From Takakia lepidozioides (Eukaryota > Plantae > Bryophyta): 64,000 bases of DNA. The notes below the pieces were generated by a model that was not told the DNA's origin, did not search any database, and saw only the letters and a program-made list of their open reading frames with translations. The DNA is taken from NCBI GenBank assembly GCA_030704615.1, contig CM060733.1, positions 49,724,001-49,788,000 of the forward strand, written 5' to 3'. Position 1 is the first letter of the stretch. Each line of letters starts with the position of its first letter. Made by a program: the position numbers and the translations under genes. Of this stretch, positions 1 through 64,000 are shown in pieces.

Positions 1-600
1 TTCTGACTATCATCAGCTGTTCCAACAATATGCCTCATCGCACTTCCTGCCACACGCTTAGACACTCATGGAAGGGGATGAATTGAAAGCACAAAGCTCC
101 CCCTATGTACGTCGGTGAGGTACCTCGCCTAACCCTAGGAGTCACGCACAGACAGAATCAGGAACGCATATAAACCAAAACCAATCACCCTCAAGGCCAA
201 TCGAATCCTTCCACACTCGCCATACATGTCGAAAACCAATTTAATGCATCCTCTCTCGGTGTCTATGTGCCTCCCATAAATTTATCGTATTGACACACCC
301 CGTGACAATTCCAGTGTCGAGAACCGGAATAACTCATGGAGTTGTCGGCTGCCAAGATGGCGCAGTAACTGTCAGTGCGTTGCAAACATTACCTCCACAC
401 CTCCTCCATGTCTGCACATGTGTGCAGACGATGACTGCCTAGACAGACACCACAATATGGATATATGGCCTTCTGAAACCCTCTGTATTCTCCTGAAACT
501 CTCTGTAACTATAAATTCTAAGGCCACAGAGCAAACCTCATGTTTGCATAGCGAAATTGCATGCAACCTCACATGCAGACACAACCACACCGCTAGCGCT
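1..600 (-). mobile_element. Degenerate non-LTR retrotransposon endonuclease-like remnant, truncated by the window edge
   Basis: Broken minus-strand frames give 'RHGGGVEVM' and 'GFRHVWRVWKDSIGLEGDWFWFICVP'. These resemble the GGGV and W...D..C.Y.P segments of LINE APE endonucleases. Recognised by eye only. Confidence 0.35.
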
Positions 601-791
601 TCTTAGCGCAGATATCCGCTACATCAAACAACGTCAAATCCATCTCTTCTATCTCTTCAATCACTTGAATCTCTTCAACACAAATCCCAGATTGAAGCGA
701 GCAGGGAAGGGATGGCAGGGGGCAAGCCTGCCCTCCAGCACCACAATAAGCACAAGAATCCCGCTGCTTGCCTGCGATCCCGGCCTTGAAC

Positions 792-1104
792 CGACCGGCG
801 CTGCGACGGGTAGCCCCCCGCCCGCTCTACCCTAACTACTCTCCCTGTTGTGAACGACGGGTTCTGCGGCGGGTGGCCCCCTGCCCGCTCTACCCTACCT
901 ACTCTTCCTGTAGTTAACGACCCAATCTGCGGCGGGTAGCCCATCCTAACTACTCTTCCCGTAGTTAACGACCAAAGTTTCGACGGGTGGACCCCTGCCC
1001 GCGGGTACCCTAACCACCCTTCCTGTTGTTAACGACCGGCGCTGCTACGGGTGGCCCCCGCCCGCGATACTGTACCCTAACTACTCATCCCGTTGCTAAC
1101 GACC
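792..1104. repeat. Imperfect tandem repeat, ~63-bp unit, 5 copies
   Basis: The unit cgac...gcgggt(a/g)gcccc(c)tgcccgc(tc)taccctaactactct(t)cctgt(a/t)gttaa recurs five times, one copy shortened. Confidence 0.85.
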
Positions 1105-1513
1105 TCGCGCTGCTTTTGCCCTCCTCCTCGTATTTTAGGGCACTGCCACCGCACTGCAGCCGGTCCTATGTTCGACTCTTCGTTCCAAACATCCATCCAG
1201 CATTGACCATCGGATAATGGTCAGAAGGGACTTACTGGAATCAGCCAAAGTCGCATAGCAGACTTTGACTTTATTTTGGGAACAATACCAATATCCAAGT
1301 TACTACTAAATTTAAAAACGTTCTGATTGGCTATTTGTTTTAAATAGGTTTTTTTTTTAAATGACGGAGGCCCTGTTAATCAAATAAATGAGGAAAACAA
1401 CCTCAAAAATTAAACCCTGCAGTCACACTGGGTTTTTTTTTTCTTTTTTTTTCTTTTTTTTAATAGAAAGGGATAGGCTTTCCGAGTCATATTCATATCT
1501 TCTATTGACAAGG

Positions 1514-1740
1514 AGCATGTAGCCGAGTGATAATGGGCACATACCACGTTGGATGTGGTTGTGGGTTCAAACCACGGTCTGGTGTGTCATGAAGGTGTCC
1601 AGTGTCCACCTTTCAGCTGGAAGGCAGTAGCCCTTGTGGTGAAGTGACACCATAAGTTACACTCCCTTGGTGGAGCCATCATACTTTTCTTTTTCTTTCT
1701 TTTTATCTTTGATTTTCTTTCTTTTTCTTTCTCTAGAAAG
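1514..1740 (+). mobile_element. Possible tRNA-derived SINE (Pol III A/B boxes)
   Basis: A-box-like tagccgagtg (~1519) and B-box ggttcaaacc (~1564) at tRNA-like spacing, with no cloverleaf, followed by a T/C-rich tail. Confidence 0.35.
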
Positions 1741-3265
1741 TGTCGGGTTCGTCCCTTGCCGGGATGTTTGCTTCGTAGTTCATATATGCAAGGGTTAAGC
1801 TAGAGTTGCTCCGCCTTTCCCACATACGAAAGAAGGAATTTTAGTAGTCGTCATCCAATATTTACTTCACTTCGTGCAACATACTGAAAAACATCCCTCC
1901 TCCAAAATCTGTTTTCTACGACATCTATCTCGTATCTTTTTATTTTTTTATTTTTCTTTAAAGAAAGGGGACAGATGCCCTTTTAGTCAAATTAAATAAG
2001 AAGGTGTCACATTTGGTGGAAAAAATAACCAACACTGGGGCAGTGAAGGCTTACTGTGGGGGTTACATCCCCCATTATTTCTACAAAAGATCCGAAGTCT
2101 AGTTTTCTTTCTTCTCGAAATATTACTGAAATAATCAATTTTCTTAATAAGTTTGCCACCCGACCACCTTGTTGAGTACTGTCCACTTTTCTTTTTTTTT
2201 TAATGAAGGGGATGAAGCCCGAACATTTTATTGATAAGAGGGGAAAAAATAAACCCCTAGAGTCGTAGAGGAAAGTTGTGAATGCTTCACAAGGTAACTT
2301 TTGGTTTCTTTTTTTCTTTACTTTTTTTTCTTTTTTTTAAAGTAACATGGGACAGAGGCTCTTAAAGTTATTATTCTCTTGACTTATGCCAGTTAATGTG
2401 CCGCAATTTACTATACTATTCTTTATTTTATTTTATGACTGGGGATTCTATGGAATCCTGTTTCGGGTTTTGAGTACTTTTTGCAGATTTTATTATGTTT
2501 GATGATTCCAACTGCGTTTAAACTTCTGAAAACATGGCCCACCTTCTCAAAATGAAACAGTTGGTAAATTCTACTGAATTCTTTGATCTATCGACTGTTT
2601 AGAAAACGATCATGCAATTGGATCATGCAGGAGGGGCTATACAGAGTTGATTGTCTGCATGGCGAGACATAATTGACCAACAATTGGGCTCACACCGGTG
2701 GCAACTTTTTACCCATATTTAAGCTTCATGATGTTAGTGAGTGAACACTATAAGCTAGCCCTCACACTCTAAATAAAAGGTCCAATTTGTAAGTTGTCGT
2801 TCGTGGTTCTCTTTAAAAATTAAATATAGAATAAATAGCTCATAAAAAATCACGCACAGGGATTATGGGAGGGCTAATCGGATAATTACTATCTTTTGTA
2901 AATAATGAAATTTCTTTTAATTTATAATTAATTTTAAAATTGATAAAATTATTACCAATCTTCATCATCTTCCATGATCAATTGTCATCCATTGCCATTT
3001 TTATACCCAACTAGGGTAGCCTATGTCATTGGACCAAGTGTCCAGTGTCATCTCAGTAAAGTGCAATGTGTCTAGAGACCGTGCAGTTTGGGAGATCTCC
3101 ACGTCATTCTTCTAGGAAAGCCCACTTTGCTATTTTTCACGAATTCCAGCAACCAAAAACACTTGAAATTCCATATCTCCCACACCGCAGGCCAAAATTG
3201 TGAGACCAAACAAGTGCGCCACCTCATCGAGGGCTTTACTAAGCACCAAGGTTGGGCCCGCGCAC

Positions 3266-4174
3266 CACTACGTTTAGGGGGGTTTAGCGACGCTGGCGCC
3301 TCTCCCGTGCGACGCCCCGCCACGTCCCCAATCTTGCGACGCCCAGGACATCGCAAACATAATGCCAAAATCCACAAAAACGTTGATTTTGGCCAAGTCC
3401 TCCATCGCAGCTTGGTTGTGACGCATTGGGGGTCAGCCCCTGGTGCGACCTTCTAGACGTCGGTTGGGAAGTTGCGACGCCTTGGGCATCACTTCAAGCA
3501 TCCCGAAAAAAATATAAAATAAATAAATAAAAATGTCATTTTTTATTTTTATTTTTTGGAAGGGGACTGAGGCCCTGCTCGAACTTTATATTTTTTAAAT
3601 GTGACGCCCCGGACGTTGCTTCAACGAGCCTAAAAAAAAAAAAAAACGTCGTTTTTTAAATGCGACACTCTAGGCATTGTTGTTGAGTTTTTTCTTTGGT
3701 TAGTCATTTGGGCAACGCGCCTCAAAATGACTTAATCATTTTTTGGTTTCTGCAATAGATGATACAGGAAAAGCGACGCCAGAGACGTCGCTTACATTTG
3801 AGTGACGCGAGAATTGCTGCTTTGAGGTCCTGATGAGCAACGGTCGTATGCATGAACTACCTTATGTACAATTAAATCATGAATTTGTGTGTAAATTTTA
3901 TAACTGATATGTTGGCAAGTGTGAAGTGTCTTACTATATGTATAATCTGGAGGTCTTGAGTTCAAATTTGTCTAACAACATGTTGAATGAATTAGGAATA
4001 AGATATGTGTTGACTACTTGCAAACACATGCTCATGGGTTAGGTTTGATACTACGTGGCAAGTGTGTGTCATGCCATTTTTTCAAAATTCAAAATTCAAA
4101 AAAAAACTCAAAAGTGACTCCCACGGCGTCGCTCCCAAACAGCGACCTCCATGGCGTCGCATTTAAAAAGCGAG

Positions 4175-4215
<41 letters not shown>

Positions 4216-4437
4216 TTTTGTTCGCCCCCTCTATATGGCTATAACAACGCCCCGGGCGTCACAAGTGCGGATTTCAGGGGGGTTGGATCTTCGACCCCCC
4301 AGGCGTAGCCTTAAGTCCTACATCTGCGACGCCAACGACGTCGCAAATTCGTAATTTCCGCGGGCCCAAAAATAGGTGAAACAGCGACGTCTGGGCGCTA
4401 AAACCCCTCTCTCTCCCCCCCCCCGAAAGGTGTAGTG
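3266..4437. mobile_element. Non-autonomous CACTA-like DNA transposon
   Basis: Begins CACTACG...GGGGGGTTTAGCG and ends CGCTAAAACCCC...GTAGTG. Many subterminal GCGACG(C/T)C motifs in both orientations. No clean 3-bp TSD. Confidence 0.55.
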
Positions 4438-4714
4438 GCGGTTTGGGAGATATCAACGCTACAAAACAAACAAACAAACTATTTTGCTTCATATATTGAT
4501 GAGACAAGGAAGATATAAAAGATATCGTGTGTTACATTGAACATACATCGTTATCTAACCACACTAGTATAATATACCATGTATGAACCTTAAATGGATC
4601 CATGTATTAATTTTGTCGTTGTCATATATTTTTCAATTTTACAGCTTTGTACTAGATCAAAAGGTCGGGTGCAAAGAGAGCCTCATCATTACTTGCATGA
4701 CTACAATGTATGAC

Positions 4715-4958
4715 CTTCTCTAGAAGGTCGAGATGATATGGTGTGGAAAGATGATTATGTGCACAATTACACGCCATGTCACGCTTTTCATGTGGATGGG
4801 AGGATGGATCCAAACCAACTTGAACATGTAATCTGGACATGCCATTGATGTTGCGACCATATTGGTATGTGATGGATGCTCAATGAGATGGCACATGAGA
4901 TACTTTGACATCACCACTTGGGGAGGTTCATATTGGGAAATGGTTGTATCCACGTTGC
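4715..4958 (+). pseudogene. Decayed Ty3/Gypsy integrase C-terminus with PHD finger, of the same type as the element at 39-50 kb
   Basis: Translates with a frameshift to LLEGRDDMVWKDDYVHNYTPCHAFHVDGRMDPN...ATILVCDGCSMRWHMRY...EVHIGKWLYPRC. This aligns to LEGRDGITWKDHVRNCAPCHLPNVDGRIDPN...ATMLMWDRCSRGWHMGC...VPDGDWLCPQC in ORF 39839..40864. Confidence 0.75.
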
Positions 4959-5493
4959 ATTTGTAGAATATAGAAAATGGGGGTGCATAACAATGTGGAT
5001 GTTGATACTGGACCCAAGATTGAGTTAGTGAGGGACTAATGCCAGAGACATTTAGGTCAGCCCCGCCAGTATGGCCCATGGGGTTAGCTCATAAGCCCAC
5101 CGCCCATCCACCGGATGATCCGCAAGGCGGGGGCATTGGATAGTCTAGTCTATTCTGGAGAGTCTGCTCGAGGGTCCACTCTACAGTCTAGTCCACTTAG
5201 TCTAGTCCACTGGAGGGTGGACTCTGAGTCCACTTGCCCAATCCGCTGGAAGGTCCGCAGCCATAGAGGAACAAGACTTAGGAAATTTTAAAAAGAACCA
5301 TTATACAAAACATAATAATTAATAACACACATTAATACTACGGCCCATTACCAACTAACCAGAATTGAACAATTGCTCTTAACCACCACATTACCCGCTG
5401 TTTTCTACAAACCTTGGAAATAACTAATGTCTTATGCGCATTACCTGTACATGTTTCATGTCACTACACGGTTTTGTTTTTTGGGGGAAGACG

Positions 5494-6495
5494 AGGGTAG
5501 CTACCGTGTGAGCAGTTCACGTGAACACGCTCACGCTTTAAGTGGTAAACGTGAGCAGAATCCCTTAAGCATAAACAGATTAGTGAATGGGACAACCGAG
5601 GAAAGAAGATGGCCTATTGCCGTGGACAAAAACTACTCTGCACGGACGCAATTTCCACCCCATCCGATGGAAGAATCCTTGCTGGGTGACGACCATATGG
5701 TACGAATATGCGATGAAAAGCTGCTGGATGAATAGTTTTAAGATGAATGAAAAAAACAATGGATGAATGTTGGATGACTTTTGGATGAAAAATGAGCGAC
5801 ATGAATGAACCATGGTGCGTGTGCAGGTGTTCGGGATTAAGGTGTCATCAACAACATCTTAATTCCCAGTACGAGTTGGCACATGACAGCTTACAGAAAA
5901 ACCAAAATCCCCAAATTTTTTTTCGCAAAAACATTAACCAAAAAAAATTTCAACCCAAAAAACTTTCAAAGCGAAGAAGCCTTGGCGGTAAGGCGGTGTG
6001 TGTGCAGGTGGTAAGGTGTCGTCAGCGACATCTTAATTCCCAACAAGTTTTCAAAAAATAATAAAAAAACCGTTTTTCTTTTTTTTTTCTTTTTTTCTTT
6101 TTCCCGAATGTGCCAGATTAAGGTGTCGTCAACGCCATCTTATTTCCTAGCAAGTTTTCAAAATTAAATAAAAAAACAAAAAAAACAAATCCGTTTTATT
6201 TTTATTTTTATTTTTATTTTAACCCCGAATGTGCCAGATTAAGGTGTCGTCAACGACATCTTAATTCCCAGTACGAGTTGACATTTATCATAGACATTCA
6301 TCTGCCATTCATCCCTCATTCGTCCCAGCAGCATCCATAACCGAGCTTGTAATACTGGCCACTATGCGTAGTAATAGGTCTTCTAAGTCGAGTAGGCGCC
6401 CGCGGTTATAGGTGGGCTGATCCTGAAACGCGAGCAGATTTCTGCTCATGGATTTTTCTGCTCACGGATTTTTCTGCTTACAGAATAGCATCCCC
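5494..6495. mobile_element. Possible MITE with degenerate TIRs and four internal ~30-bp repeats
   Basis: The ends gggtagctaccgtgtgagcag and ctgcttacagaatagcatccc are loosely complementary. The motif taaggtgtc(g/a)tca(a/g)cgacatcttaattccc occurs at ~5838, ~6012, ~6119 and ~6240. Confidence 0.35.
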
Positions 6496-6499
6496 CGTT

Positions 6500-7003
6500 A
6501 GGGACGCGTCGCTATTCGCCTATTTCCGAGCCCGTGGAAATCGCGAATTTGCATTGCAGATGCGTCGTTATGAGACGTCGCAGATGCAGGACTTCAGGCG
6601 ACGCCTGGGAGGTCGCAGATCCAACCCCCCTGAAAATCCCAACTTGTAATGCCCGGGGTGTCGCAACAGCCATACAGAAGGCAAAAAAACAAAAAAACAA
6701 AAAAAACGTCGTTTTTTTAAATGCGACGCCTTGGGGGTCACTTTTGAGTTTTATTTTTATTTTTTATTTTGAAAAATAGTGGATACACACGGTTCAAAAA
6801 ATAGCGGGACACACACTTGCCTCGTAATGTCAAACCTAACCCATGAGCATGTGTTTGCAAGAAGCCAACACACATTGAGTTCCTAATTCATTCAACGTGT
6901 TGTTAGACAAATTTGAACTCAATACCTCTAGATTATACACATAGTAAGAAACTTCACACTAACCAACATATCAGTTATAAAACTTACATACAAACTCATT
7001 TAA
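6500..7003 (-). mobile_element. Second, inverted partial copy of the CACTA-like element
   Basis: Its reverse complement matches ~3873-4395, e.g. ttcaaatttgtctaacaac and caaacacatgctcatgggttaggtttga. Confidence 0.8.
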
Positions 7004-7629
7004 TGGAGATTCCCACCACCCCGATATAGACAACTTATTTGTGCCCCGAGTCTCTTTACTTCACACAGTGTCATTTGCTACCACATTTGCTGGTGGATCC
7101 TCTTCCAATCAACCCATTCTTTCACCTCCAACCATTGCAGTTCGAGGTCGTGTGGAGAACATGATGTCAGCTGTGCAGGAGTCCGTTTGTAGTGACTCTG
7201 AGTGGCACATAGAGTGCACTGCAGTTGGCTCTAGAGTGGGATGTACAATAGTCCGCGCGACTATTTTTGTCAAACGCACCTCAAAGATAGCCAAAGGCTC
7301 TAGGGGCACTCCTGCTCCTACGTTCACAAGGTTGTTTCGACCATGTAAAACAAAGGAGTCCAAGGTTCATAAGTTTTGGTTTTACCCAAATGACGTGACT
7401 TGATGTGTGAATGGGATAGTACGCGACTCCGCCATAATGAAGCCTCCTAGAGGCCTCTATCCAACATTTGGATAGTGAAGGCGGGAACCTCCCTCTCATC
7501 GCATATTGGAGGACGTTGGGGTTCGTCTTGCACATTTTGCAGTGGAGCGTAGACCCGGCCCAAGCACGACTTTGTCTTATGTTGCTCAAGTGCCTCATGT
7601 CGGGGCCAATTCGCACCCCATGAAAAGGA

Positions 7630-7910
7630 ATGGAAAAACTGCGTTATGTCCCTTCAGGTGCAGATCACAACTGCAATGTAAAATTAGTAAAAATTCTCCA
7701 AGGGCAAGTAATAGGTACCATGGAAGTTCATCTCCCTGGCTATGGTCAAGTGTACACATTGGTCACTTCTGCTTTTGTTCTTCATGACAGTGTATATCAC
7801 GTTATTGTGGGAACTTTTCTAGACTACAACTATCCAAATTTCATAAGTGCATGAGGTAGTATTGGGAAGATAGGAAAGTGGGTCCCCTGCAAGCATCAGT
7901 ACTACATCTA
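7630..7910 (+). pseudogene. Decayed SWIM zinc-finger coding remnant, probably TE-derived
   Basis: YHVIVGTFLDYNYPNF...*...GKWVPCKHQYY fits SWIM CxC-x(n)-CxH, with the first two Cys replaced by Tyr and an internal stop. Confidence 0.5.
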
Positions 7911-10272
7911 CCTGCACAGAATGTATGGTGACCCAAAAAGAGACCAGTTCATTCACCAGACCATGCTTGGTCTCAGCAAAGTTCATGACTCTTCTTCGAC
8001 GTGACAATTCACAAATAGAGTGAATAATAGCCTATGTATTGTTTGGGAGTATGTCCCTGCTCCTTCTGAAGATTGCAAGTTGTCATGGATGTTGACTATA
8101 GCTATGCTATATTAGAACATTTCAATATGTCTTTCATATAAACATTTCTGGGTGGCTTCAATCCAATTCATACAATGCTTGTTCATATCTTTCAAGTGAA
8201 TGCATGCTCTGCTTTTGCCTTGCTTGTATGTTCTGCTTATGCGTGCACATTTTGTGGAACCTTTGGACCACTCGAATATTTGTGTGTGCTTTGTGGTTGT
8301 TTTAACTACGGTAATGGGCCCTCCCCGTTATGTCCTCGGCTATAGGACTTGCTTCTCCTTCTCGAGTGGCTTGGGCTCACAACCCAACGTCTCACAGACT
8401 CATGGGACTGTGCAAGTACTTAAGTGTCGGAGAGTTTGTCTCCACGTGGTACTGCTTGCTGCACTAATTATATGTCTTCGTCATACTCTGCTCAAAAGCA
8501 CTTATATTTGAATCTATTTTGCTGCCATGTCTGGCATCTTTTGGTGCTTTTACAATGTACTCCTTCTCCTAATGATCCACATCACTAATGTAGGATGTGG
8601 TAGCTCTAAGCACTTCTAAAGTATGATAATGCGCGCTAGTGTATTATCGCGAGAAGCAAGGAAAGGCTTCCATTCTTCAATACATGTCCATTGTAACGCT
8701 GACTCAGACAATTTGCCACGAGGCCAAAAACAAGGTGCAACATTTGTTGCATTTGATGTTTTATATCACACTTTTGTTTAATAGGCTAGGTAACTTATCC
8801 CACACGGTACATGATCAACGTGCCACTTCGTACCGTGGACTCTGAAGGTGTGGTGAAGCTATGACACATCCCACAAGTCTTGGGCTTATTTTAAAGATGT
8901 GTGAGATCATTCGTGAAATGTGCAAAGTGTGAGATGCTGGCGGTGTGGAAATACCTATTTCTCCTCTAGTATAATGACTATTAAAGTTGGGGTTGTTGTT
9001 TATGGCACAACAACCATACCTATATATTGGATCAATTGATTTTTAGCATGGCCAGATTCGGTGACAAAGTAGGTATTTTGAATGTTGTATTATTTCTCAT
9101 ATTTATAACTAATCGTATTGTAGTTCAAATGATTTCATGTCCATGCATTGCCTCATTAACAAGCGACTAGTCACGTATGGCTCCTCTTTGTGAATAGTGA
9201 CATCTACTTTCATCCATAATAAACTTGAGAATTCATCAATTTATTCTTCATAAATTATTCACTAAGAGAGATGCTACCTGAGAGAGGTGTTACTTGGAGG
9301 CATAGGAAGTAGTTTTTGCAAAGGAGATGAGGTGACATCTGGGGATATAAGGCACAACAGGGGCATAGCAATTTTGACACTGATGCGTAGTTTTCTCTTT
9401 ATTCTAAAGAGGAGCCAATAAACTAGCGTAGATCCATTATGAATAGTCATTTATCTATCGGATAATTCACATGGTATATATTTATTTATTGATACCCTTG
9501 ATTGATATCTACCAGCCATGCAAAATTCCAATGGTAAGTGTATTTGAATATACCCTTATGAGTTTAAAATAACAACACTTACCATAAATAACCAATTATC
9601 CTTACCTGACGGGCACCATGATAATGATTTACCATGATCGTAGGATATGTCTAACTAAACAACACTAGAGGCGTAGACCTAGCTTTGGAAAGAGTTTTGG
9701 TTGGATTGACTTCGAGATCGGATTTGAGATCGACCCCTAGACCAACTCCTGGACCGGCCCTTGGATTGGCTCCTAGAATTACTTCTGGATAACTTCTGGA
9801 TAGTTGGCTTGTTCTTACATGTCCTCTCTCTTTGTCATAGAGCACGCACACATATGCTGCGTGTATAATCTGCAAAATATAGTATTAGAACAATTGAACT
9901 AGCAACTTTGCTTTACACATATAGAGCCCAAGGGAAAGAGATGACACCAATAGGAGTCAGCATAAGCAAGAGCCTCTTCCTCTTTGTGGAAACTGCCCCA
10001 TTTTTGTGGGTGGGCTACCTTTACACATGAAGTGCATTCATCTGAAGAGAATCTGAACAACCAAAATTGATGTATATCAATTACCGTCTCATACTCTGGG
10101 GACAAGTAGTGGCTTCTTTTAGTTTTGCTAAGAGGCCATTTGGTTGTTTTTGCGCCTACATTCATTGCCCATTCATCACAACCAAAAGTTGGCCACTATT
10201 CATCTATATACTTATTCCATTTTCTTCTCTGAATTTTAAACTTTCAATTCCTCAAAGGACCCGATATGTCAG

Positions 10273-10604
10273 CCAATATTGTACAACATTCACTCCCCCC
10301 ACATCTCCAAACGTCGACAATCGCAACTTTGTCACAAGCCATAGCTGATATCATTTGAGCCGAGACAATTTCAACGTAACATATGCACTTTGGTGTTCAC
10401 AGCTTTGCAAATGGAATATATTAACAGAAAAGAAAGAACCAATATTGTACAACATTCACTCCCCCCACATCTCCAAATGTCGACAATCGTAACTTTGTCA
10501 CAAGCCATAGCTGAGATCATTTGAGCCGAGACAATTTCAAAGTAACATATGCACTTTGGTTTCCACAGCTTTGCAAATGGAATATATTAACAGAAAAGAA
10601 AGAA
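10273..10604. repeat. 166-bp tandem duplication, 2 copies
   Basis: 10273-10438 and 10439-10604 are near-identical (ccaatattgtacaac...cagaaaagaaagaa). Confidence 0.95.
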
Positions 10605-11903
10605 CTGTACTGCAAGCGTAATTCATGGTGTCCTCTCACTCCGAAGGGCTACTGTCTTCCTTCCGTTTGGAAGATGGACACCTTTTAACGACCGTAACCA
10701 TGGCAATATGATTGCCCAACCCTCCCCAAGGACTAAATTCAATAATTGTTTTGACTTATAATGCATGCATGATATCCTCTGAATTTGGTTCCTTATTCCT
10801 TACCCGAGGTAACTTCCAGGCCAACAAATAGCAGATGATATACACAACCTGTTCCCCAACAATAACCACGCGACACTTCATTCGTCCACTCTATATCAAG
10901 TATACCACTCTCTAAAAGTTGCAGTATTTGTTTGAGGAAAAATATTCCGAGGACTCTTTATTCATTCATGAGACTAACAAGTGTTCGTGGCGCTCTATGC
11001 TCCAATTTTATTTACATTTAGTTTTTTCAATTAGGATAGGCAAGCTGTGATGGAAGACAAAATGATTAGCAAAATGAGCTCTAGCCCAAGCAATTGGTTG
11101 ATAATTAGTTCGCCACCTCAACAAATGGTGTTAAATTTGATGGAATTCCCTTGCAATTGTATGATAGCAAGTACATTTTTCATGCAAGACTATGATTCAA
11201 ATTGGTTAACAACACAGTAGAGAATCATCTTAAATGAGAGCATTGCATGTGTCCAATATATATTGAAGCAAATTCAAGTCTTCTTATGCAAGAAGGTTTC
11301 AATACTTCGGCACTTGAATTGCAATAATTCCTAAAGTAGTGGCAGTTGTTGTAGAAGTGTAGAAGGGGGTTCTTCGTGTCAGTCATGACTTTTTTGCCCA
11401 TTCTCCTTGCCAAAAGCATGCTGCAAATCCCCTCAAGACCTTGTTTGGTAAGCATATCATTTTTCTTATGACAAAGCATTTAAATTGTGTTGTGCTCCAC
11501 ATCTATCATGCTTGCATGTTCTACACACGTATTGTCCACAAATAAACAACTTTCACAACATTTGCATCATTTGTTTTAGCATACGATGCTGTTGTGATTA
11601 GAGCCATGTTGGATGGGATCTGAAATAGGTCAGAAAAACTGTGACACCACATGTTACTCGAAATCAGAAGATGGTGTAGCTACCATATTGCAAAATGTTA
11701 CATAGTTCATTTGATGAGAGGTTTGCTAAAGGCTTTATTTGTCATAAAAGCCTATGTCGCCATTCATCATATGGCGGGATGACTAGAGCAAAAGCAAGGA
11801 ATTGAGATCTTCTAGCATCTCTCTCATCCATATATTGTGTGCATACTTAGGGTTATGTGGTTGAAATTTGTGAAGAGCAAATTACACTTCATAGTGAATT
11901 GCA

Positions 11904-11945
11904 TCTCTCTCTCTCTCTCATACACACACACACACACACACACAC
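11904..11945. repeat. (CT)n/(CA)n compound microsatellite
   Basis: Directly visible dinucleotide runs. Confidence 0.9.
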
Positions 11946-14920
11946 AGTTAATAAGTCACGGGCTGAATTACACACCTATACATCTTGAACCAATGGCTGG
12001 CGATATCAAGAGCAAACAACCCCAGAAAGACCTTGTAATCAAGCCTACCATTGAGTCACATGTGAGCCCACTAGACGCAATTAGATGATCTGAAATTGAA
12101 TGCGACTTTACAGTTGTAGCCCAAGCAAGGTTGAAGAAGTCTGTAACATCAAACAAGATGGCAAACAATTGAACTAATTCCTTAATCTCGCTAATATCTC
12201 ACACCATTTGAAAGAGAGTTCAGAAGGTTTCGCTAACTCCTAATTCCGTGTACAAACGTCAATTGTTGTGGAAGCACGAATGTTTGTTCAAAATCAGATT
12301 CTTGATTATTGTTTTGTAAGCTAATAAACACTCTTCAATGGATGCCACTCATTCAGAATACAAGCTGATTGACCGTGAGGCGCTACCCAACTATTTTGAG
12401 GAGTTGTCAAGTGAGTGAAGCATTGTTGAAAGCTAGTTTAGGGGGAGTGCAGCTAGGTTTAAACCCCATCGCCCCACGCCTCCGGTAATGCGGGGGCTAT
12501 GCCCACGTGGAGACTCAGGACCTCGGTAATGGAATGGGGAGGAGTGGAAATATCCTATGTGACGTCAAAATGGGCAGCTCAACAATTTCTTGAATCGAAG
12601 GAGAATAGTCATAAATTGCGAACTTGGACTCCAAAAAGAATATATAGTTAAAAACATAATTAGTGGACAATATTTGTGAAAAAGATATGTAGCCTACCTG
12701 TATAGATGTGAGAGTGTCATCAGCAATCCTGCACTGCCAACCCTACATCCGCCATGTATCCATAATTGAGGAGAACCATTCATGTAACGGACTCCGCTCA
12801 ATTTGAAACAGTATACTTGTGAGGCATATTTGAAATTATATTCACAATGTCACCATGTAAATTACAATTTTTGTTTTCCTTGTGTTGCGATGAAGCAACA
12901 GTTAATATGTTTGTATTTGAGTAGGTGAATATCATCATGCTAAAGGTAGTCCGTGACCGTGATATACACAAAATTATGCTTTCAATGTCATATTCATATT
13001 CTACACAAGTTTTACAGGAAGCCATACGGTAGGCAAGGAAATAATCTGTCAACAACCGTGTGTAAGACAGCTCCATATGTAGAGGCTGTTGTAGAACCCG
13101 CTGCATATCACACCCCAAGAATCAGACCAAATAGTCTTTTTAATTAGAAAGCAACTACTATGTGGAAAGCAAGTTGATCATATGCAAGGCATTCCCACTC
13201 CTTACCCTGATTAACCGCACGCGCGATTTGATTCGTAATGTCGGCACACATGAAGCTGCAAACCAAAGGTAATAGTAAAAACATGTGAAAAATGTTTTGC
13301 ACTAAAATTAATAGAATCACCTCCCTTTTTCCACATTTGCATGGACACTAAACATCTTAAGTATGTATTCTTCCCTAGAACTGTCCGGTCTTCGTTACTC
13401 TAACTTTAAGTGATTCATTTAGTGAGATGGATTTGAAAATGATGGTCTTATTACTCTATCAGGATAAGCTGCAAGGAGGTTAGGCAATGTTCAATCTCTT
13501 TGAATTAACTTTGATCCATGTATGATGTGTCCTAGTAATTTCACTGGCAGTGGGCATTTTGAAACCAAATCAGGAAGTTGTTGTTACTTTTGGAATCAAA
13601 ATCAGAGATGTTCATCATATTGAACAGCAAATTATCTCAGATCTCACCTGACGACATAGAGAGTTACAAACAATTTTCTGTTCGTGAAGGCTACCCCGAA
13701 AGCCTTAGAATATGCCGCAATTCTTGCATACCCTGTGGAATCCGCACACATTTAGGAGAATTACCAGCTACTGCATTTTTTACCTCCTAATAATATGACT
13801 CAAGGAGATTTCCGAGCACGTCTCATAAGGAGTATATCCAGCATGAGCTAAGAGAGCGACGAGATATTCTCCGGTAGTTGTGTACCACATATAAATCGGC
13901 ATGCTGAGAGGTACAGTATACAGGGGGGGTCTGACGAACAAGCGCACACAACCAAGTAGGATCTCACAAGCAATCGCAATGATACAAGTGGAGATATTTA
14001 CTTACCGATGAGGCAAGGGACCCACAGAAATACAGGAATCTTCTTACAAATCCCTCCAGGATTCAAAGCGGCAGGTCTGGCCGGAGAGGCAGATCGCGCT
14101 CTAGGAGAAGGTGACCTTCGCTGTTTCGAGAGATTTCTTCTGCTCGACATTTTTCAACCCGCTATTTTCAGTGATGAGGTAATGGCCATCTATGTGGCCC
14201 CTAGCTAATTTGGACACATGTTTCCCAGGTTGCAGCCGCATACATATAGATTGTCCCTGCACCTTGAAAGACTCAGAATAAACGACCTTACAGTTATAGT
14301 ATTTAGCCTGAGAAGTCTGTACAAAAACAATGTTGGATTTGATATCTTAAGTAACATGCGTTTAGCATCCATAGCGAGCAAAAACTGCTCCCAGTTTTTA
14401 GGCTCGATGGCTGACACCTACAAACAAGAAATATGCAAAGGGGTATGACACTTCAAGTCATATAACAGCTCAAAAGGGGAAAGCTTAATACTAGCATGAA
14501 TAGAAGTGCGATAAGCAAACAACATGATGAGAACAACCATGTCTCATTCGACAATTAAAGTCTCATTTTTCTCCAACATCCGACACATGGTTTAGTTAAA
14601 ACGTTCAGTCAAGTCATTGCATGGGGGTTATAGAGAGCAGTCACCGCATGAATGATATTCAGATTGAACAAAACAATTTCCATGAGGTGGTTGCAAAACT
14701 CGGCAGGATCTCAATGGGACAACCGTGGCGGAGGATCACCTTGTCAAAGAAGAATTGTACGACTTCATCGTTGTCCTTAGCAATCTTCACAATCTAACTC
14801 ATGAGACGTGGTCCCGAAAGAAGAAGCGGAGCTAGAATGCGAGAGGCACACATGGATGCTAACGATGCAAACAACCGTTGACAGGTTAGTTAGGCTTTAC
14901 CATGTGCTCCCCAAATGTCC

Positions 14921-15044
14921 TCTCCCACCGGCCGCCACCGGTTACATCTACCGGTGGTCACCAGTCACACCCTATGGTTCGTCTCTCCCACCGGCCACCA
15001 CCGGTTTTATCTACCGGTGGGTCACCAGTCACACCCTAGGGTTC
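14921..15044. repeat. ~61-bp tandem duplication upstream of MNS3
   Basis: tctcccaccggcc(g/a)ccaccggtt..atctaccggtgg(g)tcaccagtcacacccta.ggttc occurs twice. Confidence 0.85.
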
Positions 15045-15395
15045 AGACGAGCATCTGCAGATCCCACAGGCTCTGTCCCTTGAAGGTCTCCTAGCAAGCT
15101 TTCATCGCTTGTAAAGAGGCGCTCTGCATCTAGATTCCATAGCCAGCCTTGGATCAGAGAATCATGGGGCCCCATGGATTAGTACCCCGCCATATTCTTC
15201 GGATTCTAAATGCCAGGCTTTGAGCCACTTTGGATGCTCTTTATGTACCCTCCTTGTCTAGAAGGTCTTTGACTTCGTGCCTTTCATTTAGCACATAATC
15301 GTTCGCAGCATTTCTTGGAACAGCCTTGAGGACGGAGAGAAACCTTTTGTACACTAGATTTGGAGCATGCAGAGACCAGCGAGCAGGTGGCAGCC

Positions 15396-18300
15396 ATGGC
15401 AAGCATGCTGCCATACACCAGCGATGCTGCGCTCTACGATAATGCCAAGTTTCGCCACCGCTCTCCTCTCAAGGTACTTCTGTTCATGACCCGAGATAGG
15501 CTGAGTCAAAGATACAGCTAAAATCAAAGTATCAGAGCCATTAGAAAGAGATTTACTCCCCCATGAAAGGTAGCCGCTGCAATCACAATTTGTAGCAAGA
15601 TGTAATAGGGCTGTGAGTCATCTTCTGACTTTCGAACAGCCTCCAACAATGCCGCAGTCCCCTGTCAAGTTTAGAAAAGCTTTATAGTTCCATGAAAAGT
15701 GAAGAGCCCTCACCTGTGCCGGTGCCAGCAACCAACATAAAGAGAAAACACTCGGAGGCAAAGGAAGAAAACAAGTCGACAGCTAGGGTTTTTGCTTGAC
15801 GTAAAGATTGCAGAATTCGCACAGATGTGTATCGGGGGACTCCCTACCTGCTGATGTCGAAGGTGCTTGTCTGGACAATCTCATGCTGTTCTGAAGCGAT
15901 CCATAAACAGAACTTGGCCTCTTATTCAGCTAATCTTCGTTCAACACAGAATCTTATTGCACATTAGAACTGCCTTCGGCAAGCATAGTCCAATGCAAGG
16001 AAAATAGGGTTTTCGTTGATGGAACAGCAGTGTTGGTCTGCTTGTAGAGGGCCTACAAGCTCTCAATCCATCTTGAAGTCAATGTGGCTTCTCCATGCCC
16101 TCAAAATCTTCTTTTTGTTTCTGTCAAATGATGTATATGGTTATTGCTCAAGTGAGGGAGTCCCCATTGCATCAATCCTTGTATCAAATGTGGAACAAGT
16201 GCACTTGACCTTGAGCCTTCATATCTGTTGAATCTGATTCCTCCTTATGATCAATTTGTGGCAGAAAGTGGTGCAAGCCGTACGGACCAGCAATGTGAAG
16301 AAGCACTGTGGATCTTTCGGAGTAGGCCAACTTTTGGGACTTCTCCTGTTTGCGGGTCTTGTTTATTTGGCATTTGCAGATTCAAAGCAGGCCTCTTCTG
16401 GCCATGTAAGAAAAGTGCTGAGTAAGCTGAATGGCACTCTTGGCAGTGAAGTGCTGTCTGGCTTCTGGAGCAAGAGAAATCCACCAGACTTGAGGAAGCC
16501 CCCAGATTCCGTGATAAATTCTAAGGGGGTTGATGGAGATGTTGGCTTGGTTGGAATCTACAATACGACAGTGAGTGGGAACTAATCCCGACTGTGTGTT
16601 TTGTTGAACTTTGCCGAGGTGGGATGAGATAGGATACTCTACAAGATTGTGAGCGTTGACTAGTACACTAGGGCCTCTTTGTGTATGTTATCGACTGGAA
16701 ATTCACGCTCTAATTGTCTACCAAGTGTATTGATAGTGGTAGGTTAGTTGTGGCCATAATAAACAAGGCAGTCTAAGAGCTGGATGATGATGTGCAAGCA
16801 CCATGCCTTTTAGATCGATTAGATTCAGAGCCATTGTCTTTCAAAATGAGGACATAGAGACACCCTAAATGAAGAAACCAAGAGAACAAGGTCTGCAATC
16901 CAACTTAGAGAGAACTTGACCCTCAGTCAGATATTGTGTTATTGCAAGCTTCTACTGACAGCTGATGTGAAGGAGAGAGTTGAGTTGTAAAGAAACATGC
17001 TACACTATAGACATGCCAGTTATCTGGGATTAAATCACCATAGTATGTTGGGTGAAGCTGTGTTATTCCTCATCCTTTTCCCAAATCCACTCGTTAAAAG
17101 AGTGGGACCATGCAGTTGATCCCTATGTAAAGGGGTTATTCGAAGAATAGCAAAGTGGTATGATGAGGCAGAGACAGATAGAGGAGGGTGGGGCACTGAC
17201 TGGATTCAGCATCTGTGGCACATCAGGAGGATCTTCTGTGGAAGAACCGGCAAGTAGATGTGGCTCAGGCATTTAAGCATGCCTGGAAGGGTTACAAAAG
17301 CTATGCAATGGGGTACGATGAATTGCAACCGGTCAGTGCGAGTGGCAGCAACGGGCTAGGTGGCCTGGGCGCCACTGTAATTGATGCACTTGATACGGCC
17401 ATGATAATGGGGTTGGGAGACATAGTGCAAGAAGCAGGGTCGTGGATTGAGGAGGAACTATCCTCCAGGCTTAGTGAGAGAGGGCAGGTAGTCACTGAAA
17501 CTTCCTGATCTCTGTTTTCTTGCCACTTATTGTTTCTGGGTTTCTGGGGTTCTCATTTAGGGAGTGCCACTCCCTAAGAACTCTGAAATATGATTGTTCC
17601 CAGATGCCAGATCAGGTTCACATTAGAGTGATTGACCATGACTGTTCTGCCACAACAGAGAATCTACTAGTGAAGGACAGAGAGGCACCATTGTGGGGGG
17701 ACTGGCTCATTTTGACTTGAGTGCATGTTGTTGTCCCTGAAGGGATGCGACAGGGTAAGCATTGCATATTATCTTCCATAGGCTGATTGTGTTATTTTCG
17801 TGGGTAATGTGGAATTGATAAGCACAAAAGCCGAGAAATTATAATCCGTTATCACATGGCAGAAAACTCAGACCTGAGCAATACATGTAACAGGTGAATC
17901 TGTTTGAGACCACAATACGTGTGCTGGGAGGCTTGTTGAGTGCTTATCATTTATGTGGAGGGGGATATGGGGTGTCCTGGGGAGCAACTGGAATCGCTCA
18001 CCACCAGGGACCCAAGCCAGAGATATACTTAGAGAGGGCCAAAGACCTTGGAGACCGGTTGCTTGCTGCCTTCACCAGTAGTCCATCACCGATTCCATTC
18101 TCTGATGTGGTTCTCCGGGAAAGAAGAGCACATGCAGCTGGCTTTGGGGATGGGGCTAGCAGCACATCTGAAGTGACAACTGTCCAGTTGGAGTTTTTGT
18201 ACCTCAGTGAAGTTACGGGGGACCCCAAGTATAGGAAAGCTGCACTCGCAGTTTACGAGCATGTCAGAGGTCTTCCTAAAACAGAGGGCCTGGTCCCAAT

Positions 18301-21300
18301 ATTTCTTAGGTGAGTTGTTGCTGGTTCCTCTCTCTGCTACAGGATTTTGGTGGAAGGAGCTGGTTAAATAAAATTTTAGGTATTAGATCACTTGCTTCAG
18401 TTCTTGTGTACAGCATCAGCTGTTCGAGGTTGATCTACTTGTGTTTGGTAGGTCATAAGGCAACCATATGTTTCATTATCTTTCTTGTGATATTTGCAGT
18501 TTTGTAGGGCCTCCCATGGCACTTGTTATAGGGTTTGACATCACTGGTGTGTGACGTGTCCAGCCCACATTCAGGGCAGTTTCAGGGGAACAACATAAGG
18601 CTGGGGTCTCGGGGAGACAGTTATTATGAGTACCTTCTCAAAGTGTGGCTACAGCAGGGTGGTGCGCATTCCAACAATTCTCATGTGGCATATTTACGGG
18701 ACATGTATGATGAGGCGATGACAGGTGTCAAGCATTTACTATTAGGGAAGTCAGAGCCGAACGGCCTGGTTTTTGTGGGGGAACTGCCAAATGGAGTCGT
18801 TGGGGGTATGCACCCTAAGATGGACCATCTGGTATGTGTCTATTGCTCTTGATACTGGCCCTCCTCTGTTTGTACCAATCGTTTCACCAAAAGGGTTATG
18901 GTCTAATACTTGTGATCACACCCACTATTGGAGGTCAGTTCTTGAAATTATCCTCCACATTTGAAAAGCCCCTCTTGAGAGGGGACATTGGGGAGGGATT
19001 TGCTAGTGTCTCCCGACTTCTTGAGAAGGTGAGCTAGTGCTTGTGAAGAGTGCATGCTCATGAGACCTCAAACAGGCCTAAGAATATCATCCTTGATTGC
19101 ATAGAATGTACTCTTAAGACATTGTTTGCTGTTGCCTTGTGGCCATAGACCCCGTGCCCAGTTTGGGTGGACCAGGAGACTCACTCCGGTAGTGTGACTT
19201 ACCTGGATAAAGACAATTAGTTCGGGTTTTCCAGACATCCTCTAGAAAGCCCTTCACACAAGCATCAACTTGCTGTGTGGGAGTTGCCAGCAATTAGACC
19301 CCAACAGGGCCAGGCCTTTAGGCTCAGCCTGAAGATTTTCAAGGTTGGTGAACAGAGGTGTGGGGACAATGTTCTAGATGGTCCTGAAGAGGGTCACTCT
19401 CTGGTGAGAGTATCCCAGACAATGTATCAGAGAATGGATAGTGTCTTCAGGCTGCCTGCACATACAATGTCCTCTTCCTCTCTGCATCTGTTTATTGCTT
19501 CCCGCTCTGAGTTTAAATGTCAGTCTTGTGCCGAGGGTAGGTAGGCCCTTCAGATCATCCTTAAGGTCCTCGCCCATGTTACAGACTGGAAAACTTCATT
19601 TTCATCAGACATCAGACATGGCTTTGGGCACAACCCCCTCCAGGTCAGCTTCATCTTGCATGGGCAATTCTTCTGGACTAATATTCAGATACTTGGAAGT
19701 CTCTTCTACCTTTTCCGCCAAGACTTAGCCTGTTCAACAGGACGGTCTTACTTCCAAGAAATAGCATCGATATTCCTAGGGTATGGGTTATTAGGCATTT
19801 GATTGGAATGACCCCAGCATCTGACCTTGAATTCATCACGTCGACTTAAGGGAGGTATGCCAATCACCCCTGAACAGCCTCACTAACTGTTCTAGAACAA
19901 GCTGACATGCTTTCTTTGAGCACCGCGACCTGAATGGATTCAAGAGATTTAGCATGGCTGGGAGTGTCGACCACACAGCAGATGCATACTCCAAGGCCAC
20001 CTAATATTGTTGCAAAGCAGGGTCCTTTTAACTTCAGTATTACTCCATCTGCGCTGGAATAACATAGGGAGACCCAAAGCTTTGTGTTTAGCTGATCGAA
20101 TCACTTTTTGTATATGTGCATCCCAGTTACAGTTAAAGGAAAACTCAACACCAAGATATGTAGTACAGGGATTTCCTCATTACTCAATTTCCATTAGAGA
20201 TCCCTCCCCTCCTCCCTCCCCACGGTTGTTGAATGCCACATTTACTAACATTAGTTTCTAGCCTCCACAGGTCAAAGAACCTCTTCGCACAATCAATCAA
20301 CTCCTGGAGATTGGATGGGGTTATCCCCTAGGCCTGCAAAGTCATCCGCAAACATAAGAGCTGGTGTGGTGGCATCACCCACCTTCAGCCTAAACCCCTC
20401 ACTTTCCACATCTTCAAGAAGCTGATGAATGAGAACATTGAAGAGCAGTGGGGAGAGATACAACCATGTGCCACACCTTGATCAGTGTCAATGAAGTTTG
20501 ACTCTGTCCATTGACCGAAACACAGCTTTTGGTGTTTGCATACAGGTTGTGGACCATCCTCCACATCTTTCCTCAGACCCAGAAGATCAAAGCCAGAGCC
20601 ACAGCCAGTCCCGATATAGTGTGTCATAAGCCCTTATGACATCCAGGAAGAAGACAAAAGTGGGCTTTCCTTCTTTTTCCTTCCCTAGATAATCTGGCTT
20701 AGAGGGAAGATATGAGCGGTGCAGCCCCTATGTCTCCGAAAGCCAGCCTGGCTTCCATGAAAACCACCTCTAGACTTCAGATCAACCTTGAGACATGTGC
20801 TTATTATCCTACAAACTAGCTTGCCCACTGCGCTAAGAAGCGTGATGCCGCGATAGTTCCCAGGTTCTTCTCTGTTGCCTTTATTATACAGGTCGACAAT
20901 GACTCCCTGTCTCCAACGAAAGGGAATCACTTCAGTCTGGCAAATAAGGCTATAGAGAAGGGCAAGGGCCTCTACCATAGGGTCACCACCATCTTGATTA
21001 GCTGATTAACAATGCCATCAGGTCCACCTGCTTTATAGCTGCTTAGATGCTTTACAGCTTCCACGACCTCAGAAGATCTAATGGGGGCGTTGTAACCCTT
21101 TGAGATGTACTGCAGTTCATCAGGGCTGCCTTGGAATATAGGAACAGTTTTTTCTACTGTGTCCTTCCATTCTTTAGAAGGCTGCTCAATATAGAGTTAG
21201 ATTCACGGCCAAGAAGGCTGCAGTGTGTTTCAAAGGTTTTGCCGATGTCAACTGTTGAAGTCACCACTGCACCCTTATTATTCCTTAATGCCTGTACTTG

Positions 21301-24300
21301 TTGGCCGTTTTTCAGTCTCTACAAACGAAGTAAGGTCAACCAGATTCTCTTATCATTACCACCATGGTGGTTCAAGTTAATGTCTCGGTACAACTCTTCC
21401 CAATAAACTTTCTTCTGAGCCCTTACAAGCTGGTTAACATCTTTGCTTAATTGGTAATATCTAGACCACAGCTCTTTGTCATTTGATGTTACAGCAGTGC
21501 ATACACAGTGCCCATCTCTTGATCTCATTGGTCCACCAATTTACTGCTCTACCACAGACAATTACTTTCCTCCCAATGATCTTATCAGCCGTAGACGTGG
21601 CGAAACAAGCAGGAAGAGAGGTCTTGGAACGATTGGATAAAGCGTGGGAGAGCCTCATTTAAGGCCTGGACAGATTCTATCTGGACATCTTCCTTCTGGG
21701 ATTTTTCTATGCGCCACTTTCGAATAGAACGTTTCTCAGATCTCTTGGTGTTAAGAATATACCTTTTGATCTCAGTCCAGACAAGAAAGTGGTCAGAATT
21801 ACCCATATCGGTTTTCTATGAACCACCACATTGGCACAGTGCGGGAACAACTCCTTATCCACTACGAGATAATCCACAATGGACCGTTCCCCAGTTTGGG
21901 CTTTTTGACGAGTCCACTGCAAAGTGTCTTCTATGGACCTATTGCTCATGGTCAGAAGCTGAAGTTCTACCAGCAAAGTGGTATGTCTTTTACCATTGGA
22001 ATTCTTCCCATCCTCAGCCCTGTCATTGTCTTATTGTAGACCCTTGTCCACCCAGGCATTAGAGCCACCTAACAAGACATATGGCCTTCGGTGAGAACTT
22101 AGCACGGTCCAGCTTGACTTCTTCGAAGGCTTTATCTGTGACAATACCGAGGTTCCCTCGGTAGGCATGTAGACACACCCCACAAAGAGGTCCTTAGCCC
22201 TCACACGACCTTCAAAATCAGTCTCTGCCAGATATTATGTTCATGCTGAACTTCCTTGCTGCTAATTTCACAATTAATCAGACTAGAAATCACGGACAAA
22301 GATTCCCACACCTTTCTGACCACGCTTTGCACCTGCCCAGCCATTTGCTTGATGAAACTGTCCCACCTCAAATTGTTTCCTTCAGTTAGTTAGCCAAAAG
22401 AAGTTAAAGGTGCCCAGATGCAGAGCAGCTTTATGCATGTGAATTGTCTGATGTCTAGGTGGCTTTTGAATGCTCCTAGACGTCCTGCATAAAGCTGGGG
22501 GGTCTGCTTCATTACATGAAGACTTTGAGGATTGGCATGCAATTGAGCATGGCATATCCTTCATTCACTCGTTGATCAATCCCTGCACGCATAGGCATGT
22601 CTGACTCTTTTGGGAATACCCTTTCCAGGGCTTCAAACAGGTTGGAAACCTTCAGTTTAAAGTCCCCATCCTTGACTGTCTTCCCTGAGTGCCTCATTGT
22701 ATCACCAATGTCTAAGACCGCTCTCCAACAAGTCAAGGGTCAAAATTCTCTGAGATTAATTTGAAGTGTATCTCTACTTGTAGCATTCTTAGATATTGTC
22801 AACTTCAATGCACCTCTGATACCAAGTCTCCATATGGTACCTTCAACCACATGATCCACTCCTAAACTTGAGCAAGTCGTTTTAAACGACACATTTTCCA
22901 TCCTGGGATTCACTCCAGAAACTAGACAAGAAGCTCTAGGTTGGCATAAGTGACCAGTGTCCATGAATCACCCTGGGTAAGCACAAAGTTTTGAGTCTTT
23001 GGCATTTTCTCGACCGAAACCTCCCGTATCTGCTGTTTGACATCAAAACTCCAGAGGATTTTCAAGGGAATTTTCTTGCAAGCTAAAGGGTTAAACACAA
23101 GGGAAAACCTAGCCCAGGTGCCGAGCATGCAAGACAGAGCATGCAACTGCCCACTTTGAGTGGAGGGCTGCCCCCAAGCGGTAGGGATCCACTTGTTACC
23201 ATTCAGAGATCATCACTCCAAAGGAGCTGCAGGGAATGGCCCGTATACACATGTTTCAAAGAGGGAGAGGCCAACTAAATCTCCAACTAAATCCAATGTA
23301 CTACCTTACCCGAAGCAGAGGGCTTCAGGTCAAAACAAACATAGGCATGAGGTCAGGCTTTTAGTCACAGACATTTATCTACTCCACTGTCAAGTCCACC
23401 CAATGGCAATAGGCTTCCTAGTGGGCAGGGACAGCTTGATTGCACTTTTCCTTATAAGAGGTATGATTGGAGAATCAATTAACTATGCTCTTTCCTAAAT
23501 GTAGTGATACTTGCATTGTTCTTCATCTGCCTTGTCTTATCTTCTGGAAATGGTGGGTTACTGAAAGATGCAGGCAATACCAGTGTTTACTCTATTGTTG
23601 GTGTTGCAAGGTGTTGCCTTATATTTTATCTTGTTTATATGGTATAACTCGGCAGGTCCTTCAACTTGTGTGGATCTACCTGTATAATCAGATAGTTTTA
23701 GGTTGACAGGCAAATGCGGCGGGAGACCCTTCTTGTTAAAACTCATAAAAAAAGTGTGGTAAATTTGTATTGAAGGTGTGCTTTCTAGCTGGGAACCTTG
23801 CATTGGGGGCAACCAAAGGGATCAGCAAGCAGCAGGCAATGGCCAAGGGTATGCAAATCACGACGTTGTCCCTATATTTTTATCCACAACAATGTTGCTA
23901 AATCTGTTCTTACTCGTTGCTTGTTTAATTCCTCACTATGGCTACCCATGGCTATTGTTCTTACTGCAGATACTGCCACTCCAATCTTTAACGAGCAAAT
24001 ACACTTGCAGGTGCCATTCCAGGAATAGAGAACAATAAGATCCATTATGGAATGGGCCACAGGTGTAGATCTCTTCCTTCTAAACTTGTCATCATGGGGG
24101 GGGTGGGGTGTAGATGACTACTGTAAAGCATTTACCTTACCATAGCAAGAGAGTGAAGTTGTAGGAATGGAGGTTTAGCATAATGGTCTCTTTCTTTGAT
24201 ATGAAGACTGGAAAATAGAATTGTAGCTCATGGGTTGATCGCATTGATCTCCCGTCTGAGAATAGCTCGAGGATGGGTGGGGAGCTGACCATTCTGATGA

Positions 24301-27300
24301 CGTTTGATGTCCTATATGGACTGTGCTTGTCATACTGTTGGGGCAAAGTAAATCTAGAAATTGGCACTGTGAAATGACATACCAGTCCAAACTTTGGTTG
24401 ATACATGATCATTATGGTCATCACGTCAGCGTCAGCTCTTTTTAACACTTTACAAGTGACATATCACAAATGTCCTTCGATCTTTCTGGTGTGTGAGACA
24501 CCAGCAGATCAGCTCACCAGTAGATCAGCTCACCTTGGTAGATGAGCAATTATCACGAGTGTCTGAGAGCAGTGGGAAGCATGGAAGGGAATGCGTGCAA
24601 TGCCCCAAATGCAACCTGTGATTCCATTGTTAAGATTGGAAGGACCTCTCTCTCTCTCTCTCCCCTTTCGCTGGAAAACCCGGATTAATTCTATATATGA
24701 AGGTAAGTCTTACTACCAACGTCAGCCCCTGACAGAGGTAGGTTCTGTCCCTTTTGTTCCCGCTCAAACTGGGCGCGGGGTCAATGGCCACAAGGCTACG
24801 GCAAACAACATCTTATGAGTACAATCTCCCCTTTCACTGGCGACAGGGGGTCATTGTCAATCTACACAACAAAGGTGACAGAGAAGAGCTGGGGAACTAT
24901 CGAGGCATCACACTTCTCAATGCAGTTGGCAAGATATTTTGCAGAGTTACTCGTACTCGTACTCGTCTCGAGGTTCATCTGGAGTCTAGAGATTGTTTCC
25001 ATGAGGGCCAAGCTGGCTTTCGGAGAAACAGGGGCTGTGTGGATGATATATTCACTCTAAGCCAGATTATCCAGGGAACGTAGAAAAGAAGGGAAACCTT
25101 CTTTTGTCTTCATCCAACCCACTTTTGTCTCCATCCAATCTTCAGGAGTTGATTGATTCCGCGAAGAGATACTTTGAACTTTGGGGACTAGACGCTAACG
25201 TCAGTAAATGCGCAGTGGTGGCATTCGACGACCAAGGGGAGGGAGGAGGCGATCTCAAGTGGCAGTGGTGAAGCCAAGAGAATCCGGTTCTCCCTTCCTA
25301 CACTTACCTTGGCGTTGAGTTCTCCTCCAACTGTACTTGGGATGCACATATTCAAAAAGTTGTTACTTCTCTTTAACCTTATCTGGAGGACTGAAATGAT
25401 CCCCTTTCGCTAGCGTTAGCGGGTTATTGTCAATCTATACAAGAAGGGCGACAGACAAGAACCGGGGAACTACCGAATCATCACGCCCTTCAATGGAGTT
25501 GGCAAGATATTTTACGGAGTTATAAATACTCGGTAAAATTTGGGTTAAGGGTGGGTGATGCCACCATACCAGCCCTTATGTTTTCGGATGCCTTTGCAGG
25601 CATAGCGGAGACTCCTTCCAATCTCCAGGAGTTGATTGATTGCGCGAAGAGATACTTTGACCTTTGGGAGCCAGAGGCTAATGTCAGTAAATGTGCAGTG
25701 GTAGCATTCAACGACCAAGGAGAGGGAGGAGGTGATCTCAAGTGGCAGTGGGGGAAGCCAAGAGATTCCGGTCGTTCCGTCCTACACATACCTTGGCATT
25801 GAGTTTTCATCAAACCGTAATTGGGATGCTCCCTTGCTCCCTTCTACAAAAGAAAGCTAATAGAGTTGACTGTAGATGCTGGACTTCTCCTCCTCCTCTC
25901 TGCAATCTACTAGGATAGCACATCAACCTACATGCTAGAAGAAATGCTGGGCATTGCCTCAGCCCTTCCCTAAATCCTACACAGGTTCGCTGGAACGTTC
26001 TGGTGGGAACCATCCCTAGCCATTCTAATTGCTGAGCAGCTCATACACAGCAGATTGACGCTTGTGTGAAGGGCCTTCTAGAGGTTATCTGGAAACCCTG
26101 AACTAATTGTTTATACCAACCACTACTGGAGTGAGTCCCTAACAAAGGTAGTGTCTGTTCCCTCTTGTTCTGTCCAAACTGGGTGTCGGGTTTATGGCCA
26201 CAAGGCTCCGGCAATTAACCTCTTATGAGTATGTTCTCGAAGTTTGGTTAATCTTTGATTGTAAGGCTGAAATATTTTGGCTGACTCTTCACATGTTGAC
26301 ACAGAAACCCAGTAAGTCTACAGCCTGTGTCGAGAACTGATGAAGTCAGTGGGAGTTACAACAGCTGTTCGCTGTTTTACATGAGATAGTCGATTTGTCT
26401 CGTATTCTTGATTGACTCTTTAAGTTATGAGCAGCATTCTTTCTAGTTTCCTTCCTCTTTGTATTATTTTCTTCCATCTCTTGATGTTTTATCCTCATGT
26501 TTTTGTTTTTCTTACCTTGGATGTTACTGTCATGTTACCTCTCATATGTGAGTTTAAAGTTTACTAGGCTCTCACATTGAGATATGGTAAACCTTACTGA
26601 GCAAAGAGCTTGGTTGGCTGCAGGTCTTTTGAGTGCAAATGCAATCCAAGACTTAAATCTGGCAGAAGACTTGGCAAGGACATGCTATGAGATGTATGAG
26701 GTCACTGCCACAGGTCTAGCACCAGAGATTGCCTACTTCAACTTGAATGTAAGTGGCCAGTTGTCATTCTGACCTGCATTAGTTGATTCAGTGTTCAATG
26801 ATTTCCAGACCTCTTGAGGGACACTCCACTCTGTCCTCCTTTTCAAGCAACAGTCTGATGGGGCTGGGTACTGGGATGAAGACTTTCCCTTAAACAACAT
26901 TTTCCCCACGTAGCTTAACAAAGAAGCAGTAGGAAGTCAGTGGGGACACTAGGTGGGCAAGACGTCAATAAGGCAAGAGGCTTGTCAGGATGTTCTCTTA
27001 AAACTATGGTCTGAGGCCTAGGTAGGAATAAGGTTCCAAGTTGACAACCTCTCTCTGTGAAAACTAAAAAGCAGGTGTGGGTTGCAGCAGGGTAAGCTGA
27101 ACGTGGAGGGAGGGAAGCCAGATGCTTTTTTTAAGCATGACATCATCATCAAACCTGCTGATCGTCATAACCTTCTTCGCCCAGAAATGGTTGAGTCACT
27201 ATTTGTGTTATATCGTATTACTGGAGACTTGAAGTAAGTGCCTACATGCAACTTGTCACCTCTCTGCAAGAATGTGTTAAAAAATCTGCTCTGAGAGTGA

Positions 27301-28385
27301 GATAAGCATCTTCCTCTACCAGAATTACTTGACAGATGAACTCTTGTATCAAGGAACGTGGTTCATGTCATTATGGTTTAGTGTGATCTTAAGAGCGAGA
27401 TAAAATTGTCTGTACCATATCATATTGAGTACAGGGTACCACTGTAAATTGTCCCAATGGACAAGCAAATAGGGCCATCTGAAAATGAGGAAGTGTTCAC
27501 CACCGGAACGGATGACTTCAGTTGTTGGATAATCACTGGGCCCCTCCGTGTGCCAGGCGCCGAACATATAGCTGGCGGACATCCTAGCTCTAAATGACTG
27601 CATTGGAAGCATCCACCTTAATGTTAGTAGCAGTCTCTAGATGTTTGCCACTCGGAGCTCTCAGTGCTCTCCACCTTTCCAGGTGTTAAGTGACGAGAGA
27701 AAACCTTTCCTCTGAGTCCTAGTACTGTGCATTTATTAGCCTGGGCAGCCTTTTTCAAATCAGTGTTTACCAATACTTTCTGGGTATGCAATGAATATGC
27801 TCAGTATTTGCACAGTACTCAGTGCAAATAATTTGTCTAGTCGCAATGTTTTGCAAAAACACTTATTTGTATCGTATTGTGCTCACTAAACTGTGCAAGA
27901 TGGCCATCCATCACTGCTTTAAACATGCTGTGAACTACACTATCACCAGTGTGGCCAGTTGGTTTACCTGTGAGGAATCCTGATGCCTGGATAGTTTAGC
28001 CCTCAAAACTAATCTGTTTGTCCGCAATGACTTGTGGACAAACATGTTAATGTGTTTTATGCACCACGTTTTCTGTAGGTACAGGGAATGGGGTTGGAAG
28101 ATTTTTCAGGCTTTTCAAACCCACACCAAGGTCATCTCCGGTGGCTATGCATCTCTTGATGACGTGACTATAGTGCCAGCCCCAAAGAGAGACAAGATGG
28201 AGACATTCTTCGTTGGAGAGACTTTGAAGTACCTGTATTTGTTATTTGGGGACACTAATGTGTTGCCGTTAACTCACTTTGTGTTCAACACCGAAGCCCA
28301 CCCACTGCCTATTATATGGCAAGACAATGGGAATAGGATCAATACTGTTAGCCAAGACAACACAGGTAAGAGCAATTCTAGTTGA
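15396..28385 (+). CDS. MNS3: Class I alpha-1,2-mannosidase (GH47), ER-type/MNS3-like. Exons: 15396-15473, 16265-16570, 17227-17487, 17894-18309, 18564-18831, 23776-23848, 26624-26748, 27088 or 27091-27233, 28079-28385
   Basis: The N-terminus [26 protein letters not shown] is typical of plant MNS3, followed by a TM anchor. GH47 motifs: [44 protein letters not shown]|[50 protein letters not shown]. All introns are GT-AG with consistent phases. Confidence 0.93.
19107..22240 (-). mobile_element. Degenerate LINE (APE endonuclease + RT) in MNS3 intron 5
   Basis: Endonuclease motifs SIVDYLVVD and SDHFLVW. RT motifs WRQGVIV.LY.KG....[16 protein letters not shown] and ALMFADDF. Many stops and frameshifts. 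The 3' end is shared with the copies in intron 6. Confidence 0.88.
24725..26231 (+). mobile_element. Stacked fragments of the same LINE family in MNS3 intron 6
   Basis: ORF 24754..25083 repeats the WRQGVIV...NYRGITLL...QAGFR block. The LQELID...ANVSKCAVV block occurs twice (~25140, ~25620). The 3'-end motif caaactggg...atggccacaaggc...cttatgagta occurs at ~24765-24821 and ~26175-26231. Confidence 0.85.
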
Positions 28386-29540
28386 ACTACATAGTTATTT
28401 ATTATTATTTATTTATCACATTGTCAATGTTATGCATTTACAAGGCTGCTTGTCTGTACAAAGAGGCCTTAGCTTGTGGTAAATGAGAGACCTGTCTTTG
28501 GACATTTCCACAAACTGAGTATTTTTGTGGAAATGGATGTATCAAGTAGCTCGAATGTTCAGGGGTGCAGTAGACTGTCAGCCAACAAGGGTGGGGTACC
28601 TTGCCCAGCCGAAAGTGGGTAAGCATTTTCCTGCTGTGATCTGAAAAAATCAAGTGAAGCCAATTCTGCTATTTGCTGCACATCTACTACCCATTGATCG
28701 GTGTTGATTGATAAGCAGGCTTTACGAAAGTTCAATAAAGGCTTTAATGCAGACTTGCCTTTTTGGCTGTTCAAGGTATATAAAAACTGCTTTCTAGTTT
28801 TTTTTAAGGTATCTAGTATCCACCAGTGTCGGGCTGGTATATAGGGCCCGGCCTGGTATCAATCCCGTATTAAATAACCGACCCGGCTGGTACTGGCTGT
28901 TGTAATAGTAGGGTGAAGAACAGGACCCCTTGGTGACGGCAATTCCAATATCTAGATCAATACTCTACCTAGGCTGGTATTGACAAAGGCAATACCTGCG
29001 CAATGGGTAAAAATATTGACCCTACACATGGTATAGGCCCCCCAATGCTCTTCACTTTTTAGCACATGTCAAGTTGTGTCTACATATCAACTTCATCCTA
29101 GCAAAATATATAAATGATATATATATATATATATGTATATTTTAAATCGAAGAATGTAATGCATTACACCATCAACAATTTTAATTTGTGTATGTCATTT
29201 TTCATTATATTTTCAAACAATTCAGTCATGATGTATGGTACTCAACCATCACTAACACTTACATTGAGTAATTCAAAAAATAAGAAAAAAAACACTTACA
29301 TGCCGGACTCCCAGCCTTAAGATAGTGTTTTTTTTGTTTTTTGTTTTTAAGAGAAAGGGGACAGAGTGTATTTTCGTACTTTCTATAATTTTCCATAGAG
29401 TCTAAAAAGTGTATGGCTCAACAAGAGAAACCCTAAATGTGAGCCTCATCGTCTCCGAGTGCGAGGTGGTGTGGTGTGAGGATCGAGGAGACAGAGGATC
29501 GCACGCAGAATCGAGACAGACACCAGTCTTCCAAATCGCG

Positions 29541-30687
29541 ATGCCGACGCTGAATGTGCACACGAATGTACCTCTGGATGGTGTGGTAACATCCGACATT
29601 CTCAAAGATGCCAGCAAGGCCGTAGCTCGGATAATCGGCAAGCCGGAATCTGTCTGTTCACTACCTTCTCAGCTCGTTTTCATGTTCTCTTCCGAGTGAT
29701 TGACGTAGACGAGGTGTTGCGGGTTTGATTCCGTTAACGTAATGGATGGAGATAGATTTGAGTTTGGGTTGGGAAGTGGAATGCACGTCTGTCGGACTCT
29801 CTGTGTAAAGTTCCGAAGTGACAGGATTTGTGTGGGGGATGGTCGTTGTGGCATTTTTATGCCCGCAGTATGTTATGGTGTCGCTCAAAGGTGGAGTGCC
29901 AATGTCGTTTGGAGGAAGTGAGGAGCCAACGGCATATGGTGAGCTCGTGTCAATTGGCGGGCTTGGGCCAGATACAAACAAGCAGCTGAGTGCAGCTCTT
30001 GCGGAGATTTTGAAATCCAAGTTGTCAGTTCCTCCCGCACGTTTTTACATCAAATTTTATGATGTCAAGGTGGGGATTCAATCTCACTGCTCGACTACTA
30101 TTTCTCCTACTAATTTTCAGTGCAAATCTGTGCCGGAGCTTGGACATCTGAATCGTGGTATGTGCGTGCATCTGGGCATGTGGTATGGTTGTGAGGCAGG
30201 GTCAGTCATGTACTCAAAGTACCGTGTGCATGCATGTACTTCACCAGTAGATTGAGGGCTGAGGCAAGCCTTGTGGAATTTAGCATACAGAAGCCACCAA
30301 AATCTTGTAGTCAACCTCGTCGCATCTTGCATTTCGGTAAGTCTATTGCTCTCCCAAAATTATGAGCATTTTTCCTGTACCTTATACATCCTCAGTCGAC
30401 TGGAACCCTCCATCCTCTCCTTGTTTCATGTAAATAACATCTTGGGTTGTCATTTGGTTGTAGCTTTGTGGCCTATCAATTATCCTCTCAGTTCCACATG
30501 CTCACATTCAAATGATTTTTACGTATATGAGTTAAACTTTTATTGTGGATATGGATGATTGACTCCAGAACCAAGGTATCTAACTCATGTTTTATTCTTC
30601 CGGATAACCAACCCCCTAAATCCTCTTGTTGCATTGTGTTGGAATGTGCAGAGGACTGATTTTGGCTGGAATGGCGCAACATTCTAG
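29541..30687 (+). CDS. Macrophage migration inhibitory factor / D-dopachrome tautomerase-like protein (plant MDL), 115 aa. Exons: 29541-29651, 29869-30069, 30652-30687
   Basis: MPTLNVHTNV...IIGKPES|YVMV...MSFGGSEEPTAYGELVSIGGL...RFYIKFYDVK|RTDFGWNGATF*. Catalytic Pro follows the Met. GT-AG phase-0 introns. Confidence 0.95.
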
Positions 30688-32216
30688 TTCTGTATTGTCC
30701 ACTTTGTTCACGTGAATTGACGCCGGTTAACTTAGGGAGAGTTGTAACTGAAGTTTATTTCTTCCTGTATCACTGAAGTGGTCCAATGGGCAAGGTGTGA
30801 TGCTGTTGGTAATTAACAGATGTTGCTACCATCCCTTGTCCTCTTGTGACTTCTAGAGATGTGAATCTCATTCTTTGTGTAAGTAAACAATTGTGTCATG
30901 CTCGAATGTATATTATCTGGAGCTGTTTATTCTTTTTGTCCTTGGGCTTAGGCCCTGCCCGCACCGCGCTGCTAGTGTAGAACACCTGCTAACGGCTTAG
31001 CATGCCCATTTTCCTAACAGCTGCTCCAATTAACACAATGCCTGCCGCACTAAAGTCTTAGCTTAACAGGTTTTAGTGCATAATGTTAGTTTTAAACACA
31101 CGTTTGTCTGCCCGTGCCCGACTTCCTCGCCATTTTCCCTCGCCTCCCAAAAGGCCAAGAGCAGTGATGAGACAAAAGGAGTAGCGATGAGACCAGTGAA
31201 GTGAAGAGTTGGGTGTTTGCATTCGGAGGACTCGTTGCGCGTGCAAGAGACATACTCTTTTGAGAGAGACACATTGTTCAGGCACACATTGTTCAGGCAT
31301 CCCTGTCGTAGTTCCACTTTGCCAACCAAATCTGCACCCATGTCGGCTGCCTTCATGTCAATGTTTTCCCTTGAACACCAAACCCGATCTCTCCTGCCTT
31401 AGGCCCCGCCCGCGTGATAAGGTCAGTGCTTTCAGAGGATTCTTTTTTTTGGCAAGATGTATCTACATTTTCATCTCATTTTTCATGGTTATTTTGTGGC
31501 CATATGAGAGCATGATGACCTTTCACACAAACACATTTTAATGTCTCCAAATCTAAAGTCTGAAGTTTGAAAGAGAAACCGTGTTGCTGGGCATGAAGAT
31601 GAAATTGAGAATTAGTGGGGAACTTATGTATACTCTGTTTATGTCCTGGGTGTGGCAGGGAGGCTTTCATTTGTGAACGGGTGACGCCTGGTAGGTCAAC
31701 CTCATTTGTATTCTGATGCCTGTGCCAGTCTTTGAGCACTGGAAAAGTGTAGATGGATCTGTATGTATTTGTAGTGATGGGACTTTGTTTACATCTTTTC
31801 CTACACAAACCCCACCTGATATCTCGAACAACTATAGTTGAGAATCTTGATGCTGTCATTGCTGATGTAGCCTGAGTGACTGTGAAGACTGGTCTAAAAG
31901 TTGTTATGTGGAAAGCTCAGGGCCAGCAATTCATCTGAAGTTCCCCTTAAAACCACTGTGTAAGACCAGGGAGTAGTTGAGCAGCTCAGTCTCAACTGTA
32001 CTCGTCTCAGCATTGAATAGATAGCCCAGTGGGTAGCCCAGTGATCGCGGGTTCAAAGCCATATAGGTGTATGCTTTCTTGTCTATCATGCTACAAGCAG
32101 CGCTGGAAGCCATTCATCTTTCTTTCTGTATGTCTGTCTTTTTAACGAGATTTGGGACAATCAGCTCTTGTTGTTGCAAGTTGGGAGTCGGTGATCTCAG
32201 GGCGGTGCATGTGTAG

Positions 32217-32316
32217 GGAGAATTTGTTTGAGGAGATGCTTCAGGAGAAAGAAGAGATTGCTGTGAAGCGAAAACGTTGCAAAGAGATACTGCGGGTGCT
32301 GCAGCAAGCTGCATGG
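32217..32316 (+). pseudogene. Isolated exon of a dynamin-related protein 3 (DRP3) GTPase effector domain
   Basis: ag|(R)ENLFEEMLQEKEEIAVKRKRCKEILRVLQQAAW|gt matches the DRP3 GED exon. No neighbouring DRP3 exons were recognised. Confidence 0.65.
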
Positions 32317-35300
32317 GTATTTACACACATGCTCGATTCCCAGTCTATTCCAGTTTAGGTCTCTCCATGCCCCTTAGATGGTGGTGTTCTCATAAGAGGA
32401 GCTGAGAGCAAGGCTGAGGACCTCAAATATGTATGGCACTATCACTGATGTATGCAGATGGCGTGAAACATACATACAAGTAGAATATATATGCATGTAC
32501 GTATGAGTTTGTAAGTATTTATGTTATGTGAACCATCCATAACAAGCCTATGCATGTGGATGGCTGGCATACGTGATCCAAGGCGTGGCTGAGAGGAGCT
32601 CTACCTCTTTGGGTGCAGGAAGTGGACACCACCTTTTCTTGATCTCACACCGTGCCAGCATTTCTGCAGCTATTTTTCCCTGTTATAAAAAGTCATACTC
32701 TACTTAAGCGGACCATTGTCATTGATGCAGTTGATGGCATTTTTTGTCATTAATGGGCCTTTTTTTGGGCCTTTAACTCCATCAATATCTCTCAATCCTT
32801 GTCTTGCCAAGGAGCTGTGAGCATGTTACATAGGTTTCAAACAAAGCTCAAATTTATCTTTTGTACACTCTTTCAGTGTGCACTTCTGGTAGGACACTTG
32901 TCCAAGAGCCCCTCCATCGGCAGTCAGCAGGGCTGTGGGGTATAGCAAACAATGATGTAATTATGCACAAATTGCAATGATTGCAAAAGGCAAAGATGGA
33001 TTAGCAAGTAATCTGTGGGGTCTGCAGTGCAGACTGAGAAAGAGTGAGGAAGACTAGTGATTGAGACATTGGGACACTGAACTTAAAAAAAATGGGGAGA
33101 ATATGGAAGGAATGTTCTGCGGGACAGTTTTTTGTTTTTGTAGTGATTAGGCCATGATAATCTAGTCTTAAATCCATAGACCCTTGTGTGCACCCTGGTT
33201 GGATGGAGAGACAGAGCTACACAGAGGCAGAGAAATGCTTGGCAGAATGTATGAGTTATGGCTTTTTGTGGACCATCTCAAGTCTCAACTCAGGGTTTTT
33301 TGCTTCACAAAGAATTGTATGGAAACTTGCACATCTTGCCATTTGTGGCAAGTACGAATCCTCGTGAGGATGATGATGCAAGAAGAATATTGAGAAGAGA
33401 CTGTTGGTAGAGGTGTGAGGGAATATTTTTTCGGAGAGACAAGGAGTTGTGTTGATGACATTGAAATCTGGAGCCAATACGATTGCGGAGCTCACAGTGC
33501 TCAACGTTGAAGAGGTTGGACTTCCATATCTGCAAGAAGGGCTCTATCAGAGCTGGTGGGAGTCTTTCACTACAGTGGTCATATTTTTTGAAAAAGTCAA
33601 ACTATGGCACTGCGCGTTTAAGGGTTAAGAATTGAAGTTGGTAGATGGATCTCAAATTCTCTTCTAATTCTTGTGACATGGCAGGTGTAATATGTGAAGG
33701 AGCCAATATAATATGTAGAGGAGCTTCATTGGGGCCTGATTCTAGAGTGGTCCAAGAATTACTGTGGCCTAGGAATTAGAGTGGGGCGCCTATGTAGGAA
33801 GGCCACGCACATTAAGGAATGAGATGAGGGGTCCAAAAAAAGAATGGAGGAATTGGCTAAATTAGAATAGGGGCTCTTGTAGGGTTGACATGTGTCCAGG
33901 CCTTCTAGAAGGGTCCCAGGGTTGGTGCGCATTTAGAAGAGAGGGGTCCTAGGGTTGGTGCACCTTTAGAAGGGAGGGTCCCAACGCCCTGAGAGGCTAT
34001 ATAAGGGGAACCCCCTCTTACTACCTACTAACTTATTACCTACTAAATTAGTAAATAGTGGGCTCTGCAAAGGCAGGGCCCCCAAAAAAACAGCAAACAT
34101 GAATCACTCAATTAATAGAAACCTCAATATATAGAGCAGTTTCATTAAGGAGGGATTCTTTTGAAGGTCCCAGGAAAAAACGCGGAGGGTTGGACGAATG
34201 GGGTGGCGTGGAAAGGGGTGTGGGTAGGGGTAACTTGTCTTGTGAGGTATCAAGGAAAGCCCCAAAAATGGGATGCTAGGAAGTTTGTGGCTTGCCATCT
34301 CACCCATGTTGTAGTTAGTGGGCTGCATATAGGTATAGCTATTGACCTATAACATATGGAGTTCACTAATTGATTTTTTACATAGTTTTACTTTTTAGAT
34401 AGTTCTACTATTGTATTGTCCGTAGTGCTTGCCAAAGTTCACTTGACTTAGTCTCCATGGGGCTGGCCATCTCGAGTTCATTAGTTGACTTTCTAGACCC
34501 CAACGTTGCAATACTGCTAAATAATATGTGGGGGCCGCTCAAATTGGCATTTGTTTGTATGGTGGGCTCCAAACCAGGCCCCGTAGATGTTTCAATCCTT
34601 TTCCTAACTACACGTGTTTGCAACCCTCATTAATCTGCTGGCCCGCCATATGTTTGAATCCCATTAATAACGTCTACAACCCTCATAAATCCGCCACTTT
34701 GCCATGCTATCTGTACCTACCAGCAAGACTAAGGTAGCGAGGCACCTGGCTTGCACGACAAGGGTTTTTTACTACTACTCCGCCATCTTGGAAATTGGCC
34801 TGTCAAACGGGCCGGTAGAGTGCATTTGGCGGGGCATTTTGGCTTGCACCGCACTGAATGTTTTGGGGGGGCAATGTAGACTCGGGTTCGAGGCTTTATG
34901 CTTGGTGAGGATGTGAAAAGACACCCTCCCTTCCGGTATTGCGGAGTTCCAGTTGAGAGACCTTGCAGCACACATCGACCCCACCTGCGAGCTTGTAAGT
35001 ACGGGGTGGAGAGTGGGATCGCGTGGGATCGTCTTCAAGGTGAAGCGCTTGGGATTGGCGAAGTAGGGCTGAGGGCACTGGGATCATTGTGTTTCTCAAC
35101 GGGACTCAATTTCATACAGGTTCAACACGCAGAAATTTCACTTTTCAACTGTCAAATCAAATCCAAGGACTCTGTCCCCTATTCTCCAAAATGAATGAAT
35201 AAATAAATAACAGTCATTTTTACCTTGTAGTTTATTGTATGGAACTTAGATATTTGCTTTGCTGCTCTGCTCTACTTTTGCAAATACTATAATAAATTGC

Positions 35301-37922
35301 AATTTTTTGTAGCTTTTTAAATTGTTTATATTTGTTCGCAAGACCATTTACTATTTTGTCAATATGTAGAGCAGTTTCATCGAGGGATTCTTTTGAAGGT
35401 CCAAAAAATAAGAGATGGAAGGTCGAATGGGATGGCGTAAAAATATGTATGGGTAGGGGTAATTTGGCTTGTGAGGTGTCAAGCCAAGCTGGAAAGAAAA
35501 GAACGTATGGCCGTGGCTCCCCATTTCACATAGGAATATAGAGTATAGTGGATGGGCCTATCCACAGATAGGTATAGCCATCTAGTTCAATTGGTCTTGG
35601 CCTTGGACAACAAGGCAGACCTCCTGAACGATGCTTTTGAACCCTATGCACATAAAAGCAACCATCCACAAGTTGCCCATGCTCCACCGATGCCAGCTAA
35701 CTTTGAAAAATCTGGCCGAGAAGGCCGGGACATGGAAGTTAGCCCTAACTAGATGTGGAAGGAAGGTGGGATTGCCATCTTTCCTGGTTAACTAGTTGAC
35801 TTTGTAAAGACCTACTATTGTGAGTGGGGTGAAAAGCAACTCACTATCCAGATGTGAAAGGAAGGTGGGGGTACATTGCCCGGTGCGTGCAAGATTGTGG
35901 CTGGTGTAGGAGTATACAAAGGTGCTATACAGGGGTGGGCCCGGTGAAGACCGATACGGTTGCACACATTGGGGCCAATGGGATCGTGCTAGGGTTGAAG
36001 GCTGGTCACGGCCGATAAGCTGCAGAGTGGGATTGGGCGAGAAGCACATGCGCTGAAAGTGTTTATTCGCTGCACGCTCGCACAGACTCTCCTGCGGGCT
36101 CAACCTCGTTATGATCAGGCAGTGAAGTGCCGAATATTTATTTTCTTTACAACAAAACACTTCGGCACAATTTAAGGAAATTTATAGATTTTATGGCAAT
36201 GCCACAATGAGATAATTTGGCGGTGACTCCCTGCATGAACTCTATCTACTCTACCAGATGTGGTAAGAGAATTCTGTACCAAGAGTCAGTGGCTTAGATG
36301 GTTAATTGCACTGCGTGCCACCTAGATGATTCTGGGGTCAAATCTCGCTACTGACTGGTGTGGTATGGTTCCTGGGCGGTGTCCCACTCATTTGCCTCCA
36401 TGGCGCATAAATGAAAGAGGTTATTTTCTCCTCTCACTACGAAGGAGCCAAATTTGTGAGCTAGCGCTCCCAGGTGTTTCCCTTTTTTTCAAAAATGAAA
36501 CAAACAAAAAAAAACAAATTATGTGGGTTGTTAAGAGCCATGAGAACATCTGGTCAATCATCAAATGAATTGATTGTTCAGCCAATTATTCCAGGATTTC
36601 TCAGAGCTAAGGAAAATATTTTCCTAGAGCTTTATGCCTTGAAACATGCATTTGGAGATTTGATATTTGGAGTTTGTTTGAGGTTTTAGGCATTTTTTTG
36701 TAAAGTTTCTGGAATTTCGGCAGTTTTTCCTAAATTTCCACTTAAAAATTAGGCAGATTCATTTCTAATTATTTAGTGCCGGATCAGCCTTCCCACTACG
36801 GTACTACAGGTTCAACACACAATCATCTTACTCATGAAATCTTTGCCTACAATCCCAGACACGCATTTTAGATCTGTGCTGCTGCCCAAGATGCTTCACT
36901 GCTCTGCTCTACTTTTACGAATACTGTACTTAATGTAACTTTTAAACTGTTTATATGCGTCCACAGGACCAATATGTACAATAGAAATGTCAATATAGAA
37001 CATATATTTTCTGACATCATACAGCAATCGGTGTCTGAACGTTGCTTAGCGGATGGAATTCAACCCTGCAACCTCCGATTTCAGGACAGATCGCTCGTAC
37101 TACTGGGCAACCTGCCACAACACGACGGAATCTTGAGTTCAATGTCACTTATACCCAAAAATGGACTTGAGAGAGCGTGGGGCCCACCAATACTTAGGCG
37201 TCGTCGAGGTGACCGCGCGCCAGACTAGGGAGGCGCGGCTGCGGGGTGGGGGACGGGCCACGTAGGCGTGCTGGCCCGGGCGCATTCAACTCCCGGGCCT
37301 TTTCTATTACTTGCCTTCAACCATTGGCTTCACGTTCCAATGCTCATTTCATCTGCAGGACAGCATCACGGAAGTGCAACAAGTGAACGTCTCTTTTCAC
37401 ACATAAGGGACCTTATACCAGTACTATGGACCTTGTCTGGCTTACATGGACTTATAAAAACAAAACATTATTAATCACATCAAACTTTCAACCAGATGGA
37501 TCATAGACAAAAAAAAGTTCAGAATCAAAATAGAGGTGGAAACCTACGTTAAGTCTTCAAGGACATGAGATTCATTAGATACCTGTTTGATGTCAAGAAT
37601 CCAGAGGCAGAAATATTTATTACAGACACCGCATTTCAGATATCATAACAATGGTTTCTAAGTTCAAGCAGATACTTTGTAGCCAAATCTGAACTGAGAT
37701 TCAATTAGTTGGAATTTTAAGGCATTTGAAGCCAGATGATGCTCTGCCGAGATCCCAGATTCCAACAGCAGTGCGAGAAAACTCCTGTCACTGAGACTGC
37801 AACATAAATTCTACTGTCCTACCAAGATAGTGACAGAATCAGGTCCAAAACACATTCAGTCGAGTGAATGTTCAGTTGAAGCTTCAACACTCAAAACTCT
37901 CTCATGTGAAATGGAAGATTAA

Positions 37923-38080
37923 TAAACCAAACAGTAAACTTAACCATATATGGCCAACAGAAAACACGTCAGTTAGGAAAACGCTCCAACTCTATGTGAG
38001 CTAAACCAAACAGTAAACTTAAACATACATGGCCAACAGAAAACACATCAGTTAGAAAAACGCTCCAACTCTATGTGAGC
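37923..38080. repeat. 79-bp tandem duplication, 2 copies
   Basis: taaaccaaacagtaaactta...cgctccaactctatgtgagc occurs twice. Confidence 0.93.
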
Positions 38081-38088
38081 ATTGGCCG

Positions 38089-38752
38089 TTACCTGTGAGC
38101 ATCAGGGTTTACAAACGTTGACTTCTGGGCGTCCGCCGCTGCATAAACAGCAAAACAAAAGTTATTTGTGAAGATACTGAGGATATGCCATCGTTACTGA
38201 AAAGCTGTGAGTATAAGAGAGGACGACAAATAAGACTTGATGTAACATCCAGTAGCATACAGGACAGGTGTGAGGGACTGAGAGATGTACTATTTGACAG
38301 TTTTAGGAGAAGTGCTATGTTTACGACATGGTCCTACTGAACCTCACACAGCTGGTTCTTGGATATCAGGGATCTAAACTTCGCCTGAAAACGACACATT
38401 AGCTCTGCAGAACCAGCAACAATCCGTTGCAGAATTGTCTGGTCTAGCTCTCACTTCAAACTTGAGGGCCTGATGATACTCCAACACTAAATCTACAGTT
38501 CCCCATAGTGCAGATTGAGCATACATGCCTGTAATTATACTCACAGGACGAAGGTTGGGAGCATGGAACCTCAAATTGGAGGTCAGAAATCGATCACAAC
38601 AAGAGAGAAGGATGCTTACAATCGAGGCTCGTGGTCAGCTTGTAGATAAGGGCAAGAGTGACACCGAAGCCAACCACGAAAGGCCAGTTCCTCCGCGCCT
38701 CAGATAATGCCACCTCCAACACCGGCCTCCCTACCACGGGCGTGGGAGCCAT
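38089..38752 (-). CDS. Mitochondrial F1Fo ATP synthase 6-kDa subunit (plant-specific), ~60 aa. Exons: 38752-38620, 38138-38089
   Basis: MAPTPVVGRPVLEVALSEARRNWPFVVGFGVTLALIYKLTTSLD|SADAQKSTFVNPDAHR* matches the family signature RNWPF.VGF.VT..LI.K....L...DA..S.FV. The last codons overlap a possible donor (cag|gtaac), so the C-terminus may differ. Confidence 0.8.
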
Positions 38753-39361
38753 GGCCGCTTCTTCTCTCACCACAACTGAACCCTTGCAAACACACAACAC
38801 TCTCTGCCATGGCGATGGCGATCCTCTCAAACCCTCTCCTCCCTTCTTGCACCTTCGCAAACCTTCCTTTATTTCTCCTGCTTAACCCCTAAAGGACTAA
38901 CCCCAAATTTTGGGTCCACCCCCAAAAAATTAACCCTTCCCCACTAAATAATTTATTTCTTGAGGTTTCCTCAGGCCCTGTAAAACTGACCGTTGGGGGG
39001 TCAAATTTCCCAATTTCAAACGGGCAACCACAAAACCGTATTAGAAAATTCGGTGAAAATATCTGAACCGTTGAATTGTCAATCGCTCTGGTTGCACTGT
39101 AGTGGGCAGGTTTGTGTAAGCACAAAAAAACGTTTGCGCCAATCAGAGCTTCCCTTCATATGATTTGTGCCCCTGCCCATGACTTCTCTATGGCACCTAC
39201 CGTCCCTGGACAACGGATTAGGCGATAATTAATTCAAAATGAAAGTGCCTAATCAATTTTGTGAATTTTTCAGATTTTTCATATTTTTCAGATTTATGGG
39301 ACCAAAGTGCCTAATGCCCAAAAATTCCACCAATGTTGTTTGGAAAAATAAGAAAGCTCCG

Positions 39362-39492
39362 TGAAGATAAGACGGACCAGGTGTCAAACTAAACTTGACA
39401 CCTGATTTAACACTTGACCTAAATCCAAGTGTTAAATACAAACAACTAGTTTTATGCTAGTTGTTTTCACACTGTGCTTATTTAACTTGACA
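39362..39492 (-). repeat. 3' terminal repeat core (131 bp, TG...CA); the full 3' LTR probably starts at 39579
   Basis: Identical to 50714-50844. The PPT-like tract lies 87 bp further inside, directly before TGTGGTAG. Confidence 0.85.
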
Positions 39493-39838
39493 GCTGTCGT
39501 GCGCATACATATCGCTACACAACTACATCGCTGTCCAAACCACATCACACATATATGCACAATAAAGTAGTCTACCACAATCGCCCCCCTAGCTGGTGGA
39601 TAGGTCCCTCTACCTCCAGATAGCTACAAGACGTAATAGCCATAGCCGTACTAAGTCTTGTATCACTGTCCCTATCGTACTCAAACTCTATAGACCAAGA
39701 GGCCGGGTACAAGAGTAGCCCCATCGTTAGTCGCCGTCTTGCAATCTGTGAACTTGAGCCAGGACTTCGTGTATTCAAGGTCTCCTGTAGCTGGGCCTTG
39801 CGTTGCTTGTTAGTCTCCCATGGTTGTATCCACTCCCA

Positions 39839-41110
39839 CTATCCAATGCATTGTGGACATAACCAATCCCCATCTGGAACCATCTCAAGAAGTGGAGTCA
39901 AGCACCCCATATGCCAACCTCTAGAGCATCGATCCCACATCAGCATGGTGGCTGCCCCTTTAGCAGACCCACACAACATGCACCTCAAACCTGCAGATAC
40001 CACTGTCAGGTTTGGGTCAATCCTGCCATCGACATTCGGAAGGTGACATGGCGCACAATTACGCACATGGTCCTTCCAAGTTATCCCATCCCGACCCTCC
40101 AAGACCAAGACGCCTGAGGGCAAGACCTCTCGAACCCTCAAAATAACACGTCCTGCAGTCACATCCAGGGTCGTAGGAGCAGTCTGCTGCAGATAGACAT
40201 AGTCACCAGGGTTGAATCTCCGAACCCCAGGACGATAGCCCCCACCACGTATGGTAGCATACCTCAACGTATCACGGTGTTGTGCAATGGCAAGGTTCTC
40301 GAAAGCCATGGGCATGACTCTCTTGAACAACTCTGCACGCTGCTCACATGCACATGCCCACACGTCCGGATCGTCAAGGTTAAGAACTGTAGCAGCTTCT
40401 CTGCGAATGGATGTAGGCAAATCCGGCTCTCGGCCAAAGAGAAGAAAGTATGGTGAGAAGGAGGCAAGTGATGCTTGCTTGCTGAACCTGTAGCCCATGG
40501 CTAACCAGGGTAACTGAAGGTCCCAATCTCCTAGGTGTCCCTTCTGCAAGCCATACTTGCGCAAACCCCTCTTTACTGTCTGAACAACTCTCTCTGCCAA
40601 GCCATCGGCCTCAGGATGATCCGGAGAAGTGGTGCGGTGGTCTATCAAGGCCTTGTCACACAAAGCCTGAAACTCCCCCAAGAACTCTCTCCCTTGGTCC
40701 GTGAGTACCTCAGCCGGAGCACCGAATCGGCTAAGCACACAATCCAAGAATGCATACGCAGCTCCCTCACTAGCCTTATCAGGCAATGGAACCAATTCAA
40801 TCCACTTGGAGAAGTGCTCCACCATCACCAACACGTACTTGTTGTGGCGCATGATCAGTGGCAACGGCCCTGCGAAGTCAAGACTCCACCTGTAGCCAAT
40901 CCCATGATCGGAAGAGGGTGCAATTGTGGAGTAGGGGCGTTGAATGAAGCACGCACCCTGTCACACACCATGCACCTAGCCACAAATTGTTGGACCTCTG
41001 TGTGCATTCCACGCCACCAATACTGCCCCTGCAGTAGGCTATGGGTGCGTCGCACCCCAAAATGCCCCAACTCCTCGTGGGCATGCCGCACTAACCGTGC
41101 CCGCTGTGTT
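39839..41110 (-). pseudogene. Integrase (HHCC, DDE core) with C-terminal PHD finger; one frameshift near 40880
   Basis: HEELGHFG...CMVC; LDFAG, LTDQGREF, AERVVQTVK; FNPGDYVYL; then CMLC...WDRC...WHMGC...WLCPQC (C4HC3 with the third Cys changed to Trp). Confidence 0.9.
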
Positions 41111-42813
41111 GGGTGAGGCACAATCCTCACTCGACCATCCTCCCACACTCGGAGCAGGTGTGTCCCCTCCCACTTGAACCTCTTGGCTCGTTGTAGGATC
41201 CGATCCCTCTCCTTGGCAGTCACAGTGGCTGCCGTGTCTCCACTGCGGAGGTAGTCCAACACAACTGAATCCTCATGTATATCTTTGGCGCCACCCTGCT
41301 CATTGCTGGCCTCAGGGTCCTCAGACACTTGATCTACAGTCATCCCTGTTGTAGGTCCAACCTGGCCTTCCGCTGCCAAGATACACAGAAATGCAGATGC
41401 ATGCCATCCGGGCACCATCTCCTCGTCCGTCTCACCATGCCACCGAGCTCCAGTGTCATCCTGCTGGCTCGTGCATGGATTGCGACTCAACCCATCTGCA
41501 TTTCGATTGACCAAACCCGGTCGATGCACCACCTGAAAGTCATACTCTTGAAGGATGAGTGCCCACCGTGCAAGCTTCCCCGTAAGCTTGTCTGACTCCA
41601 TCAACCACTTGAGTGGTTGGTGATCCGTGACAAGGGTGAAGAGATTGTCGTATAAATAGCACCTGAAGTGTGCCACGGCCCACACTGCAGCTAAGCATTC
41701 TCCCTCATATGAGCTATACTTAGACTCTGCAGCATTGTTCAAGCGGCTAGCATAAGCCACTACGAACTCTCTTCCCTCATCATCCACCTGTGTGAGCACC
41801 GCTCCAAGCCCCAGCATGCTCCAATCTGTATGCAGCTGAAAAGGACGCCCACTGATAGGTCGTCTCAAGATGGGCGCCGAGGTCAACCTCGCCTTGAGCT
41901 CTTGAAAAGCTTGTTCTTGCTCATCTTCCCACTGCCACTCCTGGTCCACCTTGGTCAGCTTGGTTAGAGCCTTTGCAATGGCACTAAATCCCTTAACAAA
42001 CCGTCTGTAATAGTTTGCTAACCCCATGAAAGCTCGAACTCGGCTCACATCCGTGGGGCGTGGAACCTGTGCAATGGACTCTACCTTAGTCTGCTGTACC
42101 CCCAATCCTCCAGGATATATCATGTGACCCAGATACTCAATCTGGTTGTGGAAAAACTTGCACTTGCCCGGATGTAACTTCAATCCGTGCGTCCTCAAGC
42201 GCTCAAATACCCCCTGAAGGTGTCTCTCATGCTCCTCCACCGTAGCACTAAAGATGATGATGTCATCTATGTAGCACCGAGCAAACTCCACCCCTGCTAG
42301 AATCCTGTCCATGACTCTTTGAAACTGAGCGGGGGCGTTTTTAAGCCCAAATGGTAAGAACCGCCACTGGTATAGGCAATCCTTCCCGTGCTCATTGATC
42401 CCCCAGAATGCCGTCTTTTGCTTATCCGCCTCATTGATCGGCAACTGGTGATATCCGGATCGTAAATCCAACGTGCTAAAGACCTTGGAATGCCCAATGG
42501 CATCAAAGATCTCCTCTGGTGTTGGCATGGCATACCTATCGGACTTGGTCTGACGATTTACAGGCCGGTAATCACCGCACATACGTCTCTCCGTCCAATT
42601 GCCATAGACATCCTTCTTAGCTGACATCACTGTGGCTGAAGCATACTCTCCACCAGAGAGCTCCACCAAACCTGCCTCCCAGAGATCTTGAGTCCTCATC
42701 TGAATCAAAGACCTCTCCATGTCACTGTATCTATAGGGTCTCCGAAAGATTGGCGTGTCAGTGGCCAACTCAATACGGATCTCTTGACCCTTCAGTGCTC
42801 CCAAGTCCTTCAA
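41110..42813 (-). CDS. Gypsy reverse transcriptase + RNase H (open part of ORF 40855..42813)
   Basis: RMCGDYRPVN, LDLRSGYHQL, PFGLKNAP, YIDDI, YLGH, LHTDWS, YSSYEGECLA, TDHQPL, NADGLSR. Confidence 0.95.
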
Positions 42814-43284
42814 ACTGAAGGCAAAGCAATTCCTGTAAGCCCTCAGGAACCGCCGTATATGTCGTCTCTCTCCTCCGGTGACAATGGGTCCAATGTCAGG
42901 CTCCCAATTGTCCTCCGTAACTGCAACCTTAAGTCCAGTGGGCTTAGAGGTAGAGGACGCGTCCCGTGGTTGCTATGCTGCAACCTCTTGAGCAGTACCC
43001 CCTTCCTGCTCAGTCAATGACAAGGCCTCATCCTGCCCCATCATCTCATCATTGAGAACCTCCTCATCCCGAGAAGAATCCCCAACCTCATCCATCACAG
43101 CTGTCTTCGCTGCCAACTCCCTCTGAACCTCGAGCACCTCCCACATGTGCCATGGATGTCTACACCTCGTGGTCCTCACCGGCTCGCCCCCACTCGCTGC
43201 CTGTACCGTCTCGGTAGGCAGAGAGACCGTCAAGGGAAGTGCACTCCGCACTCTACGTTGCTCAGCCATAGCCAAGCTGACAAT

Positions 43285-44225
43285 CCAGGTCAAGCAATTG
43301 AGATCCATTGCTTGCCCCAACACCTGACGACGTGATGCCTCAGAAAGAGAAGGCACCGCCGTGGTCCCAGTGGAAAACCCCATAGCCCGCTCTCGCTCGT
43401 CGGCATTAGGCTCCACTAACTGCTGCAACTGAGCATCCCACAGGAGGCCAGGTCCACCATCCCGAAAAGCATGGGATCCTGGGAAGCTGAGCAGTGTAGG
43501 TAATGCTGCTCGTGGTTGACCCACCCTGTTGACCACTGCCAAAGGCGAACGGTCATCGTGTCTCACACATTGAGACTGCCTTCCTGTGTCCAAAATGCCA
43601 TCCACGGTGAGGTGTGCTGGCCGCTGCACCCCATCAAATGCACGCTTGAGCAGTGCGGGTGGCATCAAGTTAGTCCACCATAGTCGTGGACGATGAGCCC
43701 GTGACCCCACTGCAGCTGCATCCAGCAACACTGCTGACCCAAGCCACGACCGGACTTGATGCACACTGGCCATCACCCTGGCCCGAGAATCACCCATCAG
43801 TGGTACATTCTCCAAGATGTATGCTGGAGATACAGCTTGATGAAGCTGCAAGCAGCGCAAAATCCGCACCATCTCCCAAAACAGACCCGTCCTCGAGTCT
43901 CGCAATCCATTGCCATGCCCGGCTGATGAATGCTCTTGGCAGGGCCAACCTGCCACTATCAGATCAATGGAGCCAACCTGCTCCAAATTTTGCGCCCCCA
44001 ACAAGGAATTGTCTGCTGGCAAGGCTTGTTGGTATCCACGAACTGCAGACACAGGCAACAAGTCAGGGTACTGCTGTACCAACTGAGCCACATGGCGCAG
44101 TGAGACGCGTCGTGCAGTCTCATCCCTCTCCACATACAGGTAACGCCTTACCCGCAACCTGCCTGTAGCACAGCAGCCAATCCGGTGCTGATCCCGCCAA
44201 ACAAGTCCAGAAGGCAAATGCCTTC
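43285..44225 (-). pseudogene. C5 DNA-cytosine methyltransferase domain inside the retrotransposon polyprotein; one frameshift at ~44155
   Basis: Motif I LLDLFGGISTG; II YLYVERD; IV DLIVAGWPCQ (catalytic Cys); VI YILENV; VIII AHRPRLWWTN; IX ERERAMGF; X RQVLGQA. Confidence 0.92.
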
Positions 44226-44776
44226 ATCCGGCCGCTGCCACACAAGAGGTGTGGTGTCCAATGGCGACAACTGAGGTGGCCCTGGTGCAATCACCGCACT
44301 CTCCTCCTCTCCTGACGGTACAAAAGCTTCTTCCCAAGCTTGTTGCACCCGTCCATCAGCAGCTTGCTGCAAATCCTTGCTCGTACCCCACAACGGGGTG
44401 TGAGCAACCATGGCAGGCAACTCCGCCGTACCATGCATGTCATCCTGCTCTGCTGGAGGTGGCACATCCTCTGCATGGGCATTGCCTTCCAGCAACTCTC
44501 CAGGCCAACTAACGCAGCTGTGAAGGCGGCTAGTGTTGGCATCTTGCCCCGCTGGGCAGCTGCAATACCCCCAATGAATGTCACAGGGAGTGTGCACGGC
44601 GACCATCCCCTGACTGCCATCCAGGCCTGTAGGATGCTGACTCCTCCCAGAAATCCAGGGTGAAGCCCATGGGGTATAACACTGCCCCACCAACGAGGAC
44701 ATCGTAAGAGACCGCGTCTGTCACAATGGCCTTGGCTCGCATCACTGAGCCATCTACAGGATGATCCGGCTGCAGT

Positions 44777-45142
44777 CTAATAGCCCAACTGATGCCGTGT
44801 CATGCCGCGAGCCTGCTCTGATCCTCCCAGAGATGTCTGTATCTGGAAAGGACAAGGCTCCATATCCGCCTCCATGAGGCCCAAACCTGCAATAGCAGCT
44901 CTGCCCAACATCAGTGGCTGAGCTCCTGAGTCCAACAAGACCCGCAGTGGCCGGTACTTCTTGCCTACCGGTCCACTCAAAGTGAAAATGCCTCTCTGGT
45001 TGTCTAACAAGACAACTCCAGGTGTCACCATGGCGCGCTCAATGGCTGGCCTAGCTGGCAGCTCCGTCAACCTGGCAGCTGCAACTTGCCATGGCGCAGC
45101 CGTGGCAGTCTTGACCCTCAAATCCGAGGATCCCTCTGCCAC
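44777..45142 (-). pseudogene. Retroviral-type aspartic protease
   Basis: RVLLDSGAQPLM catalytic motif downstream of gag. Confidence 0.85.
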
Positions 45143-45148
45143 TACACC

Positions 45149-47170
45149 TTACACTAACTCCGCAGAAGATGAAGTGACCTCCCCACTCTCACAGAGTGTT
45201 GCTGCTAGTCTGAACACTGCAGCTGGTCTCACCCCCGGCGTCGCAATCATTGTTGCCGAGAACAGTGGGGCCTGACACACAGAGGTGGCTGCCCCCAATA
45301 ACACACCGGCCGCACTAGCCTTGGCAGCAGGAGTCAATGCTGCACGTGTAGCTCTCCCCAATGGCACAGTAACCTCCGCCTCGGTAACAGTCGGGCGAGA
45401 ACTAGGTGCCATGGATGGCGTCGACACAGTCTCCGCCAATGTGAATGACTGAGGAAGCCTTGCCTGACGGCTTGCCTCCCACGTTGTGGATCCAATTCCA
45501 CCTCTGCACCTCGTGGCTCAGGAACTCGTGCTGCTCCTCGAGTCACGGCTGCAGCAGACTCCACCTGCTCTAGTGGTAGTGCTGCTCCGCACATAAATCC
45601 CATGCCTCCCATATCTCCTCCCTCAGGAGCAGGAGGTGGACCATCCCACCTGGGAGCCGGTACCACCTGAGCTATAGCCATGGCAGCGAGCCTTTGCTCT
45701 AGCTGCTGAAGCCGGTTGGCCATGCCTTGATCAACGCCCTGACCTCCGCGTCCTTGGCCATGTTGAGCTTGCCTTGGCCTGCACCTCGTGCCCGACCACC
45801 TCGTCCTCTCTGGGCTGGTCCACCTCGCCCCCGGCCACCATTGTTCCCTTGGAACTGGCCTGGGCGCAACTCAGGATGCAAGTCATAACACTGGGCATCT
45901 CCATGCCCATACTTGCCACAATGCCCACATTGCAACTGTGCAGGCTGTGCTTGTGCCGGCCTTCTGCCACTCTCTGGGCAATCTCTCTTGACATGGGGTC
46001 CTCCACATGTCCAACATATCACCCCTGGTTGCTGTTGGCCTGCAAAAGATGCCACGGGCCTCTGCACCTGAGGCCCCCTGTAAGCTCCATGGAACTTGGG
46101 CTGGGCAACCTTGCCCCCCTGACCACGCTGTTGGGCAGTCCCTTGTGCTTGTGGGCTGACAGCTGTGCCCCGTACATGCATGTCCTTGCCAAATCCAATT
46201 GTAACAACTCGCTCCTCCACCATGTTGAGCTCAATCCGCTCAGCCAGCAGAAACACATCTGCTAATGTGGGTTGGGCTGCTTGTAACAGGGTTGCATCTC
46301 GCACCCTTCTCTTGAGCTCCTTGTCCAGAATTCCATACCAAAACTGGATTGCCTGAGCTTCAGTAACCCCTTGGGTCACACTTATCAAGCGCCTCATACG
46401 AGTGTACGCCTCTCGCAGGCTCTCACTGGGTTTGCGCTGGAAGTCTTGCAAACTTCGCAGCTTCTCTGTCCGTACACCTTGGTAGTTCCTCCGCAACTCC
46501 TGGAAGAACTCCACCACCGGGTTGAATCTAGGCACATGTGTTGTAGTTGTGGCAGGAGGAGTAGTAGCACCTTTTGAACTGGTACCACCTGCAGAATACC
46601 AGCACTACCTGCTCCACTACTAGTGCTGGCAGTGGGAGCTATTGGTACTGATGCAGCTACTGGTCGCGTCGTGCCTCGAGTAATGGAGATGTAGTCAGGT
46701 GACCAATACATCCTCCACTCCTCAATCTCTGCTTCATGTCCTCGCCTGAACTCGTGGTAATCGTCCATAGGCGGGCCTTCCAAATGCTGGAACAGTTCCT
46801 TCCACGCCATGAATGGGGTGAATAGCTGTGGATTGCGCATCTGCTGCAAATCACACCAGCTGTCGAACTCCTGGATAAAGTCATCCAACTCGATTGTGCC
46901 CACAGCTCCAGAGTACCTACGAGGCCCCTTGGTAGCTCCATACATCTCCTCCATGTCGTCCCACAACAATGGCGAATGAAAGTGCACACCTGTTGATGAA
47001 GCCTCCGAGTCTGTGTCTGACTCTACAGTAATTGAGGGTGGCGGTGAAGGTGGTCTGAACCGAATACCTCGTCTTGTGAACCCACTCTCACTGTTACTGC
47101 CTGTAGCCGTACTCCCCTCACCACCCTTGGGTAACTCCGTAATGACACTCACAATGTGCACCTCCTCCAC
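45149..47170 (-). pseudogene. Gag (capsid-like region and two zinc knuckles), frameshifted
   Basis: YSG....LDDFIQEFDSWC; LQDFQRKPSESLREAYTR; CWTCGGPHVKRDC and CGHCGKYGHGDAQC knuckles; RG-rich tail. Confidence 0.85.
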
Positions 47171-47689
47171 GTGACACTATAAGGCTCTAGTACTAATCTA
47201 ATAGTGACACGGGTGGGCACCTGTTGCAGTTTAAGGGTCATATCCCAATGGCTCAGGGCACCTGCACCTGCATCCACCGCAAGAACTCCTATGGTTGGCT
47301 GGTCATCAACCCAGCCTCACCATAGAAGAAACACTGGTGGTCTTGCTGGTCATCACTCCAGCCTCACCACCGACAGCATACTCTAGGATTGACCGGTGAT
47401 CAAATCCGGCCTAATCCCTATGAAAGCAAGCGCCCACACAAAACCAACATGGCGCACAGTCAAGCATGCAGGTGTTGGGGGGGATCCAAACACAAGAAAT
47501 CAAAACATCAACACCCCCACACCAAAATCCAGCTGCAATGCTGATCCTGCAGAATATCCCAGCCCAAAACCCCGGACTGACTGGCCTCTACCAAGAGAGG
47601 CTTTGGCAACTACAAGTACAAGGTAATGAAAATAGTACAGAGATGGAGGGAAAGAATAGAAGCCCGACCAAGCAAGATCTAATCCTGAT

Positions 47690-48523
47690 CTATGCTATCA
47701 ACTGCCAGACTTCTCTCAAAGTGCCTCGCTCTGCATGATGGTAAGGTGTAGGAGGTATATCTATGTCCAGAAACCTGCCACTAACCTTGTCCCAAGCTAC
47801 AGTAGCTCGCTCTAACCAACCCTCCTCCTCTTTCTGCCAGGTAGAGACAAAGCAATACTCCCCTATCTCCCACTCACTGAACACTAAAGAAAACAAAGGT
47901 AGGGTCTGATAGTCTCTCAACTCGAAAGCTTTGAGACGGTTGCGGGTGTCCTCATTGCGAATGACTGCATCTCCTTCACGCACAACAAACATGTCATTGC
48001 TGATGAACCCCCGCTCGTGGTTGCCCTGTGCAGAGCGTATCCGGCTGCAACCATGTCTGATTGCACAAACTTGTGTAGCTCCTGCTCCTCTGCTCCAGTA
48101 CACCACGGCCTTGTGACTGAACACCTTGGTCCCCGGGGCTGTCTTTGGCTGTGTTCCAAGCCTAGCTTTCACCCACTTTGGTATTTCACCTACAGCTGCA
48201 GAAACTGCTGGCTCCAACAGAGTTCTGACTGTCCAAGGCGATATTGAGGCCCTCAATGCCAACTACAGCAGTTTGTTGTCTACTGCTAATGCCTGACTCC
48301 CAGTATGCAATCAACTCGTCCAACTGTTCTCCACTCAAATCAGTCTGAGTTCCTTGGGAAACATAAATCTTGTCCCATTTGGTGCACAGGCTAAGAGAAG
48401 AGACCTGCCCTTCAACGACGTCATCATTTCCCCCAGCCATACAAGGAGTACATCCACAGATTTGTCTCTAATATAGACCAGCACAGGTTCTAGAGACAGG
48501 ATTGTGGATCTTTCATGGCACAC
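47690..48523 (-). other. Unidentified accessory ORF upstream of gag; the last 190 codons are open, the 5' part is interrupted
   Basis: ORFs 48335..48523 and 47690..48262 are in the same frame and separated by stops. Composition looks globular. No family recognised. Confidence 0.4.
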
Positions 48524-50484
48524 TCACACTCTAAAAATTCCATAGATTTTTAGCAGAGTCCCAAAAACAGAAACTAGATAGGTAGATTTCCCCTTTCTGC
48601 AGATATCCCCTCAAAAACTGAGTCAAACGGAGCTCATTTGACAAAGATATGACCAACCAGGCTCTTTAAACATTTAAATTAGATCAAAAAGGTTTTTTTT
48701 TTTTTTAACACCAAAACGCTTTTGCCATTACAACCTGTTCCCAGGTTATCTACGAGTTCCCGAGGTCGTTCCCCTCCAGGATTCTCCAGGCACCAAGAGC
48801 TCGTTAATTCCAACACTCGACCTCAGTTGGGTGGGGTATCACGATTTGCTTTCTCTGCGCGTGGGCCTGCCTCCTCGAGACCTAGAGACTACAAACCAGG
48901 AATTGGAGCGATTGGGGGAGCAGATGCACTGCGCAGCACCTTCATGGCTTATGGACAGGCGGCCTGCTGTGATGTGGCCGTCTTTGCATGGAATCCAAAG
49001 CCAAGACCAGCTTGAAGTTCCATCAACTTGGTCTAATTCGCATCTCTCGCCAACGATTATTGTTGGCTTAGAATGGTTTCCGCCTTCCTGTTACTGCTCG
49101 TGTTTGCTTCAGTGTGCAATCTACAGGTCAGGGATCGGCGACAACAGGCACCAGATTGCCCCGTCACCACCCCCACAAGGCACAGACGACTTCACTGCCA
49201 GGAAAAAGAAAGTGAATCATGCTCAGCATGTAGACCCAAGGCCTGGGTCCATCTGCATCAGCTCCAGTATAAGAGAGACAATCATATAGTTATCAAGTCT
49301 CTACAGGAATTTGTGATTGCCTCAGTAAAGTGGAACTCAATCTGCAGCCTCCTTCCGCCGCCTCTCCATCAACCCTTGGAGGCTCTCGTCCGCTGGCCTC
49401 ATCCGTCAGCATTGCTTCTCCTGCTACGAGTCTTCGCATTTCCTCCCCTGCTCGCCTGTGCAGAAGTAAGTACCCTTGACGCCGAAATGACAGTAGAGGC
49501 AAGTGATCAGTTGGAAGTGTTCAATGATGAGACAAATAGAGCTGGAGCTCCCTTGACCTGTATCGCCACAATCTTGGACTCGGGCAGTGTGCTGAGTTGA
49601 AAGCTGGGTTGTGAACCACCATTCGACTTTCCACCAGTTTCCACATCAAAATGGTGGAACCAAGGTGCAAGGCAGCAACAGCTACTTGGCTTTGTACAAA
49701 CCTGAAGCACTTAAAAAAAAACGAAAACGACTTTGCACCTTGCACTCTCCGAAATCAACAATGCCCCCAACAACCCTTTTTGTCAGAAAGTTGGTTGCTT
49801 ATGCAGATAATCGACCAGGTGAAAGCAGCTTTCCTAGCCACAATCACAAGTAGCATGAAGATTTGTGAGACTCCTGGTTTTGCAGTGTTGATGATATGCC
49901 AGCAATGGGCTCCCCGTTCTCCATCGCTTTGTGCTAGGCTTTCTCTCTCGGGCCCTGCACCTTCAACCAGCTCGCTGCGCCATGCTCTACCTGCCGGCGC
50001 TGCATTTACTGGAGGGAGCAGATTTACAGCTCCTCCTTCAACTGGCTCCGCTACACCAGCTCCACCTGCTCTTCCGCTGCCTTTCCTGACCGCTTCTGGT
50101 CTATCCTGGTTTTAATTTAACACTGGTCTGTGCACATCGAACTAAGGCGAGCAGCCCGGCCATCTCCAGGCACGGAAGTTCTACCCATCTGCTCCTCCTT
50201 TAAGTCTCGCACTTGGTCAGTTTCCCAATGGCCAATCGCTGCTACTCCACGATGTCTCCTCACCGACCAAAACAAAGGCTGCTTCCATGCAGTGTAGCTC
50301 CATCATGCCCGGCGGCCTCATGCCAGAACCAACGCTGATCGAAACCTGCATATTTTGTTTTGTTTTTTTGTTTTTTTTTTTTTAAGCTTCTAAAACTAAG
50401 CACTACTTACACACAGGTAATCGTACAAGTGCTAACCCTCAACTCCTACCTTGCACTCACAGGTAAGAGCTCATCTCTCTCGAG

Positions 50485-50844
50485 TGATAAGAAAGCTAAA
50501 AAATGACACTGCTCTCCACACAAGAAACAATGTGAAATCCAAAACCATCACTCTTTAAAACAGTAGTCGAGCCAGGGGCACCCCAAGCTATGGGGACTCC
50601 ACCCCACAACAACCTACACTCCCATCATGAGTACACTCAGATCTAAACGCACACAGGAGCTCGGTCGCGCAGGCTCAACTCGAGAGAGATGAGCTGCGCG
50701 ACTGCCGCTCTCGTGAAGATAAGACGGACCAGGTGTCAAACTAAACTTGACACCTGATTTAACACTTGACCTAAATCCAAGTGTTAAATACAAACAACTA
50801 GTTTTATGCTAGTTGTTTTCACACTGTGCTTATTTAACTTGACA
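50485..50844 (-). repeat. 5' LTR remnant: 131-bp core at 50714-50844 plus a putative U5 ending ...TTATCA at 50485
   Basis: The core is identical to 39362-39492. The CA at 50486-50485 is followed by a 17-nt sequence complementary to 50679-50695. Confidence 0.65.
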
Positions 50845-52679
50845 AATAAGATCAAAATTTCTTTGAACAAAAATCAATACAAATATATGAGTGCGGAAAT
50901 AACTTCCTACAAATCGCAATCTATTTGGGAGAGCTCCGTGTAACTTCGAAAGGCCCTTGCATGGACTCGACAATGTCATCATATTCATCATCCTTGCTAG
51001 TCCTCATGATCTCTCTATCTACTCGTCCACCACATTGAGATCAAGGATATCCTCATTTTCAATATGATTTGCAAAACATCTACACATAGTTTCCCCTACA
51101 CTAAGATCAAGGTAGATATGAGGGATATCACTGATATCCTGAGTGATTGAGCATTCCCCTCCACCAAATCATCATTCACTGCAAACAAATTGGTTACAAA
51201 ATTTGCTCGCATATTATCGTCCCCCTACCAGCCTGCACCAATCCCACATATAAAATTATAGTGTGTAAGAGTGTGTAAGTGATACTCACATGTGTGGAGT
51301 CTCCACGTGCCCCAATCCTGTACAACATGGCCCTTGTACTATTCTTAAGAAAATAAATGTTTTCTCTTCTCATGTGCCTAATTCTAAGAAATTCAATTAT
51401 AGCATGAAGATGCCTAATTTGAGAAAATGTTTTCAAAACATGCCTAATTTTCTGATTGATTGATTTTATTATTAGGCGCAAAAATGCCTAATCCATTGTC
51501 CATGGACGGTATGTTTGCCTATACTTTTTGGCCAGTAGCCCTAAGGTATGTGGGTTTTGGGGGGGTGCCATTGCCTGCCAATGGGGGGTGCAATAAAGGG
51601 TGTTGGGAGACACGCCACCCTGTGCACATGGGGTGCCTGGAATTTTCCCCTAACCTGACCTTAGTTGACACGTAATATGGAGGGCAGGTTAGCTACCCAA
51701 AATGGGGCTGATAACCACGAGTGTGGCAGACTCTAGGTGTTCCACGTGGTTGGGGCCAGGCCCAATGACGAATTGGAAAATGCCACCTCATAGCTGACGC
51801 GATTACCTCAATGACCCTAAACGTGCCCAAATCAGGCTTAACCCCAATGATAACCAGACATTTTTCTAAACCTAACCGACCCAATTTGGGTCGCTTCGTC
51901 CTTTAGGGGTTAACAGTCGTCCATGGTTTCACGGCCCTGCTCCTTATTTTTTCGGCCTCCGTTGCCTTTTCCAAACACAAAAAAAAATGCACAACAGGTG
52001 CATTGGCCTGTGGGTCTCGGGTTCAAAATCCCTATCATCGGTTTCTCTGCCTTCGGGCTGGGGCTCTAACTCAGATTGGGGGTTATATTCCCCCTTAAGG
52101 CCCAATTGCAGGGCAGGGAAGGCGTGAGACACCTTAGGCCCCGCCACTTATGTAGTAGGTAACAGATAAATTAATAAGAATTTCTATTGGTTCACCTTTG
52201 GCCAGGCTATCTGAATGATTGGAGGCAATTTTTTTTTTTTTTTTTTGGGAGGCATTCATATATTTACCGATGTTGTGCGGGTTTCAGCATTTTAATATAC
52301 CAGGCAGGAGGTATGGTAGGCTCTAGAGGGGTGCTTTGTTTTTGAACTCTGGTATCATTCTAAGTATTGCATAATGACAAATTTGCAAATAGTATACTGG
52401 TATAAGTATTTCCCTCAGAGATATACAATAGGAAGACAATAGGAATAATGTAAGAACTTACTGGATGCGTGTGATCTGACAGTACTTTCGCCGGATTCCG
52501 GCAACTTGGGCTCCTCCGGTGGGGCCCCTGTGAAATCCTCCCCACCCCCTCTTATCTCATTTTCACTATTAAATACTTAAGAATCCAAGTGGGTTGCAAG
52601 CTGTGGTGGGTAGTAGGACGGTAAGGTGATAGCATTGCAAGCGGCGAGGATCAAGGTTCGATTCGCAATGGGAGGCTCT

Positions 52680-52936
52680 CGTAGTGTAACCCCGATTGAT
52701 GCAACCCTTCGATTGGTGTAACCCTATGTAACCCCGGTTTCTCGTGTAACTCTGGTTAGTCCATTTTATACTTGCCACGGACTTAGTCAAATTTTGAGAC
52801 CAAGTATGGGTTACACTGACTGGAATTACACTCCATTCTGTGTAACCCCGATTGGAGTTACACACCTCGTCGTGTAACCCGATGTAACCCCGAGTGGAGT
52901 TACACACATCATCGTGTAACCCAGTGTAACCCCGAC
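52680..52936. repeat. Cluster of short imperfect gtgtaaccc(c)g repeats
   Basis: tgtaaccc occurs about 8 times, with one inverted copy (gggttacac, ~52808). Confidence 0.7.
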
Positions 52937-54201
52937 TCCTTCAGTTCCATGTCACTCTCAAGAGAGGGTAGGGAAGATTTGACATGCCGGAAACCAGCGT
53001 ACCATCATGTCAGAGCTTGCATGTGTGCATTAAGTTCTTACATTATTCCTATTATCTTCCTGTACAATATATGGTATCAATAGTATGGGTTCATTCTTTT
53101 TAATATCAGTTGAATATCAATACGGGTATCAATACTTTTCATCACCATCAAGTACACTCAAAATGCACCAAATTGAACACAGATTTCATTGCTGAACCCA
53201 GTTTTGGGCAATGCAAACTATACCCCATTCAAGAACATGAGTCAGACAAGAGAGTGGAAACAGCAACTTAGCAGTTGTGGCCCTCAAATTGATCCTATTG
53301 AGAAACTTAGCAGGTATGTGCCCCTAAACCAAAGTCCAACAAAAGAGATATATCCTACGGAATCATCATCCCCATTATGTGCCTTTAGTGTCTGCAAGAC
53401 CCTACCCAGGATGCACAACCAAATCTCCAGCGATCTGTGCCTATAATATGAGTATTAACCCTCAAGTTCCCAAGCCCTTTTTTGACTTTTAACCAATTTT
53501 GGGTACCCAGCTGCACTAAATTGCCCCTAGAAACCTACCAAAAATCATCCACAGATTCCAGCCTTATAGCAATGGGCCCAGCTCATTTATGCATGACATA
53601 CCAAAAAATGAGCCAAGTCCACCGTGGAAATTGTGAGATTATAGCGTTGGCCCGGACCTCAAATATCAGGTCCCAAAGAAAAAGTGAGAAAGAAATTGGT
53701 TTGACCAAATCTAGACTTAGCTTTCTCCAATTTTGCTTGCCCCAAGACCCACCATTTCCAAATCAATAGTGGAGTGGCTATGACCCCACTAAATTGCAGG
53801 TCCAACTGATTTTTTCACCTATGGTTGCTATTCATGCAATTACATGGGGGTTGAAATCTCAAAATTGACAACAGAAAATTTGCCTCCAAATGAAGTACGT
53901 TTTTTTCTACAATTTTTTTAAAAGCCAACGGTGGATGTGTGTATGGCTCTAAGGGATCCTTAGGGCAAATGTAAATAGCAAGTTCAAAAAAAAAAAAAAA
54001 AAAAAACACAAGGTGAAGTGTTTTCTCCAAAATTGCTAATTTTCTGCCAAAAATGGCCTTTGGAGTGCAATCTGTTTTGGGCTTGTTTACCTGCCACATC
54101 AGCGGTCAACAGCCCTTTTCAGGCCCCAAAACGTAAATGAGAGATCTAAAATATTTTTTGTAAGTCGCAGCTTTTGTTTTTTCTTAATTTTGTTTTTTTC
54201 A

Positions 54202-54572
54202 TCATACTCGAGACAAATCCCTTGTCATTAAAGCTTCAAGAGTGGGCCCCATCAGATTAGATCTGCAAAAATTAGGTCGAGTTGCAAATTCAAAGTGACC
54301 CGATTCAGGTCGCTTGGGAACTTAAGGGTTAAGCTCTCATAGCCGCACAATAATGGTAACAGCCTGATACGAAGTGGAAGCCTCATCATACTCATACTCG
54401 AGACAAATCCCTTGTCATTAAAGCTTCAAGAGTGGGCCCCATCAGATTAGATCTGCAAAATTTAGGTCGAGTTGCAAATTCAAAGTCACCCGATTCAGGT
54501 CGCTTGGGAACTTAAGGGTTAAGCTCTCATAGCCGCACAATAATGGTAACAGCCTGATACGAAGTGGAAGCC
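54202..54572. repeat. Tandem duplication, 190-bp period, 2 copies
   Basis: tcatactcgagacaaatccc...gatacgaagtggaagcc at 54202-54382 and 54392-54572. Confidence 0.95.
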
Positions 54573-54579
54573 CCAAACC

Positions 54580-54663
54580 GTAATCCATGGTATGCCCGGG
54601 TAGGTTCTCGAAGAACGTGCTGTAATCCATGGTATGCCCGGGTAGGTTCTCGAAGAACGTGCT
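54580..54663. repeat. 42-bp perfect tandem duplication
   Basis: gtaatccatggtatgcccgggtaggttctcgaagaacgtgct occurs twice. Confidence 0.95.
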
Positions 54664-54764
54664 GAACGTGCTGATACCTACTATTGATACGTGGGAGAAC
54701 CCGCAATACCAATACAACACTGGTGTTTATGTCATGGAATGTTATTGAATGAATCTTGCTAATG

Positions 54765-55185
54765 TTTATTTCATTGGGAGCATGTGCCCTACCTTAAAGG
54801 ACCACTCAAGATTTAAGGTACTTATGGTCATACCAATCAACCAAATCCATATCAATAATCCATAGTAATAAACTCATAAATGTCTTCATTCATCCATCAA
54901 TGGAACACATAAGGGACTGCCCAGTTGGGACCCAACCAAGATATAAGGTACCTAAGGTCCTTCAATGCAATGCCTAGTAATAAACTCACCATTCACCAAT
55001 GGAAATCATATGGAACATAAAGAACATGTGCCCAATTGGGACCCACTCAATATATCAGGAACCTAAGTACAATGCATAGTAATATATTCACATTCATCAG
55101 CCAATGGAGCACATATAGAACATAAAGAACATGTGCCCAGTTGGGACCTGCTCAAGATATAAGGTGGTAAGGTGCTTCCATGCAA
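54765..55185. repeat. Diverged ~110-125-bp tandem repeat, 3-4 copies
   Basis: Recurring caatgga..acata(t)..aacataaagaacatgtgccca.ttgggaccc.ctcaagatat. Confidence 0.7.
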
Positions 55186-55786
55186 CCGAATGCGTAATCC
55201 CTGCTAAAGGCATAGCCAACAAACTAAAGAGTTCACATAAGGTTCTCACTTTGCAAAGATCCATGTGAAGTAGGTGTCTGGATATCCTTACACAGTGCTT
55301 ACAAGAGACAGTGAAGTTCAAACTGGTATTCCGTAATGTGTTTAGCTTCAGTGAACATTATAGATGAACATGCCAATTCCAACTTGAGCACTAACTGCGG
55401 GGGATGCCTACCCCCATCCTTAGCATTGGTGTTTTAGCTTACCCCACATTTAACAAGGAGAAAGAGAAATCCCCTCCGCCTAAGATTTTGTGTTGCCCGG
55501 GGAATAGCAGGACCCACAAGTTTCTTTAACAGATTGGGTGATTCCAAGACAGCCAGATACATTGAAAGGATGCTGAAACCTTGCAGGAGAGGCGCATTAC
55601 CTTCTGGACAGTAATCACAATTCAACCCAATAACACGCAGAGGCCAGCTGTCAGCCATTGTCCCCCTACAGCAACTCACCTCATTACCCCCAGACCAAAA
55701 ATTTGAAGGTTGACCCCACAACCCTGGTCGATCCTTATTGTATAAGTCATCTGCACTAGAGAGATAGCTAGGAGTGATATGGACTC

Positions 55787-58700
55787 TTAAATGGTCAACT
55801 CATCTGCCTCACTCGCAAATGGACGAAACAAGGCCGCAACATCACCAATTGCCACATCCTCCACTCTCGCCGGCTTCCACTGTGGCTTCTGTAACCCCCC
55901 ATCAAGCCGCCATGTCACTTTCACAGCTAGTGTTGCAATTCACATTCTATTGGTTCGATCATCAGTTATTAAGCTGCCTTGTTCCCTTCCTCTAAACAGT
56001 AAATATCCTGTCCAAGATCCATGTACTAGTTCTAGGTAAACAAACACGGAAATAGATCACGTAGATAGACAGAACAACAGGTTGAACACCCCCATGTAAT
56101 AGACAACAACAACGGGTCATCACAACCCAAGCAGAAGGCATCCTTTGCGAAGGGACCCTACATGATGAATCGTAACCAGAACAACACCAGCATGACACAG
56201 AAGAACACAACACATGTGAGTCCCCACCTTCTCAAGAAGCTCGAGAACAGACCGATTCCACCATTAGTGTTCAGGAACCGCATTTTGTGCGTCAGGTGTA
56301 GGTTTGCCTTATTGAACAACACCTTGCAACCACACTTGTCTTAGAATAATAACTACCCATTTCTAGTGCAAAGTCACCTGGTCCTTGTCGACAAGCACTG
56401 CTCTGACGCCTTCAACAAAGTCTGGTCGAGTAGATGTCCGCACACCAAGTCGGAACTCTGCTCTCATCACCCCTTCTACCTGCCACACGCATCAACTTCC
56501 TGTCAGTACCCTACACCGTCGAAATCAAGTTTGTAATGTCTTGGCATTGACATGAACCAAGGACAGCTAAGCTTGCAAGATACTGACCTGTGCGAGGGCA
56601 TGGCCCGGGGTCGACACTGCAGCAGCTACAGCCGAGTAGTGGTGCTTTGTCACAAACAGACTAAAAGGGGCCCCCTTGGCTAACCCAGCCAGTGCTCCTT
56701 TTGCCCACTCTGCCACTGCCACCCATATGACAGCTCTGTAAACACTCGGTTAGACTATTAACCCTCTGGCACACATCCACCTAGTAGAAAGCTCAACTAT
56801 AAAACTGTTTGGGAGTAATCAAACCACTATCTGTATGCCTTTCGAGATCGAAGTTTTGGAAACAAATCAGGGAATAAATCAGGGCTAAGACAACTTGCCT
56901 CCAGGATCAGCTGAAAGTTGATGTTGCTTGAGCGCCTCAATGGACTCTCCGACAGAGAGTTGTGCGCCAAAGCAAGCAATGATGGCAGGTAGCAGGTTCT
57001 TTAATGATGGCTGCATGCCTGGCTCCGTGCTGTACTCTGTGAGCAATGACTCCACCTCTTCCCATGCATTGCTTGCCCTGCACAGCATAGAACCCAGTTC
57101 AGAACAGAAACACCCCTCCCTCTCTACCCTGAATTTGTCTCCTGCTTCTGCCAGGTGCAATCGCAGACATAGGGGTCATTTGTGCTGACTCTCACTATGG
57201 CCCCTGGTGTAAGGAAAATCTGCTCGCTTTCTCTTTCTCTTTCATCTCTCACCTCAGCTTGCCACCTTTGCAATCCAACGAGTGGCAACCGAGGTTCAAC
57301 TCTGAGAAGTAGACTTCAAACAACATAGTGACAAGGCGACTTGCACATCAAGCAAATGAAATGTGCTTGATAATTAAGTTTCTCAACAGCAATAATGTCT
57401 TACAGATTCTTGCTGAGAAGAGCCTCCCTCAAAGATGACAACCTCTCCGAGGAAACGTAATGGGTGCCCAATCCTAGAAACAATGCGTCGGCAGGATTTG
57501 AGATTCTAGCCCCTGTCATGGCCAGATATGCGCCTGCTTTCCCGCCCAACAAATAACTGGCACATGGGTCATCCACCATAAGGCACGACCACAGCAACTC
57601 ACCGACAGTGCCCTACAGAGAAAGATGATTCACTATACCATTGTGGGAACTTCATGAGGTACAGTAAGGATGGCATTCCATATTTCCCTGTACTGGACAA
57701 CTTGCAACCCATGGTCAAACTTAGGGACGACCACAAGCTGCACACCACCCCACCACGAACCCACAATGGCACACATTCAACGACGCTTTTCTGACCAACT
57801 TCAAAACCCTTGATGAAAACTGCTTACCTACAGCTCCATGTCCAGGACTCCTTGCAACCAAATGTGCAAAACCAACATCGGGGAACAACCCAATTGCATT
57901 CTCTGGCATTGCAAGCACCGTCCTCTGCCATGCACAGCACCCCCAAGTTACCTCCTTTCCATACCTTGCCCTCAGCCCTCAGCCCCACTTTCTACACACT
58001 CTCCCGCACTCTGTCCCGCTTTCTCTCCTGTCTCAGATTCATCCATCTACGGTGGTTTTCATCCTGCCTAACTCCATGTGTGCAGAAGAGAGTGCAGCCA
58101 AGGTGCTTGGGGGAGGGAGAGAGTAAGATACCTCCGTGATAATCCGATAGCGGCCATGACCAGAAAGGCCAATGCCAAAACCCATAGTGATGCCATCCAT
58201 GAATGAGATATAGGGCTTCTGGTAGCACGCAATTGCACATATCAAGCTGTACTCTGCATTGAACACCTGCAAGCATGTGCATCAGTCATCACAACTCATG
58301 AACCACCCTCCTTTCCTAAGTAAAGAAGGTGTTCGGCAAATTGAACAAAGTACTATGCAAATGCATAGTGTGCACAACCAGGTTGAGGCAGACATGTACA
58401 ACCATCAACAAGGACAAAACAGTAGGGTCATTGGGTACAGGCAGGATTCAGGATTACAGACACAACCTGGCGGGCAGTTGCGAGCATGGCTTCCTGAGTT
58501 GTGGTAGTCATAGTTTTAACATCTCCACCTGCAAGCAGGTAGGCAGTGCCCTTTCATGACACCTAGTGTATGCTAAACGTCAACAACCCTTCCTAGGCAG
58601 AGGCATGCAAGGGTCTCATGAACCCCAAGAACAGATCCCTACCTTGTGCACCACAGGCGTGCTTACATCCTCCTGGATGGTTGCTGCCACCCCTTTTACA

Positions 58701-59663
58701 TCCATGCCTGCATTCACCCCGCGAGAAGACGACTTCTCCATCACTACTCAATGCATGCCTCACTATAGCAATGCCCTTGTTGTGAACCTCTCTTCCTCAA
58801 TTCCTCAGCTATCCAAAATGGCAGCTTTGAACCCCAATGCAGAATTCAAGAAGGAAGCAAGTACCAGCAGAGAAGGCACGGGAGGAGGAGCTCTCCACCA
58901 GAACAGCGTGAACATCCTGGTTTGTGGCCCAGTCTTCTAGGTACTTCTTGTAAATCAAATCCATGTCTGCCATGAGCATGCCACATTGCAAAAAGCTTGA
59001 TTGGAACCCCTCAATGTCAGGAGGTCAGCATCCACATGCAGATTGGATTGTCTTTCCCCCCAGATAAATGACCCTTTGTGATCATGCCCACCTCATCAAG
59101 CCACACCAAGGTATTCTTGATTTGTGGAGCACAATGGCTCAGTTCACTTGACATTGCATGAAACATATGAATCTTCAAGAATCCAAGAGCACTGGTGTAG
59201 TCAATTGACAATTGAAGACTAACCTCGTGAGTACCTGGAAGAAAAGAACAGTCAAATTCCCTGGTATGTTTGATTGATAGGGTCGTGAAAGACTTCCCAC
59301 GGTGGTGGCGCATGAGCTTTTAGCTTCTTGTGCCGAGCAATTGAATACCCCACAATGTTTTTGGAAGTTACTACTGTTACTGCAACGCATCTAGTTGACA
59401 ATGGAGTTTTGGCATCAGCAGAGGCAATCGTCCCCACTCTTCTGCGGACATGCTGTCGGACGATCCTTCCACAACTTGTCGTCTCGGATTTCTTGAGGCT
59501 ATGAAGTTAATGCCCTTTATTTAAAACCGATCAGAAGCAAGATGGAGGTGAGAGAGGTACCGACGTTCATGGCGTTAAGGGCCTTGGGACGATCCAAAGT
59601 GAGAATTGCAGTGCCATTGGCCGCCACATTGCCCTGTACCCATGCTTGCGCACTGCCCGCCAT
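55787..59663 (-). CDS. 3-hydroxyisobutyryl-CoA hydrolase-like protein (crotonase superfamily). Exons: 59663-59561, 58966-58865, 58707-58643, 58266-58132, 57924-57828, 57533-57404, 57077-56899, 56715-56588, 56479-56378, 55888-55787; an upstream transit-peptide exon is possible
   Basis: [86 protein letters not shown]. Phases are consistent across all introns. Confidence 0.92.
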
Positions 59664-62600
59664 CGCCCACGTCTTACTCCCAATTATCGCGTGCAAATCT
59701 CCTGTAATCGCACTGTATTCTCAATCAAGATAAGGCACCCACCGACACAAACGGAAAATGAGAGAAAAACAGTGTACTGGAGAGAAACAAACTAGAGATG
59801 GTGACCATATAGACCTCGTCACCTCTGTTTTCAAGTTTGACTACATCCGAGACACCATATAACACAACCTGGGGGGACGATCTTCACACAAAGTTCCTCA
59901 GGAGCCCCATCGCCAGCTTTTGGATGGTCTGGACCCTCCAACTTTCCGGTAGCATATAGGGGAGTCCTATTTGCAGTTTTACTGCCAGCTCAAACATGCA
60001 TCCACTCCTCACCAGCATTCACTATTATCGAAACAGAGATATAGTGTATGTGCGCGTGAAAATCCCTCTGATCGCAAATGCCCACAACCTTCACAAATGG
60101 GTGTCTAGCTTGACTCCTCAATCGCCTTCCAAAAGCTTTGAGAGCTGGGTTGGTCCGCGGCAGATTTGGTGAGGCCAGAAGCTACACAACACAAAAAATG
60201 CACTACAGTACTGAAGTTGTGCAACTTTAGGTTGAACAGCGGCTACAATGAAGAGAAGAAATTGGGGGAATGAAGGTCCAGTGGCAGGGTGGAGTTCTTG
60301 ATTTATGATCTTGTGCCAGTTTTTGTGAGTGGGTGCATGCGTTTGAATTTCGAAAGGAATCTCACTGTATGCGTGGTTACCATCAGTATAGTCAGGAATT
60401 TTATTTCTACAGGAGAGCTATTTGAAGATTTGGCTTCAGAGCAGATTTGGCCTCATTAGCCTCTTCATTATGGACAGAGTGCAGGCTTGCAAGTGAATCA
60501 GACAGCTTTTTCAGGCAGACTCTGGGCAACAAGACCTACAATGATTACAGGGTGTAGGAGGTGTAGGTATGGTAAGTTCCTCACAGTTTCAGCTCTTTGC
60601 AGGGGCTAATGAATCCATGGATGATTACTTGGTGTGCTTAACCTTGGGATTTAGAGTAGATTCTAACCTCATATAGACGTATCTCTCTTTCTTAGTAATG
60701 CTTCGCTTTGTGTAATGTGATTGTCAATCTTGAAAATAAGATTGTGCAGAATTGTGTTGTATGTGAGCGCTTGCCCCAGCAGCATAAAACAAGAGCGTGT
60801 CTCTGAACAGGCATTTGGCACAACTCGCATATGGGCCAATGCTAGTAGTAATGATCAAACCAAGCCAAAGCTTCCATCATCCATGTTGAGAAACACCTAT
60901 CTATGAGGTAATGTTTCATCATATTGCCTCCACGCAACAGTGTAGCAAGATGATTTGCACAGAGTGGCTCCTTGCAGAGATGGTCTATCACAAATCAAAA
61001 GGTGCCAGTCTTTCACAGTCACAATTGTTCATCATGCACGTAAGAGGATTTGAGATGTCACGTGCACATAAAATGTGGGTTTGAAAATTAAACGTTGGGA
61101 CTATGCAGTGTCCATTTGCTGCAGATGTCTTTAGTAACTTTGTGGCTTCATTCCACAGGAGGCCTGCCCAAACATAGCTTTCAGATGCCACGAGCTCAGA
61201 TGCCAAGAGCTCATTTCAATGCGTACCTCCTCTGGACCTAACAAAGAGAGACTATTGTCATTACAAGGAACACAGAAGCACACCGTCCATCTGGAAGAGC
61301 CAAAATGGTACACATCTCCAGAGAAGCATCACAAAAGAAGCATCTACCTTTGACCACCTTCAGCTACGAATCTCTGGAAGCTATAGACCCACATATTGCT
61401 TTGCAATGATGTTAGAGAGATGACAAGATGCACAAGACATATTCACTCTGAACTCTAACCTCGACAATGTGACCAGCCATAACAGCCTCCTGATTCTCTG
61501 TTACCATTCCAGCACAAAAGCATTATTACAGAACACCGACTTCTCTGGAAACCAGGCTTGATGTTGGGTACACGAAGAGAAAGAGACAGCACGCGACAGA
61601 CAGCACATCAAGAGATAGGAAGACATGAACTTAATGCCACAAGGTCATTGACATGAGCCCAATCACTCACTGACCCAAAAATTAATGGATTTTGGGAAGC
61701 ATACTAAGTTATGGCAGCAGAGGCTATGGAACTCAATCAGGGAGATGACCAGTACCCGACACAATGGAAAAAGGAAGATCCACTCTGGATAATGTGACAG
61801 TGCACCTGCTTTCCAGCTTCCAGGCCTTTCATCATGATGCACTTATGCATGAGACAGACATAAGTATCTGCATCTGCTGAAAAGCCTCCTTGCTTCAAAT
61901 CTGTACAGCCTCTTTCATTTGCCCTGTCTCACATAGCATCCTCGCATGCCCAGACGTGCCAGAAGAGGTATTGCGGGCTCCCTTGGTCCTCGTCCGGAAG
62001 CTGTGGTCATGGTGGAGGTGCCTGACTTTATCAACTGTGTCGCTTCTGCTGCTTCCAATTGACAATCCGCCAATGCAGGTTTCTTGTTGCTAACAATCCA
62101 CAGGGAATCATAGGTACTCTTGCGCTTGAAATCGGGTCCTCTCGTATGAATCTGGACCCTAAGATGTGGCCATTTCAATCTCATGCTTGTTAGAGAGGAA
62201 TCCCTAATAAGCAGAATACATACAGAACTCGATTAATCTCAAAGAGCTTTACAGGGCAAGAGTATGTACGTATGTACATACCGAATTGCAGTCCGAAGAT
62301 GCAGGGATGCAGGAAACAATTCTGATCGCCATGACTGTTAGGGGAAATAAAATAACAGATATCGTTCATTTTTCTAGGCCGAAATGGATTCATACTCGAT
62401 GAAACATGGAGTGTAAAACCAGATTGGCCTCTCGAGTGTGGATTTCTTAAGTGTTCCAGCAAACCAGCATGTCAAGGGTCTAGAAAAAGAAGACAGGATA
62501 CCCGCCCCTCCTGCCTACTATAACCCGCCAAATCATTTGGTAAGCTCTACTCTTGTATATCGTCAACTCTCACAACAAAATCACTTGAACACAAAAGACA

Positions 62601-62790
62601 TGCTAGGCTGCATACCTGCAGTGAGCATCAAGGATTTGACTACGTTAAGTGGATGGCAATCCCCAATCGGGGGAAGATTGGGCACAGGATGGCCAAGAAG
62701 ATTTTGCTGAGCTCATAAACCAGATATTGTAATATGTGAGGCAAGGGATTCTGTGCTACACATCCCTAGCTTGGCGGAGAGATCCTGGCC

Positions 62791-62979
62791 ATGGCGAACA
62801 GTGACGGAGGGATACAGAAACATCGAGTGGCGGTGGTGGGGGGAGGATTGGCAGGATTGGCTGCGGCCCGCATGCTGTCATTACACGCGGACTTTAGTGA
62901 TGTGGTGGTGCTTGAAGCTGCTCCAACTCTGGGTGGACGCATCAAACATATCACTGGCCTGGTTCCTTGGCCTGTTGAG
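62791..62979 (+). CDS. First coding exon of a flavin-containing amine oxidase (PAO/LSD-like family); the gene presumably continues past the window
   Basis: MANSDGGIQKHRVAVVGGGLAGLAAARML...VVVLEAAPTLGGRIK...WPVE|gtaatc contains the GxGxxG dinucleotide-binding motif and the LEA...GGRI motif. Confidence 0.8.
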
Positions 62980-64000
62980 GTAATCATCTCTTTCAAACCC
63001 CTCTCCTAGTTAGAACTTGGGATACAGCAATCATGGGCAATGAACTAAAATTGCAACCCTACCTGGTTCCAACGTCACTGGTTACAGTAAATCTATCCAA
63101 AGAACTTGCAGTGCATGTCTTTTCTTTTCGGAAGATGGCTTTAAAGAAGCTGGAGCATCCAGTGAATCCAGAAGGTGATTCATAGTGAAGGTCTCGTGCA
63201 ATATTAGATCCAGTTTAATGGCAGTTAGATGGGCAATTAGATGGAAGACAAATATCTGAAAAAAAACTGGCCTGCAGGTTGGGCCGGAATTTCTTCATGG
63301 AAAGAAAAATTCCTCAGTGAAGCTGCTTGCTGATGAGATGGGTTGCCAACTGCGTGAGCTCCCCTATCATATCCTCCTTCCATGGCCCACATTCTCATTG
63401 AGTAGCAATTATACTTCATGTTACAAGCTTCACCCTGATACTAGTGGTTTGAGAAGACAGGTAAGAGAGGGGAAATGTTCATGAAGAATCAGATCTGTCT
63501 TTAGGTAGACTCTCAGTGCTGAAGGTTGCAAGGGCAAAAATTGGAAGGACAGGCTGCAGAGCTGCTTCAGTTTATGGCCAGAGAAAAGAAGAAAGTTATG
63601 TGACAGAGACAGTTGTATTCAGTGATTGCACCCTGTCAACATTCCCTGACTTGAGTGTAGGACATGGAACCCATGCTGCTGCTACCATTGGGGTCGGTTT
63701 CGGCAGCAAACCTTTCAATTGCTGTTGAGAGACTAGCAAGCGTGCTGGTTGTACTCTGACCTGGGGATACTATTACCAGAAATTCTAACGCTAGCAAAGG
63801 GGGATTGTGTTTCTCATTCACCAAAGTATGTGACTCAGCACAAAATTCCTAAACTGCTTGTGCATGGTTGGCAACAATCGGGTCACAGTAATTGAGTGTT
63901 GATTTTTGGGGTGGCATTGACTGACACTATGCATATCACCACTCTATAGTAGGAAACTACATTCCACAAATGTGATACTGGCCGTGATTGCACTTGCAGT

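Follow-up and report, generated by a model that had tools for sequence, protein, structure and literature searches.

Why should a retrotransposon of a land plant carry a DNA methyltransferase (DNMT) of its own? DNMT-bearing retrotransposons have so far been described from two algal lineages. The initial annotation of the locus considered here named precedents in dinoflagellates and in Klebsormidium, and the accessible text of PMC5890265 does describe both; PMC12344493, in the portion available, repeats the streptophyte and dinoflagellate cases. A literature check on land plants, which the annotation had called for, found no report of DNMT-bearing retrotransposons within a coverage that most subscription papers, theses and Repbase entries lie outside, and the available portions of PMC10952607, PMC12513842 and PMC6453930 hold nothing on retrotransposon DNMTs. 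What kind of element is this, how would its enzyme be made, what might the enzyme do, and where did it come from?

The window, by which we mean the whole 64,000-nucleotide stretch of DNA analysed, contains a decayed Ty3/Gypsy element on the minus strand, at 50844-39356, with seven frame breaks. The Pfam domain order is gag, protease, DNMT, reverse transcriptase (RT), RNase H, integrase and PHD finger, the gag and protease matches being weak. Gag, with CCHC-like knuckles and a frame break near 46600, lies at 45858-46954 (Retrotrans_gag, E 0.0012; 77% and 58% to Marchantia Mp4g09160); the aspartic protease, with LLDSGA, at 44789-45100 (Asp_protease_2, E 0.018, below the cut-off; 46-61% to Marchantia); the methyltransferase domain, with a frame change near 44155, at 43270-44219; RT and RNase H at 41542-42588 (RVT_1, E 1.5e-32; RT_RNaseH, E 5.6e-35); the integrase zinc finger and core, with a frame break near 40895, at 40613-41112 (Integrase_H2C2, E 1e-16; rve, E 5e-15); and the PHD finger, at the integrase C-terminus, at 39848-39982 (PF00628, E 5.6e-08). 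The annotation's assignment to Ty3/Gypsy holds: the order protease-RT-RNase H-integrase and a Ty3-like RT are present, and the best PDB match of the RT reading frame is Ty3 Gag-Pol (E 3e-76). The Pfam scan of the element's frames found no chromodomain, the PHD finger standing in its place, unlike chromoviruses such as Tcn1 and Chlamyvir; and in the 14 frames scanned there is a DDE integrase (rve) and no tyrosine recombinase, unlike DIRS/PAT elements. An Rfam search gave no match. Alignment with Marchantia and other relatives places six frame changes in the stretch from gag to DNMT and one in integrase, so the window copy is a dead element. At these breaks the contigs from other copies read differently from the window, and the breaks therefore look copy-specific.

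Several features lie apart from this coding core. The leader carries a lower-copy insertion of about 1.6 kb (48710-50347) with a T-run and AA on either side; its depth in run X1 is 592-926 (48904-50166), against 57,000-290,000 in bins wholly inside the element, and run X5 has contigs that match a portion of it. A 190-aa open frame (47690-48262, minus strand) sits in the family-level part of the leader, has no Pfam match and found no counterpart among the related loci fetched; the leaders of L004 and L022 hold an unrelated 133-aa frame. Some DNA copies lack about 570 nt inside RT (window 42248-42819; the joint is seen in runs X1 and X4) and are possibly a non-autonomous subfamily. Elsewhere in the window, at 14331-14627 (minus strand), there is a weak integrase remnant (32%, E 8e-4).

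Is the domain a credible cytosine methyltransferase? C5-methyltransferase motifs I, II, IV, VI, VIII, IX and X had been noted in canonical order, and all can be located by positions computed from the reading frame (all minus strand, with the usual numbering I-X). Motif I, LLDLFGGISTG, lies at about 44219-44181, at the end of the ORF 44148-44720. The remaining motifs follow the frame break near 44155, all in the ORF 42973-44223 and in canonical order: the E of motif II at 44130, GWPCQ of motif IV with its cysteine at 43941-43939, ENV of motif VI at 43812-43804, AHRPR of motif VIII at 43698-43684, ERERAMGF of motif IX at 43398-43375, and LGQAMD of motif X at about 43320-43303. The PF00145 profile, proposed earlier as a check, matches at 48.5 bits (E 1.1e-12) against a cut-off of 22. 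An AlphaFold model of the part after the frame break (43249-44157) has a pLDDT of 92, and all 34 of the Foldseek matches listed for it are DNMT3A, B or C (top E 2e-15, TM 0.67). A family profile built from 21 sequences, run against PDB sequences, finds DNMT3A at E about 9e-22, DNMT3B at about 9e-19, DRM at 4e-9 and M.HhaI at about 8e-8. The domain is DNMT3-like, with DNMT3A/B as its closest solved relatives, a class given by similarity rather than by a rooted tree.

The annotation had set the domain apart from the host's own enzymes, and rightly so. The motif order in the window is unpermuted, as stated, in distinction to DRM, and Pfam reports no chromodomain insertion of the CMT type. Compared with plant DNMT3, DRM and CMT as treated in the accessible part of PMC6453930, the domain shares the C5-methyltransferase fold and a DNMT3-like motif order, but is intronless and lies inside a polyprotein. 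The SAM-binding motif I, the catalytic cysteine, ENV and RxR are kept in the aligned rows of the window, Marchantia, Calypogeia and Klebsormidium nitens. The residue before the catalytic cysteine is E for P in the loci of a second family (clade B, below), in Closterium, in Cymbomonas and in a Chrzof1 protein.

How would such an enzyme be expressed? The domain had been placed between protease and RT, within pol. The first half of that statement stands and the second does not: the DNMT closes the gag-protease reading frame, which ends at an in-frame TAG (42975-42973, minus strand) before RT. The stop is followed by CAACCA (together 42967-42975), an instance of CARYYA, which the accessible text of PMC3441728 gives as a known readthrough context, and RT resumes in the same frame. 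Related loci come from a metagenome search, whose best 80 of 234 stretches include 33 close loci (58-69%), some partly identical to a Sphagnum fallax protein. The stop site is covered by 27 of these, 24 of them distinct, and the stop is present in 24 of 24 (19 TAG, 5 TAA), many being copies of one Sphagnum-like family, so that the counts are not independent. Relatives also end their first reading frame here: Marchantia Mp4g09160 and Mp8g17980, and many further relatives, are gag-protease-DNMT proteins with about 80-170 residues beyond the domain, and in K. nitens GAQ93235 there are 12. The conserved stop and these first-ORF proteins together indicate that in the window's branch the DNMT belongs to the abundant first ORF. 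The UAG would occasionally be read through to give RT-RNase H-integrase-PHD and the methyltransferase, lying before the stop, would be produced and enter the particle at the Gag level, in excess over RT. Such dosage is not universal in the wider family, because in clade B and several other relatives the DNMT runs into RT without a stop. Clade B, at 35-41% in the same contig sets as the Sphagnum-like family among those best 80 of 234 stretches, was seen among L027-L080 (e.g. L034:5559-14873 and L044:5196-14865), with DNMTs that read GWECQ and with A-B-A-B ends of the kind described below.

Might RT and integrase be reached past the stop by splicing or re-initiation instead of readthrough? The question touches expression only. 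Some Marchantia and Sphagnum gene models (P0004, P0005, P0009, P0012 and P0035) join DNMT to RT and skip the stop region, but these are automatic predictions. The six letters after the stop are exactly CARYYA in two of the 24 loci, plus the window, and CAACCC in 20; in Sphagnum-like copies CAACCC is often followed by an ATG, which speaks for the alternative. Against it, the window, L002 and L029 have the exact context and no ATG there, and in the window, as in most close loci free of breaks, the frame is the same on both sides of the stop. In run X5, guessed to be RNA, one contig spans the stop without a gap and another DNMT bin is without cover. We regard splicing or re-initiation as rather unlikely, and readthrough remains our working model.

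What, then, is the enzyme for? On balance it seems probable that the Gag-side DNMT methylates the element's own new cDNA in the particle before integration. The first ORF would deliver many DNMT molecules into the particle, where the enzyme, released by the protease, would act on cDNA not yet in a chromosome, probably at CG in the manner of DNMT3; the cDNA would arrive already marked, and the mark would either hide it from host surveillance or commit it to its own silencing. There is a precedent in SymbioDIRS-Dnmt3 of Symbiodinium: in the accessible text of PMC5890265, the DIRS DNMT3s methylate CG de novo, and de Mendoza et al. propose cDNA methylation for these elements. The same text gives further likenesses, a Dnmt3-type domain in a retrotransposon, A-coding-B-A-B repeats and a domain that can occupy either of two places in the polyprotein. 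It also gives differences, in that SymbioDIRS is a tyrosine-recombinase element with neither DDE integrase nor protease and of independent origin. Some observations speak against cDNA methylation. The KnitGypsy-Dnmt3 domain of K. nitens had no activity in yeast, a result that its authors, in the available text of PMC5890265, call inconclusive; and the proline before the catalytic cysteine is replaced by glutamate in several branches.

Could the enzyme instead work separately from reverse transcription or once it is over, its target being either the chromatin into which the element inserts, selected by the PHD finger, or the host genome in trans? In DNMT3 enzymes a PHD-like ADD domain provides the guidance, and the family does bring DNMT and PHD together. 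In chlorophyte relatives the DNMT domain follows RNase H and so adjoins integrase; of 214 proteins examined, 50 have the full RT-RH-DNMT-INT order and 41 the complete RT-RH-DNMT-INT-PHD. Elements of this chlorophyte type, with DNMT between RNase H and integrase, include P0086, P0170, P0421, L040, L057 and L071. In window-type elements however the DNMT is encoded before the stop, together with Gag, and is not fused to integrase, and CG is no more depleted in the element (o/e 0.38-0.63) than in host introns (0.36). We think an action on chromatin or in trans unlikely. A role other than DNA methylation, such as nucleic acid binding, RNA methylation or a structural part in the particle, strikes us as improbable to the same degree. 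The negative yeast result and the P-to-E change may be read in its favour, Gag-level amounts would suit a structural function, and RNA methylation is raised for LINE DNMTs in the accessible part of PMC5890265. But motif I, the catalytic cysteine, ENV and RxR are kept across the family, and the nearest solved relatives are DNA enzymes. Methylation of the element's own cDNA is the reading that we carry forward.

The ends of the element raise a related question, that of how the cDNA is primed and integrated. In related loci the ends have the form A-internal-PPT-B-A-B, where A starts TGTCA and B ends (C)GACA; A-internal-B-A-B is complete in L022, L034, L036 (3' part), L044, L050 and L072. The window, on its minus strand, follows this plan as far as it goes. 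A1, of about 359 nt and starting TGTCA, occupies 50844-50486; its first 138 nt are 99% identical to 39356-39492, contig depth is high in bins 50167-51008, and its end was set at the start of the primer-site match. The polypurine tract (39581-39593) has near-identical counterparts before B in L004, L012, L022 and L036; B1, defined by repeat comparison and ending ACGACA, follows at 39580-39495, and A2 (39492-39356) breaks off after its first 138 nt. With the remainder of A2 and all of B2 gone, the window shows the tract and the TG start but offers no readable target duplication; the duplications come from related loci. Four-bp duplications are exact in four of the six loci with both ends (L022, L034, L044 and L072, with two candidate B ends in L034 and L044, of which the one matching the duplication was chosen), agree in three of four letters in L050, and are absent from L035. 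The inner meeting point of B and A is the palindromic CGACA-GC-TGTCA (39488-39499 in the window), a predicted integrase attachment site. Close, distant and chlorophyte-type loci all have examples of this junction; it lies within 1.3 kb after the PHD finger in 11 of 22 loci, one a loose match, and is found also in the distant loci L057 (chlorophyte type) and L067. In one contig, from another copy, A runs at its end directly into the start of B. With permuted ends in place of two identical flanking LTRs, the element is an atypical member of Ty3/Gypsy. A 133-nt repeat pair was considered as canonical LTRs and rejected, there being no target duplication and no tRNA primer site, and the polypurine tract lying 87 nt before it; an odd junction in L024 was likewise rejected as a circle junction and looks like an internal deletion.

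Directly after A1, at 50468-50485, is a primer-binding-site-like sequence without the tRNA-type TGG start. It is the exact reverse complement of 18 nt within A1 (50678-50695), the predicted RNA 5' end, and the best of 1000 shuffles reached 10 nt; L022 (17 nt) and L034 (15 nt) have the same arrangement, near +164 of A. Across six loci the match beat the shuffles in two, tied in L050 and did not beat them in L004, L044 and L072. The arrangement fits self-priming, so that reverse transcription would start from an RNA fold-back, as is reported for Tf1/Sushi and Tcn1. The available text of PMC6317226 describes Tf1/Sushi and the plant Tcn1 chromoviruses as lacking a tRNA primer site, as predicted self-primers and as present in mosses; they differ from the window element in canonical two-LTR ends and a chromodomain, where it has split repeats, a PHD finger and a DNMT, and that text makes no mention of PHD, methylase or Marchantia.

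How might permuted ends arise in an element with an integrase? The A-internal-B-A-B ends, the 4-bp duplications and the palindromic B|A junction together suggest integration from circular cDNA. The cDNA would close into a circle with its repeats joined, and integrase would cut at the internal palindrome, leaving TG...CA ends and permuted repeats; if the LTR is taken as B+A, a two-LTR circle cut at the upstream B|A palindrome would give exactly A-internal-B-A-B. Split direct repeats of the form A-coding-B-A-B also mark the PAT, TOC1 and Ngaro elements and are thought to come from a circular intermediate; those elements integrate by a tyrosine recombinase, typically without target duplication, whereas window-type elements have a DDE integrase, TG...CA ends and 4-bp duplications. 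In the literature covered, integrase elements with split repeats were not found beyond a figure legend in the accessible part of PMC5890265.

What is the ancestry of the element? The domain matches 70 long proteins, of which 14 carry the name Marchantia polymorpha (up to 73%, with some loci present in two annotations), one Sphagnum fallax and two Closterium. The best 120 of 269 shorter matches include Calypogeia fissa (four, up to 74%), Sphagnum troendelagicum (two), M. polymorpha (two), M. paleacea, Riccia sorocarpa and a Chrzof1 model, presumably Chromochloris from its label; no vascular plant, hornwort, Physcomitrium or Ceratodon is named among these best 120 of 269, which is weak evidence of absence. 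Thirty representatives were looked up, the named ones being K. nitens GAQ93235, three Closterium, Scenedesmus, Cymbomonas, Calypogeia and Marchantia. The best 80 of 234 metagenome stretches include loci in which the domain follows RNase H, and a viral contig search gave three weak loci, none with retroelement domains. The DNMT and RT comparisons that the annotation had proposed agree: the DNMT tree (support 99.5, from a fast search) and the RT-RNase H tree (99) make the same split between protease-DNMT-RT and RT-RNase H-DNMT-integrase-PHD, both trees being midpoint-rooted and drawn without a host DNMT3 outgroup. The protease-DNMT-RT side holds the window, the bryophytes, Closterium and, in the DNMT tree, K. 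nitens; the other holds Scenedesmus, Chrzof1 and many others, with Cymbomonas placed there by its DNMT. No paper on the chlorophyte-type elements was found in our literature search. One old capture in green plants, followed by one move of the domain, would likely account for these patterns.

The annotation had left two origins side by side, a streptophyte lineage kept in an early-diverging land plant and an independent capture. The first gains support and the second does not. K. nitens GAQ93235 has the same gag-protease-DNMT order, with 39% identity to the window over 300 aa, and its DNMT falls on the window's side of the 99.5 split, in an unrooted tree with weak deep nodes and with no K. nitens RT for comparison. 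The signatures AHRxRxWWTN and ERERAMGF are shared, and the split-repeat ends are those reported for KnitGypsy-Dnmt3. A bryophyte capture unrelated to the Klebsormidium element might be argued from the identity of only 39%, from unsupported deep streptophyte nodes in the DNMT tree and from the missing outgroup and K. nitens RT. The common domain order, signatures and ends and the congruent RT and DNMT splits all stand against it, and we hold it to be very unlikely. The window element most likely belongs to the KnitGypsy-Dnmt3 lineage and not to a new capture. The accessible text of PMC5890265 gives KnitGypsy-Dnmt3 a Gypsy domain set with an unpermuted Dnmt3-like domain, a DIRS-like repeat structure and purifying selection, all as here. 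It differs in describing the capture as one in the K. nitens lineage, from a survey with no liverwort and no Sphagnum; in counting 33 DNMT genes in all in K. nitens, against a high-copy element in a land plant; and in placing the DNMT in the Pol ORF, where the window DNMT ends ORF1 before a conserved stop. That text is without PHD finger, target duplications, palindromic junction or self-priming, though its Fig. 4c may show more domain detail.

Within bryophytes the history is less simple. Element proteins are 67-81% alike between mosses and liverworts, against 60-64% to liverworts for the host protein MNS3, and Sphagnum-like copies group with Marchantia, apart from the window and against the host tree. 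Recent horizontal transfer between mosses and liverworts was rejected, as synonymous sites are saturated; old transfer or old paralogues remain as candidate explanations of the Sphagnum-Marchantia grouping.

Is the methyltransferase a trait of the family and of this host? Summed contig depth in run X1, which is not copy number, is 171,000-261,000 over the DNMT bins and 151,000-200,000 over the RT bins, with 1,155 and 1,506 in the flanks; depth that is alike over DNMT and RT and far above the flanks shows that the family is highly repeated and that its copies carry DNMT as often as RT. Between the window DNMT and five close loci, pN is 0.19-0.23 while synonymous sites are saturated (pS 0.73-0.75), which shows long-term purifying selection on the domain; the corresponding RT values are unreliable for frame-broken loci (L003). 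Among recent Sphagnum-like copies the DNMT dN/dS of 0.5-0.8 looks as expected for decayed copies and lends selection no support; in the second family the ratio is 0.09-0.35.

The host genes of the window speak to the remaining point. A spliced gene for MNS3, a GH47 alpha-mannosidase, was traced by exon matches and a tree at 15396-28386 (plus strand), and a spliced MIF/tautomerase gene, its exons read from the sequence, at 29541-30687 (plus strand; PF01187, E 7e-14). For one MNS3 exon the best named matches among the 120 of 439 listed are Ceratodon (73%), Physcomitrium (71%), lycophytes (69%) and liverworts (65-66%). A 27-protein tree, with 26 of the proteins chosen from 120 listed matches and with no algal or hornwort row, joins the host to six moss-like rows at 99/99 as the first branch among them. 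These matches and the tree mark the host as a land plant, as the annotation had it, and likely an early-branching moss. That the domain is a one-off insertion, or that the contig is chimeric or an algal contaminant, is scarcely conceivable, and nothing was found in favour: DNMT and RT depth is even in runs that hold the host genes as well as the element, the same architecture recurs in dozens of loci, and the spliced, moss-like host genes lie in the same window. The surroundings include an isolated exon-like piece of a dynamin GTPase effector domain at 32218-32316 (plus strand; PF02212, E 2e-06), 1.5 kb after the MIF gene, near which no upstream dynamin exons were recognised. Dispersed direct and inverted repeat families lie in the MNS3 introns (19103-26238), and a 500-nt inverted pair (3879-4389/6507-6999, 75%) lies within 3632-6999. 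CG is depleted across the whole window (1-64000; o/e 0.27-0.83), the long MNS3 introns included, and CWG mostly is not.

The KnitGypsy-Dnmt3 type is, then, present in land plants, here amplified to many copies, with the DNMT on the Gag side and with ends of an unusual kind. Bryophyte DNMT3 counts and transposon annotation are confounded by such elements, and tools that seek two identical LTRs may miss them or cut them wrongly. The arrangement at the stop predicts the place and amount of the enzyme, and the ends predict an unusual route of integration. The question of purpose can be tested directly in Marchantia polymorpha, a genetic model that offers methylation mutants as well as naturally unbroken gag-protease-DNMT frames (Mp4g09160 and Mp8g17980). 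Taken as a whole, the picture would be of one ancient Ty3/Gypsy clade, running from chlorophytes through charophytes to mosses and liverworts, that packages its own DNMT3, at the Gag level in the bryophyte branch, primes itself, and has a DDE integrase that cuts circular cDNA at an internal palindrome. That every part of it is right we think doubtful, and we offer it tentatively; if it is, land plants would receive insertions already methylated by the transposon.
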